DNA of 64,000 bases from Gammaproteobacteria bacterium. GTDB taxonomy: Bacteria; Pseudomonadota; Gammaproteobacteria; SZUA-140. The stretch lies in assembly GCA_016712635.1 (NCBI GenBank), contig JADJQS010000006.1, forward strand, positions 511,216 through 575,215, given 5' to 3'. A program made the position numbers and the translations under genes. How positions within the stretch are numbered: position 1 is the first letter of the stretch; every line of letters begins with the position of its first letter. Below the pieces are notes generated by a model, which saw nothing but the letters and a program-made list of their open reading frames with translations, ran no database searches and was not told the DNA's origin. Below, in pieces: positions 1 to 64,000 of the stretch.

Positions 1-2
1 AG

Positions 3-1046
3 ATGCACGGCATGGCGATCCCGCCCACGCTGAAGGCGGTCGGCCGCGCCGGCGCCGGGGTGAACAATATCCCGGTGGCCGACATGAGCAAGCTCGGCAT
101 CCCGGTGTTCAACGCCCCGGGTGCGAACGCCAACGCCGTGAAAGAGCTGGTGGTCGCGGGCATGCTGCTCGCCTGCCGCAACATCTGCCAGGCGTGGGAT
201 TTCGCGCGCAACCTTGAGGGCGACGACGAATCCATCGGAAAACAGGCCGAGGCGGGCAAAAAGGATTTCGTCGGCTTCGAACTGCCGGGCCGTACCCTGG
301 GCGTGATCGGGCTGGGGGCGATCGGCATCAAGGTTGCCAACGTCGCCATCGACCTCGGCATGCGCGTGATCGGCTACGACCCCAAGATTACCGTACAGAG
401 CGCCTGGCGCCTGTCGTCCGAGGTGCAGCAGGCCGTGAGCCTGGACGACATGCTGTCCAAGGTGGATTTCGTCACCTTCCATGTGCCGCTCACCGACGAG
501 ACCCGCAACATGATCAATGCGGACCGCCTCAAGCGCATGAAGAACGGCGCGGTAATCCTGAATTTCGCGCGCGAAGGCATTGTCGACACCGCCGCGGTGA
601 GTGCTGCGATCGACGCCGGCAGGATCTACGCCTATGTGTGCGACTTTCCGGGTAAACAGCTCAAGAATCACAAGCGCGTGATCGCCCTGCCACATCTCGG
701 CGCCTCCACCGACGAGGCGGAGGAGAACTGTGCCGTCATGGTGGCGGACCAGGTGCGTGACTATCTCGAGAACGGCAATATCTTCAACGCGGTCAACTTC
801 CCCGAGGTGCACATGCCGCGCACCGAGGGCTTCCGCATCGCCATCGCCAACGCCAACGTGCCCAACATGGTCGGCCAGATCTCGACCGCAATGGCGAAGG
901 CGGGGCTGAACATCATCGACCTGCTCAACAAGTCGCGCGGCGAGATCGCCTATACCCTGGCCGATGTGGACCGCAAGATCCCGGCCGAGGTTGTGGAAGG
1001 CATACGCAAGATCGACGGCGTGCTGAATGTGCGGGTGATTGATTAG
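3..1046 (+). CDS. serA: D-3-phosphoglycerate dehydrogenase, 5'-truncated by the window edge. Has a 2-hydroxyacid dehydrogenase NAD-binding GxGxxG region and a C-terminal ACT domain.
   Basis: ORF track translation: GVIGLGAIGIKVA NAD motif, catalytic region, C-terminal ACT-like tail. The stop TAG is immediately followed by a repeat. Confidence 0.75.
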   Translation: MHGMAIPPTLKAVGRAGAGVNNIPVADMSKLGIPVFNAPGANANAVKELVVAGMLLACRNICQAWDFARNLEGDDESIGKQAEAGKKDFVGFELPGRTLGVIGLGAIGIKVANVAIDLGMRVIGYDPKITVQSAWRLSSEVQQAVSLDDMLSKVDFVTFHVPLTDETRNMINADRLKRMKNGAVILNFAREGIVDTAAVSAAIDAGRIYAYVCDFPGKQLKNHKRVIALPHLGASTDEAEENCAVMVADQVRDYLENGNIFNAVNFPEVHMPRTEGFRIAIANANVPNMVGQISTAMAKAGLNIIDLLNKSRGEIAYTLADVDRKIPAEVVEGIRKIDGVLNVRVID

Positions 1047-1165
1047 TGAGGAGAGAGGCGTGAGGAGTGAGGCGTAAGAGAATAAGATGTAATCATCCTG
1101 GCGAGGGGAGCTTCCCTGATTCCAGGTTTTTCGCGCCTAGCACCTCACCCCTCACGCCTCACGTT
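1047..1165. repeat. Heptamer-arm palindromic element copy A. Left arm GTGAGG(A/C) repeats, loop of about 60 nt, right arm CCTCAC repeats.
   Basis: gtgaggagagaggcgtgaggagtgaggcg ... cacctcacccctcacgcctcacg read directly. Starts 1 nt after the serA stop. Confidence 0.8.
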
Positions 1166-1178
1166 TACTGGATCTGAA

Positions 1179-2288
1179 ATGTCCGAAGACGCGAAACTGA
1201 AGTCCATCCGCGCGCGCATCGATCAGATCGACGGGAAGCTGCAGGATCTGATCAGCGAGCGGGCCCGCTGCGCGCTCGAGGTGGCGCGGCTGAAGCAGAC
1301 ATCCGGCGACCTCGACTACTATCGGCCGGAGCGCGAGGCACAGGTCCTGCAGACCGTGATCGGTCGCAATCAGGGTCCGCTCGACGACGAGGTCGTGGCG
1401 CGCCTGTTCCGGGAGATCATGTCGGCCTGCCTGGCGCTGCAGCGTCCGATCGCCGTCGCCTACCTTGGGCCGGAAGGAACGTACACCGAGGCTTCGGTCT
1501 TCAAGCATTTCGGCCAGGAGGTGACGGCACGGCCTCTCGCCGCCATCGACGAGGTTTTCCGCGATGTCGAGGCGGGCGCCGTCGACTACGGCGTGGTCCC
1601 GATCGAGAATTCCTCTGAAGGGGCGGTCGACCACACGCTCGACATGTTCATGAGCTCGCCGCTCAAGATCTGCAGCGAGATCGAGCTGCGCATCCACCAC
1701 AACCTGCTGGGCAAGGCCGCGGACCTGGGTACCGTGAACCGGGTCTACGCGCATCAGATGGCGCTGGCGCAATGCCGCGAGTGGCTCAATGCGCACCTCT
1801 CCGGCGTCGAATGCGAGGCGGTCAGCAGCAATGCCGGGGCCGCGCGGCGCGCGCAGGACGAACCGGGCGCCGCGGCCATCGCCGGCGTCAATGCGGCCGC
1901 CATCTACGGACTGGATATCCTGGCGGCGAATATCGAGGACAAACCGGACAACACCACCCGCTTCCTGGTGATCGGGCGCAAGATCCCCGCGCCGAGCGGA
2001 CGGGACAAGACGTCACTGCTCGTCTCGACCACCAACCGGCCCGGCGCGCTCTTCCGGCTTTTGAAACCACTGGCCGAGCATGGTATTTCGATGACGCGCA
2101 TCGAATCACGGCCGTCGCGGCGGGAAATGTGGGAATATGTGTTCTTCATCGACATCGAGGGGCACGCGCAGGAAGAGAAGGTGGCCTCGGTGATCGGGAT
2201 CCTGGAAAATGAGGCCGCCATGCTCAAGGTGCTCGGTTCGTATCCGTGTGCGGTAGGGGACGGATTTCAAATCCGTCCCCATAAATGA
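1179..2288 (+). CDS. pheA: Bifunctional chorismate mutase / prephenate dehydratase with C-terminal ACT domain.
   Basis: N-terminal chorismate-mutase coiled-coil region, PDT domain (ESRPSRRE...), ACT domain. The last ~11 aa (GDGFQIRPHK) are encoded by a hairpin repeat. Confidence 0.9.
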   Translation: MSEDAKLKSIRARIDQIDGKLQDLISERARCALEVARLKQTSGDLDYYRPEREAQVLQTVIGRNQGPLDDEVVARLFREIMSACLALQRPIAVAYLGPEGTYTEASVFKHFGQEVTARPLAAIDEVFRDVEAGAVDYGVVPIENSSEGAVDHTLDMFMSSPLKICSEIELRIHHNLLGKAADLGTVNRVYAHQMALAQCREWLNAHLSGVECEAVSSNAGAARRAQDEPGAAAIAGVNAAAIYGLDILAANIEDKPDNTTRFLVIGRKIPAPSGRDKTSLLVSTTNRPGALFRLLKPLAEHGISMTRIESRPSRREMWEYVFFIDIEGHAQEEKVASVIGILENEAAMLKVLGSYPCAVGDGFQIRPHK

Positions 2289-2320
2289 GTCTGGGACAGA
2301 TTTTAATCTGTCCCAGACAC
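2256..2320. repeat. Two tandem GGGAC(A/G)GAT-family hairpins (ggggacggatttcaaatccgtcccc and ctgggacagattttaatctgtcccag). The first overlaps the pheA 3' end.
   Basis: Perfect 10-bp stems with TTCAAA / TTTTAA loops read directly. Likely terminator / REP-like. Confidence 0.7.
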
Positions 2321-2333
2321 CTTAATTAATCGG

Positions 2334-3362
2334 GTGCAACAAATGATCGTCATCATGAAGGCCAATTCGACCGACGCGCAGATCGAAGCCGTAGAGGGCC
2401 ATCTGCGCTCGCTCGGACTGCAGCCCCACACCTCGCGCGGCATGCAGCGCACCGTCGTCGGAGCGATCGGCGACGAACGCGAGATCGACCTTGACCGTGT
2501 CGGGGTGCTGGACGGCGTCGAGCGCGTCGTGCGCGTGATGAAGCCCTACAAGTTCGTCTCGCGCGAGTCGCACGAGCGCGATTCGGTCATCGACGTGAAG
2601 GGCATCCCGATCGGCGGCAGGACGATCCAGATCATCGGCGGACCCTGCTCGGTGGAGACGCCGGAACAGATGGAGGCCGCCGCCGCCGGCGTTGCCGCGG
2701 CCGGCTGCCGCCTGATGCGCGGCGGTGCCTTCAAGCCGCGCACCAGCCCGTATGCCTTCCAGGGCAAGGGCGTCGAAGGGTTGAGCATGTTCAAGGAGGC
2801 CGCGGGGCGCCACGGGCTGCCCATCGTCACCGAACTGATGGACGTGCGCATGCTGGATGTATTCCTGGAGCACAAGGTCGACGTGATCCAGATCGGCACG
2901 CGCAACATGCAGAACTTCGACCTGCTGAAGGAGGTCGGACGCAGCACCCACACCCCGGTGATCCTCAAGCGCGGCCTGTCGGCGACGATTTCCGAATGGC
3001 TGATGGCGGCCGAGTACATCGCCGCCGGCGGCAACCACAACATCATCTTCTGCGAACGCGGCGTGCGCACCTTCGAGGACGCCTATCGCAACATGCTCGA
3101 CGTCACCGCCGTGCCGATGCTGAAGCGCGAGACCCACCTGCCGGTGCTGATCGATCCCAGCCACGCCGGCGGCAAGGCCTGGATGGTGCCGGCGCTGTCG
3201 CGCGCGGCGATCGCCGCCGGCGCGGACGGCCTGCTGGTGGAGATGCATCCCAATCCGCCCGCGGCGTGGTCGGACGCCGACCAGGCGCTCAATCCCCAGG
3301 AACTCGCCGCCCTGATGGGTGAGCTGCGCGGCATCGCAAGTGTGCTCGGACGCGAGCTCTGA
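2334..3362 (+). CDS. 3-deoxy-7-phosphoheptulonate (DAHP) synthase, class I-beta (KDO8P/DAHP family) with an N-terminal ferredoxin-like regulatory domain.
   Basis: Translation shows the N-terminal regulatory domain followed by a TIM-barrel with the GPCSVE and KPRTSPY motifs typical of Thermotoga/Aquifex-type DAHPS. Confidence 0.8.
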   Translation: MQQMIVIMKANSTDAQIEAVEGHLRSLGLQPHTSRGMQRTVVGAIGDEREIDLDRVGVLDGVERVVRVMKPYKFVSRESHERDSVIDVKGIPIGGRTIQIIGGPCSVETPEQMEAAAAGVAAAGCRLMRGGAFKPRTSPYAFQGKGVEGLSMFKEAAGRHGLPIVTELMDVRMLDVFLEHKVDVIQIGTRNMQNFDLLKEVGRSTHTPVILKRGLSATISEWLMAAEYIAAGGNHNIIFCERGVRTFEDAYRNMLDVTAVPMLKRETHLPVLIDPSHAGGKAWMVPALSRAAIAAGADGLLVEMHPNPPAAWSDADQALNPQELAALMGELRGIASVLGREL

Positions 3363-3400
3363 CGCGCCTTGCCAGGCCGACCGACCATTGCGCCCCGAAC

Positions 3401-4297
3401 ATGTCCCCTGACGCGCCAACCAGACGGCTGACCATCATCGGCGTCGGCCTGATCGGCGGATCGCTGGCGCGGGCGCTCAGGCGCGCATTCCCCGGCACCG
3501 AGATCATCGGCTCCGGGCGCCAGTTGCCCAACCTGCGGCGTGCGCTGGAGCTCGGCGTCATCGACCGCCACGAGACCGATCCGGCGCGCGCGGTAGAAGG
3601 AGCGGATCTGGTCGTGATTGCCGTACCGGTCGGGGCGATCGAATCCGTATTCGCCGCGATCGACGGGCATCTCGCGGCGGACGCGGTCATCACCGATGTC
3701 GGCAGTACGAAAGGCAATGTGGTCAGCTCTGCGCGGCGACGGCTCGGCGATCACCTGGCCGACTTCGTTCCCGGGCACCCGATCGCGGGCACGGAGCGCA
3801 GCGGCGTCGAGGCCTCGTTCGCCGAGCTGTTTCACGGCTGCCGGGTGATCCTGACGCCGCTCTCCGAGACGCGCCGCGCGGCGGTCGAACGCGTGCGCGC
3901 CGTATGGGAATGCGCCGGTGCGCGCGTGACCGAGATGGACGTGCGGCATCACGACGAGGTCCTGGCCGCCACCAGCCATCTGCCGCACCTGCTGGCCTAT
4001 ACGCTGGTCGACACCCTGGCGCGCATGGACGACAGCGAGGAGATCTTCGATTATGCCGCCGGCGGCTTCCGCGACTTCACGCGGATCGCCTCGTCGGACC
4101 CGGTGCTGTGGCGCGACATCTGCCTGGCCAATCGTGAGGCGATGCTCGGCATACTCCAGCGCTTCAGCGCAGACCTTGCCGGCATAGCCGAGGCCGTGCG
4201 CCGCGCCGACGGCGATCAACTGATGAAGGTGTTCGCGCACGCGAAGGAAGTGCGGGACCGGTTTTCCAAGAAAGGAACAGTGAGGAGTGAGGAGTGA
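3401..4297 (+). CDS. tyrA: Prephenate / cyclohexadienyl dehydrogenase.
   Basis: IIGVGLIGGSLARAL Rossmann motif and PDH domain. The stop lies within the repeat (..VRSEE*). Confidence 0.85.
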   Translation: MSPDAPTRRLTIIGVGLIGGSLARALRRAFPGTEIIGSGRQLPNLRRALELGVIDRHETDPARAVEGADLVVIAVPVGAIESVFAAIDGHLAADAVITDVGSTKGNVVSSARRRLGDHLADFVPGHPIAGTERSGVEASFAELFHGCRVILTPLSETRRAAVERVRAVWECAGARVTEMDVRHHDEVLAATSHLPHLLAYTLVDTLARMDDSEEIFDYAAGGFRDFTRIASSDPVLWRDICLANREAMLGILQRFSADLAGIAEAVRRADGDQLMKVFAHAKEVRDRFSKKGTVRSEE

Positions 4298-4378
4298 AGT
4301 GTGAGGCGCATAATATGGTGAGTGATATTGAGCATATTTCCTGTGTCGCCTCACTCCTCACGCCTAACGCCTCACCAA
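4280..4378. repeat. Heptamer-arm element copy B between tyrA and aroA.
   Basis: agtgaggagtgaggagtgaagtgtgaggcg ... gcctcactcctcacgcctaacgcctcacc. Supplies the tyrA stop codon. Confidence 0.8.
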
Positions 4379-4385
4379 TGCTGCG

Positions 4386-5762
4386 ATGACCACGAAAGAA
4401 CACATCTTCGATATCAGCCCCGGCGGCCGTCTAACCGGCGACATCCGCGTCCCCGGCGACAAATCCATCTCGCACCGCTCCATCATGTTCGGTTCGCTGG
4501 CGGAGGGCGTGACCGAAGTGGAAGGATTCCTCGAGGGCGAGGACAGCCTGGCGACCCTGGCGGCGTTTCGCCGCATGGGGGTCGTCATCGACGGGCCCGA
4601 ACGGGGCAGGGTCACCATTCACGGCGTCGGCCTGCGCGGCCTGCGGGCGCCCGATGGCCCGCTCGATCTAGGCAACTCCGGCACATCGATGCGTCTCATG
4701 TCTGGCCTGCTCATCGCGCAAGCTTTCGACACGGAACTGACCGGCGACGCCTCGCTGTCACGCCGGCCGATGCGCCGTGTGACGCAGCCGCTGGCATCGA
4801 TGGGGGCGCGCATCGAGACCGGGGATTCGGGTACGCCACCGCTGCGGATCCGTGGCGGATCCAGGCTGCACGGAGTGCGTTATGACATGCCGGTGGCGAG
4901 CGCCCAGGTCAAGTCAGCGCTGCTGCTTGCCGGACTCTATGCCGAAGGGGAGACCTGCGTGACCGAGCCCGCGCCGACGCGCGACCATACCGAACGCATG
5001 CTCACCGCCTTCGGCTATCTGGTCACGCGCCACCACAACACGGTCTGTGTGAAAGGGGGAGGTAGACTCAATCCGACCCGCATCGAGATCCCGGCGGACA
5101 TATCCTCGGCGGCATTCTTTATGGTCGGCGCCGCGATCGCGCCGGATTCTGACGTGACGCTGACAGGCGTCGGCATCAACCCGACACGCATCGGGGTCAT
5201 CAATATCCTGCAGCAGATGGGCGCGCGGATCGAGTTGATCGACAAACGCATGTACGGCGGCGAACCGGTGGCCGACCTGCGCGTGCGCACGAGCGCCCTC
5301 AAGGGGATCGAGATCCCGCTTGAACAGGTCCCGCTGGCGATCGACGAATTTCCCGCCCTCTTCATCGCCGCGGCCTGCGCCGAAGGGCGGACGGTCCTGG
5401 CCGGCGCGGAGGAACTGCGCGTCAAGGAGAGCGACCGCATCCAGGTCATGGCTGACGGGCTGCAGCTGCTGGGCATTGATGCGGAACCGACACCGGACGG
5501 GATCATTATTCACGGAAAGGGCGGAGCCGATGCCAGGGGGACGGATGTAAAATCTGTCCCCGAGGATGAAGCGGTGTTTTCCGGCGGCGAGATCCAGAGC
5601 CACGGCGACCACCGCATCGCCATGGCCTTCGCCATAGCCGCACTGCGCGCCTCGAGTCCGATCCGCGTCCGTGACTGCAAGAATGTCGATACCTCGTTCC
5701 CGGAGGTTGTGGAGTTGGCAAGGGGGGCAGAGCTGGGGGTACGTATGAGGGGTGAGGCGTGA
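4386..5762 (+). CDS. aroA: 3-phosphoshikimate 1-carboxyvinyltransferase (EPSP synthase). At 458 aa it is longer than typical; it contains a hairpin-derived internal insertion and a repeat-derived C-terminal tail.
   Basis: Conserved LGNSGTSMRL, RPMRR and HGDHRIAMAFA motifs. An internal GGGGACGGAT..ATCTGTCCCC hairpin sits at about 5535-5561 in frame. The tail ..VRMRGEA* is encoded by the repeat. Confidence 0.9.
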   Translation: MTTKEHIFDISPGGRLTGDIRVPGDKSISHRSIMFGSLAEGVTEVEGFLEGEDSLATLAAFRRMGVVIDGPERGRVTIHGVGLRGLRAPDGPLDLGNSGTSMRLMSGLLIAQAFDTELTGDASLSRRPMRRVTQPLASMGARIETGDSGTPPLRIRGGSRLHGVRYDMPVASAQVKSALLLAGLYAEGETCVTEPAPTRDHTERMLTAFGYLVTRHHNTVCVKGGGRLNPTRIEIPADISSAAFFMVGAAIAPDSDVTLTGVGINPTRIGVINILQQMGARIELIDKRMYGGEPVADLRVRTSALKGIEIPLEQVPLAIDEFPALFIAAACAEGRTVLAGAEELRVKESDRIQVMADGLQLLGIDAEPTPDGIIIHGKGGADARGTDVKSVPEDEAVFSGGEIQSHGDHRIAMAFAIAALRASSPIRVRDCKNVDTSFPEVVELARGAELGVRMRGEA

Positions 5763-5855
5763 GGAGTGAGGAGAAAGAGTACGTCGAGTGGATTCAGCCT
5801 TCTGCCAATCAGATTCCGGTTTTTCGCCTCACGCCTACCCCTCACGCTTCACCTG
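5745..5855. repeat. Heptamer-arm element copy C between aroA and cmk.
   Basis: atgaggggtgaggcgtgaggagtgagg ... cgcctcacgcctacccctcacgcttcacc. Confidence 0.8.
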
Positions 5856-5898
5856 TAGTTTCGATATATAATGCAGTAAGTTACACTGAATTCTTGAT

Positions 5899-6585
5899 AT
5901 GGATACTCAAGACAAGGCGCCAGTCATCACGGTCGACGGTCCCGGCGGAGTCGGGAAGGGGACGGTCAGCCGGATCCTGGCCGGCAGGCTGGGCTGGCAC
6001 TTGCTCGACAGCGGCGCCCTCTATCGCCTGGTCGGCCTGAGCGCGCTGAGACGGGGTGTTGCACTCGCGAACGAGGCGGCGGTGGCCGCGCTCGCCATGA
6101 ATCTGGATGTGAATTTCACCGGTAACAGCGATGAGAACGCGGTTATCACTCTTGGTAACGCCGACGTGAGCGATGCAATCCGCGCTGAAAATGTCGGATC
6201 GGCCGCTTCCCGGGTCGCCGCCTTGCCCGCCGTTCGCCAGGCCTTGCTGGAGCGGCAGCGCCGGTTTCGCCAGCCCCCGGGGCTCGTGGCCGATGGCCGC
6301 GATATGGGGACAGTGGTCTTTCCGGATGCCCAGCTCAAGGTGTTTCTCCAGGCCAGCCCGGATGAGCGCGCATCAAGGCGCTATAAACAGTTGAAGGACA
6401 AGGGAATCAGTGTTAGTCTAAGTGCCCTTCTGAAGGAAATTGAAGAACGTGACATGCGGGACAGCGGTCGTCGGATAGCACCGATGAAGCCGGCAGAGGG
6501 CGCCGTCATGATCGATACCACCCATATGGGTATCGAAGAAGTGGTGGACAGTATCCTGCAGGCGTGGGAAATCCGCACGTCATGA
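5899..6585 (+). CDS. cmk: Cytidylate kinase.
   Basis: P-loop [11 protein letters not shown]. Conserved position upstream of rpsA. Confidence 0.9.
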
Positions 6586-6752
6586 AAAACCGGGAAACCG
6601 TATTCTTCAAGCCGTTTCTGAAGCTTAGATAAAGGTGCCCACCGCCGGGACATGCATCCCGCGGCGAGGCGTATGTTAAATCGTCTGCATTCGCAGATAT
6701 AACCAAGGGAATTGCCCGTCGCCAGCCGCCGCGGCAAGGAAACGTAAACCCA

Positions 6753-8429
6753 ATGAGTGAAAGCTTCGCACAACTTTTTGAACAGACCCAGGTAGAAAAG
6801 CAGATGCGTCCCGGTTCCATCGTGATCGGGATCGTCGTCAGCGTCGGCCCTGATGTCGTCGTGGTCAATGCCGGCCTTAAATCCGAGGGCGTCATCCCGA
6901 TCGAGCAGTTCTTCAATGACAGCGGCGTCGCCGATGTGCGCGTCGGCGACTCGATCGAAGTCGCGCTCGACGCCGTCGAGGACGGCACCGGAGAAACCCG
7001 CCTCTCCCGCGAGAAGGCCCGCCGCATCAAGCAGTGGGACATTCTCGACCAGGTCATGGCCAACGGCGACAAGGTCGTCGGCCGCATCAGCGGCAAGGTC
7101 AAGGGCGGCTTCACAGTCGACATCGGCGATATCCGCGCGTTCCTGCCCGGCTCGCTGGTCGACATCCGCCCGGTGCGCGACCTGTCCCACCTGGAAGGCA
7201 AGGATCTCGAATTCAAGATCGTCAAGACCGACCGCAAGCGCAATAACGTCGTCGTGTCGCGCCGCGCCGTGGTCGAGAGCGAAGGCAGCGCCGAGCGTGA
7301 TGCCCTGCTGTCCAACCTGGAGGAAGGCCAGGTGGTCAAGGGCGTGGTGAAGAACCTGACCGATTACGGCGCGTTCATCGACCTCGGCGGCATCGACGGC
7401 CTGCTGCACATCACCGACATGGCGTGGAAGCGCATCAAACAGCCGGCGGACATCGTCAATATCGGCGACGAGATCAACGTCAAGATCCTCAAGTTCGACC
7501 GCGAACGCAATCGCGTGTCGCTGGGACTCAAGCAACTGGGCGAGGATCCGTGGGAGAACCTCACGCGGCGCTACCCGGTCGGCTCCAAGGTGTTCGGCAA
7601 GGTCACCAATATCGCCGACTACGGCTGCTTCGTCGAGATCGAGGAGGGCGTGGAAGGCCTGGTGCACGTGTCGGAGATGGACTGGACCAACAAGAACATG
7701 CATCCCTCGAAGGTGGTGCATCTGGGCGACGAGATCGAGGTCATGGTGCTCGACATCGACGCCGACCGCCGCCGCATCTCGCTCGGCATCAAGCAGTGCC
7801 AGTCGAATCCGTGGGAGGATTTCGCGGGCCGCCACAACAAGGGCGACAAGATTGCGGGCGTGATCAAGTCAATCACCGACTTCGGCATCTTCGTCGGACT
7901 GGAAGGCGGCATCGACGGCCTGCTGCATCTGTCGGACCTGTCCTGGAACGCCGTAGGGGAAGAGTCGGCTCACAACTTCAAGAAGGGCGACGAGATCGAG
8001 ACCGTTATCCTGGCGATCGATCCGGAGCGCGAGCGCATCTCGCTCGGCATCAAGCAGCTCGAGCGTGATCCGTTCGAACTGTACGTGGCGGAGCATCCCA
8101 AGGGCAGCATTGTCACCGGCAAGGTCACCGCGATCGACGCCAAGGGCGTGACAGTGACGCTGGCGGACAGCGTGGAAGGTTATATCCGCTCGGCAGACCT
8201 GTCGCGCGAACGGGTGGAGGACGCCCATTCCGTGGTCACCGTCGGACAGGACGTGGAGGCGAAGTTCACCGGCGTGAACCGCAAGAACCACACCATCATG
8301 CTTTCGATCAAGGCGAAAGACGAGCATGAGGAGGCCGAAGCGGTCAGGGAATACAGCCGTTCCTCTTCCGAATCCGGTGGGGCAACGACGCTGGGGGATC
8401 TGATCAAGGAGCAGCTCGACAACAAATAA
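6753..8429 (+). CDS. rpsA: 30S ribosomal protein S1 (six S1 domains).
   Basis: 558 aa with repeated S1 motifs. Starts [10 protein letters not shown]. Confidence 0.95.
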
Positions 8430-8533
8430 GCGATGCGATGAACCCACAGGGACGTGGGTATCCGCGCGGGTGGTGCAGGGTTTCGTTGGATAACGGGTTG
8501 TTAGGGATAATTCCGGTATTGGGGGCCACTGTA

Positions 8534-8872
8534 ATGACGAAATCAGAACTAATAGAAATAATCGCGCAACGACAGAAACACCTTTCCTACAAGGACATCG
8601 AGTTCGCTGTAAAGACGATGATCGAACAGATGGCGCAGTCGCTTGCGAGCGGCGAGCGCATCGAAATACGCGGCTTCGGCAGTTTTTCCCTGCATTTCCG
8701 CCCCCCCAGAATGGGGCGTAATCCCAAGACCGGCGAGGCCGTGCCTCTGGCCGGCAAGCACGTGCCGCATTTCAAGCCGGGAAAGGAACTGCGCGAACGC
8801 GTCAACCGCGGTGCGGCGCAGGAAAAGACCAAGACTGCCGGCCAGCAGGCGATGACAAGGGAAATGCAGTAG
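8534..8872 (+). CDS. ihfB: Integration host factor beta subunit (HU/IHF family) with a C-terminal extension.
   Basis: [11 protein letters not shown]...[15 protein letters not shown] motif. The internal ATG at about 8534 is preferred over the ORF-track start 8438. Confidence 0.8.
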
Positions 8873-8928
8873 GGCATTGTCACTGCCCGGCCGCCGCGCC
8901 GGTCGCAAACCCGTGTCGATGAGGGCGG

Positions 8929-9222
8929 ATGAAGCGCATAATCAGTCTGGTATTCTTCCTGATCGTGCTGATCTGCGGCCTTTTCTTCGGATTGCTGAAC
9001 GCGGATTCCGTCAGGATCGACTATTACATCGGTGCGCGTGAACTCCCCCTCTCGCTGGTCCTCGTCCTCGCGCTCCTTGCGGGCGCCGTGTGCGGAGTGC
9101 TGGCCGCGCTGGGGATGATCTTCAGGAAGAACCGCGAGATCGCGCGGTTGCGCAAGGAGATCAAGATCACCGGCAAGGAACTCAGCAACCTTCGCGCGCT
9201 CCCCTACCAAGACGAACGCTGA
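8929..9222 (+). CDS. lapA: LPS assembly protein LapA (DUF1049 inner-membrane protein).
   Basis: Two TM helices plus a basic C-terminus. Immediately upstream of lapB, overlapping it as TGATG. Confidence 0.7.
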   Translation: MKRIISLVFFLIVLICGLFFGLLNADSVRIDYYIGARELPLSLVLVLALLAGAVCGVLAALGMIFRKNREIARLRKEIKITGKELSNLRALPYQDER

Positions 9223-10364
9223 TGCCGCTTGAACTGTTGTGGCTGCTGCTGCCGTTGGCCGCCGCCTCAGGCTGGTATACGGCCAGCCGCGTCAAGAGCC
9301 GCGCGCCGGACATCCGTGTCGAGCCTGAATATTTCAAGGGCATCAACTACCTCCTCAACGAACAGCCGGACAAGGCGATTGAGGTGCTGCTGCAGATCGT
9401 GCAGATCGACAGCGAGACGGTGGAGCCGCATTTCGCCCTGGGCAACCTGTTCCGACGCCAGGGTGAGGTGGATCGCGCCATCCGTATCCACCAGAATCTC
9501 ATCGCCCGTCCGCAGCTGACGCGTGCGCAGCGCAACCGTGCCCTGTTCGAGCTCGGACGCGACTATCACCAGGCCGGCCTGCTGGACCGCGCAGAGAACC
9601 TGTTCCGGGAGCTCGTCGAGCGCGATCCGAAGCATGTCGATGCCTTGCGCCTGCTGGGCGGCATTTACGAGCAGGAAAACGAATGGGAGAAGGCGATCGC
9701 CGTCACGGTCGCGCTTGACGGAAACCGGCCGGTGCTCGCCAACTACTATTGCGAACTGGCGGCACAGGCGATGGCGGCGGGCGATCACGATCGCGCTAAG
9801 AAGATGCTGCGGCGCGCCTACTTCAAGGATCGCAGGTGCGTGCGCGCGAGCCTGCTGGCGGCCACCGTCGCATGCACGGAAGGCAAGTACAAGGCGGCCA
9901 TCAAGTCGCTGCAGAGGGTGAGCCGGCAGGACCCGCTGTACCTGTCGGAGGCGGTCGTTCCGCTGCTGGATTGCCACGACAAGATCGGCCGCCCCGACCA
10001 GGCGATCGAATTCCTTGCCGCGGCACTGCGCCGGCAGGGTTCCTTTCAGCCGGTCATGCTGTTCGTGCAATACCTGGCGCGACAGCGCGGCGAAGCGGAG
10101 GCACGGCTTTACCTGGAGAGCTATCTGCAATCGCATCCCTCGCTGCCGGGCCTGGCGTATCTGCTAGAATCGCTCGGGCAGGGCGAAGGCGCCGGCGGCA
10201 GGGAATCGGTCGAGGTCGGGCTTCGCATAATTAATAAATTACTTGAGAATATCCCAATGTATCATTGTTCAAATTGCGGATTTCGAGGGAAAAGCCTGCG
10301 CTGGCAGTGTCCGGGATGCCGGCAGTGGAATACCGTCAGGCCCTATCAGGGACAGCCGGCATGA
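9222..10364 (+). CDS. lapB: LPS assembly protein LapB (TPR repeats plus a C-terminal rubredoxin-like zinc ribbon).
   Basis: N-terminal TM, TPR repeats, C-terminal CSNCGF...CPGC. The start is reassigned to the ATG overlapping the lapA stop. Confidence 0.85.
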
Positions 10365-11095
10365 ATCAAGGCGGGGCGGGGGCCCGGCCGGCGGATGCAA
10401 AACGCATCATCGTGGCATTGGATTATCCGGATGCGGGAAGGGCGCTGGCGGCGGCGGATCGGCTGGACAAGGAGCTGTGCCGGGTCAAGGTCGGCAAGGA
10501 ACTGTTCACCCGCGCCGGTCCGGCACTGGTCGAGCGCCTTGTCGGGCGCGGTTTCGACGTCTTTCTGGACCTGAAATTTCACGACATCCCCAATACGGTC
10601 GCCGCCGCCTGCACCGCCGCGGCCGAACTCGGCGTATGGATGGTGAACGTCCACGCCCAGGGCGGGCGACGCATGCTGGGTGCCGCCCGGGAAAGCGTGG
10701 AACGCTTTACGCCGCGACCGCGGCTGATCGCGGTGACGGTGCTGACCAGCCTGGACGACGGCGACCTCCGCGAAATCGGGTTTCAGGACGGCACGGAGCA
10801 ACTGGTGGAACGGCTGGCGGCATTGACCGCGGATGCGGGCCTGGATGGCGTCGTCTGTTCACCGCGCGAGGCCGCGTCAATGCGCCGCAGGCACGGGGCC
10901 GGATTCCTGCTGGTCACGCCGGGGATCCGCCCGGGGGGGAGTGCGCAGGACGACCAGCAGCGGGTGATGACCCCGTCCGAGGCCGTGCGCAACGGCTCTG
11001 ATTATCTCGTCATCGGCCGCCCGATTACCGGCGCCGCCGACCCTGTGGCCGCCTTGCGGGCCATCCAGGAGGAGATCGCCGGATCCTGTAATTGA
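10361..11095 (+). CDS. pyrF: Orotidine-5'-phosphate decarboxylase.
   Basis: [20 protein letters not shown] and LVIGRPI motifs. Probable start MNQGG overlapping the lapB stop (ATGA). Confidence 0.85.
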
Positions 11096-11190
11096 CCCCG
11101 CAATATTTTGTGCTAGGCTGGATCGCGCTTTACTACTGCGTGGCGGCAGGATGCCGCTTATCCATTCACCAGGTTAAAAGGAGTTAACCT

Positions 11191-11487
11191 ATGAAAACCC
11201 TGCACAGCATTATCCTTGGTCTTGTCCTCACGGCCGTCAGCCTCGGGGCGTGGGCGGGCAAAGTCAACATCAACGAAGCCGATGCCGCCGCCCTGGGCAG
11301 CCTCAACGGGATCGGCAAGGCCCGCGCGGAGGCCATCATCGCCTACCGGGAGGCGCACGGCCCCTTCAGGAGCGTCGAAGATCTCGTCAAGGTGAAGGGC
11401 ATCGGGCCCGCCTTCCTCGACAAGAACCGGGACCAGTTGTCCGTGGGTGATACCGGGAAATCGGCGCAGAAAGCCTCCGCGGACTGA
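11191..11487 (+). CDS. ComEA-like periplasmic helix-hairpin-helix DNA-binding protein.
   Basis: Signal peptide followed by VNINEADAAAL..GIGKARAEAII..HGPF HhH motifs. Confidence 0.7.
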   Translation: MKTLHSIILGLVLTAVSLGAWAGKVNINEADAAALGSLNGIGKARAEAIIAYREAHGPFRSVEDLVKVKGIGPAFLDKNRDQLSVGDTGKSAQKASAD

Positions 11488-11507
11488 TTCGGGCGCAGAT
11501 AACACAT

Positions 11508-11546
11508 GGCATGACGGCCCCGCCAAGGCGGGGCCGTTTTTTTATC
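11508..11546 (+). terminator. Rho-independent terminator after the comEA-like gene.
   Basis: cggccccgccaaggcggggccg followed by a T7 run. Confidence 0.65.
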
Positions 11547-11641
11547 CAGGGGTGGCATTTGCTCCACCGGTCCAATACAATACCTCGCCATATTGGATTA
11601 ACTGATTGATTCTGAATTATTCTTCCCTGGATCTGGCAGGA

Positions 11642-12706
11642 ATGAACAAGGACCATAATTTACCCATCGAAAGTTCCGCACCGGGCGCCTACCCGCATTA
11701 TCCCGCCGTGCCGCCGGATGACGAGATCAGTCTGGTGGATCTCTGGCTCGTGCTGGCGCGGCACAGGCGCCTGATCGCAGCCATCGTGGCACTGACTGTT
11801 GTGCTGGGCATCGCCATCGCCGCATTGAAAACCGATAGCTATTCCTATACCACGACGATCCAGATCGCCCGCGTCGGTGATGGATTGCTGGAGGAACCGG
11901 TAACACTGCTCGCCAAACTGAATGAAAGCTACATACCGTTTATTTCACAGCAGCGCCTGCAGGCCGAACCGGATACCAGGCGTATCAAAGTCAGTGCCGA
12001 GATCCCCAAGGACAGTACTCTCATCCTGATGCGCAGTGAAGGTGACCTGGCCGATCAGGAGATCCACTTCAATGTGCATAAGCAGATCCTCGACAGATTG
12101 GCCCAGGACCATAATCCGGAGGTCGATGTCATCAAGCTCAGCATGGAGAACGACCTGAACCGCATCCGCAACCAGCTCGACAAGCTCAAGGACGAGGCCT
12201 TGTCGCTGCAGGCGCAGGGAAAGCGTCTGGACGAGCAGGAGATCCTGCTGAGGGAACAGCTCAAGGGTATGCAGAAGCTGATCGATATTTCCGAATCCAA
12301 TCGCAGCAAGGCGCTGACCGAGGTGGAGGGCGAGGCCAAGGCCATGACCCTGATGCTGATCGACACCGAGACCAGGAAGTATATGGATCGCGAGGGCGAG
12401 ATCAAGGAACGCCTGCTGGTCGGAATGTCTGCCGACCGGGACAGACTGAAGAACGATGTAGCCGACAACCTGCGCAGGCAGACGGAACTGCAGGAGAAGC
12501 TGCGGGAGGCTCAGGCGAAGATCGTGAATATACGATATACGCGTCCCATCGTGCCCACTCTGCGTTCACTTGAACCACACGAGGTTGGGAGACTGTTTGT
12601 TGTCCTTATCGCCGGCATCCTTGGACTGTTGCTGGGCATATTAACCGCCTTGCTGGCCGAGTTCCGGCTCAAAATCAAAGAGAGGATGCATGAGCAGGTT
12701 CGCTAG
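11642..12706 (+). CDS. wzz: Polysaccharide co-polymerase (Wzz-type O-antigen chain-length determinant).
   Basis: N- and C-terminal TM helices flanking a long coiled-coil periplasmic domain. Start taken at MNKDHNL; the ORF track begins at 11606. Confidence 0.65.
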   Translation: MNKDHNLPIESSAPGAYPHYPAVPPDDEISLVDLWLVLARHRRLIAAIVALTVVLGIAIAALKTDSYSYTTTIQIARVGDGLLEEPVTLLAKLNESYIPFISQQRLQAEPDTRRIKVSAEIPKDSTLILMRSEGDLADQEIHFNVHKQILDRLAQDHNPEVDVIKLSMENDLNRIRNQLDKLKDEALSLQAQGKRLDEQEILLREQLKGMQKLIDISESNRSKALTEVEGEAKAMTLMLIDTETRKYMDREGEIKERLLVGMSADRDRLKNDVADNLRRQTELQEKLREAQAKIVNIRYTRPIVPTLRSLEPHEVGRLFVVLIAGILGLLLGILTALLAEFRLKIKERMHEQVR

Positions 12707-12858
12707 GCGCGTGATATGGCGGAGGAACAACGTGGGGGGGCACTTGATACCCTGGAAAAGCCTAATTAGAGCCTGCCCTCGCCTTGCCAATGATTGCGTC
12801 ACATACAGTTCACACAGCCACGAACGCCGATAATAGCTTCCTCTGGTAAGATAAGCTC

Positions 12859-14388
12859 ATGATCATCCAACCGGTCATCCTGTCAGGCGGCTCGGGTACC
12901 CGTCTGTGGCCGCTGTCGCGGGAACATTATCCCAAGCAGTTACTGGCCCCTGTCAGCGACCTGACCCTGCTGCAGTCCACTGTCAACCGCCTGGATCACC
13001 TTGAGGCGATGCAGGATGTCCGGATCGCCGCCCCGCTGGTCATCTGCAACGAGGAACACCGTTTTCTGGTGGCCGAGCAATTACGCCAACTGGGTAAGCC
13101 GCCTGGCCAGATCCTGCTCGAGCCGGTCGGACGGAATACCGCGCCGGCGGCCACCCTGGCGGCCCTGCATGCCGGGGACAGGGGCGCCGTGCTGTTGATC
13201 ATGCCGGCCGACCACCTGATACGCGACGAGGCGGCCTTTAGCCGGGCTGTAATCATTGGTGCGCGGCTGGCTTCGGCTGGCCAGGTCGTCACCTTCGGTA
13301 TCCTGCCGACACGCGCCGAGACCGGTTATGGCTACATCCACAAGGGCGCTGCCCTTGCGGGTGAGGCGTCAGGCGCGAGGCGTGAAGCGGTAGGGAAGGG
13401 AGCACTTTCACCTGACACCTCTCGCCTGACGCCTCACCTCATAGAACAGTTCGTTGAAAAGCCGGATGCCGCCACGGCGCAATCCTATCTCGACTCCGGA
13501 GAATATCTCTGGAACAGCGGCATCTTCATGGTGCGCGCCGCGGTGTGGCTGGAAGCGATCATGCGCCACCGCCCGGACATTTATTCCGCTGCGGAGCAGG
13601 CGTACACGAGCGGCAAGCAGGACGGAGACTTCTACCGCGTGGACAAGAAACTGTTCGCCACGTGCCCCAGCGACTCCATCGACTACGCCGTCATGGAAAA
13701 GCTCACCGCCTCCATCTCCTCACCCCTCACGCCTGACGCCTCACCGATAACCGCGGCGGTGATCCCGCTGGATGCCGGCTGGTCGGACGTCGGCGCCTGG
13801 TCCAGCCTGTGGGAGGTCTCGCCGCAGGACGCCGACGGCAATATCCTGCGTGGCGACGTCATCGCTGAAGACACTCGCAATTCCCTCCTGTACGCCGAGC
13901 ACCGCCTGCTCGCCGGCGTAGGCCTTGATAACATTATTGCGATCGAGACCGCCGACGCCATCCTGGTCGTGCACAAGGACAAGGCGCAGAACGTGAAGGA
14001 TATCGTCGCCCACCTGAAGAAGCAGGGGCGCAGCGAGCACCAGATCCACCGCCGCGTACATCGTCCATGGGGCAGCTACGAAGGCATTGACAAGGGGGAA
14101 CGTTTCCAGGTCAAGCGTATCACGGTCAAGCCGGGTGCTTCGCTCTCCCTGCAGATGCACCACCATCGCGCCGAGCACTGGATTGTCGTGAAGGGGACCG
14201 CCCGCGTCGTGCGCGGGGACGATGAATTCCTGCTCAGTGAAAACGAGTCCACCTATATCCCGATCGGGGTCACCCACCGCCTGGAGAATCCGGGAACGCT
14301 CCCGCTCGAACTGATCGAGGTTCAGTCGGGATCATATCTTGGGGAAGACGATATCGTCAGGTTCGAGGATCACTACGGAAGGAAGTGA
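12859..14388 (+). CDS. manC: Bifunctional mannose-1-phosphate guanylyltransferase / mannose-6-phosphate isomerase (ManC/CpsB type). Carries two in-frame repeat-derived insertions.
   Basis: N-terminal nucleotidyltransferase (ILSGGSGTRLWPLS) and C-terminal cupin (QMHHHRAEHWIVV). 509 aa versus about 480 typical. Confidence 0.9.
   Translation: MIIQPVILSGGSGTRLWPLSREHYPKQLLAPVSDLTLLQSTVNRLDHLEAMQDVRIAAPLVICNEEHRFLVAEQLRQLGKPPGQILLEPVGRNTAPAATLAALHAGDRGAVLLIMPADHLIRDEAAFSRAVIIGARLASAGQVVTFGILPTRAETGYGYIHKGAALAGEASGARREAVGKGALSPDTSRLTPHLIEQFVEKPDAATAQSYLDSGEYLWNSGIFMVRAAVWLEAIMRHRPDIYSAAEQAYTSGKQDGDFYRVDKKLFATCPSDSIDYAVMEKLTASISSPLTPDASPITAAVIPLDAGWSDVGAWSSLWEVSPQDADGNILRGDVIAEDTRNSLLYAEHRLLAGVGLDNIIAIETADAILVVHKDKAQNVKDIVAHLKKQGRSEHQIHRRVHRPWGSYEGIDKGERFQVKRITVKPGASLSLQMHHHRAEHWIVVKGTARVVRGDDEFLLSENESTYIPIGVTHRLENPGTLPLELIEVQSGSYLGEDDIVRFEDHYGRK
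13360..13440 (+). repeat. Complete heptamer-arm element inserted in frame inside manC (about 81 nt, encodes GEASGARREAVGKGALSPDTSRLTPHL).
   Basis: ggtgaggcgtcaggcgcgaggcgtgaagcg..cctgacacctctcgcctgacgcctcacctc. TGA triplets of the left arm are mutated or out of frame. Confidence 0.75.
13727..13746 (+). repeat. Right-arm (CCTCAC) fragment in frame inside manC (encodes SSPLTPDASP).
   Basis: tcctcacccctcacgcctgacgcctcacc. The corresponding segment is absent from typical ManC between the MEK and VIPLDAGWSD blocks. Confidence 0.65.
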
Positions 14389-14566
14389 GGCGTGAGGGGG
14401 CAGGTGTGAGGCGAAAATACTAACTATGGGAGGTCTGATTAATTCGTCATGCCCGCGCAGGCGGGCATCCAGGTCCTTGAATTACTGGTTTCCCGCTTTC
14501 GCGGGAATGACAACCAGGTAATTATTCAGGTTTCCCTAACGCCTAACACCTAACGCCTCACCAACA
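14385..14566. repeat. Composite element between manC and gmd. Heptamer-arm element (arms at 14385-14418 and 14535-14566) with a CCCGC double-hairpin element nested in its loop (14446-14511).
   Basis: agtgaggcgtgagggggcaggtgtgaggcg ... gtcatgcccgcgcaggcgggcat..ttcccgctttcgcgggaatgac ... cctaacgcctaacacctaacgcctcacc. Confidence 0.8.
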
Positions 14567-14578
14567 AAGAGGTTAGCC

Positions 14579-15664
14579 ATGTCAAAAACAGCCTTAATCA
14601 CCGGCATCACCGGCCAGGACGGGGCCTATCTGGCGGAATTTCTGCTGAAGAAGGGCTATGTCGTGCACGGGATCAAGCGGCGCACTTCGCTGTTCAACAC
14701 CGACCGCATCGACCATCTGTATCAGGATCCGCACGTCGACAACCGCCGGTTCATCCTGCACTACGGCGACATGACGGATTCGAGCAGCCTGATCCGGATC
14801 GTGCAGGAGGTGCAACCGGACGAGATCTACAACCTGGCTGCGCAAAGCCACGTCGCGGTGTCATTCGAGGAGCCGGAGTACACGGCGGATTCCGACGCCC
14901 TGGGGGCTCTGCGTCTGCTCGAGGCGATCCGGATCCTCGGCCTGGAGAAGAAGACCCGCTTCTACCAGGCCTCGACCTCCGAATTGTACGGACTGGTGCA
15001 GGAAGTGCCCCAGAGGGAGACGACGCCATTTTATCCGCGCTCGCCCTATGCCGTGGCAAAGCTCTACGCCTACTGGATCACGGTCAATTACCGCGAGGCC
15101 TATGGCATCTATGCCTGCAACGGAATCCTGTTCAATCATGAAAGCCCGATCCGGGGCGAGACCTTCGTCACGCGCAAGATCACGCGCGCGCTGGCGCGCA
15201 TCAAGCTTGGCCTGCTCGACTGCCTGTATCTCGGCAACCTGGACGCGCGCCGCGACTGGGGGCACGCACGCGATTACGTCGAGGCGCAGTGGCTGATGTT
15301 GCAACAGAAATCAGCGGAAGATTTCGTCATCGCAAGCGGAATTCAGTACAGTGTGCGCGATTTCGTCGACGCCGCCGCGAGTGAACTCGGGATGCGCATC
15401 TCATGGAAGGGACAGGGTGCCGAGGAGAAGGGCTATGATGCAGCCGGCCGCTGCATCGTGGCAGTCGATCCGCGCTATTTCCGTCCGACCGAAGTGGAAA
15501 CCCTGCTCGGTGATCCGAGCAAGGCCAGGGATAAGCTGGGCTGGACGCCGCGCACCAGCTTCAAGGAACTCGTCGCTGAAATGGTGCGCGAAGACCTCAA
15601 GGTAGCCGAACGGGATGAACTGTGCAGGAGAGAAGGGTTCAGGACGTTTGATTACCATGAATAA
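14579..15664 (+). CDS. gmd: GDP-mannose 4,6-dehydratase.
   Basis: [29 protein letters not shown]. 361 aa. Confidence 0.95.
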
Positions 15665-15667
15665 AAT

Positions 15668-15703
15668 ATGTGAAGTGTGAGGAGTGAGGTGTTAGGCGTA
15701 TGA
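15668..15703. repeat. Left arm of the heptamer element that carries the four-helix-bundle gene.
   Basis: tgtgaagtgtgaggagtgaggtgttaggcg immediately after the gmd stop. Confidence 0.7.
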
Positions 15704-15733
15704 GCTTACAGAATTTCCACGGAGGGAAATCCA

Positions 15734-16096
15734 ATGAGCAGAATACATCACGGACTCTTGGCGTGGCAGCACGCTATGAAGTTTGTAAAGGATATTTATG
15801 AGGTCACATCGGCATTCCCAAAATGTGAAATGTACGGGCTGACAAGTCAAATGAGGCGTGCCGCGGTTAGCGTGCCATCCAACATCGCGGAAGGTGCCGG
15901 AAGGGCCAGTTTCAGGGAGTTTGGGCAATTTCTCACGATAGCTCGTGGCTCTCTGTGCGAGCTCGAGACCCAGGTTGTCCTGGCTAAAGAGTTAGGCTAT
16001 ATCGCAGAGAACGATGATTTACTATCCAAAATGGAAAAACTGTTCGCTTTACTGGGTGGACTGATCAATTCTATCGGGAAACGATATCAGCAATGA
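15734..16096 (+). CDS. Four-helix-bundle protein (23S rRNA intervening-sequence protein / Avd-like family). Low-GC cargo inside the repeat element.
   Basis: 120 aa. [46 protein letters not shown] are hallmark motifs. Local GC is visibly lower (about 47%) than the neighbours. Confidence 0.8.
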
Positions 16097-17088
16097 CGCT
16101 TCACGCCTCACACCTAACACCTGACCTCTCTATCTACGTTGCCGGCCATCGCGGCCTGGTCGGTTCCGCCCTGATGCGTCGATTTCAAGCAGCAGGATAC
16201 AGCAATCTGGTTACACGGACGCATCGTGAGCTGGATCTCACCGACCAGGCGGCGGTGCGCGAATTTTTCCGGACGGAGAAACCGCGGCGGGTGCTCCTGG
16301 CCGCGGCGAAGGTCGGCGGGATACTGGCCAACGACACCTATCCGGCGGAATTCATCCGCGAGAACCTTGCCATCCAGACCAACGTAATTCACGAGGCCTG
16401 GCGCTCCGGCGTCGAGCGGCTCCTGTTTCTGGGATCTTCCTGCATCTATCCGCGCGAGTGCCCGCAGCCGATGAAGGAAGAGTATCTGCTTACCGGCCCG
16501 CTGGAGAAGACCAACCGCGCCTACGCGGTGGCGAAGATCGCCGGCATCGAGATGTGCCGCTCCTACAATCAGCAGTACGGAACCCGTTACCTTGCCGTGA
16601 TGCCGACCAACCTGTACGGTCCGGGTGACAACTTCGACCTGCAGAACTCCCATGTGCTGCCCGCACTGATACGCAAGATGCACGAGGCAAAGCTCGCCGG
16701 ATCACCCGCGGTCACGGTATGGGGAACAGGGACGCCGCGCCGGGAATTTCTGCACAGCGACGACCTCGCCGACGCCTGCCTGTTCCTGCTGAGCCTGCCG
16801 GAAGAGCAATACGCCTCACTCCTTACGCCTCACGCCTCACCGCCGTTGATCAACGTCGGATGCGGTCAGGACGTCACCATCCGCGAGCTGGCCGAGACCG
16901 CGCAGCGTGTCGTCGGATACCCGGGCCGCCTGGAGTTCGACACCAGCAAGCCTGACGGGACGCCGAGAAAGCTGCTGGACGTATCGCGCCTGAGCGCGCT
17001 TGGCTGGACGCCGCGCATCGGCCTGGCCGACGGAATCGCGCAGGTATATCGCTGGTACCTGGATCAACCCGCCTCGCAGGCGCATTGA
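16093..17088 (+). CDS. fcl: GDP-L-fucose synthase (GDP-4-keto-6-deoxymannose 3,5-epimerase/4-reductase). The true start is probably near 16129. Contains one in-frame right-arm insertion at 16813-16841.
   Basis: [14 protein letters not shown], the YPAEFI motif and the C-terminal domain. The first ~12 codons of the ORF-track model ([12 protein letters not shown]) are repeat-encoded. The internal [10 protein letters not shown] insert is absent from E. coli Fcl. Confidence 0.85.
16098..16128. repeat. Right arm (CCTCAC repeats) closing the element around the four-helix-bundle gene. Overlaps the annotated 5' end of fcl.
   Basis: cgcttcacgcctcacacctaacacctgacctc. Confidence 0.7.
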
Positions 17089-17139
17089 TCCGGAGGCTGG
17101 AATCTGTTTCAAAATTGATGATAGGCGGAAACAGCAGGC

Positions 17140-17222
17140 GTCGTCCCCGCGAAAGCGGGGATCCAGTGGCTTTAAGCCGATGAAAAGCAGAAACACTGGA
17201 TTCCCGCTTTCGCGGGAATGAC
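17140..17222. repeat. CCCGC double-hairpin inverted element, copy 2, between fcl and gmhB.
   Basis: gtcgtccccgcgaaagcggggatccag ... tggattcccgctttcgcgggaatgac. The same termini and architecture as 14446-14511. Confidence 0.75.
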
Positions 17223-17276
17223 GCATTTATCTTTCATTGCAAACATGCATTTCCAATTTTGAGATAGGTTCCAGTT

Positions 17277-17822
17277 ATGGCAGGCAGGGCGCTGATACTC
17301 GATCGGGACGGCGTGGTCAATATCGACAGGGACTATGTCCACAAGATCGAAGATTTCGAGTTCGTCGACGGCCTGTTCGAGCTGTGCCGCATGGCGGCCG
17401 GTCAGGGCTACCGCATCATCATCATCACCAACCAGTCCGGAATTGGACGCGGCTATTACACCGAGGATGATTTTCACCTCCTCACCGGCTGGATGAAGGC
17501 CAGATTCGAGGAGGAGGGTATTACGGTGGCGCAGGTCTATTACTGCCCGTATCATCCCGTGCACGGCATCGGGAAGTACAAGCAGGACTCCTACGACCGC
17601 AAACCCAACCCCGGCATGATCATCAAGGCGGCGCAGGACTTCGATTTGGACCTTTCAAACTGTATACTCGTCGGAGACCGCGAATCCGATATGAAGGCCG
17701 CACAGACCGCGGGTGTCGGCCATAAGGTCCTGTACCGTCCGGAAGGCGGCATTGATGCCCCGACGCGGGCGGACTACGTCGTCAACGAGCTGAACACCGT
17801 GCTCGAATTGGTCACGGATTGA
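17277..17822 (+). CDS. gmhB: D-glycero-beta-D-manno-heptose-1,7-bisphosphate 7-phosphatase (HAD family).
   Basis: [13 protein letters not shown] motif [23 protein letters not shown]. Confidence 0.85.
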
Positions 17823-17945
17823 GCATGCGAGGGTGCATGTTGTGCCGGGCAGACCAGGCACAACGGGCGTCATGATCCCGGGTGAGCGTTACGGCGTTCA
17901 CCACAGGCTACGGCATATTGTAGAAAGGCGTTGATTCACTGAACC

Positions 17946-18518
17946 ATGAGTGACCGTATCGTAAAAGCGCTGGAAGACCACGAGAACGTCCTTGCGGCCG
18001 TGCGGGATAACCTCGTCGCCGATATCGAGCAGGTGGCGCAATGCCTGATCGACTGCCTCGGCCGGGGCCACACCATCTTCTGGTGCGGTAACGGCGGAAG
18101 CGCGGCGGACGCACAACACATCGCCGCGGAACTTGTCGGCCGCTTCGAGCGCGAACGGAAAGCGCTCGCCTCCATCGCGCTGTCCACTGATACCTCAATC
18201 CTGACCAGCGTGGGAAACGACTATGGCTTCGACAGCATCTTCAAGCGCCAGGTCGAAGCACTGGTTCGTCGGGGTGATGTGCTCGTGGGCCTGTCCACCT
18301 CGGGCAACAGCCCGAACGTGGTGCGCGCCATCGAACAGGCGAACGGCCAGGGCGCCACCACGATCGGCGTGCTGGGCAGAGACGGCGGCCGGATAATAAA
18401 ACTTTGCCGCCTGTCGATAGTTGTGCCGGCGGAAAACACCGCGCGCATCCAGGAGATGCACGGGCTAATCGGGCACATACTGTGCGATCTGATTGAAAAG
18501 AGCAGGACTGAGGACTGA
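17946..18518 (+). CDS. gmhA: Phosphoheptose isomerase (SIS domain).
   Basis: IFWCGNGGSAADAQHIAAE, LSTSGNSPNV. The stop lies in the repeat (..RTED*). Confidence 0.85.
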   Translation: MSDRIVKALEDHENVLAAVRDNLVADIEQVAQCLIDCLGRGHTIFWCGNGGSAADAQHIAAELVGRFERERKALASIALSTDTSILTSVGNDYGFDSIFKRQVEALVRRGDVLVGLSTSGNSPNVVRAIEQANGQGATTIGVLGRDGGRIIKLCRLSIVVPAENTARIQEMHGLIGHILCDLIEKSRTED

Positions 18519-18630
18519 GTGCTCAGGACTGAGTAAAAGACAAAATCTACCCGAGCCAGATAAGCTAAGTTTAAATAGAAATAATGTTTATGGGTTTTCA
18601 CTCAGTCCTAAGACCTCAGTCCTCAATCCT
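18506..18630. repeat. Variant heptamer-arm element with ACTGAGG / CCTCAGT arms between gmhA and cysC.
   Basis: ggactgaggactgagtgctcaggactgag ... cactcagtcctaagacctcagtcctcaatcc. Confidence 0.75.
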
Positions 18631-18648
18631 ATTATTTAGGAGTTCATC

Positions 18649-19260
18649 ATGAGCGGTAATAAGAGTACCAACGTCGTCTGGCACCAGGCCACCATCGACC
18701 GTCAGAAGCGCGAAGCCATGAACGGGCACAAGAGCGCGATCCTGTGGTTCACAGGGTTGTCCGGTTCGGGAAAATCCACGCTGGCGCATGCGGTGGAAGA
18801 AAAGCTCCACGGACTGAAGTGCCGCACCTTCGTGCTCGACGGCGACAACATCCGCCACGGACTGTGCGGTGACCTTGGTTTCTCCGATGAGGACCGCGTG
18901 GAGAACATCCGCCGCATCGGCGAAGTCTCCAAGCTGTTCATAGAGGCCGGCGTGATCGCCATGACCGCGTTCATCTCGCCGTTCCGTGCCGACCGCGAGC
19001 GCGTGCGCAGCCTGGTCATGCATGGCGACTTCATCGAGATCTACTGCAAGGCCTCGCTCGAAGTGTGCGAGCAGCGTGACGTGAAGGGTCTGTACAAGAA
19101 GGCGAGGGCAGGGGAGATCAAGGCCTTTACCGGAATCTCCTCGCCGTATGAGGCGCCCGACAAGCCCGAGATCATCGTCGAGACCGGGGCCGATTCGCTG
19201 GACAAGTGCGCCGACCAGGTGCTCGCCTTCCTGCGCGAGCGCGGCATTCTGAAGGGCTGA
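18649..19260 (+). CDS. cysC: Adenylyl-sulfate (APS) kinase.
   Basis: [14 protein letters not shown]-loop, [10 protein letters not shown], 203 aa. Stand-alone; no cysN/cysD in the window. Confidence 0.9.
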
Positions 19261-19269
19261 CACAGGATT

Positions 19270-19348
19270 GGGGACAGATTTTTATCTGTCCCCCGATATC
19301 GCAATGATGCCAGTACGCCTCACACCTAACGCCTCACACCTCACGCTC
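19270..19348. repeat. GGGGACAGAT hairpin (19270-19294) followed by a right-arm-only CCTCAC repeat block (19315-19348).
   Basis: ggggacagatttttatctgtcccc ... gcctcacacctaacgcctcacacctcacgctcg. Confidence 0.75.
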
Positions 19349-19353
19349 GAGCC

Positions 19354-21120
19354 ATGAGCCTTGAAGCCTGGTTTACCGTTGCCGTCATCGGCCTCTGCCT
19401 CGGGCTGCTGATACACGGGCGCACGGCGCCGGACATCGTCATGATGGCCGGCCTGACCCTTCTGCTGGTGTCCGGCATACTGACGCCAACGGAAGCTCTT
19501 TCCGGTTTGTCGAATGAGGGCATGGTCACGGTGGGCATCATGTTCGTCATCGTGACCGGCCTGCGCGATACCGGCGCCATCGCCTGGATCGTGCAGCACC
19601 TGCTCGGTGTGCCGCGCTCGACCGCCCACGCCCAGATGCGCCTGATGACCCCGGTCGCCGCCATGAGCGCCTTCCTCAACAACACTCCGGTGGTCGCGAT
19701 GATGATCCCGGCGGTGCAGGACTGGGCGCGCCGCCACCGGATCTCCGTCTCCAAGCTGATGATCCCGCTGAGCTATGCCACCATCGCCGGCGGCACCTGT
19801 ACCCTGATCGGCACCAGCACGAATCTCGTTGTGAACGGCATGCTGATCAAGGAGACCGGCCACGGACTCAAGATGTTCGAGCTCGCCTGGGTGGGTATCC
19901 CGCTGGTGGTGGTGGTCTTCCTCGGCATCGTCCTGCTTAGCCGCTGGCTGCTGCCAGAGCGCAAGCCGGCCATCAGCCAGTTCGAGGAATCGCGCGGCTA
20001 TACCGTGGAGATGATGGTGGACTCCAGCGGGCCGCTGGTCGGCAAGACAGTGGAGCAGGCCGGCCTGCGCCACCTGCCGGGTCTGTATCTGATCGAGATC
20101 GACCGCGGCGAGCAGGTGCTGCCGGCCGTTTCGCCGCTCGAGCGGCTGCAGGCGAACGACCGGCTGATCTTCGCCGGGGCGGTGGAATCGGTCATCGACC
20201 TGCAGAAGATCCACGGCCTCTCCCCGGCCACCGACCAGATCTTCAAGCTGGGCATGCCACGGCCGGAACGCTGCCTGATCGAGGCGGTGATCTCCAACAG
20301 CGCCCCGCTGGTGGGCAAGAGCATCCGCGAGGGGCGCTTCCGCACCCTCTACAACGCGGCGGTCATCGCCGTCTCGCGCAGCGGCGAGCAGATCAAGGGC
20401 AAGATCGGCGACATCGTGCTGCGTCCGGGCGACACCCTGCTGCTGGAAGGGCACCCGTCCTTTGTTGAGCAGCAGCGCAATTCGCGTGACTTCTATCTGG
20501 TGAGCCGTCTGGCGGGCTCGACCCCGCTCAATCATGACAAGGCGCCGATCGCACTCGCGATCATGACCGCCATGGTGGCCGCCGCCGCCTTCGGCTGGCT
20601 CAGCATGCTGCAGGCGGCGCTGCTGGCCGCCGGCGCGATGTTGATTACCCGCTGTACGCGCGGCAGCAATGCGCGCGCAGCGGTGGACTGGCAGATCCTG
20701 ATCGTGATCGCCGCCTCGCTCGGCATCGGCAAGGCGCTGGAGACCACGGGTGCGGCGCAGGCAATGGCTGACGGTTTCCTGTCCTTCACCGGGGCAGGCC
20801 CGCTGATGGCGCTCTTCGTGGTCTACGTCATGACTGTGCTGTTCACCGAGATCGTGACCAACAATACCGCTGCTGCACTGATGTTTCCCATCGCGCTTGC
20901 GCTCAGCAAATCACTCGATGTGAGCTACATGCCCTTCATCATCACCATCACGGTGGCGGCTTCGATGAGCTTCGCCACTCCGATCGGGTACCAGACCAAC
21001 CTGATGGTGCTGGGTCCGGGCGGTTATCGCTTCACCGACTACATGAAACTTGGTATCCCGCTGACCGTCATGGTCGGGATACTGATTATGCTGATTGTCC
21101 CGCGGGTGTGGGCGTTCTGA
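19354..21120 (+). CDS. SLC13/DASS-family anion permease with two central TrkA-C (RCK_C) domains. Candidate sulfate or dicarboxylate transporter.
   Basis: 588 aa. N- and C-terminal multi-TM halves around two repeated roughly 70-aa TrkA-C-like segments (GKTVEQAGLRHLPGLYLIEIDRGEQ.. and GKSIREGRFRTLYNAAVIAVSRSGEQ..). Confidence 0.7.
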   Translation: MSLEAWFTVAVIGLCLGLLIHGRTAPDIVMMAGLTLLLVSGILTPTEALSGLSNEGMVTVGIMFVIVTGLRDTGAIAWIVQHLLGVPRSTAHAQMRLMTPVAAMSAFLNNTPVVAMMIPAVQDWARRHRISVSKLMIPLSYATIAGGTCTLIGTSTNLVVNGMLIKETGHGLKMFELAWVGIPLVVVVFLGIVLLSRWLLPERKPAISQFEESRGYTVEMMVDSSGPLVGKTVEQAGLRHLPGLYLIEIDRGEQVLPAVSPLERLQANDRLIFAGAVESVIDLQKIHGLSPATDQIFKLGMPRPERCLIEAVISNSAPLVGKSIREGRFRTLYNAAVIAVSRSGEQIKGKIGDIVLRPGDTLLLEGHPSFVEQQRNSRDFYLVSRLAGSTPLNHDKAPIALAIMTAMVAAAAFGWLSMLQAALLAAGAMLITRCTRGSNARAAVDWQILIVIAASLGIGKALETTGAAQAMADGFLSFTGAGPLMALFVVYVMTVLFTEIVTNNTAAALMFPIALALSKSLDVSYMPFIITITVAASMSFATPIGYQTNLMVLGPGGYRFTDYMKLGIPLTVMVGILIMLIVPRVWAF

Positions 21121-21149
21121 GCGCTGGGTAGTAAGTATTGAGGCAGTGT

Positions 21150-21967
21150 ATGAAACTGAGCGCCATATTATTCAGGCGACAGAAAACAGATCTTTATGAG
21201 TGGCGGCGCATAAAAGCAGGTAGCCGAAATTTTATATAGCGTTTCTGCTATGGCTGATATCGTTGAGAAAATGCTCACACAAGTGCTGCATGGACTATCT
21301 GGTCTTCTGGAGAGTCAATTAATAAAGGTATTCACATGTTGATAGGTGGCCGTTCTGAGACCTTATTTCTGGTCTGCCTGAAGAAACTGCTCTGTGACTC
21401 AAAGAATATACTGGATATTGGAACGCCAGAAAGATTTGCCAAGGAATTACGGCGTTACGAGAGCTTGTTTCTGGAAAGAACTATCTCGCAGCAGGATTTA
21501 ATCCAGAAATGAACAAGGGTCAGTACAATTGCGACTTACATCAAGATATAGAAATGATGACATTTGATGATTCATCATTTGATGCGGTCATTTGCCTAGA
21601 GGTACTCGAGCATGTCGCAAATCCATTCCAAGCCGTCCATGAAATAAAGCGCGTGTTGATAAACGGCGGAAAACTTCTGCTAACGGTTCCATTTCTCAGC
21701 CAGTATCATGGAAAAAGCGCTTTATCGCATGATCATTTAAATTATCCCGATTATTGGCGTTTTACGCATGAGGGTTTACATAAGCTGTTTCATGATTTCA
21801 CGAATCTTGAAGTGTTACCCCTGGATGGACCGATCGAATTCAGACTAAAGCAATTTTATCTCACTCGCTGGATAAATTACCCTGCTATTCGGAGAATCAT
21901 AGATCTAATAGACAAACCGGAGCGCGGCAAGGCCACAACGAGACATCTTGTTTACGGCATCAAATAA
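21150..21967 (+). pseudogene. Class I SAM-dependent methyltransferase broken into several short frames. Only the C-terminal 152-aa ORF (21509-21967) is intact.
   Basis: The C-terminal ORF has the post-motif-I region (FDAVICLEVLEHVANP..GGKLLLTVP). The N-terminal ILDIGT-containing piece is in another frame and ends in a stop at about 21507. Confidence 0.45.
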
Positions 21968-21972
21968 ACAAG

Positions 21973-23098
21973 ATGAAGATTCTAGTAGTGACGGGAATAT
22001 TCCCTCCGGATCATGGTGGTCCGGCGAGCTATGTGCCGGAGATTGCACAGGCGTTGTCTGTGAAACATACAATAGTGTCAGTAATAACCTTGAGTGACTT
22101 GTTGAACCACAGCGATGAAAACTATACGTTTCCGATCTTGAGAATTTTACGGAAAGCTAACAAGATTTCTCACATTTAGAATAGTTAATACCATAAGAAA
22201 ATATTCCAAAGAGGCAGATGTCATATTCGTCAATGGACTGATCTTCGAAAGCATCGTTGCATGCAAATTATTCTCAAGGAAACCGTTAGCCATAAAAATC
22301 GTTGGTGACCTGATTTGGGAAAAGGCGAAACTATCATCACCTGACACGGTATCCATCGATGAATTCCAGAGAAATGTGGCGGGTATAAAGTGGAAAATTT
22401 TGAAATGGATCTACAATAAGCTGATCAATCAGTGCGATGCCATTATCGTACCAAGCCTATATCTATGCAGGATTGTTAAAGGTTGGGGAATCGATACTGC
22501 AAAAATTAACGTCGTATACAACTCCGTGAAACCACAGTCTCTTCCATATGCTAATTATGGAGAAGGCGGCAATGTCGATTGCGTTACAGTGGCGAGATTG
22601 GTGCCTTGGAAGGGAATTAGTGAGCTTATAGATGTCGTTTGTGAAAACAAGTGGACTTTAAATGTTATCGGTGACGGCCCCCTAAAGGAGGATCTTGTAT
22701 GCAGAGCGCTCAAGCACAGTAATAATTCTGTACAATTTCTTGGTTATGTACCTCGTGATCAGGTGCATTCTGAAATTTCCAAAGCCAAGATATTCATCCT
22801 TAACTCGACATATGAGGGATTGCCACACATTGTTCTCGAGGCGAAACAAGCCGGAGTAGCCGTTATTGCAACCGCTGTTGGTGGAACACCTGAGACAATA
22901 ACAGATGGCGTAGATGGATATCTTATTCCCCCGGGGGACAATGCCATGCTAAGAGAGAAAATCGGATATTTGCTATCCAACAATGATAAGCGCACTCAGG
23001 TAGCATCGAAAGGTAGAGAACAGGTTTTGCATAACTTTTCATTTGAAACCATGGCTACCAAAACTGAGAAAATCCTTGAAAATACCCTGAATAGGTAA
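21973..23098 (+). pseudogene. GT4-family glycosyltransferase interrupted by a single frameshift near 22140-22180 (ORFs 21973-22179 and 22376-23098 plus an unlisted bridging segment).
   Basis: The N-terminal piece is KILVVTGIFPPDHGGPASYV. The C-terminal piece has EGLPHIVLEAKQAGVAVIATAVGGTPE. The bridging segment IVNTIRKYSKEADVIFVNG.. reads in the frame of the second ORF. Confidence 0.55.
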
Positions 23099-23106
23099 AC
23101 CGGCTG

Positions 23107-24306
23107 GTGCATATCATGGGTCATCCGATAAATATCCTCCTTCTCAGCAAAGATCCCACCTTATTCGAGCAAAATGATGCTGTCATCGGTGACACAAGAA
23201 AGCGACACATCGCCTACTCGAATATACTGCAATCAAGGTACCCCGGAAGCCAAATAAAAGTCATAACCTACACAAAGAGAACTTCGCTACTTCAGCATGA
23301 GAAAATCAATCAATCTCTCTCGATTTTCGGGACCGCCTCTGCTCACCGCATCACCTATTTGGCCGGTGTGATAAGAATGCTGCCTAAAACGCTGGAGGAT
23401 GGATGGCGGCCAGATATCGTCACTGCTCAGACCCCATGGGAAGAAGGCATCGTCGGATACGTGATATCAAGAATATTCAATGCTAAGTTCATACTGCAAA
23501 TCCATTTCGATTTGTTTTCTGAGCACTGGCGAAAAGAAAACAGATTTAACCTGTGGCGTAACTTGATTGCGCGCGCATTGATCAAACGATCTGATGCTGT
23601 TCGAGTAGTTTCAGAATTCCAAAAACACCAACTGGTGGATTGCCTCGGAAAACCATCCGGCACGATCCGGGTTATACCTGTAGGGGTGAATTTTCAGCCA
23701 TTAGATGGTGAAAAGTCTGCATTCAAACGAAAGATAGCTATTTCATTGGAGGCTAAAAAAGTTGTCTTGTTTGTTGGTAAATTTTATGCACCAAAAAATC
23801 TCCAACTATGGATTGATGTTGCGCAGCTTATTAGCCGTGATAACCCAGACGTAATGTTTGTCATGGCAGGCAACGGGCCCATGTTTGGTGAGATAAGGGA
23901 GGCGGTCATCAACCGTGGACTATCAGATAGATTTATTTTCTTGGGTTATGTCAAGCATGAGGAATTGCCCGGAATATATGCGGCCGCCGATGTCTTTCTA
24001 CTTACCTCATATTATGAGGGATTTGGCAGAGTCGTCCTTGAGGCCTATCTAGCCAAAATCCCTGTTGTGAGTACCAAATGCGCCGGAACACTCGACCTCA
24101 TCGAATCAGGTGTCACTGGAATATTAGCTCCTGTTGGTGATGCACAAACGTTAGCAGATGGTGTGATAAACCTGCTCTCCGCTGATGAACTGAGGATGTC
24201 TTATGGGACTAAGGGACATGCGAGAGTGAATGTGAAATATGGTTTTGCTAACTTATCAAATAAGTTAGTCGACTTCTGGGGAAGTGTTTGCGATGAGTCA
24301 ACCTGA
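23107..24306 (+). CDS. GT4-family glycosyltransferase.
   Basis: 399 aa. EGFGRVVLEAYLAKIPVVSTKCAGTLDLIESGVTG motif. Confidence 0.8.
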   Translation: MHIMGHPINILLLSKDPTLFEQNDAVIGDTRKRHIAYSNILQSRYPGSQIKVITYTKRTSLLQHEKINQSLSIFGTASAHRITYLAGVIRMLPKTLEDGWRPDIVTAQTPWEEGIVGYVISRIFNAKFILQIHFDLFSEHWRKENRFNLWRNLIARALIKRSDAVRVVSEFQKHQLVDCLGKPSGTIRVIPVGVNFQPLDGEKSAFKRKIAISLEAKKVVLFVGKFYAPKNLQLWIDVAQLISRDNPDVMFVMAGNGPMFGEIREAVINRGLSDRFIFLGYVKHEELPGIYAAADVFLLTSYYEGFGRVVLEAYLAKIPVVSTKCAGTLDLIESGVTGILAPVGDAQTLADGVINLLSADELRMSYGTKGHARVNVKYGFANLSNKLVDFWGSVCDEST

Positions 24307-25150
24307 TTTTATCGGTATAGGAGCGCAAAAATCAGGTACTTCATGGATTTATGCGTGCCTACATGTACATCCTCAGGTTTGTATACCGCGTAAGGAAATA
24401 CATTTTTTCAGCAGAGAGCGAAACTGGTCTAAAGGATATGATTGGTATGCAGGAAACTTTGACGGCTGTCATGCGGGGCAGGTAATCGGTGAATTCTCAA
24501 CTTCATACTTGGCGGATGAGTACACGCCTGCGAGGATCCATAATAAATTTCCTGATGTGAAACTGGTCGTGTCTCTACGCAATCCAATTGACAGAGCCTA
24601 TTCCAATTATATTAACGATATCAAAACAGGTATTGTGTCCAGTTCTACGGACTTTCTGGATGCGTTGGATAGCCATCCTGAATACATGAACCAAGGTCAG
24701 TACGCGCGCCAAGTAAATCGTTACCTAGATTATTTTAAGCCAGCTCAATTGCTGATATTAATCTACGAGGATAGTTTGATCGATCCCGGGGACTATATAA
24801 AAAAAATATACAGATTTCTCAATATTGACCATGAATTTATACCTGAATTTATTCGTACAAAGATAAATCCTGCCAGGATTCCACGTCATGTCTGGATTGA
24901 TTCCGGGATAAGGGCTGTCTCCAGTTACCTGAGATCAAACGGGTTTCGTACTCTATTCTGGCAAATAAAAAAATCAGGCCTCGCGGAAAGAATTCGGACA
25001 CTGAATACAAGAATGGATATCAGACGCGCTGATGTGATAGACACTCAAACTAGACATTATTTGTATGAGAAATATGATATCCAGTCAGAAATTTCTGCTA
25101 TTTCAAAAATAATTGGAAGAGATCTTATCGAGTGGCGCATTCAAACATAA
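24293..25150 (+). CDS. Carbohydrate sulfotransferase (PAPS-dependent sulfotransferase domain).
   Basis: 5'-PSB motif IGIGAQKSGTSW and 3'-PB motif VVSLRNPIDRAYSNY. The start is probably the second ATG (MSQPDF) overlapping the upstream GT stop. Confidence 0.8.
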   Translation: MSQPDFIGIGAQKSGTSWIYACLHVHPQVCIPRKEIHFFSRERNWSKGYDWYAGNFDGCHAGQVIGEFSTSYLADEYTPARIHNKFPDVKLVVSLRNPIDRAYSNYINDIKTGIVSSSTDFLDALDSHPEYMNQGQYARQVNRYLDYFKPAQLLILIYEDSLIDPGDYIKKIYRFLNIDHEFIPEFIRTKINPARIPRHVWIDSGIRAVSSYLRSNGFRTLFWQIKKSGLAERIRTLNTRMDIRRADVIDTQTRHYLYEKYDIQSEISAISKIIGRDLIEWRIQT

Positions 25151-26204
25151 CAGTGATTTGCCAGGTTGTTGACGAGCATGATCCTATTAATGCAACAGCT
25201 GTCAGATGGATTCGTGTTCTGTCACAAAAGAATCAGGTAGGGAAAGTAACTGTCCTGGCATTAAAAGTCGGTGAATATAACTTGCCTGATAATACGAGAG
25301 TGTTCTCGTTTAGAGGAAGAAATCGCATTTCTACTTTGATTAAGTTCTATTCCCTGATAATAAAAGGAGTGATGGTAAATAAAACGGATTATTATTTTAT
25401 CTATCAGGGTGGCCCATATCCGTTGCTACTTTTACCATTTAAGCTTTTGGTGGTAAAAACGTATACCATTGGAAAGCACATCCACATATTACCTTTATGA
25501 TGAAATTATACGCGCGTTACTGCGACACCGTTGTATTTACTTCAACAACCAATGCATTTCCCATGCAATTACCCAATCTCAGAGTTATTGGGCAGGGCGT
25601 TGATACAGAAAAATTTCGGGTGTTGGGAAAGGAAAGAAATAAAGATCTTGTCATTGTTGGCAGGATTGCCCCGGTCAAGCGCTTGGAAAGCATAATTTTC
25701 ATATTGACGCATTTGAATCTCAAGTACGGAATAGCTCCGAAAGTAGATTTATATGGTCCGATATCAGGACAGGATAAGAAATATAAGGAGCACATAGACC
25801 ATCTAATCTGTGAGCAGAAATTGAATGATCAGATTATTTTTCATGGGCCAGTTAGGCAGGATGCCCTCCCGGAGATATTTAATACCCACAAGCTCCTTGT
25901 CAACTTTTCTGATACTGCATTGGATAGAGTTGTCGTCGAAGCTATGGCCTGTGGATTGCCAGTGTTCTCGACGAATAACTGCGTTAGAGAGATCATCCCC
26001 GACGCTTATCATGATATTCTGACTTGTGTTGACCAACACGAAAACCATGCGCTGCTTGCTGAATTGATCTACTCACTGCTTTTGCTGCCTGATGCCATCA
26101 GAACCCATATCGGCAGGGACCTAAGAGAAATTATATTACATCATCATAGTGATATAACCCTGTTCGACAGAATGTTAGCCGAAATCGGAAACTATGAAAA
26201 ATAA
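25132..26204 (+). pseudogene. GT4-family glycosyltransferase split over two frames (25132-25500 and 25497-26204).
   Basis: The N-domain piece ends ..GKHIHILPL*. The C-domain piece (VVEAMACGLPVFSTNN) starts in a different frame. Together about 357 aa, the size of a whole GT4. Confidence 0.5.
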
Positions 26205-26994
26205 ATTCTCGATAAAAATTGGCGTCAGAAACTCATTCATCATTGCCAATGGAATGTATAAAAACATCAGAAACTCACTGCCTGATAAGCGGATTGTCGC
26301 AATTCACGATATCAATGACTCGATCAGATTCCGAGATAAAATGCATTGGCTGCGCGAAACATATGACATTCTTAGTTTGGGCGATTTGCTCGAAACTAGC
26401 ATAGGCAACAAAACACAGATCGCCATAACATTTGATGACGGCTATCTGTCATGGCGTGATAATGTTATTCCGGTGCTGGTGGATCTCAATATTCCTGCCA
26501 CTTTTTTTATTTGCTCTGGTTTTGTTGGTCTTGATGAAATTGATGCAAGAAAGTTTGCTGTTAATTGCTTCAGGAGAAAACAGAAGCTGCTTCCACTTCA
26601 AGCAGAGCACATCAGATCGATATCTGATCATAAATTGTTCGAGATAGGTGGACACACGGCGCATCACCTGGATCTCGGAAAAGAGTATCCCACAGAAATT
26701 CTGATAGATGAAATTATAAGAGACCGTGAACTATTAGAGGATTGGACAGGCGATGATGTACGATGGTTCGCATATCCATTTGGAGGAAGAATTAATGTCT
26801 GTAATCAGACAAAAGAATTTGTCAGAAATACTGGTTATAGCGCTGCGTTTACTATCATTCCTAGATCAGCGAACGAGATCGAGGATTTCTATGAAATAGG
26901 GAGGGATAGCCTGGACATCTATGCATCAGATCTTTTATGGAGAAACTGGCTTAACGGCGGTTACGACATGATTAAGAAAACAAGGATTTCGTAA
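26194..26994 (+). CDS. Polysaccharide deacetylase (NodB homology, CE4 family).
   Basis: ITFDDGY, FFICSGFVG, GGHTAHH motifs. Confidence 0.8.
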   Translation: MKNKFSIKIGVRNSFIIANGMYKNIRNSLPDKRIVAIHDINDSIRFRDKMHWLRETYDILSLGDLLETSIGNKTQIAITFDDGYLSWRDNVIPVLVDLNIPATFFICSGFVGLDEIDARKFAVNCFRRKQKLLPLQAEHIRSISDHKLFEIGGHTAHHLDLGKEYPTEILIDEIIRDRELLEDWTGDDVRWFAYPFGGRINVCNQTKEFVRNTGYSAAFTIIPRSANEIEDFYEIGRDSLDIYASDLLWRNWLNGGYDMIKKTRIS

Positions 26995-27602
26995 TGAACA
27001 AGTTTGAATATGTGAGGAATATTATCCTTTCTGAACCAGTGAATAACAAAAGTCTGCTCGATGTCGGATGCAGAGGATGTGAATTAAAGTCTTATGTCGG
27101 AGATGTGGTTGCATACAAAGGTGTGGACCTATTCCAAAATCCATCGAATAGCGTTGACTACGTGTTGGATGTAGAAAATGGACTTCCCATGGAAAATAGT
27201 TCAAGTGACTATGTCGTAGCCTTGGATTTGGTTGAACATCTTAATGATTTTCAAGGCGGCTTAGAAGAATTACTGAGGGTGGCGCGAGAGAAACTCATCG
27301 TAATGCTTCCAAATATGGCTCACTGGGTTTTCAGGAAGGAATTCCTTTTTCATGGAAGGATCGGTGCAAAATATGATCTTTCATATGGAATGGGAAAAGA
27401 CCGACATCGCTGGTTCACTGTGTTGCCACAGACGGATGAATATATAAAAAGGTTTTGTGACGAAAATAATCTCGAGTTACAGGTCATCTGGTTTAATGGA
27501 GGAAGAAAGAAAGAACTATTCTATCGAGTAACGAAATTCCTGGGTTTTCCGCCATCAATAGGCGTGTGGGCATCACTTTATATAATGAAAAAAATGTCAT
27601 AA
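26994..27602 (+). CDS. Class I SAM-dependent methyltransferase.
   Basis: LLDVGCRGCE motif I, VVALDLVEHL. 202 aa. Confidence 0.7.
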   Translation: MNKFEYVRNIILSEPVNNKSLLDVGCRGCELKSYVGDVVAYKGVDLFQNPSNSVDYVLDVENGLPMENSSSDYVVALDLVEHLNDFQGGLEELLRVAREKLIVMLPNMAHWVFRKEFLFHGRIGAKYDLSYGMGKDRHRWFTVLPQTDEYIKRFCDENNLELQVIWFNGGRKKELFYRVTKFLGFPPSIGVWASLYIMKKMS

Positions 27603-27796
27603 ATATATCGTGCGTACACCATCATGCATGATGGAAACGAGAGCAGAGTTTCGTCGTAGAATTGAGTCGTTATCTGCGTCTAAGCACACCTTTACTATTC
27701 ATGGATTGTCTGTGTCGCATTAATCGATGCATTTACCCATCGCATATGGTCACTGGTCTCTCTCTTTTGATTCTTACTGGAAAATAAGAGAATCAA

Positions 27797-29059
27797 ATGC
27801 GTAAGATAGTATCAGATGTTGGGTACATGGGGTTCTCACAACTCCTTGTCGCACTGTCGCAGATAGCGCTCCAAGTCTATGTGGTCAGGACCACGACAGT
27901 TTATGAATATGGTGAGTACATAGGCAGTCTAGTCATAGTGACGTTAGTTGAAGCAATTTTTGTCGCAAGAGGCGGTGAACTGGCTTTGCGATATGTCGGC
28001 ACGCACTGGAATAAGAGTGATTTCATCACTGCTCGGCAATACGCAACAGCGATAATACGCATCGATAAATATGTAAACTGGTTACTTTATATCTTGCTCG
28101 TTACTTTGGCATTTGCGACCTATGAGGTGCTGAATTTAAATCTATATTACGTGATATTTCTTTCGCTTGTTATTCCAGCTCAGGTAGGTTACGGAGTGTA
28201 TAAAAGTCTATTCATAATTTCATCTAGACTCAGGGGGCAATCTGTATTTGAAATAATCTTCGCCGTCGTGCAGATATCTACAGGAGCCATTGGCGTTTAT
28301 TTATTCAGCATCCCTGGTTTGATTGCATCAGTTATTGGAACAGCTATGGTGAAGACTGTTTTAGCTAGGGTTATGACGGAAAGTTGGTGGCCTGATAACG
28401 TCAAAGGTCTGGATTCCCTTTCCACAAATAATAATATCAATATAACAACCTGGTGGAGCGACAGTATACATTCTATTATGCGAAATTCATTTTTCTCTGG
28501 GTCTAATCAAATAGACATAATCTTGCTCAATATATTCAGAGGTGCAGAAACAGTAGCTTTGTATAAAGTCGCAAAATCGTTATCTGCAATTCCTATAAAA
28601 ATTGCCGCCCCTGTCTGGGCGGCCTTACGTCCTCGAATCATGAAATCATGGAACAACGGCGACAGGGCGAGATTAGTCAAGATAATATTGACACCTTCAT
28701 TATCCATGCTGGCAGTTCTTCCCGTTATGCTGCTGCCTGCTTCGCTGTATGGTGATAAGTTTATTGCCATTATATACGGGCCTGACTATGCGTCCGCGAT
28801 AGACTCTATTCTTGTATTGCTCGTCGGTGTATGGATCTTTAATGTGACTACAGGTTGGTTCAGGTTCTGGATATTAATAATTAAGGATAGATTAGCAAGT
28901 ACAAATATATCGGCAATCCAGTTTTTTATGCTGCTAGTTCTAGGTCTGCTGTACGGAAAGGAAACAATTGTTTCAATGTCCGAGGTTGTGAGCGTAACCA
29001 TGATTGTCGTCAGCGTGATGTGCTGGTTTGAATTATTCAGAAAACTAAAAACGCTGTGA
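27797..29059 (+). CDS. wzx: Wzx-type O-unit flippase (MOP / polysaccharide biosynthesis protein family).
   Basis: 420 aa, about 12 predicted TM segments, hydrophobic throughout. Position within a GT cluster. Confidence 0.65.
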   Translation: MRKIVSDVGYMGFSQLLVALSQIALQVYVVRTTTVYEYGEYIGSLVIVTLVEAIFVARGGELALRYVGTHWNKSDFITARQYATAIIRIDKYVNWLLYILLVTLAFATYEVLNLNLYYVIFLSLVIPAQVGYGVYKSLFIISSRLRGQSVFEIIFAVVQISTGAIGVYLFSIPGLIASVIGTAMVKTVLARVMTESWWPDNVKGLDSLSTNNNINITTWWSDSIHSIMRNSFFSGSNQIDIILLNIFRGAETVALYKVAKSLSAIPIKIAAPVWAALRPRIMKSWNNGDRARLVKIILTPSLSMLAVLPVMLLPASLYGDKFIAIIYGPDYASAIDSILVLLVGVWIFNVTTGWFRFWILIIKDRLASTNISAIQFFMLLVLGLLYGKETIVSMSEVVSVTMIVVSVMCWFELFRKLKTL

Positions 29060-29184
29060 ACTCTCGTATTCAATGGCGAGAGAAGCTGCTATCGGCCATT
29101 GTTGGGTATCTAGAGGTCAATCAATCATGAGAAATCTGGCCATTAGTAACCCATTGTTTGTCTCATTAGTTCTCCCTCGTAGTA

Positions 29185-30315
29185 TTGATTGGTAATGTCC
29201 TTCTCAGCATTTCGAATACTGTATCCATGTTAAATATTATGTTCATTGTGCTAGCACATCTACTTGTCATTTACTCATTATTTAATAACGGTGTGCAACA
29301 GCGTGACTGGCTGAATCCAATAAACATAATTCTTCTGATTGGAATGGTGCGATTCAGTCTGCCTCTGCTTCTACTTCAATTTGGATCTCCAAGTATCGAG
29401 ATGTTCCAAAAGATGAATATCGGGCAAGGTGAGAACTGGCGTCATGCAAATATTCTTGCACTAGTCGGGTTGCTGGGCGTCGCTGCCGGTTGGAACATAA
29501 CGATTAGACCTTGGAGAAAAGCATGTCCCCATAGGCGGGAACTACCAAAGAGCGTTGCTTATTTGGCTGTGACAGGGATGCTAGCAGGCGCAATATTTTT
29601 GTCAGTTTTTATAGAAAGTAATTCTACACTCGAGGAAGCCATATTGACAGGCAGCTTCAGAGGTACTGATATACAGGCAGGCACCGGCAAGTATTTCCAT
29701 CTAGGCTTAATGTTAATTTCATGTAGCGTAATCCTCTCTTCGTATCTCATTAAACGAGGAAATGTATCCTATATGGTCGCACTCCTACCCGTGCTCATCG
29801 CCACGATTTTTTATTTCATTCTCGGTGGCAGGACCAGAGCGATTACACCGTTAATAGCTGGACTACTTGTAATTTGGTATGAAAGAGAAAATTCAACATT
29901 TACAGCAAAGAATACGTTTGTTTTGTTTATTCTTTTTCTTGGTTTGCTCATGTTTTATAGCGGGTCAGTGCTTTATCGTGCACGACTCGGATTGGAAGGG
30001 TTTGCTCATGGCCTGTCTTTTATAGGTCTTGTGCAATATCTGTCTACAGCGATATGGATGGAAATAGGTCAGTTGCATGCATTGGCCGGGTCTCTTCTAG
30101 TTGGGCCTGGCGTACTGGGAGGGTTGACATTTACCAAATTGCTTTGGCCTATCAGTGAGTTTCTCAATATACCCGGTAATAGTACAGGCATATATCTTGC
30201 GGAGACGCTTGTTTATCACAGCATACGCAGTCGGTGTATTTTTCCTGTCGAAGCTGCTAGGGTCACTGATAAAAAAATCATAATGATGAAGCAGAATATG
30301 ATTGTCAGAAAATAA
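29185..30315 (+). CDS. Wzy-like O-antigen polymerase (multi-TM membrane protein).
   Basis: 376 aa, highly hydrophobic with a larger loop region. Adjacent to wzx. No firm motif, so the assignment is by context. Confidence 0.5.
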   Translation: MIGNVLLSISNTVSMLNIMFIVLAHLLVIYSLFNNGVQQRDWLNPINIILLIGMVRFSLPLLLLQFGSPSIEMFQKMNIGQGENWRHANILALVGLLGVAAGWNITIRPWRKACPHRRELPKSVAYLAVTGMLAGAIFLSVFIESNSTLEEAILTGSFRGTDIQAGTGKYFHLGLMLISCSVILSSYLIKRGNVSYMVALLPVLIATIFYFILGGRTRAITPLIAGLLVIWYERENSTFTAKNTFVLFILFLGLLMFYSGSVLYRARLGLEGFAHGLSFIGLVQYLSTAIWMEIGQLHALAGSLLVGPGVLGGLTFTKLLWPISEFLNIPGNSTGIYLAETLVYHSIRSRCIFPVEAARVTDKKIIMMKQNMIVRK

Positions 30316-30349
30316 AATGGCTTCCAAATGACCAGTAAGGTTCGCCACG

Positions 30350-31303
30350 TTATGTGAGAATATCGTCATCGCTATTCTTCAAATATTCGAATGATTTCCT
30401 AATGCCATCCTCTAACTTGATAAGTTCTCTTTTTAACATCGATCTCATTATCGAGTTATCAGGCTTTCTTCGCGACATATCGCCTTCCTTCAATGGAGGG
30501 TAGTGTACAATCCTTGATCTTGAGTTTGTGATTTTCAAAACGAGCTTGGCCAGTTCTAAAATGGTGATTTCATTATCACTGCCGACATTCACCACGTCGT
30601 TTATACACAAATCGTTGGTGATAACGGTTTCGGTAAAATCAAGATTATCGTCAATGTAGCAGAATGTTCGTGTTTGTGAGCCATCACCATAAATGATCAA
30701 ATCCTCATTTCTTGACGCCCAATAGATAAATCTTGAAACGACAAAATCCTTGCTTTGAAGAGGCCCATATGTGTTGAAGAATCTGAAGATTGTGTACTTC
30801 AATCCATATTCTTTCTCATAAGTGCGGCAAAACGCCTCGCCGATATTCTTAACGATCGCATAAGGGAGCCTGGAATTCAGCGGTGTGGTTGCTTCTCTTT
30901 GTGGAATCTCAACCGGCTCACCATAGACTTCAGAGGAAGATGAGTATATGACACGTTCTACTCCCGTATTTTTTGCCAAGTCCAGTATATTTTTAATTCC
31001 TTCTATATCGTTTAAGACTAGTTTGGGGTTGGTCAATGTGCGCTGGACACCCACTACTGCGGCATAATGAAAAATTAAATCGAAATTGCCAGAAATAACC
31101 ACTGGAGCGATGTCGTTAAAATCATTGACATTGGCCTTGATAAATTTCCAATTATTATATGTACGGTCTGGCAATTTACCGGCCATGCCCGTAGAGAGAT
31201 CGTCGACGATAACGACCTTGTATTCTTGGTTTTGTACAAGGCGTCTGGCCAAGCTTCCGCCAATGTTACCCGCGCCACCGGTTATTAGAATGTTTTTTCT
31301 CAT
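30350..31303 (-). CDS. NAD-dependent epimerase/dehydratase (extended SDR; UDP-sugar 4-epimerase / UDP-glucuronate decarboxylase-like).
   Basis: ILITGGAGNIGGSLARRL Rossmann motif and a YxxxK-type catalytic region (YAIVKNIGE). 317 aa. Confidence 0.75.
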   Translation of the reverse strand: MRKNILITGGAGNIGGSLARRLVQNQEYKVVIVDDLSTGMAGKLPDRTYNNWKFIKANVNDFNDIAPVVISGNFDLIFHYAAVVGVQRTLTNPKLVLNDIEGIKNILDLAKNTGVERVIYSSSSEVYGEPVEIPQREATTPLNSRLPYAIVKNIGEAFCRTYEKEYGLKYTIFRFFNTYGPLQSKDFVVSRFIYWASRNEDLIIYGDGSQTRTFCYIDDNLDFTETVITNDLCINDVVNVGSDNEITILELAKLVLKITNSRSRIVHYPPLKEGDMSRRKPDNSIMRSMLKRELIKLEDGIRKSFEYLKNSDDDILT

Positions 31304-31467
31304 AATGTTTCCTGTTAATAGTTTATGGTTTTTCTCTTAACTCCAGTATGTACTTGTAGACTTTCATTGTCTCGGTGTACATCTTTTCGCGCTGAATTTT
31401 CCCGTCACAAGCTCTTTTCCCTTGCTACCGTATCCGAAGCGGATCGCCTGGCTTCCCGCCAGAATAC

Positions 31468-32457
31468 TCAGCTTCCTGCGAACGATTCAGGATCGTTGGG
31501 TGGTATCAACATCCCGCTCTCGTTATCAGCGACAATTTCAGGTATTGCGCTCACATTGGTTGCGATAACTGGCTTTCCTGAGGACATAGCTTCAAGTAGT
31601 ACTAGACCAAATCCCTCGGTAACTGAGGTTAGGGCAAATATATCGAATGCATTAATAACCAGAGGAATGTCTTGACGAAAGCCAGCCCAGATCACATGAT
31701 CCTTGAGTCCAAGCTTCTCAGAGTGACTTCTTAGCTTTTCGTGAAGCGGACCTGATCCCACGATTACTAGTTTTGTCTTGGGGGTAGTCACCTGATTTAT
31801 GAATTTGGCATAACCGGTTAGCATGACGTCGATTGCTTTGGCTGGCACCAAGCGTGCTACGCTTCCAATTAATAATGTCGGGCCGTTGCCCCCCCACTCA
31901 GCGCGGAGATTTTCTACTTTTTCTCGATCAACATTCTGGAAGCAGTGAGGATTAAGACCATAATGTACTACAGTGATTCGCCGGTTGGTTGAGGCTGGCC
32001 AGCGCTTTGAGTAGTATCGTTTGACTGAATCCGAGATCGCGATGATCCCGTCTGCACGACTGACCACCCACCTTTCAAGCATGTTTGCTCCCGGACCACC
32101 ATAAAAACGAGATTCGTTATGCCTCGAGATCAGGAATGGCAACTGCGGGGATTTCAATAATGCAATGCGAGCGTATAATTCGGCGGGCGCCAAATGAGCA
32201 TGAACGATATGAGGAGCGAAACTTGCAATCGCATTTTTGAGTCTCCAAAGAGGCCCGAGTTCCCCGTACTGCGATAATCCCAGAGGAAAGACGTGCACCC
32301 CAAGACTCTCTAGTTCTGCTTTCCAATAGCCATCACCCTTTAGATATGCGCAAGCGACTTCGCAGCCAAAATTCCTGATTTGTCCTTCGATCAAATCTCG
32401 TAGATGATTCTCTGCGCCGCCGCGGTTTATCGTTGTAATAATATGCAATATTCTCAT
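31468..32457 (-). CDS. GT4-family glycosyltransferase.
   Basis: MRILHIITTINRGGAENHL N-terminus and EGFGLVLLEAMSSGKPVIATNVSAIPEIV C-terminal motif. Confidence 0.8.
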   Translation of the reverse strand: MRILHIITTINRGGAENHLRDLIEGQIRNFGCEVACAYLKGDGYWKAELESLGVHVFPLGLSQYGELGPLWRLKNAIASFAPHIVHAHLAPAELYARIALLKSPQLPFLISRHNESRFYGGPGANMLERWVVSRADGIIAISDSVKRYYSKRWPASTNRRITVVHYGLNPHCFQNVDREKVENLRAEWGGNGPTLLIGSVARLVPAKAIDVMLTGYAKFINQVTTPKTKLVIVGSGPLHEKLRSHSEKLGLKDHVIWAGFRQDIPLVINAFDIFALTSVTEGFGLVLLEAMSSGKPVIATNVSAIPEIVADNESGMLIPPNDPESFAGS

Positions 32458-32551
32458 GATAAATAGCCTTATCTCCTGTTTCTATATTAGTATAAATCAT
32501 AAGACGATGTCATTGTGCTGATCAAGATTTGCACGGCAACGAGATAAGAAC

Positions 32552-33397
32552 ATGCAGATTCCTTGGTGGGCGAAACTCTGTGCAAAAATGGCTCTATCTA
32601 GATTGCCATTTGGGTATTCCGTCTGGCAGAAACTTGGTCTGTTCCGGCATGGCAATATGGATGCTGGTGAGTATGCAATCCGGATTTTTCAAAGCCATAT
32701 GGAGAAATCGTGTTTTCAACAACGGCTTGCTGGAAAGACAATTCTAGAACTAGGTCCGGGTGACAGTCTCGCGACCGCAATAATTGCCGCAGGATATGGC
32801 GCGCGGTCTATACTCATTGATAGTGGTCGGTTTATACGTAAGGATATCAACTCCTATGTTGAATTAGTGGGCGCGCTTGCCAAGAGAAACTTGCCTCACA
32901 TAGACATCTCATGCTGTCGTGATGTAGATGAAATTCTTGAACTGTGCAATTCCAGGTATATGACAGAGGGGTTGGACAGCCTCAGAATGATCGAAAAGGA
33001 ATCAGTAGACCTAATTTTCTCCCAAGCCGTGCTTGAACATATAAGAAGATACGATTTTCTGGAGACAATGAGAGAATGCCGTAGAATCCTCCGGGAAGGC
33101 GGGGTCTGTTCGCACCAAGTTGATCTTCGCGATCATCTGGGTGGATCCCTGAATAATCTGCGCTTCAGTGAACGGGTCTGGGAGTCTGCTTTTTTTTCAA
33201 AGTCAGGATTCTATACCAACCGGATCCAATACAGCGAAATGATTGGGCTATTTGCGCAGGCTGGTTTTAAAGTTGAAGTAACCGATATCTGTCGTTGGGA
33301 CACACCGCCAACTCGGAGAAGCCGGCTTTCTACGGAGTTCATCAGAATACCGGATGAAGAACTGTGTATATCTATGTTCGACGTATTGCTACGCTAA
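32552..33397 (+). CDS. Class I SAM-dependent methyltransferase.
   Basis: ILELGPGDS motif I, DLIFSQAVLEHI. Confidence 0.7.
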   Translation: MQIPWWAKLCAKMALSRLPFGYSVWQKLGLFRHGNMDAGEYAIRIFQSHMEKSCFQQRLAGKTILELGPGDSLATAIIAAGYGARSILIDSGRFIRKDINSYVELVGALAKRNLPHIDISCCRDVDEILELCNSRYMTEGLDSLRMIEKESVDLIFSQAVLEHIRRYDFLETMRECRRILREGGVCSHQVDLRDHLGGSLNNLRFSERVWESAFFSKSGFYTNRIQYSEMIGLFAQAGFKVEVTDICRWDTPPTRRSRLSTEFIRIPDEELCISMFDVLLR

Positions 33398-34543
33398 CTA
33401 TGATTCTCCGTATATGAAAGCAAACAGAGAAAAAAAACTTCTGTACTATATAACAGAAGACTGGTATTTCGTTTCTCATCGACTTCCATTGGCGATTTCT
33501 GCAAAGAATGCTGGATACGATGTTTGCATCGTGACGCGTGTGAGAAACTACGGAAATATTATACGTTCCTCTGGATTAAAACTCATTCCTTTTGAAAATT
33601 CACGAAGCAGTATAAATCCTCTGAGAGAACTTCTGACCCTGTTCAGGTTGATTGCATTGTTTATGCGCGAAAAGCCGGATATCGTTCACAACGTTGCCAT
33701 AAAACCCGTTCTGTACGGTGGAATAGCCGCACGCTTGGTTAAGACACCACAAGTAGTCAATGCGCTCGCGGGCATGGGTTGATATTCGCATCTAGCACCG
33801 GCTTGGCCCGCTGGATTAAGCCTGCAGCTCGCCAAATGCTCAGGTTCGTGCTTACCTCTGGAACCGTACTAGTACAGAATCAAGATGACGCAGCATTTCT
33901 AACCCAGATAGGTGTGCCTCGGGCGAATATACGACGTATCGCTGGTGCCGGGGTTGATCTGACACTGTTCCACGCAAGCCCCGAGAAGACTGGATTGATT
34001 ACGGTTGTTCTACCAGCACGATTGCTCTGGGATAAAGGCGTGGGGGAGTTTGTCGAGGCTGCGCGCATCATCAGAAAGCAGGGAATAAACGCGCATTTTG
34101 CGCTTGCAGGAGAATCCGACCATGCCAATCCCGCATCGGTCTCACCGAAGACTATTGCTGAGTGGGTTTTGGAAGGAGTTGTTGACCATCTCGGGTGGGT
34201 TGAAAACATGCCGTCTCTATTTGCTCAGAGCCATATAGTATGCTTGCCTTCGTATTATGGTGAAGGAATCCCGAAATCGCTGATTGAGGCTGCAGCGTCT
34301 GGACGGCCTATCGTCACGACCGATATGCCAGGATGTCGTGAGATCGTCCGGCATAATGAAAATGGATTTCTGGTCCCCCCCCGCAATGCTAAAGCACTCG
34401 CGAAAGCGCTGGTGCGCCTAATAGAAGACCCCGTGCTTCGACAACAGATGGGGGCGCAGAGTCGCATTCGCGCCGAGAAAGAGTACGGAGTGGAAACAGT
34501 CAATCGGCAGACGCTAGCACTCTATGAGGAGGCTCTGAGTTGA
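33354..34543 (+). pseudogene. WbuB-like GT4 glycosyltransferase interrupted by one frameshift at about 33775-33782 (ORFs 33354-33782 and 33779-34543).
   Basis: ..NALAGMG* in one frame continues as IFASSTGLARW.. in the next, matching the conserved GLGY(I)F block of this GT subfamily. The C-terminus has EGIPKSLIEAAASGRPIVTTDMPGCREIV. Confidence 0.55.
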
Positions 34544-35505
34544 GGGTGTTAGTTACCGGTGCTACTGGGTTTGTCGGTTCTTCATTGGTAGACCAGCTGG
34601 TTCGTGATGGGATTCACGATGTCAGGGTTGCATTGAGGAGAGACAGGCCTAGTTTGAGCGATCAAGTTGAGCATGTCATCGTCGGTGAAGTCGCCGGGGA
34701 AACAGTTTGGCGACAGGCGCTGCGCGGTATCGATACAGTGATTCATCTCGCCGCCCGGGTACACGTCATGACAGACAGCGTAGCGAATTCTTCCGCAGAA
34801 TATCACCGCGTAAATGTTGATGGCACCCTTAACCTCGTTCGCCAGGCAGTAGATGCTGACGTCAAGCGTATTATTTATCTGAGCTCAATCAAGGTGAACG
34901 GGGAAGAGACATTGGCAGGCCAGCCGTACTATGCAGATGATCAACCTTCGCCAGCAGGATCATATGCTGTATCCAAATATCGAGCAGAGGAAGGGATCCG
35001 TCGATTAATTTCGGGGGCTGATATGAGTGCTGTAATAATTCGCCCTACTTTGGTATACGGAGCTGGAGTGAAGGGAAATTTTCTCAACATGATGCACTGG
35101 CTATCCCGCGGTATACCTATGCCTTTAGGATCGATTCACAATAGCCGCAGCCTTGTAGCGCTCGATAATTTGGTAGATCTAATTATCAAATGTATTGAGC
35201 ATCCTGCAGCTGCAGATCAAGTATTCCTCGCTGGAGATGGCGAGGACTTATCCACTACAGAACTTCTTCGACGGCTTGGGGGTTTTCTTGGCAAACCCGC
35301 CCGTCTCGTGCCGTTTCCACATGCGGTCTTGAACATGATTGCTCGCGTATCCGGAAGACGTGATGTTGCACAACGATTGCTGACCTCGCTACAGATCGAT
35401 ATCAGGAAAAACTGGGAAATCCTCGGCTGGAAACCGCCGGTCACTCTGAATCAGGGTTTGGAAACTGTCACACGCTGGTACTTAAATGAATCACGAAGTT
35501 ACTGA
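34540..35505 (+). CDS. NAD-dependent epimerase/dehydratase (WbpV/WbpK-like UDP-sugar epimerase or reductase).
   Basis: VLVTGATGFVGSSLVDQL Rossmann, YAVSKYRAE catalytic YxxxK. Position before wbpL-wbpM as in Pseudomonas O-antigen loci. Confidence 0.75.
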   Translation: MRVLVTGATGFVGSSLVDQLVRDGIHDVRVALRRDRPSLSDQVEHVIVGEVAGETVWRQALRGIDTVIHLAARVHVMTDSVANSSAEYHRVNVDGTLNLVRQAVDADVKRIIYLSSIKVNGEETLAGQPYYADDQPSPAGSYAVSKYRAEEGIRRLISGADMSAVIIRPTLVYGAGVKGNFLNMMHWLSRGIPMPLGSIHNSRSLVALDNLVDLIIKCIEHPAAADQVFLAGDGEDLSTTELLRRLGGFLGKPARLVPFPHAVLNMIARVSGRRDVAQRLLTSLQIDIRKNWEILGWKPPVTLNQGLETVTRWYLNESRSY

Positions 35506-35559
35506 GATAATGGCGAAAATAATCTTCAGTTGCATGCCCACTATTCAAGAGACATGTGA

Positions 35560-36744
35560 ATGATCATAGGCGTAATTCTCATCACGTTTTGTACGGCAGG
35601 ACTTGTAACTTATCTTCTGACACATGCTAGCGGTCGATTTCAGATAATAGATTACCCTAATAACCGCTCTCTTCATAGCACACCTATCCTACGTACTGGC
35701 GGACTGGCGATCTGGGCTGGGATGATCACTGGAACCGCAACTGTAGTCCTGATGCTTGAATGGAAGTACGAAATCGCATGGATTGCATGTGCGGCGACTG
35801 TCGTCGGACTTGTCTCGTTCTTCGATGACCGCGCACACGTCCCGGCATATATCAGATTAGCTATCCATCTCATCGCCGCTGCATTGTTATTGAGCGGACA
35901 GTTGGATCTGACATCGATTGAAATTCCTGGTATCAGCACCGAATTGGCCCTCGGAACAGGAATGTTGATTATTGCGCTGTTCATCACCTGGAATATCAAT
36001 CTGTACAACTTTATGGATGGAATGGACGGCATTGCAGGCGGCATGACGATAGCCGGTTTTGTAACTCTGGGGCTGCTCGGTCATCTCGCGGGCGATGACT
36101 ATTACGCGGTGATCTGCTGGGTAATCGCCGCCGCTTCTGCAGGTTTCCTGGTATGGAACTTCCCGCCTGCGCGGATATTCATGGGCGATGTCGGATCATC
36201 CACCTTGGGTCTGCTGGTTGCCGCGATGTCTCTATGGGCGGATCGGGCCGATCTTTTCCCGCTTTGGCTGTCCGTCCTCATCTTTTCTCCTTTTGTGGTT
36301 GACGCCACCCTGACGCTCGCGCGCCGGACCCTGAAAGGCGAACGCATCTGGGAGGCGCATCGCGATCATTACTACCAGCGCCTGGTCCGGGCGGGATGGA
36401 GCCATCGCCGTACTGTCTTGTGGGAATATGGCCTGATGGTGATATGCAGTGCCTGCGCACTGCTGGCCTTTCACGCGCCCGTGGTGATGCAATGGTCGAT
36501 CCTGGGGGCGATGGCGTGCGTTTATATTGCAGCGATAGTTGCGGTGCGCCGTATCGAGGTGCGTAGAGCGATCGGGCAGGGTTCAGAAGTTCCTCGTAGC
36601 TCATACGTGGAGGATTTTTGGATGGAAACCCTACTGGGCAATCTATCGTGTTCTACTGAAGTATTAGTCCGAATATCCAATATCCCTTCGTTTCAGATTC
36701 AAATTAACATCCGGGTTGTATTGCAGTACAATACGCGCCACTGA
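35560..36744 (+). CDS. wbpL: Undecaprenyl-phosphate HexNAc-1-phosphate transferase (WbpL/WecA, MraY-like GT family). The C-terminal end of the model is uncertain.
   Basis: Multi-TM. NLYNFMDGMDGIAGG and FMGDVGSSTLG motifs. Confidence 0.8.
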   Translation: MIIGVILITFCTAGLVTYLLTHASGRFQIIDYPNNRSLHSTPILRTGGLAIWAGMITGTATVVLMLEWKYEIAWIACAATVVGLVSFFDDRAHVPAYIRLAIHLIAAALLLSGQLDLTSIEIPGISTELALGTGMLIIALFITWNINLYNFMDGMDGIAGGMTIAGFVTLGLLGHLAGDDYYAVICWVIAAASAGFLVWNFPPARIFMGDVGSSTLGLLVAAMSLWADRADLFPLWLSVLIFSPFVVDATLTLARRTLKGERIWEAHRDHYYQRLVRAGWSHRRTVLWEYGLMVICSACALLAFHAPVVMQWSILGAMACVYIAAIVAVRRIEVRRAIGQGSEVPRSSYVEDFWMETLLGNLSCSTEVLVRISNIPSFQIQINIRVVLQYNTRH

Positions 36745-36797
36745 AGCTTCAATAATAAAAAAACCCAAACCAAATCAGTCAGTACGGTTGGGATTAT

Positions 36798-38681
36798 ATG
36801 GTCCAAGAGGAAAAGGCTTTGGCAGCAAGACGCCGTGTGGCAATTGTTGTACATGATATAAGCATGGTCGCGGCTGCCTGGTTTCTGGCATACCTGACCC
36901 GCTATAACTTCAATATTCCAGCAGTAGTCTGGCCCATCCTGGGGCAAACCCTGCCCTTGGTATTGGCGATACAGGGTCTGATCCTGTGGCGTTTCGGCCT
37001 CTACCGCGGGGTGTGGCGTTTCGCCAGCATACCCGACCTGTGGAACATCATCCGGGCCGTGGCGATCGGTGTATTCATCGTCGCTCTGGTGGAATTCCTG
37101 GTCAACCGGCTGGAAGGCATACCCCGCACGATACTCCTGCTCTACCCGGTATACCTCGTGCTTTTCCTGGGTGCGCCGCGCCTGACTTATCGCATCTGGA
37201 AAGATTACCGCCTCGGCTTACTGAACGGTGCCGACCGCAAGCGGGTGCTGATCCTGGGCGCCGGCCGGGCAGGGGAGATGCTGGCCCGCGACATGCGGCG
37301 CGACGGGAGCTACCAGCCGATCGGCTTCCTTGACGATCAACCCTCCCTCAGAGGATCCAAGGTGCACGACCTGCCGGTGCTGGGCGTAATCGAACGCCTG
37401 CCCGAAGTCGTCCATAGTCATGCCCTGGATCTGGTCATCATCGCGCTGCCATCGGCGACCAATAACCAGATGCGGCGGGTGGTGGAGATCTGCGAGCGGG
37501 CGGAGGTTGAATTCCGCACACTGCCGCGCCTGCAGGACCTGGTCTCGGGGCAGCCCACCGTCTCCGAGCTGCGCGAGGTCAAGATCGAAGACCTGCTCGG
37601 ACGCACGCCTATCACCCTGGACTGGAACCGCATCAGCAAGGGCCTGGCCGGACAGACGGTGCTGGTGAGCGGCGGCGGCGGGTCGATCGGCTCCGAGCTG
37701 TGCCGCCAGATCGCGCGCCTGCGGCCCGCCGCCCTGGTCCTGTTCGAGAACAACGAGTACAACCTGTTCGAGATCGAGCGCGAGCTGCGCGGCAAGCATC
37801 CCAACCTGGTGCTGCACGCCTATCTCGGCGACGTGCGCGACCGTGCCTCGGTGGTGCGCGCCTTTGAACGCTTCCAGCCCCAGGTCGTTTTCCATGCCGC
37901 CGCCTACAAGCATGTCCCCATGCTGGAATCCCAGGCCCGGGAGGCGGTGCGCAACAACGTGCTCGGCACCCGCCTGATGGCGCAGACCGCCGACCGTTTC
38001 GGCTGTAACGCCTTTGTCATGATCTCCACCGACAAGGCCGTGAACCCGGCCAACGTCATGGGCGCAACCAAGCGGGTGGCGGAGATCTACTGCCAGGCCT
38101 TCGCCCAGCGTTCGCGCACCCGCTTCATCACGGTGCGCTTCGGCAACGTCCTCGGCTCCGCCGGGAGTGTGATCCCGATCTTCCAGCAGCAGATCAAGGC
38201 CGGCGGGCCGGTGACCGTGACCCACCCGGACATCACGCGCTACTTCATGACCATTCCGGAGGCGGCGCAGCTCATCATGCAGGCGGCGGTAATGGGCGAG
38301 GGCGGGGAGATCTTCGTGCTCGACATGGGCGAGCCGGTCCGGATCGGATACCTGGCCGAGCAGATGGTCCGCCTGTCCGGCAAGACCCCCGGCGAGGACA
38401 TAGAAATCGTCTATACCGGGCTCCGGCCCGGCGAAAAATTCTACGAGGAATTGTTTTACGCGCAGGAGCAATATAAATCCACCGGGCATGATAAAATCCT
38501 GCTCGCGCATTCCGTCGTGGTGGACTGGCCCCTCCTGACGGCCGACGTGCGCGCAATCGAGGAAGCGGTGGAGCAGTATGATGAGGGGGAGGTTCACCGC
38601 CTGCTCGAACGGATTGTACCTGAGCTCGCCGCTCAACAATCGGTTTCCAATGTCATCCCCTTCGAACGTGCGAGCGTATGA
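36798..38681 (+). CDS. wbpM: Membrane-anchored UDP-GlcNAc 4,6-dehydratase (WbpM/CapD/PglF family).
   Basis: N-terminal 4-5 TM, then VLVSGGGGSIGSELCRQ Rossmann and MISTDKAVNPANVMGATKR. 627 aa. Confidence 0.85.
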   Translation: MVQEEKALAARRRVAIVVHDISMVAAAWFLAYLTRYNFNIPAVVWPILGQTLPLVLAIQGLILWRFGLYRGVWRFASIPDLWNIIRAVAIGVFIVALVEFLVNRLEGIPRTILLLYPVYLVLFLGAPRLTYRIWKDYRLGLLNGADRKRVLILGAGRAGEMLARDMRRDGSYQPIGFLDDQPSLRGSKVHDLPVLGVIERLPEVVHSHALDLVIIALPSATNNQMRRVVEICERAEVEFRTLPRLQDLVSGQPTVSELREVKIEDLLGRTPITLDWNRISKGLAGQTVLVSGGGGSIGSELCRQIARLRPAALVLFENNEYNLFEIERELRGKHPNLVLHAYLGDVRDRASVVRAFERFQPQVVFHAAAYKHVPMLESQAREAVRNNVLGTRLMAQTADRFGCNAFVMISTDKAVNPANVMGATKRVAEIYCQAFAQRSRTRFITVRFGNVLGSAGSVIPIFQQQIKAGGPVTVTHPDITRYFMTIPEAAQLIMQAAVMGEGGEIFVLDMGEPVRIGYLAEQMVRLSGKTPGEDIEIVYTGLRPGEKFYEELFYAQEQYKSTGHDKILLAHSVVVDWPLLTADVRAIEEAVEQYDEGEVHRLLERIVPELAAQQSVSNVIPFERASV

Positions 38682-39559
38682 CTTACAAGGTTACCAAGGC
38701 CGTATTCCCCGTGGCGGGAATGGGCACCCGCTTCCTTCCGGCCACCAAGGCCAATCCGAAGGAGATGCTCCCGATCGTCGACAAGCCGCTGATCCAGTAC
38801 GCCGCGGAAGAGGCGATCGCGGCCGGGATCAAGCAGCTGATCTTCGTCACCAGCAGCGCCAAGCGCTCCATTGAAGACCATTTCGACAAGAACTACGAAC
38901 TCGAATCCGAACTGATCGCGCGCAACAAGCGCAACCTGTTGCGCATGGTGCAGGACATCCTGCCCAATGGCGTTTCCTGCGCCTACATCCGCCAGCCCGA
39001 GGCGCTGGGACTCGGACACGCGGTGCTGTGCGCCCGCCCTGTGGTCGGCAACGAGCCTTTCGCGGTGATCCTCGCCGACGACCTGATCGACAACGGGAAC
39101 CACAGCTGCCTGTCGCAGATGGTGGACCTGTTTTCGGAGCGCGGCTGCAGCCTGCTGGGCGTGGAACAGATCGATCCGGCCGAGACGGACAAGTACGGCA
39201 TCATCACACCCAGGCCCTTGTCAGAGCGTATTTACCAGGCGGAGGCCATCGTGGAAAAGCCGCGTCCGGACGAGGCGCCGTCGGCGCTGGCGGTGGTCGG
39301 CCGCTACATCCTGACTCCCGGGATCTTCGATTACCTTGAGAACCTCGGCAAGGGGACCGGCGGCGAGATACAGCTCACTGACGCCATCGCACAGCTGATG
39401 GGCAGCGAAACGGTGCTGGCTTACGAATTCGACGGCATACGCTACGACTGCGGCAGCAAGCTCGGCTACCTCCAGGCGACGGTCGAATATGCCCTCAAGC
39501 ATCCCGACCTGCAGCAGCCGTTCCGCGAATACCTGCAGAAATTCAGCCTGATGGAATGA
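38678..39559 (+). CDS. galU: UTP-glucose-1-phosphate uridylyltransferase.
   Basis: KAVFPVAGMGTRFLPATKANPKEMLPIVDKPLIQY. Confidence 0.9.
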   Translation: MTYKVTKAVFPVAGMGTRFLPATKANPKEMLPIVDKPLIQYAAEEAIAAGIKQLIFVTSSAKRSIEDHFDKNYELESELIARNKRNLLRMVQDILPNGVSCAYIRQPEALGLGHAVLCARPVVGNEPFAVILADDLIDNGNHSCLSQMVDLFSERGCSLLGVEQIDPAETDKYGIITPRPLSERIYQAEAIVEKPRPDEAPSALAVVGRYILTPGIFDYLENLGKGTGGEIQLTDAIAQLMGSETVLAYEFDGIRYDCGSKLGYLQATVEYALKHPDLQQPFREYLQKFSLME

Positions 39560-39566
39560 AGAAGCG

Positions 39567-39597
39567 CGATGGGGACGGATCCAAATCCGCCCCCCAT
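39567..39597 (+). terminator. GGGGACGGAT-family hairpin after galU (imperfect palindrome gatggggacggatccaaatccgccccccatc).
   Basis: Read directly. No T-run, so it may be a REP-like or convergent terminator for galU/rne. Confidence 0.45.
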
Positions 39598-39610
39598 CGC
39601 GCCTGATACC

Positions 39611-42169
39611 CTAGTCCGACTCGCGGTCCTGTCGCGGACTTTCCGCCGGTGAGCGGGATTCAGCGGAGGGGGATGCCTGCGCCGGGGCAGCCGCCGCGGG
39701 TCGCTCTTGTTCCCGCTGTGAGGTGACCGCGGAGTGGAGCGAGTTGGGCCTGAAGTCCGGCTTGACCGGCTCCACCATGGAACCCGTCGGCGCCGCGAAG
39801 GTGATGGACGGGGCTGTATGCGGGGATGGTGCAGGTGCCTGAACCGCCGCCATCGGGGCCGTACTGATCACCGGCATGGATGCGGGTACCGCCGGGAGGT
39901 CGTTCCGTTCCGTCCGCACGCTTGCAGCAGACTCGACACCCTCAGCAGCGGCGCGCGCCGGTTCGGGCCGCGATTGCCCCGACGATTGGGGACGCGGACC
40001 GCCGCCGCCTTCCCCGGATCTGCCGGCAGCGTCACCGGAACCCTCGCGGCTCTGGGATCGGCGGCGTCCCCCGCGGCGTGAGCGCTGCCGGCCGGTACGC
40101 CCGCCGGAACCCTGCGCTCCATCGGCCGGGCGTTCACCCTGGCCCGGGCGTGTCTGGTCTGTCTGCACTTGCAACTGCTGCTGCACGGGCTCGGGCGAAG
40201 CCTCCTCTGCCGCAGCCTCATGCCGCGGCTCCGCCGGCGCTTTCTGGCGCGACGGATGTTCCCCGCTGTGCCGCCCGCCCGAGGCCGCTTGTCCGCCGCC
40301 GCGCCGCTGCTGCTGCGTACGTCCTCCGCGTCCCCCGCGCGTGCCCTGCCGGTCAGCGGAGCCTTCGCCGTTGCGCCGTTCTTTGCGCTCAGGGGAGGCG
40401 GTGGGCTGAACCACGGGTACCTCCGGCTTCGGGCTGCCGAACAGGGAAGTCCACATCTGTTTGATGAAACCGCCGCGCACCTCCACCTTGGGCGCGGTCT
40501 CCCGGGGCTGCTCACGGTATTCCATCGAATCTTCCGGGCGGCTGGCCGGGGCCGGCGTACGCGGCATGATGCCCCTCACGAGGGGGGCTTCCGCCACCGG
40601 CTTGGGCTGGGCCAGAGGAATGACGTCGGCCTTGACCTCGATCTCGCTGGCGAGCTCGTAGCTGGCCTTTTCCTCGGTTTCTGCCGGCAAATCCTCCTTG
40701 CGGAGGCGCTTGACCTCGAATTTGGGCGTCTCAAGGGCGGAGTTGGCGATGAGCAGGATCTTGATGCCCTGCCGCTTCTCGACCCGGCCGATCGCCTCGC
40801 GCTTCTCGTTGAGGAGGAAGGTCGCGACGTTGACCGGGACCTGGATGATCAGGCGGGCGGTGTTCTCCTTCATGGCCTCTTCCTCGATCACGCGCAGGAT
40901 CGACAGTGCGAGGGATTCGACGTTACGGATCGTGCCGAGCCCGTTGCAGCGCGGACAGATGCTGTAGGCGGACTCGCCCAGCGAAGGCCGCAGGCGCTGG
41001 CGCGACATCTCGAGCAGGCCGAAGCGGGAGATTCGCCCCATCTGGACGCGGGCACGGTCTTTCTTCAGCGCCTCCTTGAGGCGGTTCTCGACCTCGCGCT
41101 GGTTGCGCGCGGGGGTCATGTCGATGAAATCGATGACGATCAGGCCGCCGAGGTCGCGCAGCCGGAGCTGGCGGGCGATCTCGTCCGCTGCTTCCAGATT
41201 GGTGTTGAGGGCGGTTTCCTCGATGTCGCCGCCCTTGGTGGCGCGGGCGGAGTTGATGTCGATGGCGACCAGCGCCTCGGCGTGGTCGATGACCACGGCG
41301 CCGCCCGACGGAAGGCGGATCTCGTGGTGAAACGCCGCCTCGATCTGGCTTTCGATCTGAAAGCGGGTGAAGAGGGGGATCTCTTCCTGGTACAGCTTGA
41401 GCTTGGACAGGTTCTGCGGCATGACCTGCTGCATAAAATCGCGTGCGCGCTGGTACACCGCCGGGTCGTCGATGAGGATCTCGCCGATGTTCGGCCGCAG
41501 ATAGTCGCGGATAGCCCGGATGATGATGTCGCTTTCCTGGTAGATCAGGTAGGGGGCGCGGGTCTCATCGGAGCTGGAGGCGGCCTCGATGGCCTCCCAC
41601 ACGCGCACCAGATAGTCGAGGTCCCACTGGATCTCCTCGGCGCTCTTGCCGATGCCGGCGGTGCGCACGATGATCCCCATGCCGTCGGGGATCTCCAGGG
41701 CGTTGATGGCCTCGCGCATCTCGTTGCGGTCGTCACCCTCGATGCGGCGGGAGATGCCGCCGGCGCGCGGGTTGTTCGGCATCAGGACCAGGTAGCGACC
41801 GGCCAGGCTGATGAAGGTGGTGAGGGCGGCGCCCTTGTTGCCGCGCTCTTCCTTGACCACCTGGACAACGACTTCCTGTCCTTCTTTCAGGGCTTCGCGG
41901 ATTTCCACCCGGCGGTTGTCGTCCGGGCCGGCGTCGAAGACTGTGGGGGAGACTTCCTTCAGGGGGAGAAAACCGTGGCGGTCCGCACCGTAATCGACGA
42001 AGGCCGCTTCCAGGCTGGGCTCGACACGGGTGATGCGGGCCTTGTAGATGTTTGACTTTTTCTGTTCCCGCGACGGGGTTTCTATATCGAGATCGTAAAG
42101 ATACTGTCCGTCAACCAGCGCGACCCGCAACTCTTCCGGTTGAGTCGCATTAATCAGCATTCTTCTCAT
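39611..42169 (-). CDS. rne: Ribonuclease E (conserved N-terminal catalytic half; Arg/Pro/Gly-rich scaffold C-terminal half).
   Basis: 852 aa. N-terminus MRRMLINATQPEELRVALVDGQYLYDLDIE, S1 domain, DNase-I-like region. The C-terminal region is low-complexity RGG-rich. Confidence 0.9.
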   Translation of the reverse strand: MRRMLINATQPEELRVALVDGQYLYDLDIETPSREQKKSNIYKARITRVEPSLEAAFVDYGADRHGFLPLKEVSPTVFDAGPDDNRRVEIREALKEGQEVVVQVVKEERGNKGAALTTFISLAGRYLVLMPNNPRAGGISRRIEGDDRNEMREAINALEIPDGMGIIVRTAGIGKSAEEIQWDLDYLVRVWEAIEAASSSDETRAPYLIYQESDIIIRAIRDYLRPNIGEILIDDPAVYQRARDFMQQVMPQNLSKLKLYQEEIPLFTRFQIESQIEAAFHHEIRLPSGGAVVIDHAEALVAIDINSARATKGGDIEETALNTNLEAADEIARQLRLRDLGGLIVIDFIDMTPARNQREVENRLKEALKKDRARVQMGRISRFGLLEMSRQRLRPSLGESAYSICPRCNGLGTIRNVESLALSILRVIEEEAMKENTARLIIQVPVNVATFLLNEKREAIGRVEKRQGIKILLIANSALETPKFEVKRLRKEDLPAETEEKASYELASEIEVKADVIPLAQPKPVAEAPLVRGIMPRTPAPASRPEDSMEYREQPRETAPKVEVRGGFIKQMWTSLFGSPKPEVPVVQPTASPERKERRNGEGSADRQGTRGGRGGRTQQQRRGGGQAASGGRHSGEHPSRQKAPAEPRHEAAAEEASPEPVQQQLQVQTDQTRPGQGERPADGAQGSGGRTGRQRSRRGGRRRSQSREGSGDAAGRSGEGGGGPRPQSSGQSRPEPARAAAEGVESAASVRTERNDLPAVPASMPVISTAPMAAVQAPAPSPHTAPSITFAAPTGSMVEPVKPDFRPNSLHSAVTSQREQERPAAAAPAQASPSAESRSPAESPRQDRESD

Positions 42170-42780
42170 GTTTCAGCAATCCTTAAGTGGAACCATTCAC
42201 GCTGTTCAGCGCGGAATTGCTGAATCGTAACTGTATGCGGTGATCTTATGACATTACGTTTGCGCCAGCCTGTGTGCGAACATCATGATCGTGCACCGTA
42301 TCGTCTCAAATCGGTCAACAGTTCGTATTCAGCCTCACCCGCGCACGATGACGTGGATGGTTGTGTTAACTTTCCCGTTCGAAACACTGGGCTTCGAACA
42401 TCTTGTGCATTCATGTACCACATCGGACTCCCGGCACCATCCATCGTGAGGATGTGCCGCTGAATCCCTCTATAATCATTACATTGATTAGGAATGTTGA
42501 AGTTGTATTCAACCTTCCCGGTGACTGTTCCGCGTTTCCTCCCCAGCTCTGCGAAGGCGGCCGCGGACAGACGGGTCTCGGCCTCAGGACACTCGACCAC
42601 GCCTGTCACAAAGTCTTTCCAATGCACGTGTACCATGGCTGGCGAGGTGTCGGGCCGGCGTCCAAGGGACGGCCGGGCGGACAAATTTTATCCCACCCGC
42701 GATAAACGCCCTGCTAATATAGCAATGTTTTAAAGCAGCTTCAAACAGTTATCGTATACGGGCGGAGATACCCAAGGGAG
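42170..42780 (-). promoter_or_regulatory. Long rne 5' leader / divergent rne-rluC promoter region (about 610 nt).
   Basis: Non-coding gap between divergent rne (-) and rluC (+). By analogy with the E. coli 361-nt autoregulatory rne 5' UTR. Confidence 0.5.
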
Positions 42781-43734
42781 ATGAAAGAATCGAAGGCGGC
42801 GGCCCCCGCCGTGCGGGTGGTGGAAATCGAGCGCAGTCGCGGCGGGCAGCGCATCGACAATTTTCTGTTGACGCTGTTCAAGGGCGTACCGCGCAGCCAT
42901 GTCTACCGCCTGCTGCGCACCGGACAGGTGCGCGTCAACAAGGGGCGCATCAAACCCACCTACCGGCTCAACGTCGGGGACCAGGTGCGGATCCCTCCCG
43001 TGAGCTACTCCGAGTCCATGCCGGTGCGGGTCGATGATGACCGCAGGGCGGCCATCGAGGCGGTAGTGATCCACGAGGACGAAGACATCATGGTCCTCGA
43101 CAAGCCGGCCGGGATGGCGGTACACGGGGGCAGCGGCCTGCGCTTCGGGCTGATCGAGGCGTTGAAGTTGATGCGGCCCGACAGCCCTGACATCTCCCTG
43201 GTACACCGGCTGGACCGCTTCACCTCCGGCTGCCTGCTGGTGGCGAAGAACCGTGCCATGCTGCCCGCGCTGCAGGAACAATTCCGCACTGAACGCGTGG
43301 AAAAACAATATCTGACCCTGGTGAAGGGTCGCTGGCAGGGCGGAGCCCGTACGGTGACTCTGTCCCTGCACAAGGGCCGCCTGCAATCCGGAGAACGCAT
43401 GGTCCTGGTCGATGACGAGGAGGGGAATGATGCAGAAAGCCGTTTCATCCCCGTCGAGACCTTTGCCGTCGCCAGTCTGATGCAGGTGATGCTGAAGACC
43501 GGGCGCATGCACCAGATCCGCGTACACGCGGCCGGCGTGGGGCATCCGGTCGCCGGCGACGAGAAATACGGCGACCCTGACTTCAATCGCAGCATGCGCG
43601 ACTTCGGCCTGAAGCGGATCTTCCTCCACGCCCAGGCGCTCAGTTTTTACCATCCGCGCACCGGGCGCCTGATGAGCCTGTCCACCCCGCTGCCGGACAC
43701 CCTGCGCCAGGTGCTGGAGCGACTCCAGCAATAA
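42781..43734 (+). CDS. rluC: 23S rRNA pseudouridine synthase RluC (S4 domain plus RluA-family catalytic domain).
   Basis: RIDNFL S4 region, HRLDRFTSGCLLVAK catalytic Asp motif. Divergent from rne as in other gammaproteobacteria. Confidence 0.85.
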   Translation: MKESKAAAPAVRVVEIERSRGGQRIDNFLLTLFKGVPRSHVYRLLRTGQVRVNKGRIKPTYRLNVGDQVRIPPVSYSESMPVRVDDDRRAAIEAVVIHEDEDIMVLDKPAGMAVHGGSGLRFGLIEALKLMRPDSPDISLVHRLDRFTSGCLLVAKNRAMLPALQEQFRTERVEKQYLTLVKGRWQGGARTVTLSLHKGRLQSGERMVLVDDEEGNDAESRFIPVETFAVASLMQVMLKTGRMHQIRVHAAGVGHPVAGDEKYGDPDFNRSMRDFGLKRIFLHAQALSFYHPRTGRLMSLSTPLPDTLRQVLERLQQ

Positions 43735-43735
43735 A

Positions 43736-43848
43736 ATGGGGACAGATTTATTTATTGCGTGAAAAGGGGCGGATCCTGATCCGCCCCCTAATGTAATGTC
43801 GGTCAGTGTGCAAATTCATATTCAATAAATAAATCTGTCCCCATTTAA
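43736..43848. repeat. Nested inverted-repeat structure. A 24-nt perfect inverted repeat (aaatggggacagatttatttattg / caataaataaatctgtccccattt) encloses a GC hairpin (ggggcggatcctgatccgcccc).
   Basis: Read directly. Shares the GGGGACAGAT core with the hairpin family. Likely terminator / REP-like. Confidence 0.7.
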
Positions 43849-43867
43849 GACTTTAGGGTTATTGTGA

Positions 43868-44536
43868 ATGGTGCTTCCGTATAAGCTTCTCGTGTTCGAC
43901 TGGGATGGGACCTTGATGGATTCGGAGGCGCGCATCGTCAGTTGCCTGTCGATGACCTTATCCGATCTCGCCTTGCCCGCGCTCGGGCGCGATGAACTGC
44001 TCAACGTGATCGGGCTCGGACTGCCGGAGGCGGTTGCCACGCTGCTGCCGGAGGCCGATGCGGGACTGATCCGCCGCTTCATCGATCGTTACCGTTACCA
44101 TTTCCTGTCCGACCATCACGCCGCCGCGGTTTTGTTCCCGGGTGCGAAGGAGACCCTCACCGCGCTCGATCGCCGCGGCTACCTGCTGGCGGTTGCAACC
44201 GGCAAGGGCAGACGGGGGCTGGACCAGTCCCTGGAGGACACCGGCTGCGGCGGCCTGTTCTCGCTCTCGCGTTGCGCGGATGAAACCGCTTCCAAGCCGA
44301 ATCCGCGTATGCTGATCGAGATCATGGATGTGCTCGGCATCGCCCCGGACGAGACCCTGATGATCGGCGATACCGAATATGACATGCAGATGGCGCACAA
44401 TGCGGGCGCGCGCGCGCTGGCGGTGAGCTACGGCGTCCATGCGCGTGAACGCCTGCTCGCCTGCGAACCGCTCGGGTGCCTGGACGTGATCACCGATATA
44501 CTTCCCTGGCTCGAAGGCGTGAGGCGTGAGGCGTGA
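43868..44536 (+). CDS. HAD-superfamily hydrolase (phosphoglycolate-phosphatase-like).
   Basis: LLVFDWDGTLMDS motif I, VATGKGRRG, MIGDTEYDM. The C-terminus (..VRREA*) and stop are contributed by the heptamer array. Confidence 0.7.
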   Translation: MVLPYKLLVFDWDGTLMDSEARIVSCLSMTLSDLALPALGRDELLNVIGLGLPEAVATLLPEADAGLIRRFIDRYRYHFLSDHHAAAVLFPGAKETLTALDRRGYLLAVATGKGRRGLDQSLEDTGCGGLFSLSRCADETASKPNPRMLIEIMDVLGIAPDETLMIGDTEYDMQMAHNAGARALAVSYGVHARERLLACEPLGCLDVITDILPWLEGVRREA

Positions 44537-44722
44537 GGCGTGAGGCGTGAGGCGTGAGGCGTGAGGCGTGAGGCGTGAGGCGTGAGGCGTGAGGCGTGAG
44601 GCGTGAGGCGTGAGGCGACAAGAGTTTGCTCGCCGCATTTTCCTTGTCCAGCACTTTTTTAAATTAGTATTTTTCTTCTTTTACCCCTAACTCCTCATCC
44701 CTCACGCCTAACCGAATACCCT
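44515..44722. repeat. Heptamer element copy K. A pure (GTGAGGC) array of about 14-15 units, a roughly 70-nt AT-rich loop and a CCTCAC right arm, upstream of sppA.
   Basis: gaggcgtgaggcgtgagg... x14 then gacaagagtttgctcgccgcattttccttgtccagcacttttt..ttttacccctaactcctcatccctcacgcctaacc. Confidence 0.85.
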
Positions 44723-44776
44723 TTCAGTGTCTCCATCCATTACAATCATGCATCGGGTAACAACAAGGACCGGGTA

Positions 44777-45784
44777 ATGTCTGACGAGAACAAACAGCAG
44801 GATCCATGGCTGGGTGAGGCGCAGGCGCCGCGCGCAGGTAACGGCAAGCAGGGCGCCGTGGAAGAGACGTGGGCACGCAGCGTGCTGGAAACGCTGGTAC
44901 AGGCTACCCTCAAGGAGCAGCGCAGCGCCCGCCGCTGGGGTGTCTTTTTCAAGCTGATGTTCCTCGGATATCTGTTTCTGATCCTGTACACCTACTGGCC
45001 GGGGAAGCTGGTCGACGAGAGCCTGTCGGGCCGGCATACCGCCCTGATCGACATCAACGGCGTAATCGCCGAGGACCGCGACGCCAGTGCGGACTACATC
45101 GTCGACAGCCTGCGTGAAGCCTTCGACAACAAGCACGCCGCCGCCATCCTGCTGCGTATCAACAGCCCCGGCGGCAGCCCGGTGCAGTCGGGCTATGTCA
45201 ACGACGAGATCGCGCGCCTGCGCGCGCAGCATCCCGACAAGAAGGTGTACGCCGTGATCACCGACATCTGCGCCTCCGGCGGCTATTACATCGCGGCGGG
45301 CGCTGACGAGATCTACGCGGACAAGGCAAGCATCGTGGGCTCCATCGGCGTGCTGATGGACGGCTTCGGTTTCGTGCAGACGCTCGACAAGCTCGGCATC
45401 GAGCGCCGCCTGATCACGGCGGGCGAGAGCAAGGGCTTCCTCGATCCGTTCTCGCCGATGAAACCCGATGACGAACACCATATCCGCACGATGCTGGCGA
45501 ACATACACCAGCAGTTCATCGATACCGTGAAGAAGGGGCGCGGGGACCGCCTCAAGGACGATCCCAGCCTGTTCACCGGGCTGGTGTGGACCGGCGAGGA
45601 AAGCCTCAAGCTCGGCCTGGTCGACGGCCTGGGGAGCCCCAGCTACGTCGCGCGCGAAATCATCGGCGCGGAAGACATCATCGACTACACCTATCAGCCG
45701 CCGTACTTCCAGCGCTTCGCCGAACGCATCGGCGCAGCGGCGGCACAGGGAGTGGCGGGGATGCTGAAGGTGGAACTGAGGTGA
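44777..45784 (+). CDS. sppA: Signal peptide peptidase SppA (36K type, ClpP/crotonase fold).
   Basis: ICASGGYYIAAGADEIYADKASIVGSIGV catalytic Ser region. TM near the N-terminus. The stop TGA lies in the first repeat unit. Confidence 0.85.
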   Translation: MSDENKQQDPWLGEAQAPRAGNGKQGAVEETWARSVLETLVQATLKEQRSARRWGVFFKLMFLGYLFLILYTYWPGKLVDESLSGRHTALIDINGVIAEDRDASADYIVDSLREAFDNKHAAAILLRINSPGGSPVQSGYVNDEIARLRAQHPDKKVYAVITDICASGGYYIAAGADEIYADKASIVGSIGVLMDGFGFVQTLDKLGIERRLITAGESKGFLDPFSPMKPDDEHHIRTMLANIHQQFIDTVKKGRGDRLKDDPSLFTGLVWTGEESLKLGLVDGLGSPSYVAREIIGAEDIIDYTYQPPYFQRFAERIGAAAAQGVAGMLKVELR

Positions 45785-45968
45785 GGCGTGAGGCGTGAGG
45801 CGTGAGGCGTGAGGCGTGAGGCGTGAGGCGTGAGGCGTGAGGCGTGAGGCGTGAGGCGTGAGGCGACAAGAGTTTGCTCGCCGCATTTTCCTTGTCCAGC
45901 ACTTTTTGAATTAGTATTTTTGTTCTTTTACCCCTGACACCTCACCCCTCACGCCTCACGACTCACTC
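45781..45968. repeat. Heptamer element copy L. A (GTGAGGC) array of about 12 units plus the same loop and right arm as copy K, between the convergent 3' ends of sppA and maf.
   Basis: Near-identical loop to copy K (a few substitutions). The array is 2-3 units shorter. The right arm runs into the maf stop. Confidence 0.85.
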
Positions 45969-46602
45969 AAAGTACCTTGACACCCTCCGCCTCGAGCATC
46001 CGCGCCAGCCGCATCAGCGGCAGGCCGATGAGCGCCGTCGGGTCGGGGCCTTCGATCCGTTCCAGCAGGGCGATGCCGAGCGATTCGGATTTGAAGGCTC
46101 CGGCGCAGTCATAGGGTTGCTCGCGCCGCAGATAGGACTCGATCGCCTCCGGGTCCAGCCTGCTGAACGTCACGCTGCAGGTCACGGCATCGACCTGGAG
46201 CCGGTTCTTAGCCGCATTCAACAGGCACAGCGCGGTATAAAACTGCATTGTCCGCCCCGAGGCGGCCGTCAATTGCGCGACAGCGGCGGAATGGCTGCCC
46301 GGTTTGCCAACCCGATGGCCGTCGAGCACCGCCACCTGGTCGGACCCGATGATGAGAGCCGCGGGATGGTCCGGGGCGATGCGCCGCGCCTTGGACTCCG
46401 CGAGCCGGCGCGCCTGGGCCTCCGGCGTTTCGCCGTCCAGCGCACGCTCGTCCACGTCGGGCGAGAGCGCGGTGAATTCCAGCCCCAGGCGCCGCAAGAG
46501 CGCCTGCCTGAAGCGCGAGCTGGAGGCGAGCACCAGGGGGGGTGGCGGGGCGGCGGGTGCCTGGGTCATGGCCTGATTCCGAATTCCTTGATCTGCCGTC
46601 AT
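45967..46602 (-). CDS. maf: Maf-like nucleoside triphosphate pyrophosphatase.
   Basis: LVLASSSRFR..LL.RLGL N-terminus. 211 aa. Conserved neighbour of yceD/rpmF. Confidence 0.8.
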   Translation of the reverse strand: MTADQGIRNQAMTQAPAAPPPPLVLASSSRFRQALLRRLGLEFTALSPDVDERALDGETPEAQARRLAESKARRIAPDHPAALIIGSDQVAVLDGHRVGKPGSHSAAVAQLTAASGRTMQFYTALCLLNAAKNRLQVDAVTCSVTFSRLDPEAIESYLRREQPYDCAGAFKSESLGIALLERIEGPDPTALIGLPLMRLARMLEAEGVKVL

Positions 46603-46692
46603 TTTAACCGGGTATCCTTGCGACGCCCGGCACAGCCCAATTTTGTTAATGGATTTTGACAGTTACGGCATCTGAGCCTATCATGTGCCGCT

Positions 46693-47223
46693 ATGTCTGG
46701 TCGACTTCCTGAGACTGTTCAGTGGGACCGTCTGACCGAGGGTGGTGAAACCCTGCGCGGCACCATTGCACTGCAGGGGATGACGCGCCTGGCAGGCTGC
46801 CTGCTGGATGATGAAGGCGAAGTGGACGTCGAGCTGGAGTCCGGCATAGACGCGCAGAAGGTCAGATACCTGCGCGGACACCTGCGTACGACCCTGAACC
46901 TGGTTTGTCAGCGCTGCCTGCAGCCGCTGTCGTACCCGCTCGACATCGACATCAGTCTGGGCCTTGTACTGACGGATGACGAGGCGGAAAGACTGCCGGA
47001 GGTCTATGACCCCTATGTCTTCGATCAGCGCACGGCGGAGCTGATGACGATTCTGGAAGACGAGCTGATGCTGGCGTTGCCGCTCGTCCCGATGCATGAT
47101 ACCGCGCGCTGTCGCATCGACCCGGCCTATGCCGTTGTCGAAGAGCCGGTGCAGCCGGTCGATACGGGGACGCGGCGGCCATTCGCCAGGCTGGATGCGC
47201 TGATGAAGGGAAAAGCGGGCTGA
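46693..47223 (+). CDS. yceD: YceD/DUF177 family protein (23S rRNA accumulation protein) upstream of rpmF.
   Basis: CQRCLQPL motif. Conserved yceD-rpmF-plsX arrangement. Confidence 0.8.
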   Translation: MSGRLPETVQWDRLTEGGETLRGTIALQGMTRLAGCLLDDEGEVDVELESGIDAQKVRYLRGHLRTTLNLVCQRCLQPLSYPLDIDISLGLVLTDDEAERLPEVYDPYVFDQRTAELMTILEDELMLALPLVPMHDTARCRIDPAYAVVEEPVQPVDTGTRRPFARLDALMKGKAG

Positions 47224-47288
47224 CCGGGACGCGTTCCCCTGCGGTCGGCGCCGCGATTGAATGGTAGTAACTATCAGGAGCTAGGAAA

Positions 47289-47474
47289 ATGGCGGTACAG
47301 AAATCCAAGAAATCCACTTCGCGGCGCGGCATGCGTCGCGCCCACGACAGCCTCACGGCGCCGACCTTGTCGATCGACCCCACTTCGGGTGAAACCCACC
47401 GCCGTCACCACGTGACGCCGGACGGCTATTACCGCGGCCGCAAGGTCATCGAGTCCAAGGAAGGGGAAGTCTAA
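47289..47474 (+). CDS. rpmF: 50S ribosomal protein L32.
   Basis: [20 protein letters not shown]. Confidence 0.9.
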
Positions 47475-47477
47475 GGC

Positions 47478-48503
47478 TTGAGTTTAACCATAGCCCTGGA
47501 CGCGATGGGCGGTGACCGCGGTCCTGCGGTAACCGTCCCGGCGTCGCTTTACGCCCTCAAGGACAATCCCGATCTGCACCTGATCCTGGTCGGCGACCAG
47601 CAGACGCTGCTGCACGAACTGCAGCAGCACAGCGCTTCGGTCGGCGATCGGCTCACGGTTCGGCATGCCTCGCAGCAGGTGAGCATGCAGGAGCTGCCGT
47701 CGCAGGCCCTGCGCACCAAGAAGGATTCCTCCATGCGGGTGGCGATCAACCTCGTCAAGGAGGGCGCGGCCGCCGCCTGCGTCAGCGCGGGCAATACGGG
47801 CGCGCTGATGGCCACCGCGCGCTATGTGCTGAAGACCCTGCCCGGGGTGGAGCGGCCGGCCATCATCTGCGCCCTGCCCACCATGCGCGGCCATACCCAT
47901 ATGCTCGATCTCGGGGCGAATGTCGACTCCAGTCCCGACCACCTGTTCCAGTTTGCCGTGATGGGCTCCGTGCTGACCAGCGCCGTCGACAGCATCGAGC
48001 GCCCCACCGTGGGACTGCTCAACATCGGGGAAGAGGAGATCAAGGGCAACGACCGGGTCAAGGAGGCCGCGCGCATGATAGCCGAAAGCGGTATCATCAA
48101 TTACGCCGGTTTCGTCGAAGGCGACGATATCTACAAGGGCACCGTGGACGTCGTCGTGTGCGACGGATACGTCGGCAACGTGGCCTTGAAGACCAGCGAG
48201 GGCGTCGCCCGCATGATCACGCATTTCCTGCGCGAGGAATTCACCCGCTCGCCGCTGACGAAACTGATCGCACTGGCGGCGAAACCGGTGCTGCGCGGCT
48301 TCCGGCGCAAGATCGATCCGCGCCGTTACAACGGCGCCAGCCTGATCGGCCTGCAGGGCATCGTCGTGAAAAGCCACGGCAGCGCGGACGAGGTTTCGTT
48401 CGCGAACGCGATCAAGGAAGCCGTGCTGGAAGTCAGGAAAAACATACCGCAACGCATCGGCAGCCAGCTCGAGGCGTTGCTGCTGGCCAGGAAGGCGGGC
48501 TGA
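47478..48503 (+). CDS. plsX: Phosphate acyltransferase PlsX (TTG start).
   Basis: [10 protein letters not shown]-terminus. 341 aa. Confidence 0.9.
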
Positions 48504-49468
48504 TGTACGCGCGCATCACGGGCACGGGCGGCTATCTGCCCGCCAGGGTGCTGTCCAACGCCGAACTCGAGCGTATGGTCGACACCACCGACCAGTGGAT
48601 CGTCGAGCGCACCGGCATCCGCACGCGTCATATCGCCGCCCATGGCGAGACCACCTGCGACTTGGCCGAGGCCGCGGCGCGCCGTGCGATCGAGGCAGCA
48701 GGCCTCGTGCCCGCCGACATCGACCTCATCATCGTCGCGACCACCACGCCGGACAAGGTGTTTCCCAGCACGGCCTGCCTGCTCCAGCAGCGGCTCGGCA
48801 TCCACGGTCCCGCCGCCTTCGACATCCAGGCCGTGTGCACCGGTTTCGTCTACGCACTCAGCGTGGCCGACAAGTTCATCCGCACCGGCAGCGCGCGCTG
48901 CGCACTGGTCGTCGGCGCTGACACCCTTTCGCGCATCATCGACTGGCAGGACCGGTCCACCTGCGTCCTGTTCGGCGACGGTGCCGGCGCGGTGGTCCTG
49001 GAGGCGGCCGCGGAGCCCGGCATCCTGTCGACGCACCTGCACGCCGATGGCCAGTACCAGGAGATGCTGATGGTTCCCGAAGGCGTCTCGCAGGGTTATG
49101 AAAGCGTGCAGGAAGGCAGCGCATTCATCAAGATGCAGGGCGGCGAGGTATTCAAATTCGCGGTGAACTCCCTGGAACAGCTCGTCGACGAGACGCTGGT
49201 GGCCAACGGAATGCAACGGGACGACATCGACTGGCTGGTCCCGCACCAGGCCAATATCCGCATCATCACCGCCACCGCGCGCAAGCTGAAGATGTCCATG
49301 GAGCGCGTCGTCGTGACCGTGGATACCCATGGCAACACCTCGGCGGCGTCGATACCCCTCGCGCTCGACGTCGCCGTTCGCGACGGCCGCATCAAGCGCG
49401 GCGAGACCCTGCTGTTCGAGGCTGTCGGCGGCGGCTTCACCTGGGGTTCTGCGCTGGTTAAATATTAG
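48503..49468 (+). CDS. fabH: 3-oxoacyl-ACP synthase III.
   Basis: The internal start [13 protein letters not shown] overlaps the plsX stop. The upstream 115 codons of the ORF-track model are spurious. Cys-His-Asn active-site context. Confidence 0.9.
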
Positions 49469-49540
49469 TGAGGCGTGAGGCGAGAGGCGTGAGGGGTAAA
49501 TTCTTTTTTCCGCCTCACACCTCACTCCTGACGCCTCACC
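49467..49540. repeat. Compact heptamer-arm element copy M between fabH and fabD.
   Basis: tagtgaggcgtgaggcgagaggcgtgagg ggtaaattcttttttcc gcctcacacctcactcctgacgcctcacc. Confidence 0.8.
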
Positions 49541-49568
49541 GGTGAATAAAGAACATAACGGCTGATCG

Positions 49569-50528
49569 ATGGACACAGACAACGAAACAACGGCACTAAA
49601 ACGACTGGCCTTCGTCTTCCCCGGCCAGGGTTCCCAGTCAGTCGGGATGCTTGCGGAACTGGCCCAGGCCTATCCGGGCGTGAAGGAAACCTTCAAGGAG
49701 GCCTCCGCGGCGCTCGGTTACGACCTGTGGGAGCTGGTCCAGCAGGGGCCGGAGGCGGATCTCAACCGTACCGACCGCACTCAGCCTGCGATGCTCGCCG
49801 CGGGTGTCGCGGTGTGGCGTGTCTGGAACAGCAACGGCGGTGCGACGCCCGAGATACTCGCCGGACACAGCCTGGGTGAATACACCGCGCTGGTGTGCGC
49901 GGAGGCGCTGGATTTCGCGGACGCGATACGGCTGGTGGCGGACCGCGGCCGTTTCATGCAGGAGGCCGTGCCGCAGGGGCAGGGCGCCATGGCGGCCATC
50001 CTCGGTCTTGAGGATGCGCAGGTCGCCGCCGTATGCAGGAAGGCCGAGCAGGGTGAGGTGGTCACGGCGGTGAATTTCAACGCACCGGGCCAGGTCGTGA
50101 TCGCCGGAACCGCCGCCGCGGTCGAGCGCGCGGTCGCGCTGGCGCGCGAGGCCGGCGCAAAGCGCGCGATCACCCTGCCGGTCAGCGTGCCCTCGCATTG
50201 CGCGCTGATAAAGCCCGCGGCGGAGCAGATGCGGCAGGCACTCGCCAGGGTGCCGCTGCGGAAGCCCGCACTGCCGGTGCTGCACAACGCGGACGTCGCG
50301 ACCCACACCGAGGCCGACCGGATACGCGATGCGCTGGTCAGACAGCTGTACAGCCCGGTGCGCTGGGTCGAAACGGTGCGCGAGATGGAGAGCCGCGGCG
50401 TGAACAGTGTCATCGAATGCGGCCCCGGCAAGGTGCTCGTCGGCCTCAACAAGCGCATCGGACGCGAACTCGTCACACTCTCGGTATACGATCCGGATTC
50501 GCTGGAAGAGGCCTTGTCGGTGGTATGA
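49569..50528 (+). CDS. fabD: Malonyl-CoA:ACP transacylase.
   Basis: FVFPGQGSQ, GHSLGEY motifs. The exact start is uncertain. Confidence 0.9.
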   Translation: MDTDNETTALKRLAFVFPGQGSQSVGMLAELAQAYPGVKETFKEASAALGYDLWELVQQGPEADLNRTDRTQPAMLAAGVAVWRVWNSNGGATPEILAGHSLGEYTALVCAEALDFADAIRLVADRGRFMQEAVPQGQGAMAAILGLEDAQVAAVCRKAEQGEVVTAVNFNAPGQVVIAGTAAAVERAVALAREAGAKRAITLPVSVPSHCALIKPAAEQMRQALARVPLRKPALPVLHNADVATHTEADRIRDALVRQLYSPVRWVETVREMESRGVNSVIECGPGKVLVGLNKRIGRELVTLSVYDPDSLEEALSVV

Positions 50529-50631
50529 CCGCGAGACACCGCGGCTTCATGGGGCCAGGCCGCGGAGAGTCGAATCCCGGCCTGGCTGCCGGGGCTTAGC
50601 CGGCCGCCGCTTTTCTCTGAGGAGACATGAC

Positions 50632-51378
50632 GTGCAAGCATTGGTAAACGATATTGCGCTGGTGACCGGCGCCACGCGCGGGATCGGACGCGCCATCGCC
50701 GATGAACTGGGGCGCATGGGCGCAACCGTGATCGGCACCGCCACCACGGCGGATGGCGCTGAGAAGATAGGCGCGCACCTGAAGGCGAATTCCATCAAGG
50801 GTTGCGGCCTGGTACTGGACGTCAGGGACGCGGCCTCGATCGAAACGACACTGAAGATCGCCGCCGAGCGTTACGGTGATCCCGGCATACTGGTCAACAA
50901 CGCCGGTATCACGCGCGACAATCTCCTCGTGCGCATGAAGGACGAGGAGTGGGCGGAAATCATCGAGACCAACCTGAGCTCGGTATTCCGGCTCTCGAAG
51001 GCATGCCTTCGCGCGATGATGAAGGCGCGCAAGGGCCGCATCATCAACATCGCCTCGGTGGTGGCGCTGACCGGCAATCCGGGGCAGAGCAACTACGCCG
51101 CTTCCAAATCCGGCATCATCGGTTTCAGCAAATCGCTCGCGCGGGAGGTCGCCTCGCGCGGCATCACCGTCAACGTCGTCGCGCCCGGCTTCATCGACAC
51201 CGACATGACGCAGGCGCTCCCTGAGGCACAGCATGAAACGCTGCTGGCGCAGATCCCGCTCGGACGCCTGGGAAGGCCGGAAGACATAGGCGCAGCTGTG
51301 GGCTTCCTCGCCTCGCCGGGCGCCGCCTACATCACCGGCGAAACGCTGCACGTCAATGGCGGTATGTATATGTCATGA
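50632..51378 (+). CDS. fabG: 3-oxoacyl-ACP reductase.
   Basis: ALVTGATRGIGRAIA, NAG, YAASKSG motifs. GTG start 8 nt after GAGGAG. The long upstream extension in the ORF track is rejected. Confidence 0.9.
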   Translation: MQALVNDIALVTGATRGIGRAIADELGRMGATVIGTATTADGAEKIGAHLKANSIKGCGLVLDVRDAASIETTLKIAAERYGDPGILVNNAGITRDNLLVRMKDEEWAEIIETNLSSVFRLSKACLRAMMKARKGRIINIASVVALTGNPGQSNYAASKSGIIGFSKSLAREVASRGITVNVVAPGFIDTDMTQALPEAQHETLLAQIPLGRLGRPEDIGAAVGFLASPGAAYITGETLHVNGGMYMS

Positions 51379-51519
51379 TGGGTTTTTTTAGCCATATCAG
51401 GAGATTATCGGGTGGCTCCGGGGGCGTGTTTTTTCACTGGCATATCTCGGATCTTTCCAATAAAATAGCCGCTCGCAGCTACGGGCTACCATATTTTGTG
51501 TAGGGAGGAAATCAACACC

Positions 51520-51759
51520 ATGAGTAATATCGAAGAACGCGTCAAAAAGATCGTCATAAAGCAATTGGGAGTCAAGGAAGAAGAGGTCACCCGGGAAGCA
51601 TCCTTCGTCGACGATCTGGGCGCGGATTCTCTGGATACCGTAGAGCTGGTGATGGCCCTCGAAGAGGAATTCGAGTGCGAAATCCCCGATGAGGAAGCGG
51701 AGAAGATCACCACGGTGCAGCAGGCCATCGACTACATCACTAACCATCAAAAAGGATGA
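51520..51759 (+). CDS. acpP: Acyl carrier protein.
   Basis: [12 protein letters not shown]...[18 protein letters not shown]. Confidence 0.95.
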
Positions 51760-52017
51760 TCATCCGCCGCAGGTCCGAAACCCGCGCGTACGCTGATGGA
51801 TGGCATCCTTGCAACCCCATCGAGGGTGCATCAGTAATCCTCACTTCGCATTGATGTTCAACTGGCTTGTCACCGGGCCTTTCACCACAGACATTCATAG
51901 CAAAATGGGCTGCGCCGGCACTGTCACCGCAGTTGTCCCGGTCGCGGCCCTGGTGGGCGTGATGTCCGCCGGGTACCCCTGGCGGACATTGCCTTCAATC
52001 GACAGGAAGCAGAACCC

Positions 52018-53262
52018 TTGAATACCAAACGTCGCGTCGTAATCACAGGGCTGGGCATGGTCGCGCCCGTCGGGCTCAGCGTGAACGAAAGCTGGGAGAA
52101 CATCCTGGCGGGCAGGAGCGGCATCGGACCGATCGATCGCTTCGACGTGTCCGCCTTTCCGACACGGATCGGCGGCGCGGTCAAGGGCTTCGAGCCTGCG
52201 GATTACATTCCGGCCAAGGACATCAAGAAGATGGACCCGTTCATCCATTACGGCGTCGCCGCAGGCGTGCAGGCGATCCGCGATGCGGGCCTGGAGGTGA
52301 CGGAACGGAACGCCCCCCGCATCGGCGTCGCGATCGGTTCCGGCATCGGCGGCCTGCCCGGCATCGAGAAGGGCTATGATGCCTATCAGAACGGCGGACC
52401 GCGCAAGATCTCCCCGTTCTTCGTGCCGAGCAACATCATCAACATGATCTCCGGCAACCTGTCCATCATGTATGGCATGAAAGGGCCGAATATCGCCATC
52501 GTCACCGCCTGCTCCACCGGCACGCACAGCATCGGCGAGGCCGGCCGCCTGATCGAGTACGGCGACGCCGACGTGATGGTGGCGGGCGGAGCGGAGATGG
52601 CCACATCACCGACCTGCCTGGGAGGATTCTGCGCCGCACGCGCATTGTCGAGCCGGAACGATGATCCCGTCGCGGCCAGCCGGCCGTGGGATCGCGACCG
52701 TGACGGTTTTGTGCTGAGCGACGGCGCCGGCGTCGTGGTGCTGGAGGAGTATGAACACGCCCGGGCGCGCGGCGCGCGCATCTACGCTGAACTGATCGGC
52801 TACGGCATGAGCGGCGATGCCTACCATATGACGTCGCCGCCGGAGAACGGCGAGGGCGCAATGCGCTGCATGCTGAACGCGCTGCGCAACGCCGGCCTCA
52901 ATCCTGACGCGGTGGATTACATCAACGCGCACGGCACCTCGACTCCGGCGGGCGACAAGGCGGAGACGCTGGCCGTCAAGACGGCCTTCGGCGCCCATGC
53001 CGCGCGCGTCGCCGTCAGCTCCACCAAGTCGATGACCGGCCATCTGCTCGGTGCTGCCGGTGGCATCGAGGCCATCTTTTCAGTACTCGCAATCCGCGAC
53101 CAGGTCGCACCGCCGACCATCAACCTCGACAATCCCGATCCCGACTGCGACCTGGACTACGTGCCGCACGTGGCGCGTCCGATGAAGATCGACGTCGCGA
53201 TCTCGAATTCCTTCGGCTTCGGCGGCACAAACGCGACCCTGGTGTTCAGGAAGCCGGGCTAG
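52018..53262 (+). CDS. fabF: 3-oxoacyl-ACP synthase II.
   Basis: [42 protein letters not shown]. Confidence 0.9.
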
Positions 53263-53298
53263 ACCGCCGGCGCAGTCCGCCTTTCGCCATCGGTCCGC

Positions 53299-54741
53299 GT
53301 GAACTCAATGGTGAGCAAGGCAAACCGGGACCTGCGCGATGGCACCGCGCATCCGCGCATCTCCGCCGATGGTGATGCGGTGGAGATATACCGCCTCGAG
53401 GATTTCCCCGATCTTCTGCCCTTGCACGAGGCGCATCCGGAGCGTTATCCCTGCCTGCTGGAGAGCGTCAGCCACGGCACGCCCTCGGCGCGCTTCGATA
53501 TCCTGTTCGCCGCGGTAGACGAACGCCTGACCCTGCATCGGGACGGCCTGACGGCGCATGGCGTCGCCGCCGAAGGCGGGGATTTCCTCGTCCGGCTCGA
53601 TCACTGGTGGCAGCAGCAGCGGAGGCCCCAGGACGTCCACGCGGAGCTCCCTTTCACCGGCGGCTGGTTCGTGTTCCTGGGCTACGAGCTGGCCACGCGG
53701 ATCGAACCCCGGCTGGCCGGTCTCCCTCCCCCGGACGGAGACCTTCCGCTCGCCGCGGCGATACGTTGTCCAGGCGCACTGATACGCGACCATGCGGCGG
53801 GCTGCACCTATCTCGTGGCGGAGGCTGGCCACGCCGGATTGTCCACGCGGATGCTGAACGATCTCGCGGCCGGCGCTGTGCCTGCCGGAGCACCGCCGGC
53901 CTGGAACGCCGACCTGCAGGAAGACGACCCCGGCTGCTTTCTGTCCGGCGTCGAACGCATCAAGCGCTATATCGTCGACGGCGACGTATTCCAGGTCAAT
54001 TTGTCACGCGCCTGGACAGGGGACATCGATCAGGCCGTCAGCGATGCGGCCATCTACCGCCGCCTGCGGTGGAGCAATCCGGCGCCGTTTTCGGCCATCG
54101 CTCGCGTCGACGCGACGACGATCATCTGCTCCTCGCCCGAGCGGCTGTTCAGCGTCCGGGGCGACTGCATCGAAACCCGGCCGATCGCCGGCACCCATCC
54201 GCGCGGCAAGGACCCGGACAGCGACGCCGCGCTCTCGCGCCGCCTGATGCAGCATCCGAAGGAGCGTGCCGAACACATCATGCTGATCGATCTCGAGCGT
54301 AACGACCTCGGCCGCGTGTGCCGACCGGGCAGCGTGCGGGTCAGCGAGCTGATGACGCTGGAGTCGTACGCCCATGTTCACCATATCGTCTCGAACGTCG
54401 TCGGCACGCTGGATGTTCGCGCGACGCCAGGCGACGTGATCCGCGCCGTCTTCCCCGGCGGCACCATCACCGGGTGCCCGAAAATACGCTGCATGGAGAT
54501 CATCGGCGAGATTGAACAATGCGCGCGCGGCGCGTATACCGGGTCGATCGGTTACCTGGACACCAACGGCAATATGGACTTCAATATCCTGATCCGCACG
54601 CTCATGCGCCGGAACGGCCGCATCACCCTGCGCGCCGGCGCCGGCATCGTCGCCGATTCCGACCCGGAGCGCGAGCTGGCCGAGACCCGCGCCAAGGCAC
54701 GCGGCCTGCTGCGCGCCCTCGCCGCGGAGGAGAGCAGATGA
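53299..54741 (+). CDS. pabB: Aminodeoxychorismate synthase component I (anthranilate-synthase-like chorismate-binding enzyme).
   Basis: C-terminal chorismate-binding domain motifs (PGGTITGCPKIRCMEII, GAYTGSIGY). Co-located with pabC. Confidence 0.75.
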   Translation: MNSMVSKANRDLRDGTAHPRISADGDAVEIYRLEDFPDLLPLHEAHPERYPCLLESVSHGTPSARFDILFAAVDERLTLHRDGLTAHGVAAEGGDFLVRLDHWWQQQRRPQDVHAELPFTGGWFVFLGYELATRIEPRLAGLPPPDGDLPLAAAIRCPGALIRDHAAGCTYLVAEAGHAGLSTRMLNDLAAGAVPAGAPPAWNADLQEDDPGCFLSGVERIKRYIVDGDVFQVNLSRAWTGDIDQAVSDAAIYRRLRWSNPAPFSAIARVDATTIICSSPERLFSVRGDCIETRPIAGTHPRGKDPDSDAALSRRLMQHPKERAEHIMLIDLERNDLGRVCRPGSVRVSELMTLESYAHVHHIVSNVVGTLDVRATPGDVIRAVFPGGTITGCPKIRCMEIIGEIEQCARGAYTGSIGYLDTNGNMDFNILIRTLMRRNGRITLRAGAGIVADSDPERELAETRAKARGLLRALAAEESR

Positions 54742-55609
54742 CTCCGTCGAGCCTGATCAACGGGCGGCCGGGAAACAGCGTCGACGTACGTGATCGGGGC
54801 CTGCTGTACGGCGACGGTCTGTTCGACACGCTGGCGGTGAGGGACGGCCGGCCGCAGCTCTGGGAGCGACACATGGGGCGCCTGCTGGAAGGCTGCCAAC
54901 GGCTGCGGCTCACGCCGGCGGAACCGTCCCTGCTGCGCGCAGAGGCCGACGCGCTCTGCGCGGACGCGGCGCGGGGAGTCCTGAAGATCGTGCTGACGCG
55001 CGGTCCCGGCGCGCGCGGTTACCGCTTCGATGCCGGCGCGCCCGGGACGCGGATCCTGACGCTGTCGGCGGCGGCAGATTATCCCGTCCGGCATTACCGC
55101 GACGGCATCGCCGTGCGCCTGTGCACGACCCGGCTCGGCTGCAACCCGGCGCTCGCCGGGATCAAGCATCTGAACCGCCTCGAGCAGGTGCTGGCCCGCG
55201 CCGAGTGGAACGACCCGGACATCGCCGAAGGCCTGATGCTCGATGCGGGCGGCCACATCATCGAGGGCACCATGAGCAACCTTTTTGCTGTGCTGGACGG
55301 AGTCCTCGTCACGCCTCGCCTCGACGAATGCGGCGTGGCCGGCGTCATGCGCGACATCATCATCGAGTGGGCTCATACCAGCGGACTGCCCGTGGCGGAA
55401 CGCCACCTGGTCGACGGCGATCTGCGGCGCACCAAGGAGGTATTCCTGTGCAACAGCCTGATCGGTGTGTGGCCGGTGCGGCTCATCGATGACATCGCAT
55501 TGCATCCCGGGCCGATCGCGGCGCGTGTCGCCGCCGCGGTCGGCGCCATAAGCCTGATGCCCGCGGCAGTGTTACAGGACGCGGATGCCGCCTGGCCCGC
55601 CGGAGAGGA

Positions 55610-55613
<4 letters not shown>
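54738..55613 (+). CDS. pabC: Aminodeoxychorismate lyase (fold-type IV PLP enzyme).
   Basis: LLYGDGLFDT. Start ATG overlaps the pabB stop (ATGA). The ORF-track upstream extension is rejected. Confidence 0.75.
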
Positions 55614-58274
<2,661 letters not shown>

Positions 58275-58324
58275 TTCACTGGATATTTATCCTATATCAT
58301 ATTGATTAATAAGTTATTTATAAT

Positions 58325-58705
58325 ATGAGCGACGCATCAGGAGCAAGTGAGCACCACGCCGCAGGCGCCCCGCGCCAGGGCATCCTCTCCCTGGCCATCA
58401 AGGACAAGGGCTCACTCTATTCCGCGTACATCCCCTTCTTCAAGGGTGGTGGCATCTTCATCCCGACGAACAAGAACTACGCCCTCGGCGACGAGGTGTT
58501 CATGCTGCTCACCCTGATGGAAGAGACTGAAAAGATGCCGGTGGTCGGCCGGGTGGCGTGGATCAACCCCAAGGGTGCGCAGGGTCACTTCGTACCCGGC
58601 ATCGGCGTGCAGTTCACCGACAAGGACGGCGAGGCGGTGCGGAACAAGATCGAGACCTACCTGGCGGGCGCGTTGAAATCCGACCGCATGACCCATACCA
58701 TGTAG
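58325..58705 (+). CDS. pilZ: Type IV pilus assembly PilZ protein (PilZ domain).
   Basis: 126 aa. Conserved holB-pilZ-tatD context as in Pseudomonas. Confidence 0.75.
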   Translation: MSDASGASEHHAAGAPRQGILSLAIKDKGSLYSAYIPFFKGGGIFIPTNKNYALGDEVFMLLTLMEETEKMPVVGRVAWINPKGAQGHFVPGIGVQFTDKDGEAVRNKIETYLAGALKSDRMTHTM

Positions 58706-58796
58706 CCTGATGAAGTGCAGGGCGGGTCATGACCGCCCCGGCCCTCAGGCTCATCCCTTCAAGACTGCGGAATATCCTCCAACCGGAACGAGGCCG

Positions 58797-59588
58797 ATGC
58801 TGCTCGTCGACTCCCATTGCCATCTGGACCTGCTCGACCTGCCCCAGCTCGGCGGAAGCCTTGACGCCGTCATCGACAACGCGCGCACGAACGCAGTGGG
58901 GCGGATGCTGTGCGTATCCATCACGCTGGAGGATTTTCCCCGCGTGCTGGCGCTCGCGAACGCGCGCGAGCATGTCTACGCATCGGTCGGGGTGCACCCC
59001 AACGAACGCGACGGCAAGGAACCCTCGGTAGAGGATCTGGTCGGCATCGCAAGCGCGGAACGCAAGGTGATCGCCATCGGCGAGACCGGGCTGGACTATT
59101 TTCGCGGCAGCGGCGACATGGGCTGGCAGCGCGAGCGCTTTCGCCGGCATATCGCTGCCGCGCGGCGGACCGGCCTGCCGCTCATCATCCACATGCGCGA
59201 CGCCACTGCTGATACCCTCGACATCCTGCGCGAGGAGGACAGTGCCGGCGTCAAAGGCGTCATGCACTGTTTCACCGGTGACCTCGCCACAGCGCTGGCG
59301 GCGATCGAGCTCGGTTTCTACATCTCGTTTTCCGGCATCGTCACCTTCAACAGCGCGGCGGACCTGCGCGCGGTCGCGGCGAGCATTCCCGAGGAATATC
59401 TGCTGGTCGAAACGGATTCGCCCTATCTGGCGCCGGTGCCGCACCGCGGCAAGCCCAATCAGCCGGGCTACGTGCGTTTCGTCGCGGAGTGCATCGCCGG
59501 TTTGCGCGGTGTTCCGGTGGAACGGATCGCGCAGGTCACCACGGAGAATTTCGCCCGTCTGTTCAATGTCAGGATTGTGGATGCCTGA
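58797..59588 (+). CDS. tatD: TatD-family metal-dependent DNase / hydrolase.
   Basis: MLLVDSHCHL start motif, GEIGLDY-like GETGLDYF. The ORF-track N-terminal extension is rejected. Confidence 0.85.
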   Translation: MLLVDSHCHLDLLDLPQLGGSLDAVIDNARTNAVGRMLCVSITLEDFPRVLALANAREHVYASVGVHPNERDGKEPSVEDLVGIASAERKVIAIGETGLDYFRGSGDMGWQRERFRRHIAAARRTGLPLIIHMRDATADTLDILREEDSAGVKGVMHCFTGDLATALAAIELGFYISFSGIVTFNSAADLRAVAASIPEEYLLVETDSPYLAPVPHRGKPNQPGYVRFVAECIAGLRGVPVERIAQVTTENFARLFNVRIVDA

Positions 59589-59601
59589 GTACCGCTCCCG
59601 T

Positions 59602-60744
59602 TCAGCCCGCCTCCAACGCCATCCGCATGGCATTTGCAAGGGCCTCCCGCCGCGTATAGAAATGCGGCGAGAAACGGATGCCGCCTCCGCGCATGGCGCA
59701 GACGACGCCCCGCTCGCGCAGCCCCCGGTAAAGCTGCGGCGTCGGAAGGGAGCGATGCAGGAAGGTGACGATACCCGAGCGGCGGGCCGGGTCCCGATCG
59801 GATATCAGCTCCAGAATTCCAGGATTGTCTTCAATGAAGTCGATCATGTAGGCACTATTATTCAACACCTTTCCTGATACCGTCTCCAGCCCGATCTCGA
59901 ACAGCAGAGAGAGGCTCGCCTGCAGTCCGTGGATGCCGAGGAGGTTCGGACTGCCGCATTCGAAACGCCGCGCGGAACGGGCAGGCACCCAGTCCTCCCG
60001 CTCGTAATCGCCCGCATCCTCGACCATACGCCAGCCGAACTGCCTCAGGGCAAGCCGCTCGCGCAGGGCGGGGCGTACGTATAGCAACGCAACGCCTTCG
60101 GGACCCAGCATCCATTTATGGCCGTCGGCCGCGACAAAGTCCGCACGCACGGTATCCAGGTCGAATTCCAGCGCACCGAGGCTCTGGATTGCATCAATGC
60201 AGAACAGGATGTCGTGTCGCCGACAGAACTCACCGATACGCACGAGATCCATGCGCAGGCCCGTCGAGTACTGGACCGAACTCACCGCGATCAGGCGCGT
60301 GCGGCTGTCCACGAGCTCGAACAAGGCATCCTCGGCGGATTTTTCCCGGGTTGGCGCGGCCCGGCGCAATTCCACACCTTGCGGCTCCAGGGATTGCCAG
60401 ACGATGCGGTTCGAGGGAAATTCCTGGTCTGTGGTAACAATGTTGTCGCCTCTGCGCCAGGTCAGTCCGTGAGCGACGACGGACAGCCCTTCCGAGGTAT
60501 TTTTCAGGAGCGCGATATCCTCGGGTGCTCCTGCGTTGATCAGCCGGCACATCTGCAGGCGCAGCTCCTGCTCCGTGCGCAACCATCGTTCGTAGGCGGG
60601 TGCGGATCCCGACAGGTTCTCGTCCGCGAAGCGGGTCACCGCGATGACGGCTCGCCTCGGCCAGGGTGACACACCGGCATGATTCAGATGAATGCTGGCA
60701 TCTTCAGCCGTGAATTCGCCTTCCAGGAGCGGATCGTTATCCAT
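59602..60744 (-). CDS. Class V aminotransferase-fold PLP enzyme (cysteine-desulfurase / isopenicillin-N-epimerase-like).
   Basis: 380 aa. HLNHAGVSPWP N-terminus and a PLP-Lys region (ADGHKWMLGPEG). Confidence 0.7.
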   Translation of the reverse strand: MDNDPLLEGEFTAEDASIHLNHAGVSPWPRRAVIAVTRFADENLSGSAPAYERWLRTEQELRLQMCRLINAGAPEDIALLKNTSEGLSVVAHGLTWRRGDNIVTTDQEFPSNRIVWQSLEPQGVELRRAAPTREKSAEDALFELVDSRTRLIAVSSVQYSTGLRMDLVRIGEFCRRHDILFCIDAIQSLGALEFDLDTVRADFVAADGHKWMLGPEGVALLYVRPALRERLALRQFGWRMVEDAGDYEREDWVPARSARRFECGSPNLLGIHGLQASLSLLFEIGLETVSGKVLNNSAYMIDFIEDNPGILELISDRDPARRSGIVTFLHRSLPTPQLYRGLRERGVVCAMRGGGIRFSPHFYTRREALANAMRMALEAG

Positions 60745-60776
60745 GGAATCATGTCATTGTCGTGCGTCGCACTCTG

Positions 60777-63700
60777 TTATTGCGATACATCGAATTCGCG
60801 CTCGCGGTTACCGTATGCGGCGGCAAAATCGCCGGCCTGTTTCATCAGCTTGCGCAGGCAGGTTGCCGCGCGCTCGTATTCCACACCGTCGGCGAGGAGT
60901 TTTTCCGCCTCGAGCACAGTGCGGGAAAGCTCAGATAATCCGAAGTAGCAGACCACACCCTTCATTTCATGAATGATTGAATGCAGTTCCTCGGATAATC
61001 CGTTGCGCAGCGCAAAATCCAGGCGTTCGCTCATCTCAACGAGCGAGGCGGCGAGCGCCGGCAGCATCTTGGTATTGTCCAGCACCTGCGGCCTGTAACG
61101 CACCACAGGTTGCGCCCCGTCACCCGATGTATCCGGAGGTACCGCCTGCGCAGTGCGCAATGAGCTGATCAATCTCCACAGCTTATCCTCGTTGAGCGGT
61201 TTCAGCAGACAGGCGTCAATGCCGCAACTCGCCAGGTTATCCGGCGTGTCGAAGAAGATATCCGCGGTCAGCGCGATTATCGGCATGGATCTATACTCGG
61301 GTTTCACGGCGCGGATGCGCCGCGCCGTTTCGCTGCCGTCCATGCCGGGCAGGTGTATATCCAGTATGGCGAGATCGTAGTATCCCTCCCGGGCCCGCTC
61401 GAGCGCCATCATGCCGTCGTCAACCTGGCTGACGACCAGCCCGCGGGTTTCCAGCACTGCAGTGATCAGCGCACTGTTGAACTCGTTATCCTCTGCGAGC
61501 AGGACACGGACGCCTTCGTAGCAACGGTTGTCATCAGGACCGCTCAGCGCCGGAGGAATCGGTCGCGCCACCTCCACGTCGAGCAGCCTGCATACATTGT
61601 AATAGAGTGCGTCGCGGCAGACGGGCTTCTCCATCACAGTCATTGCACTGCCATGGGGCGCATCCAGGTTCTTCATGTCCTGGCGATTCACCTGCAAGAG
61701 CAGCGGGATGTCATAGTTGTCCCGAATGATTCCCAGCAAAATATTTAATCCGATCGCACCAGGGGCACCCCCCAGGATACCCGCGCCGATGACTATCAGA
61801 TCATAGGGTTCGCCCGCAGCATTCGCCTCGTCGATCATCGTCTTCATCTGGCAGCGTGACCGGGCAAGGTAGATGTTCATCGACCACCCCAGCAGCAGGC
61901 CGCGGGTTGCTTTCAGGGCAGGCTGGTGGTCGTCATATACCAGCACCTTCCTGCCGCGGATCCTGTCATCGACGGGGAAGTCGTCCATCAGCTCCTGTTT
62001 GCGGCAATTGAGCGTGAAACAGAACCGTGACCCCTTGCCTGGCGCGCTCTCCACGGCAAGCTTACCTCCCCATAGTTCAACCACCCTGGATACTATGGAA
62101 AGACCGAGCCCGGTACCTCCGTAGCGGCGCGCAATGGATGCATCCCCCTGGTGGAATGCGTTGAATATATTTTTCACCGCATCCTGCGACATGCCGATTC
62201 CGGTGTCACTGACGCATAGCTCAATAACTGCGTAGTCACCTTGATCGTCTTTCGTTGAGACATGGACATCGACATATCCGGAATCGGTGAACTTGATCGC
62301 ATTGCTCAGGAGATTGAAAAGGACCTGGTTGATCCGGTTCGGGTCTCCGATGAGTTTCGTCGGAACGTCGGAATCGATCAGCAGTGAAAGCTCGATCCTC
62401 TTGTCGCCAGATTCCGAGCTCATCATTCTGATAACGTCCTCGAAATCGGCGCGCAGGTCGAACGGGACCTGTTCCAGCTGCACTGTGCCGGATTCCAGTT
62501 TTGAAAAACTCAGAATATCGTCAATGATGCGCTTCAGTTGTTCCGAGGCATGGCTGATAATTCGTGTGCACTCGCGGATCGCATCACCGTCCACTCCCGC
62601 ACCCAGTATCGATTCCATCTTCGAGGTATAACCGATGATCGAACTCAAGGGAGTCCTGATTTCGTGGCTCATGTTGGCGAGGAATACCGCCTTGTTACGC
62701 CCGGCATCGAGGGCCTCCTTGCGGGACTGATCGAGTTCGTGATTCTTTTCCCGCAGCGAGGTTATGGTATTCTTCAGCTGCTGTGACAACTTCTTGAACT
62801 CGGTGATGTCCTGTAACAGGCCGATCAGATGCGGTGAGGGCGCCTCGTTGGACCTGACATAACAGTAAAACCAGTGGTAACCCGCATCCTTCATCTCCCA
62901 GCGATATTCGAATTCATGCTGACCTGAGCTTTGAATTTCAGCCAGACCGGACAACACCTGATCCCTGTCGTCGGGGTGTATCCTGTCTATCCAGAGCGAG
63001 GCATCGTTTGTGAATTCCGGCGCATCGAAGCCCGTGATCTGCTTCACGCTCTGGGTCATGAAGAAGATCCTGTGGTGACCGGACAGCTCAGCGTGGAATA
63101 CGGCGACAGGCAATGATTCCAGCAGGAGCGACAGCTTGTTGGTGGCGTTCCTGATCTCTTCCTGAAGGTGTATTTGCGAGCGTTCCATGGCCGCGGCCAT
63201 GTCATTGAAGCCGTTCTCGAGCGCACCGATTTCACCTCCGGATGCGCATTTCACCCGGGTATCAAGCCCGCCTTTTCGGATACTGTCCACCGCACGGCTC
63301 AATTGCATGATCGGGAGCACGATGCCTTTCCCCATCCAGAAGGCCAGCAGTGCGCAGAGGAGGGAGGACCCGAGAGTCAGCAGGATGATGTTCTGTACAA
63401 TCTCCCGCTGGCGGGCGAGGGTCTCCGCGCGGGAGAGCCTCAGTTCGACCCAGCCGATGATCCGATCCCGCGCCAGCGCGGAATCGGTGTCCTCCCTGTA
63501 TTGTTCCGCATTGTCTGAGATCGCAACTCCCGAGCGGTAGACCGGGGCGACGAAGCGCAGAAGGAGATGATCCTTCTGCGACTCCTTGAGAAAGAACCTG
63601 TCCGGGTCAGCGGCACCCGCATAGGTGAGTATCTCCCTGTCGGCGTTCAGCACACTCACATCGTATACATCATCTTCCCGGGCGGCGATCCCTGTGAGTT

Positions 63701-63923
63701 CCTCTAATTGTTTTGTATCTTCTGAAAACAGGCCGAACTCGCTTTCCCGGGCAAGATGGCGCACGAGCACTTCGCCGCGCTCACGGAGCGTCGATTCACT
63801 GTCCTGGATGCGCGCCCTCGCCAGGTAGGAACCGAGGATGAGGCTGATGATCAGCAGCGGAACAAGGGTCAGCAGAAGCATCCGCGTTTTGATGCTTATG
63901 TTGCTCAATTCTGCGCCCTCCAT
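60777..63923 (-). CDS. Unorthodox hybrid sensor histidine kinase: TM sensor, HAMP, PAS, HisKA, HATPase_c, two receiver domains and a C-terminal Hpt.
   Basis: SHEIRTPLSSIIGY H-box, GTGLGLSIV G2 box, receiver LAILDIHLPGMDG with Asp, Hpt motif HEMKGVVCYFG. Confidence 0.8.
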   Translation of the reverse strand: MEGAELSNISIKTRMLLLTLVPLLIISLILGSYLARARIQDSESTLRERGEVLVRHLARESEFGLFSEDTKQLEELTGIAAREDDVYDVSVLNADREILTYAGAADPDRFFLKESQKDHLLLRFVAPVYRSGVAISDNAEQYREDTDSALARDRIIGWVELRLSRAETLARQREIVQNIILLTLGSSLLCALLAFWMGKGIVLPIMQLSRAVDSIRKGGLDTRVKCASGGEIGALENGFNDMAAAMERSQIHLQEEIRNATNKLSLLLESLPVAVFHAELSGHHRIFFMTQSVKQITGFDAPEFTNDASLWIDRIHPDDRDQVLSGLAEIQSSGQHEFEYRWEMKDAGYHWFYCYVRSNEAPSPHLIGLLQDITEFKKLSQQLKNTITSLREKNHELDQSRKEALDAGRNKAVFLANMSHEIRTPLSSIIGYTSKMESILGAGVDGDAIRECTRIISHASEQLKRIIDDILSFSKLESGTVQLEQVPFDLRADFEDVIRMMSSESGDKRIELSLLIDSDVPTKLIGDPNRINQVLFNLLSNAIKFTDSGYVDVHVSTKDDQGDYAVIELCVSDTGIGMSQDAVKNIFNAFHQGDASIARRYGGTGLGLSIVSRVVELWGGKLAVESAPGKGSRFCFTLNCRKQELMDDFPVDDRIRGRKVLVYDDHQPALKATRGLLLGWSMNIYLARSRCQMKTMIDEANAAGEPYDLIVIGAGILGGAPGAIGLNILLGIIRDNYDIPLLLQVNRQDMKNLDAPHGSAMTVMEKPVCRDALYYNVCRLLDVEVARPIPPALSGPDDNRCYEGVRVLLAEDNEFNSALITAVLETRGLVVSQVDDGMMALERAREGYYDLAILDIHLPGMDGSETARRIRAVKPEYRSMPIIALTADIFFDTPDNLASCGIDACLLKPLNEDKLWRLISSLRTAQAVPPDTSGDGAQPVVRYRPQVLDNTKMLPALAASLVEMSERLDFALRNGLSEELHSIIHEMKGVVCYFGLSELSRTVLEAEKLLADGVEYERAATCLRKLMKQAGDFAAAYGNREREFDVSQ

Positions 63924-64000
63924 GTTTCCGCCTGCTCCAGCTGAATGAGCGACTGGGCCAGATGCTGGCCGGGATGCAATGTCAGCTTGAGCGATCTCGC

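Follow-up and report, generated by a model that had tools for sequence, protein, structure and literature searches.

Small frameshifting indels in the strain-variable O-antigen island of a Gammaproteobacteria metagenome assembly are probably consensus errors

In the window, the whole stretch of 64,000 nt analysed here, glycosyltransferase and methyltransferase genes of a low-GC block are interrupted by frameshifts, which raises the question of whether these genes are decaying, are being switched on and off, or are intact in the organism and broken only in the assembly. The original prediction offered these three readings without choosing between them. Based on the comparisons presented here, the small indels of the block are probably consensus or polishing errors in a strain-variable and probably low-coverage island, and the broken genes are probably intact in the organism; decay fits the data badly and phase variation is rejected.

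The window belongs to the metagenome-assembled genome (MAG) of an uncultured bacterium, deposited as 'Gammaproteobacteria bacterium' (contig of 584,161 bp, locus tag IPK65_; exact protein matches to MBK8163326, …340, …346, and …348), the nearest relatives of which are Steroidobacteraceae. In the composition profile, the GC content is 0.39-0.54 in the island versus 0.57-0.70 in the flanks, and the island is bounded by the stop codon of an SLC13 permease (21120) and a WbpM-like gene (36798; Table 1). Homology between the window and two related assemblies, L009 and L005, is lost at 21120-21122, the point at which L009, a short-read assembly, has another low-GC island of its own, made up of tidy and intact ORFs. 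The locus is hypervariable between related strains. The low-GC block represents an O-antigen locus of the Wzx/Wzy type, variable between strains, with a putative flippase; since the 420 aa protein at 27797-29059 has no Pfam match even at E<=1, its Wzx role is assigned from position only. The Wzz encoded at 11606-12706 matches PF02706 (E=2.8e-9, 37.6 bits, cut-off 25.5).

Table 1. Genes of the O-antigen island and its upstream flank. Lesion positions are from the alignment of the window with a near-identical sister.
Feature	Position	Strand	State, lesion, or evidence
wzz, manC, gmd, fcl, gmhB, gmhA, cysC (APS kinase), SLC13/TrkA_C permease	11606..21120	+	Intact, core-like DNA
Low-GC glycan/O-antigen island	21130..36750	+	Composition profile, Pfam; 16 genes
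Class I SAM methyltransferase	21336..21967	+	Split; GG at 21473-21474 vs sister GGG; 210 aa repaired
GT4 glycosyltransferase 1	21973..23098	+	Split; 2 bases (CG/GC) lost, 22170-22172; 375 aa repaired
GT4 glycosyltransferase 2	23107..24306	+	Pfam; intact, sister copy identical
Sulfotransferase	24284..25150	+	PF00685, E=5.6e-21; intact
GT4 glycosyltransferase 3	25132..26204	+	Split; T4 at 25445-25448 vs sister T5; 357 aa repaired
Polysaccharide deacetylase	26194-26994	+	Pfam; intact
Second methyltransferase	26994-27602	+	Pfam; intact
Putative Wzx flippase, 420 aa hydrophobic membrane protein	27797..29059	+	Intact; role from position only
Wzy-like O-antigen polymerase	29073..30283	+	Broken twice; +C at 29174; net 233 nt loss at 30213/30214
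NAD-dependent epimerase/dehydratase	30350..31303	-	Pfam; intact
Minus-strand GT4	31323..32457	-	Broken near 3′ end; two 1 bp deletions; 378 aa repaired
Third methyltransferase	32552..33397	+	Pfam; intact
GT4 glycosyltransferase 4	33414..34543	+	Split; GG>G, one G lost after 33780; 376 aa repaired
WbpK-like epimerase	34540-35505	+	Pfam
WbpL/WecA-family initiating transferase	35560-36744	+	PF00953, E=1e-36; -1 at 36589

Comparison with a sister strain had been suggested as a check. Two contigs (L001 and L003) from the Logan k-mer assembly of SRR31776074, short-read data from another sample and strain, cover 17144-31635 and 31922-36642 of the window with 99.4-99.8 % identity, and in these all of the island genes are intact. 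Contigs from a second run (L002 and L004) are concordant with them in the overlap and span no lesion site. Putting back the sister bases alone restores the methyltransferase, GT4 glycosyltransferases 1, 3, and 4, and the minus-strand GT4 to ORFs of the repaired lengths in Table 1, free of internal stops. The broken alleles are present in the MAG only, being absent from every independent assembly found; a search for further assemblies of the strain represented by the window found none.

Each of the four splits originally reported is present in the island, with adjacent ORFs in different frames carrying the N- and C-terminal halves identified by Pfam and with a lesion relative to the sister. The junction sites were placed correctly, although the numbers given for them mark stop codons or overlaps between frames, and the lesions themselves lie 0-35 nt away; a possible second site further upstream in the methyltransferase is absent, this gene having a single indel relative to the sister. 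The 2 bp loss in GT4 glycosyltransferase 1 is not within any repeat, and the lesion at 33780 falls in the GMGW block of GT4 glycosyltransferase 4, the repaired copy of which has the motif ALAGMGWIF. The count of four was too low, as wzy and the minus-strand GT4 are also broken. In wzy, CC has become CCC at 29174, with one C extra in the window, and at 30213/30214 a single T stands where the sister has 234 nt, and the site is not flanked by a repeat. This deletion takes residues ~381-458, including the sole stretch through which the 480 aa Wzy of the sister matches PF01901 (28.6 bits, cut-off 24.2), and which is absent from the window copy. The minus-strand GT4 has lost a G at 31386/31387 and has TT in place of TTT at 31472. 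The WbpL-like protein is 394 aa in the window versus 346 aa in the sister because the deletion at 36589 lies three codons ahead of the normal stop; a further -1 at 36615 is past that stop.

As had been proposed, the high-GC part of the window is free of such breaks. All 42 of the core ORFs tested span their NCBIfam or Pfam models end to end, except for the first, which is truncated by the edge of the window, and where the window and the sister have core DNA in common (4 kb), indels are confined to one intergenic spacer. There are eight lesions in 15.6 kb versus none in 48.4 kb, a clustering that is not due to chance under a uniform rate, for which the probability is (15.6/64)^8, about 1e-5.

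In other bacteria, genes for glycosyltransferases and methyltransferases are textbook examples of phase variation, and four of the lesions are changes in the length of a mononucleotide run, as would be expected if frameshifts at short repeats turned these genes on and off reversibly and thereby altered the glycan decoration. However, there is no long homopolymer at the junctions, in agreement with the original prediction: the runs at the four reported junctions are 3, 0, 5, and 2 nt, and across all of the lesions they span 1-5 nt. Two lesions fall outside any run, another is the 233 bp deletion, and no tandem repeats were found at the junctions. The homopolymers of 6-8 nt in the island, 16 out of 16, are the same length in the sister, nine of these being the runs of 7-8 nt in which variation would be expected. 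Phase variation is therefore very improbable and was rejected, because the runs at the lesions are short and those of 7-8 nt are invariant. Likewise, the halves of each gene are adjacent with an overlap of a few codons, an arrangement in which programmed ribosomal frameshifting or transcriptional slippage could join them. The shift directions are mixed (-1, -2, and +1), however, and neither a slippery heptamer nor an A/T run of at least 9 nt is present at any junction. The frameshift is not conserved, since in the near-identical sister a single frame codes for each of these proteins; with the sister genes unshifted, programmed frameshifting was also rejected, as extremely improbable.

In the case of genuine decay, O-antigen synthesis would have been lost, for example under phage pressure, and the linked genes would then have gained inactivating indels, and wzy a deletion, leaving a rough or semi-rough LPS. 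Such decay would account for lesions limited to one functional unit while the 42 core genes are intact. The 233 bp deletion in wzy and the 2 bp non-repeat deletion look more like mutations than like errors of the consensus, the long homopolymers are correct, contrary to what crude sequencing error would produce, and natural O-antigen clusters with multiple lesions exist, as in Yersinia pestis. The divergence from the sister does not fit this explanation. Substitutions in the island are 25 synonymous, seven nonsynonymous, and five intergenic, some of them downstream of the breaks. Purifying selection has therefore acted for essentially all of the divergence, in the broken genes as well, and relaxed selection is not seen. 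Against at most seven nonsynonymous substitutions there are 10 indel events, for which decay would need a ratio of indels to substitutions near or above 1; this ratio is roughly 0.05-0.3 in mutation-accumulation and pseudogene studies. With a ratio of 0.1 the binomial probability of the indel count is 6e-6, and with 0.25 it is 4e-3. In addition, synonymous divergence from the sister is about six times lower in the island than in the adjacent core, indicating that the island was acquired recently and has had little time to decay, and real slippage should prefer the longest runs, none of which are affected. Genuine decay is thus unlikely. It is rather improbable that the lesions are real in the stronger sense that at least six genes of a probably sulfated O-antigen island, obtained recently by horizontal transfer, have been inactivated through an unusually indel-rich process with almost no substitutions; if they were, the window would show surface glycans being lost very rapidly by an uncultured activated-sludge Steroidobacteraceae population within a natural community.

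The wzy deletion, atypical of consensus errors, may reflect true variation between strains or misassembly at this site. It is unlike the other lesions in that a single T takes the place of 234 nt, no repeat flanks it, and the sole PF01901 match is lost, whereas the small indels have a read-error profile, being deletion-biased and in low-complexity tracts. It is possible, if somewhat unlikely, that the deletion marks a real polymerase-negative, semi-rough variant while the 1-2 bp indels are assembly errors. At low depth, however, such a deletion is indistinguishable from local misassembly, and because the 233 nt change is out of frame, a clean in-frame wzy variant needs a further error or mutation.

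For the small indels, consensus or polishing error remains the preferred explanation. Deletions make up eight of the nine, and six of the nine are in all-purine or all-pyrimidine tracts of at least 6 nt (P about 0.003). Deletions are the commonest Nanopore error, and purine-purine or pyrimidine-pyrimidine signals are hard to distinguish (PMC8486125). Consensus indels from R9.4.1 reads that break gene calls are well documented, with bins below 40x requiring polishing (PMC9262707). Racon with short reads introduced errors in 100 out of 100 test genomes (PMC8812927), and at low depth false positives are added by most polishers.

A Nanopore origin of the window is very probable, judging from the accession range, the locus-tag style, and the 584 kb contig. 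Two proteins from the same accession block as the window MAG, MBK8278324 and MBK9947797, are from MAGs of Singleton et al. (2021). In that activated-sludge project, R9.4.1 reads were assembled with CANU and polished with Racon, then twice with medaka and once more with Racon using Illumina reads, and coverage is about 6-70x among 18 of the MAGs listed (Singleton et al., 2021). Very probably, the window MAG was built from error-prone R9.4.1 reads with one round of short-read polishing by Racon. If the island is carried by part of the population, its depth in both long and short reads would be below that of the shared core, and the small frameshifting indels would be consensus errors that were left uncorrected or were introduced by the polisher. 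The core would have been cleaned up and the island not, because the island is expected at less depth. This coverage assumption is required for the confinement of errors to the island, since low-GC DNA is not more error-prone in Nanopore sequencing (PMC8486125).

Other features sit less easily with assembly errors. A plain, unpolished R9.4.1 consensus would fail first at homopolymers of 6-8 nt, all of which are correct here. Lesions within one functional unit are also expected from real decay, and a net 233 bp deletion and a non-repeat 2 bp deletion are unusual for consensus errors.

As a locus, the island resembles the wbpK-wbpL-wbpM loci of Pseudomonas aeruginosa, being a low-GC, strain-variable block in a high-GC genome, located downstream of rpsA-lapA-lapB, ending with an epimerase, a WecA/WbpL-family transferase, and a WbpM-like dehydratase, and accompanied by wzz and wzy. 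Unlike in P. aeruginosa, the lineage is Steroidobacteraceae-like, genes for GDP-fucose, heptose, an APS kinase, and an SLC13 permease lie between wzz and the island, and the island has a sulfotransferase, three methyltransferases, and a putative flippase without a Pfam family. Frameshifts in surface-glycan genes are shared with the phase-variable glycosyltransferases of Neisseria, Haemophilus, and Campylobacter, but the lesions of the window have no tract of at least 7 nt or tandem repeat and its long tracts are invariant. In Y. pestis, the O-antigen cluster differs from that of Y. pseudotuberculosis O:1b by several frameshifts and a deletion. As in the window, these lesions fall within a single O-antigen cluster, the rest of which is >99 % identical to that of an intact relative; in the window, however, the substitutions are overwhelmingly synonymous, nonsynonymous changes do not outnumber the indels, and the lesions are in a metagenome consensus rather than an isolate. 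The remaining comparison is with the residual indels of Nanopore R9.4.1 assemblies, recognized as truncated gene calls of the IDEEL type (PMC9262707; PMC8812927). Although the window differs from these in that long homopolymers, the usual site of such errors, are spared, in that the errors cluster in a 15.6 kb island instead of along the contig, and in that one is a 233 bp deletion, it shares with them deletion-biased, single-base indels that split genes, intact genes in near-identical short-read DNA, and a source that is a MAG with a 584 kb contig.

Three-frame translation of the window showed the four split genes named in the original prediction, and in Pfam the halves of each are complementary parts of a methyltransferase or GT4 glycosyltransferase architecture. 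An exact-protein look-up with the island deacetylase and one methyltransferase retrieved near-identical short-read contigs from the Logan assembly of SRR31776074, L001 (14.7 kb, spanning window 17144-31635) and L003 (4.7 kb, spanning 31922-36642), and two short contigs of SRR31776073 (L002 and L004). In L001 and L003, here called the sister, identity to the window is 99.4-99.8 % and all of the island genes are intact. The lesions were defined by pairwise alignment of window and sister. All four breaks are present, with the predicted junctions at most 35 nt from the true lesions; the second lesion suspected in the methyltransferase is absent, and the count of four is too low, as wzy and the minus-strand GT4 gene are also broken. 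This confirms the observation and raises the number of disrupted genes to six, together with a harmless change at the end of the WbpL-like gene.

Features of the low-GC island and its flanks, with the changes in the window relative to the sister
Feature	Position	Change in window	Location	Basis
Phosphoglycerate dehydrogenase-like ORF (truncated by window edge), pheA, DAHP synthase, tyrA, aroA, cmk			upstream core-like DNA, first set	
rpsA, lapA, lapB, pyrF, wzz, manC, gmd, fcl			upstream core-like DNA, next	
gmhB, gmhA, cysC, SLC13/TrkA_C permease			upstream core-like DNA, nearest island	
SAM methyltransferases (n=3)			island	Pfam/NCBIfam
Split methyltransferase		GGG>GG at 21473	island	
GT4 glycosyltransferases (n=5, one on minus strand)			island	Pfam/NCBIfam
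GT4-1	21973-23098	2 bases lost at 22170-22172	island	
GT4-2	23107-24306		island	
Sulfotransferase	24284-25150		island	Pfam/NCBIfam
GT4-3	25132-26204	T5>T4 at 25445	island	
Polysaccharide deacetylase			island	Pfam/NCBIfam
Putative flippase (420-aa hydrophobic protein)	27797-29059		island	usual flippase position
Wzy-like polymerase (wzy)		CC>CCC at 29174; one T in place of sister's 234 nt (net 233-bp deletion) at 30213/30214	island	Pfam/NCBIfam
GT4, minus strand	31323-32457	1 base lost at each of 31386 and 31472	island	
GT4-4	33414-34543	GG>G at 33780	island	
NAD-dependent epimerases (n=2)			island	Pfam/NCBIfam
WecA/WbpL-family initiating transferase (WbpL-like gene)		1 base lost at each of 36589 and 36615, end of gene	island	Pfam/NCBIfam
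WbpM-like dehydratase, galU			3′ of island	

When the sister bases alone are put back, ORFs free of internal stops are obtained, with lengths of 210, 375, 357, 376, and 378 aa. The same proteins are encoded in one frame in the sister, and programmed frameshifting is therefore rejected. The net 233-bp deletion in wzy takes out the sole stretch matching PF01901, and no direct repeats of more than 5 nt were found flanking it. In the WbpL-like ORF (36589-36744 region), a 1-bp difference three codons 5′ of the normal stop gives 394 aa in the window versus 346 aa in the sister; the extra 48-residue tail is probably not real.

The composition profile has a GC content of 0.39-0.54 across approximately 21130-36750, inside DNA of 0.57-0.70, and its Pfam and NCBIfam matches mark this block as a surface-glycan cluster. 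It is a Wzx/Wzy-type O-antigen locus, in which the Wzx flippase is putative: the 420-aa protein gave no Pfam match with the threshold relaxed to E≤1, and forms a one-member cluster at 90 % in the protein collection. Directly 5′ of the island, which bears a sulfotransferase, lie cysC (APS kinase) and the SLC13/TrkA_C anion permease (18649-21120), a combination suggesting that PAPS is supplied for sulfation of an O-antigen or exopolysaccharide. The automatic gene call at 1473-2120 of L001 (window 18616-19263, minus) has the strand wrong; the ORF on the plus strand encodes a full-length adenylyl-sulfate kinase (E=5e-95).

The absence of breaks from the high-GC part of the window, also noted originally, holds for the 42 ORFs tested outside the island (the first ORF, RpsA, LapB, ManC, Gmd, Fcl, RNase E, PlsX, FabH/D/G/F, PabB, MltG, Tmk, HolB, and others through to the hybrid kinase), which match family models end to end, except for the first, truncated by the window edge. 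Within the 4 kb of core shared by the window and L001, only two indels are present, both in the spacer at 19285-19332. This spacer (19268-19340) contains a hairpin, GGGGACAGAT…ATCTGTCCCC, with one base different from the sister, and a 7-bp unit (CCTCACA/CCTAACA) of which the window has one copy more. Lesions restricted to a single functional unit are precisely what genuine decay of the O-antigen island would predict.

The most telling evidence on error versus mutation is the substitution pattern. Between window and sister, the core flank differs almost exclusively at third positions, by synonymous changes (38 synonymous, 7 nonsynonymous); of the seven nonsynonymous changes, three lie within the spurious minus-strand call over cysC and occupy third codon positions of that gene. 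The island has 25 synonymous, 7 nonsynonymous, and 5 intergenic substitutions, several of which lie within and downstream of the breaks; its genes, the 'broken' ones among them, have therefore evolved under purifying selection during essentially all of the divergence. Neutral build-up after inactivation should yield several-fold more substitutions than indels, most of them nonsynonymous, whereas the island has 10 indel events against 7 nonsynonymous substitutions. The usual indel:substitution ratio in mutation-accumulation and pseudogene studies is approximately 0.05-0.3; for 10 of 17 events (indels and nonsynonymous changes combined) to be indels, the binomial probability is 6e-6, 4e-3, and 0.11 at ratios of 0.1, 0.25, and 0.5, respectively. 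Synonymous divergence is also approximately sixfold lower in the island (25 in ~14 kb) than in the adjacent core (~41 in ~3.5 kb), and the island therefore seems to have been exchanged recently by horizontal transfer between lineages with approximately 1.2 % core difference, leaving even less time for decay. Genuine decay, which would be very recent, is accordingly considered unlikely.

Two clusters of substitutions were seen within the island. Eight differences from the sister fall in 148 bp at 21972-22119 (5 synonymous, 2 nonsynonymous, 1 intergenic), where the rest of the island differs by approximately 0.1 %; this cluster, immediately 5′ of the lesion at 22170, probably reflects recombination over a small patch. 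Five synonymous substitutions in 52 bp at 36327-36378, close to the 3′ end of the WbpL-like gene, probably mark where recombination of the shared island stops on its right-hand side.

The window proteins are NCBI MBK8163326, …340, …341, …346, …348, and …351 by exact look-up, labelled as MAG proteins of a Gammaproteobacteria bacterium, with locus tag IPK65_, on a 584,161-bp contig. By the permease gene, the closest genomes are a Steroidobacteraceae MAG (96 % aa) and then other gammaproteobacterial MAGs; MBK8278324 and MBK9947797 are proteins of two MAGs of Singleton et al. (2021). Based on the accession block, locus-tag style, and the 584,161-bp contig, the source MAG is very likely from that project, which used R9.4.1 Nanopore reads assembled with CANU; polishing was by Racon, medaka (two rounds), and Racon with Illumina reads (one round), and coverage was approximately 6-70x for 18 of the tabulated MAGs (Singleton et al., 2021). 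No other assembly of the window's own strain is on record in exact-protein look-ups with the first ORF, RpsA, GmhA, the WbpK-like epimerase, GalU, and Gmd, and searches of JGI metagenomes with putative-flippase peptide patterns and an exact 32-mer beside junction 4 gave no usable match to further sister copies.

Eight of the nine small indels are deletions, and six of the nine fall within tracts of 6 nt or more made up solely of purines or solely of pyrimidines, versus a background of 20 % for such tracts of 5 nt or more (P ~0.003). Nanopore sequencing errs most often by deletion, and signals inside the purine or pyrimidine class are poorly separable (PMC8486125). Frameshifting consensus indels are documented in R9.4.1 assemblies, which need short-read polishing below ~40x (PMC9262707, from the same laboratory as Singleton et al., 2021). 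Short-read Racon put errors into 100 out of 100 benchmark genomes (PMC8812927), and most polishers add false positives when depth is low. Among the three explanations originally offered, assembly indel error is therefore favoured over decay, the small indels probably being mistakes made when a strain-variable O-antigen island of a long-read MAG was assembled or polished. Against phase variation, which is rejected, the lesions affect runs of only 1-5 nt, and all 16 island homopolymers of 6-8 nt agree with the sister. These intact runs cut both ways, as raw R9.4.1 consensus would be expected to break at such runs before others and real slippage mutation should likewise favour them. The wzy deletion, having no flanking repeat and removing the PF01901 stretch, is unlike a consensus error and may be a real strain difference, independent of the rest, or a local misassembly. 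Racon 500-bp window boundaries were rejected as a cause, the positions modulo 500 (472, 170, 444, 174, 213, 386, 472, and 280) having no common residue, and no common motif, such as a methylation site, was evident by eye at the lesions.

Homology with two relatives, L009 and L005, stops at the permease stop codon. From the same stop, L009 (JBFXCU010000035.1, Steroidobacteraceae MAG) carries at 2395-12391 a wholly different low-GC (0.39-0.44) block of nine tidy, intact ORFs. The locus is hypervariable, and this site is a hotspot of glycan-island replacement. In a mixed natural population the island may be present in only some cells; its long-read and short-read depth would then be lower than that of the common core, giving a poorer consensus and less effective polishing. 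Low GC per se is not the cause, since Nanopore errors are lower in low-GC DNA (PMC8486125).

If the lesions are artefacts, the Wzx/Wzy O-antigen locus formed by the island is an ordinary one and probably functional, and strain-variable islands of long-read MAGs can bear clusters of false pseudogenes beside a clean-looking core; rough LPS, serotype loss, or phase variation deduced from such MAGs then needs read-level support. The feature is of low interest unless the lesions are genuine, in which case it would document very recent multi-gene O-antigen loss in an uncultured bacterium from wastewater. Such a loss would be moderately interesting for phage-host ecology but would not be a new kind of system.

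Follow-up and report, generated by a model that had tools for sequence, protein, structure and literature searches.

The two heptamer blocks that bracket sppA are members of a family of intergenic palindromic elements whose stems are heptamer arrays, and further members recur across the 64,000-nucleotide stretch of DNA analyzed here (hereafter, the window). The fuller account, in which the family is lineage-wide, the two elements are old, their arrays were lengthened by slippage, one loop was overwritten by gene conversion, and the hairpins serve as punctuation at gene boundaries, is probably correct when taken as a whole.

Tandem Repeats Finder detected perfect (GTGAGGC) arrays (period 7, 100% matches) on both sides of sppA: one of 14.7 copies at 44515–44617 and another of 12.1 copies at 45781–45865. 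Each array is followed by an AT-rich loop of about 70 nt and then by an arm of 4–5 CCTCACN units. The identical 38-mer GACAAGAGTTTGCTCGCCGCATTTTCCTTGTCCAGCAC stands directly after each array, at 44617 and 45865 (0 occurrences expected in shuffles), and the loop and right arm of the two copies are 94% identical to each other. Thus, the two direct copies described in the first-pass annotation, together with their pure arrays of differing length, were confirmed. The same is true of its statement that the stops of the upstream HAD gene and of sppA are repeat-encoded: the HAD ORF ends at the TGA in the third heptamer unit of the upstream array, so that its last 5 codons (VRREA*) are encoded by the array, and for sppA the stop is the TGA belonging to unit 1 of the downstream array. 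On the minus strand, the right arm of the downstream element becomes a G-arm adjoining the stop codon of the convergent maf gene (TGA at 45967–45969, minus strand). As for the gene assignments, the 222-aa ortholog of the HAD gene in the relative L004 contains HAD_2 and Hydrolase Pfam domains, and PF01343 is found in the sppA homologs, whose names are SppA or S49 peptidase. When the arrays were truncated to their last four units, RNA folding gave −42 kcal/mol (z = −5.3) for the upstream element and −56.2 kcal/mol (z = −7.1) for the downstream element.

Table 1 Features of the sppA region and heptamer elements elsewhere in the window (G-units, GTGAGGN; C-units, NCCTCAC)
Feature	Coordinates	Strand	Description	Fold z
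HAD-family hydrolase gene	43868..44536	+	From the ORF list and sequence	
Upstream element, left (G) arm	44515..44617	+	Tandem Repeats Finder; unit parse gives 14 full units at 44519–44615	
Upstream element, AT-rich loop	44617..44685	+	"Downstream type"; starts GACAAGAGTTTGCTCG	
Upstream element, right (C) arm	44686..44712	+	4 degenerate CCTCACN units, pairing with 4 G-arm units	
Conserved sppA 5′ region	44714..44776	+	Outside the element; candidate promoter and leader; alignment of 8 taxa	
sppA (S49 signal peptide peptidase, 335 aa)	44777..45784	+	From the ORF list	
Downstream element, left (G) arm	45781..45865	+	(GTGAGGC) x 12.1; Tandem Repeats Finder and unit parse	
Downstream element, AT-rich loop	45865..45932	+		
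Downstream element, right (C) arm	45933..45966	+	5 units	
maf	45967..46602	-	Convergent to sppA; from the ORF list; ortholog has PF02545 Maf	
Family member, unidentified gene–pheA	1046..1163	+	4 G-units, loop, 3 C-units; first unit overlapped by stop of upstream gene	-5.5
Family member, tyrA–aroA intergenic	4280..4375	+	4 + 4 units; tyrA stop in unit 3; position kept in L141	
Family member, aroA–cmk intergenic	5745..5852	+	aroA stop in unit 3; position kept in L141	
Family member within manC, in frame	13361..13437	+	4 + 4 units	-6.7
Solo C-arm within manC, in frame	13718..13744	+	4 units; encodes SSPLTPDASP	
Family member, manC–gmd intergenic	14385..14561	+	manC stop is the TGA of unit 1	
G-arm and C-arm around 23S-rRNA-IVS-protein ORF (15734–16096)	15670..16125	+	G-arm 15670–15696, C-arm 16099–16125; arrangement kept in L141	
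Solo C-arm within fcl-like epimerase ORF (16093–17088), in frame	16814..16840	+	4 units	
Palindromic element with a different heptamer, gmhA–cysC intergenic	18504..18630	+	GGACTGA / TCAGTCC	-6.5
Solo C-arm before CitMHS/TrkA_C transporter gene	19318..19344	+	4 units; ends 9 nt upstream of the ATG; kept in L141	
Family member, fabH–fabD intergenic	49468..49539	+	4 + 4 units, short loop; fabH stop overlaps unit 1	-7.8

The layout of about four GTGAGGN units, a loop, and about four NCCTCAC units was found at about 13 sites in the window (Table 1). Allowing at most one mismatch, GTGAGGNGTGAGG matches the window 69 times, while 0.26 matches are expected. Nine complete inverted pairs are of the GTGAGG type, and one is of the GGACTGA type. 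According to the unit parse of the window, 16 of the 20 arms consist of exactly 4 units, and the outliers are the left arms of the two sppA elements, with 14 and 12 units. Seven elements were folded, namely the two sppA elements, cut to the last four array units, and five others. All seven form long hairpins in which the arms are paired (z from −3.7 to −7.8), and the elements with heptamers other than GTGAGG fold in the same way. The search of the window against Rfam returned nothing at the gathering thresholds; at E ≤ 1, it returned only far-sub-threshold matches to plant miRNA precursors, which reflect the long hairpin. The occurrence of the layout at about a dozen sites other than those at sppA had not been mentioned in the first-pass annotation.

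Three copies are intragenic and in frame: two in manC and one in the epimerase gene. In the paired copy within manC, the in-frame TGA has become TCA by mutation, matched by a CCTGAC in the opposite arm. At the solo C-arm of the same gene, P0133 has one additional LTPHASP, corresponding to 21 nt or 3 units. The site between manC and gmd carries arms of the GGACTGA type in L141, and the fabH–fabD element has an ortholog in L004 with 7 units and the long type of loop. As a separate observation, the loop of the manC–gmd element contains an unrelated REP-like hairpin.

A clear relationship is seen between the elements and the stop codons. For nine of the 10 G-arms in the window, the stop of the incoming gene falls within the arm or overlaps it, and the tenth G-arm follows such a stop at a distance of 5 nt; no element was found between divergent genes in the window. 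Among the arrays of at least four GTGAGGC units in metagenome contigs, 50 out of 118 (42%) terminate, within three units, an open frame that is 100 codons long or more, and the comparison rate at random positions is 5.9%. On either strand, a GTGAGG 5′ arm presents TGA in all three frames within 21 nt, and it can thus sit on, or replace, the stop of an incoming gene. At the other side of the elements, several start codons follow the end of a C-arm by 9–16 nt, frequently without an obvious Shine-Dalgarno (SD) sequence.

These positions are consistent with hairpin punctuation at gene boundaries. The paired arms would form a 28-bp stem, of RNA or DNA, at the 3′ end of the upstream gene, and by analogy with REP sequences this stem could stabilize the 3′ end, insulate the neighboring genes, or attenuate read-through. 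The elements would then act post-transcriptionally. A scan for intrinsic terminators found nothing at the elements. The T-runs are located in the loop, ahead of the 3′ arm; because no U-run follows the stems, these are not classical intrinsic terminators. Variant units that match each other in the two arms (GTCAGGC / GCCTGAC) were also found; either template switching or selection acting on pairing could account for them.

The stop-codon placement, which is strongly non-random, and the position of the C-arms before start codons also fit another possibility, which is that long unpaired arrays form a ribosome- and Rho-related module: they would tune ribosome loading or coupling on the sense strand and terminate antisense or convergent read-through. 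The GUGAGGC unit provides a GAGG that resembles an SD, located 8 nt before a GUG overlapping UGA (GUGA), giving iterated mini-cistrons of 5 codons; like Rho-loading sites, the complementary (GCCUCAC)n strand is rich in C and poor in G; and TAACTGA repeats have been proposed as translational elements (PMC4679880). However, most arms are fully paired, 4 units with 4, which leaves no free units, and very few loci have long arrays. The 16S anti-SD sequence of the organism lies outside the window, and such a module can here only be inferred. We regard it as rather unlikely.

The history of the two sppA elements can be followed in relatives drawn from a protein search (contigs L003–L014, L135–L139 and L141); a scan of genome contigs with the SppA peptide found only relatives at 52–59% identity, and exact-sequence look-ups of the SppA protein of the window and of P0121 returned no record. 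Elements are present on both sppA flanks in L004, L013/L014 and L135. Elements on both flanks were also found in L136/L137, where the upstream one has arms of the GGGTGAT type. In L003, the upstream element is present and the contig stops at the downstream site; in L005, an element of the GTGAGG type lies upstream of sppA only; L138 has no element on either flank. At the sppA–maf sites of L138 and L139, which have no element, canonical small hairpins occur instead. The order HAD–sppA–maf holds in relatives with and without elements. Both sppA elements are old, the same two intergenic positions being occupied in relatives down to about 83–87% sppA identity.

The unit number at these positions is hypervariable, not uniform, as the strain comparison proposed in the first-pass annotation has made clear. 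The array upstream of sppA has 14.7 units in the window and 12 in L003; L013/L014 have at least 18 units and L004 has about 21, and the contigs L005–L012 have 3 or 4. The downstream count ranges from 2 to 12. The eight contigs L005–L012 have identical sppA sequences (mismatches, 0/1020) and differ only in having 3 or 4 upstream units. Units at the sppA arrays are gained and lost more rapidly than point substitutions build up. Replication slippage would have expanded the left arms at sppA into pure microsatellites. These arms are long in several lineages, with 12–21 upstream units (the window, L003, L013/L014 and L004) and 11–12 downstream units (the window and L004), which could reflect selection rather than mutational persistence.

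This variability raises the possibility of a contingency locus, in which slippage in the upstream array would change sppA transcription through promoter geometry or through read-through from the HAD gene. The contingency loci of host-adapted pathogens (Haemophilus, Neisseria and Moraxella) are likewise hypermutable tandem repeats that change by slipped-strand mispairing, and the unit number at sppA does vary among close relatives (3 versus 4; 12, 14.7 and at least 18), even between contigs with identical sppA; several lineages retain long arrays here, and the array lies about 160–260 bp upstream of the sppA start. In those loci, however, expression is switched by repeats that occur inside frames, between the −35 and −10 elements, or in the 5′-UTR, and the genes concerned have surface or restriction-modification functions, whereas the sppA arrays are found at gene 3′ ends, are unable to shift the frame, and have housekeeping neighbors.

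The first-pass annotation had placed the upstream copy in the sppA promoter or 5′ region and had suggested a phase switch by promoter spacing. The layout of the 5′ region does not support such a switch. The array is located at the 3′ end of the HAD gene, with only HAD coding sequence on its 5′ side, and the loop and right arm separate it from the only conserved block upstream of sppA, GAATAC..N..TTTACAATC at 44714–44748. The conserved 5′ region contains GAATACCC, a TTACAAT box (44740–44746), and an AAGGA Shine-Dalgarno-like motif (44765–44769). The block is kept in L138, which is without the element, and its equivalent in L004 scores as promoter-like (TACACA-18-TACAAT). A sigma-70-like promoter scan called no promoter-like site on either array or element. 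On the minus strand, inspection by eye shows the loop core as CTTGACAG, with TTGACA as a −35, but it has a poor −10 (CAAACT) and was not called by the scan; this candidate was set aside.

In addition, the stop lies within the first 1–3 units, so that the unit number cannot alter the HAD or SppA protein. The downstream array varies just as much, yet it sits between convergent genes, where there is no promoter. Housekeeping genes elsewhere in the window adjoin the same elements, sppA is atypical as a contingency gene, and phase variation was judged unlikely for analogous repeats by Rehm et al. 2015 (PMC4692102). A promoter-spacing switch based on the sppA unit number is therefore not supported, the contingency reading in general is unlikely, and unit-number change at sppA is most likely near-neutral.

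A stronger functional version of the punctuation model can also be formulated. There, an arm that supplies stops in all frames and SD-like GAGG motifs would pair with an anti-SD-like (CCUC) arm; arm length would tune termination and re-initiation, transcript stability, or Rho loading; the expanded, fast-mutating arrays at sppA would set the expression of sppA, HAD and maf as a heritable rheostat; and the preference for four units, found also in the Xanthomonas and Nostoc repeats despite their different sequence, would reflect a common structural or protein-binding requirement, not a G-quadruplex. As a combination, we consider this improbable. Within the loops, the core motif TTTTTCCTGTCAAG(Y)AC shows stronger conservation between taxa than does the remaining loop, hinting at a constraint for which the punctuation model gives no explanation.

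The near-identity of the two sppA loops can be understood by comparing them with the loops of the relatives. For the upstream loop of the window, the identity is 100% with the upstream loop of L003, 94% with the downstream loop of the window, 93% with the downstream loop of L013, and only 65% with the upstream loop of L013. The downstream loop of the window is 97% identical to its counterpart in L013 and 74% identical to that in L004. In the sppA tree, the window and L003 group together (96.5%), followed by L013 at 94%, and this 94%-identical strain keeps a different upstream loop. Judging from these identities, the window and L003 carry, upstream of sppA, a loop that was copied from the downstream one by recent gene conversion. 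The event would have occurred in the common ancestor of the window genome and L003, primed by the identical arrays, and would have copied the downstream loop and most of the right arm over the upstream counterpart. Owing to such conversion, the sppA pair resembles a fresh 200-bp direct duplication.

The possibility that the pair really is a recent duplication, the 200-bp copies being the ends of an sppA-carrying unit or a MITE inserted twice, draws on the 94% identity of two direct copies around one gene and on the related loop sequences at a third site, fabH–fabD, in L004. It is nevertheless very unlikely. The synteny of HAD, sppA and maf is kept in all the relatives, including those without elements, which rules out sppA as a mobile cassette, and both positions are already occupied, with divergent loops, in L013, L004 and L135. 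Target-site duplications were not visible at the element ends by inspection, and, in contrast to a MITE, the positions are conserved across species instead of being polymorphic. A scan of the metagenome collection for the array–loop junction gave 0 exact matches, and hence no evidence for wide dispersal of the sppA loop type. The first-pass annotation had suggested that the direct-repeat pair could mediate deletion or duplication of sppA; the two copies do recombine, by conversion. Finally, an assembly artifact, in which the long pure arrays come from repeat collapse or expansion in a metagenome-assembled genome, has a negligible chance of being the explanation: although the short-read contigs of relatives break at the arrays (L003, 1299 bp, and L013 and L014, which start inside the array), arrays of 85–103 bp are within read length and the same two positions carry arrays in independent assemblies (NCBI, ENA, JGI and Logan). 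The exact unit number is uncertain; the existence of the arrays is not.

The account of old, slipping and converting hairpin elements can be compared with several known systems. The closest is that of the dispersed G-rich heptamers, GGGAATC in Xanthomonas and GGGGA(C/T)T (STRR sequences) in Nostoc, described by Rehm et al. (PMC4692102). Those repeats are mostly intergenic, with a mode of four units and rare long arrays (2–26 units); they form 70–75 convergent inverted array pairs per genome that are capable of forming stem-loops; and they occur near stop codons and rarely between divergent genes (PMC4692102). Their positions are kept between species while unit number and sequence vary, and no link to surface genes or mobile elements was seen (PMC4692102). 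The GTGAGGN elements share the dispersal, the 4-unit mode, the inverted pairs, the proximity to stops, the conserved positions and the variable unit number, and they belong to this kind of repeat, already described in Xanthomonas and cyanobacteria. Some differences were also found. In-frame copies within enzymes and conversion between neighboring copies are seen here and were not reported in that study (PMC4692102). The GTGAGGN unit carries TGA, giving stops in all three frames, and the host is represented by an uncultured gammaproteobacterial MAG of the activated-sludge type. GTGAGGC has only GG tracts, without the tracts of three or four Gs of the described class, and the G-quadruplex rationale for four units therefore fits poorly.

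Another heptamer system is that of the TAACTGA direct repeats in marine Beggiatoaceae, cyanobacteria and Bacteroidetes (MacGregor 2015; PMC4679880). These arrays are intergenic, usually with 2–6 units and occasionally up to 43; in the forward orientation, they present stops in every frame, so that gene ends overlap them by a few codons only, and in the reverse orientation, they are translatable and sometimes lie in frame inside ORFs (PMC4679880). They are sets of direct repeats, with one inverted case, located mostly just upstream of starts and predicted to be unstructured (PMC4679880), whereas the GTGAGGN arrays pair into hairpins located against stop codons. A related heptamer, GGACTGA, is present in the window at 18504–18630. 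A literature search for GTGAGGC itself returned only primer sequences.

The REP/BIME (REPIN) elements of Enterobacteria and Pseudomonas are high-copy, imperfect intergenic palindromes, which are found at gene 3′ ends or in operons and form stable transcribed hairpins. Reportedly, in work on tmRNA, a REP near a stop codon influences both translation and the stability of the mRNA. The elements in the window are likewise palindromic, high-copy and extragenic, although three copies are intragenic. REP stems are unique sequences of 20–40 nt with a conserved GT[AG]G head recognized by the RAYT transposase; the window arms begin with GTGAGG, and their stems are tandem heptamers whose arms change by unit slippage. 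The Rickettsia palindromic elements (RPE) also occur in frame inside protein genes, where they add a peptide without destroying the protein, and the manC and epimerase copies behave alike. RPEs are, however, unique-sequence elements of 100–150 bp, whereas the intragenic copies here are heptamer arrays that change in length in steps of 21 nt (3 units).

These results have some practical consequences, in that the arrays break short-read assemblies and create long spurious antisense ORFs, and the placement of stop codons inside repeats affects gene calling in metagenome-assembled genomes. They also widen the range of the dispersed heptamer arrays, a little-known class often paired as hairpins at stop codons, which now includes a new unit, GTGAGGN, and an uncultured lineage of gammaproteobacteria. 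Four units are the mode for GTGAGGN as well, although it has no G3 tracts, and the quadruplex explanation for that mode is thereby weakened. The window offers three clean small cases: one is the sppA microsatellite, which changes faster than any substitution in 1 kb; another is the gene conversion between two elements that bracket a gene; and the third is the survival of heptamer arrays in frame in an enzyme, where they change in 21-nt steps and have lost the in-frame TGA.

Two elements of a hairpin-forming heptamer-repeat family, each consisting of a G-arm (GTGAGGN)n, an AT-rich loop and a C-arm (NCCTCAC)n, flank sppA in the gene order rne-rluC-HAD-sppA-maf-yceD-rpmF-plsX-fabH. The first-pass annotation had described two direct copies there, with pure GTGAGGC arrays and a shared loop and right arm, and this was confirmed: Tandem Repeats Finder gave, at period 7 and with 100% matches, 14.7 copies upstream and 12.1 copies downstream. 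The 38-mer GACAAGAGTTTGCTCGCCGCATTTTCCTTGTCCAGCAC, for which the chance expectation is none, directly follows both arrays in exact form as the start of the ~70-nt loop, in which the core TTTTTCCTGTCAAG(Y)AC is conserved above the rest. The right arms are degenerate CCTCACN repeats of 4-5 units, and the two copies are 94% identical over the loop and right arm. The stops of both HAD and sppA are repeat-encoded, as had also been noticed: HAD ends in ...EGVRREA* with its TGA inside the third upstream unit, and the TGA that closes sppA is supplied by downstream unit 1. The maf stop, on the opposite strand, adjoins the downstream right arm. A strong conserved sigma-70-like promoter, TTGACA-17-TATCAT (11/12), was also seen 5' of yceD-rpmF-plsX.

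Positions of the features in the window and in loci of relatives
Feature	Window	Relatives
Complete elements, (GTGAGGN)~4-loop-(NCCTCAC)~4	1046-1163; 4280-4375; 5745-5852; 13361-13437; 14385-14561; 15670...16125; 44519-44712; 45781-45966; 49468-49539	
Solo C-arms	13718-13744 (manC); 16814-16840 (fcl-like); 19318-19344 (5' of transporter)	
GGACTGA / TCAGTCC palindromes, like architecture	18504-18630	L141 11530-11680, 15503-15624; L005 5543-5700
sppA upstream / downstream arrays	44515-44617 / 45781-45865	
GACAAGAGTTTGCTCGCCGCATTTTCCTTGTCCAGCAC	44617; 45865	
sppA upstream / downstream right arms	44686-44712 / 45933-45966	
HAD ORF; sppA ORF; maf stop	43868-44536; 44777-45784; 45967-45969	
Conserved sppA 5' block; TTACAAT	44714-44776; 44740-44746	
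Antisense ORF	44708-45886 (-)	
yceD-rpmF-plsX promoter	46656-46684	L004 11871-11899; L013 2123-2151
manC	12859-14388	
IVS-protein ORF	15734-16096 (15670-16125 with the arms)	L141 12765-13208 (with the arms)
P-type ATPase gene		L005 5690-8392
TTCCCGCTTTCGCGGGAATGAC hairpins	14490-14511; 17140-17161 (-); 17201-17222	
GGGGACAGATTT palindromes	43736-43845; 2256-2303; 5550-5561; 19270-19294	
Low-GC island	21500-35500	

The sppA elements belong to a family that is abundant in the window, where GTGAGGNGTGAGG with at most one mismatch occurs 69 times (0.26 expected). Exactly four units were found in 16 of 20 real arms, the outliers being the two sppA left arms (14 and 12 units), and long left arms recur at the sppA locus. 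Energy folding gave long hairpins with paired arms for five other elements and for both sppA elements, the latter truncated to the last four array units (−42 to −56 kcal/mol; z −3.7 to −7.8). Every unit carries a TGA and, as the 7-nt length is not divisible by 3, successive units present it in all three frames, so that a reading frame running into a G-arm meets a stop in 21 nt or less; the (GCCTCAC)n strand is stop-free in every frame. The element being a palindrome, on each strand it is the 5' arm that supplies the stops. Nine of the ten G-arms in the window hold or overlap the stop of the incoming gene, and the tenth begins 5 nt past the stop of the gene reading into it. No heptamer element lies between divergent genes among the window sites. 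The stop-free C-rich strand also generates long spurious antisense ORFs, such as one of 392 aa antisense to sppA. The solo (CCTCACN)4 arm near the CitMHS/TrkA_C transporter ends 9 nt 5' of its ATG, before which no obvious Shine-Dalgarno sequence was found; start codons lie 10-16 nt past the end of several other C-arms.

Some copies reside inside genes. The manC ORF (Pfam: NTP_transferase, ManC beta-helix, MannoseP_isomer) carries an in-frame 4+4-unit hairpin and an in-frame solo C-arm, and alignment with the Thermotoga enzyme 2x5s places insertions of 22 and 14 aa exactly at these sites. The manC unit with a would-be in-frame TGA reads TCA, and the opposite arm has the matching CCTGAC. Among ManC homologs, relatives at 79% identity or above have the insertions, in varying lengths, and those at 75% or below lack them; in P0133, the second insertion differs by LTPHASP, a change of 21 nt (three units) and the shortest by which the frame is preserved. 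The fcl-like epimerase ORF likewise contains an in-frame solo C-arm, and its first residues are encoded by another C-arm. A PF05635 23S-rRNA-intervening-sequence (IVS) protein ORF of 120 aa, between gmd and the fcl-like gene, is enclosed by a G-arm and a C-arm.

Other repeats and an island were also observed. One hairpin of the REP-like family TTCCCGCTTTCGCGGGAATGAC lies within a heptamer-element loop, and an inverted doublet lies 3' of the fcl-like gene. The palindrome family on GGGGACAGATTT (7 matches; 0.33 expected) appears between rluC and HAD as a ~110-bp MITE-like unit with perfect 22-bp terminal inverted repeats ATGGGGACAGATTTATTTATTG, and as small hairpins 3' of cysC and in the relatives' loci L004, L138 and L141. 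Flanked by the CitMHS transporter and a Polysacc_synt_2 gene, the low-GC island (41-46% GC versus 60-66% in the backbone) holds no heptamer elements and was probably acquired horizontally as a polysaccharide or O-antigen cluster.

The element positions are conserved among relatives. The 21-kb syntenic locus L141 keeps elements at tyrA-aroA and aroA-cmk, in manC, around the IVS-protein ORF and 5' of the transporter (the solo C-arm). At manC-gmd, the arms are of GGACTGA type in L141 versus GTGAGG type in the window; as judged from the folds, the heptamer type of both arms can switch together with complementarity kept.

Elements flanking sppA in the window and in loci of relatives
Locus	sppA DNA identity to window	Upstream	Downstream
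Window		14.7 units	12 units
L003	96.5%	12 units, loop as in window	contig ends at repeat
L013 / L014	94%	at least 18 units (contig begins within array), different loop	6 units, window loop type
L135	87%	2 units	2 units
L005-L012	86%	(ATGAGGC) 3 or 4 units	GGACTGA-like repeats
L004	85.5%	~21 units	11 units
L136 / L137	85%	GGGTGAT / GGGTAAT heptamer palindrome	GTGAGG-type element
L138 / L139	83%	no element	ordinary small hairpin between sppA and maf

The occurrence of elements at both sites across relatives indicates that they have occupied these two intergenic positions for a long time. The comparison among strains that had been suggested at first pass revealed hypervariable unit numbers. Eight contigs from different samples have no mismatch in 1020 sppA positions and identical flanks, and their sole difference is 3 versus 4 units; thus, unit number changes faster than point substitution. 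The arrays would gain and lose units by slipped-strand mispairing, and arm complementarity may be kept by selection on pairing or by template switching in quasi-palindromes. Short-read contigs break exactly in the arrays (L003, 1299 bp; the 5' ends of L013 and L014). At fabH-fabD, L004 has the loop type a third time, with 7 units. In L005-L012, sppA and maf are separated by a P-type ATPase gene; the one in L005 encodes a cation ATPase of 900 aa and has GGACTGA-like heptamers on either side.

The two sppA copies have undergone conversion. The upstream loop of the window has 100% identity with that of L003, and 94% and 93% with the downstream loops of the window and L013, respectively. Its positional ortholog, the L013 upstream loop, shares only 65% identity with it; sppA of that strain is 94% identical to that of the window. 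The signature CAAGAGTTTGCTCG occurs in the downstream and fabH-type loops of all taxa and is missing from all upstream loops except the downstream-like ones of the window and L003. As read from these sequences, a single gene conversion, in the ancestor shared by the window and L003, is the most parsimonious account, and the near-identity of the copies, with its look of a fresh duplication, would be due to it. Identical arrays may have primed this event, which would have stopped close to the outer edge of the right arm; just ahead of CGAATACCC, the last bases are still similar to the upstream sequence of L013.

The observation of the first-pass annotation held, and its interpretation was partly supported. 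What is left of unit number as an sppA switch is the possibility of an effect of arm length on read-through or on the fate of the RNA; the HAD and sppA proteins are unaffected by unit number. The proposal that the pair mediates deletion or duplication of sppA stands in that the copies do recombine, which makes such events possible, but no such product was found in any relative locus examined. The idea that array slippage changes sppA promoter spacing is not supported. The only conserved non-coding block 5' of sppA, GAATAC(C/A)C...TTTACAATC...AAGGA...ATG, contains TTACAAT, lies 3' of the right arm and is kept in seven of eight taxa, including the element-less L138; its L004 equivalent was called promoter-like (TACACA-18-TACAAT). 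The promoter-like sites called in the window, L004 and L013 all lie clear of both arrays, and 5' of the upstream array lies HAD coding sequence alone. Thus, unit number cannot change the −35/−10 spacing, and the downstream array is equally variable without any promoter nearby. The candidate that sppA is a mobile cassette was ruled out by the comparison of relatives' loci.

In a metagenome scan, (GTGAGGC)4 was found in at least 120 contigs of 34-77% GC. Among the matches listed, an inverted CCTCAC arm lies no more than 600 nt away for 27 of the 118 arrays that could be evaluated, and in 50 of the 118 a frame open for 100 codons or more ends in units 1-3, compared with 5.9% for random positions in the same contigs. 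REP/BIME elements, which are 3' hairpins, and Rickettsia palindromic elements, which are in-frame insertions, resemble the window family in behaviour, but their stems lack heptamer arrays. The closest match is the heptamer repeats of Xanthomonas (GGGAATC) and Nostoc (GGGGA(C/T)T) (Rehm et al. 2015; PMC4692102), with ~185 dispersed, mainly intergenic loci, a clear mode of four units (range 2-26), 70-75 convergent inverted pairs per genome, and positions kept between species while unit number varies; phase variation was judged unlikely, and no function was found. Unlike those repeats, the window unit has only GG tracts, a misfit with the G-quadruplex rationale for four units. The TAACTGA arrays (MacGregor 2015; PMC4679880), direct repeats mainly just 5' of start codons, share the all-frame-stop logic.

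The present family adds another sequence member to the heptamer-repeat class, a documented conversion event between such elements, and in-frame intragenic copies with length steps of 21 nt. If active at all, the elements would serve as hairpin punctuation at gene boundaries, and the sppA array expansions may be near-neutral. It is quite improbable that they are tunable post-transcriptional modules, although they would then be considerably more interesting.
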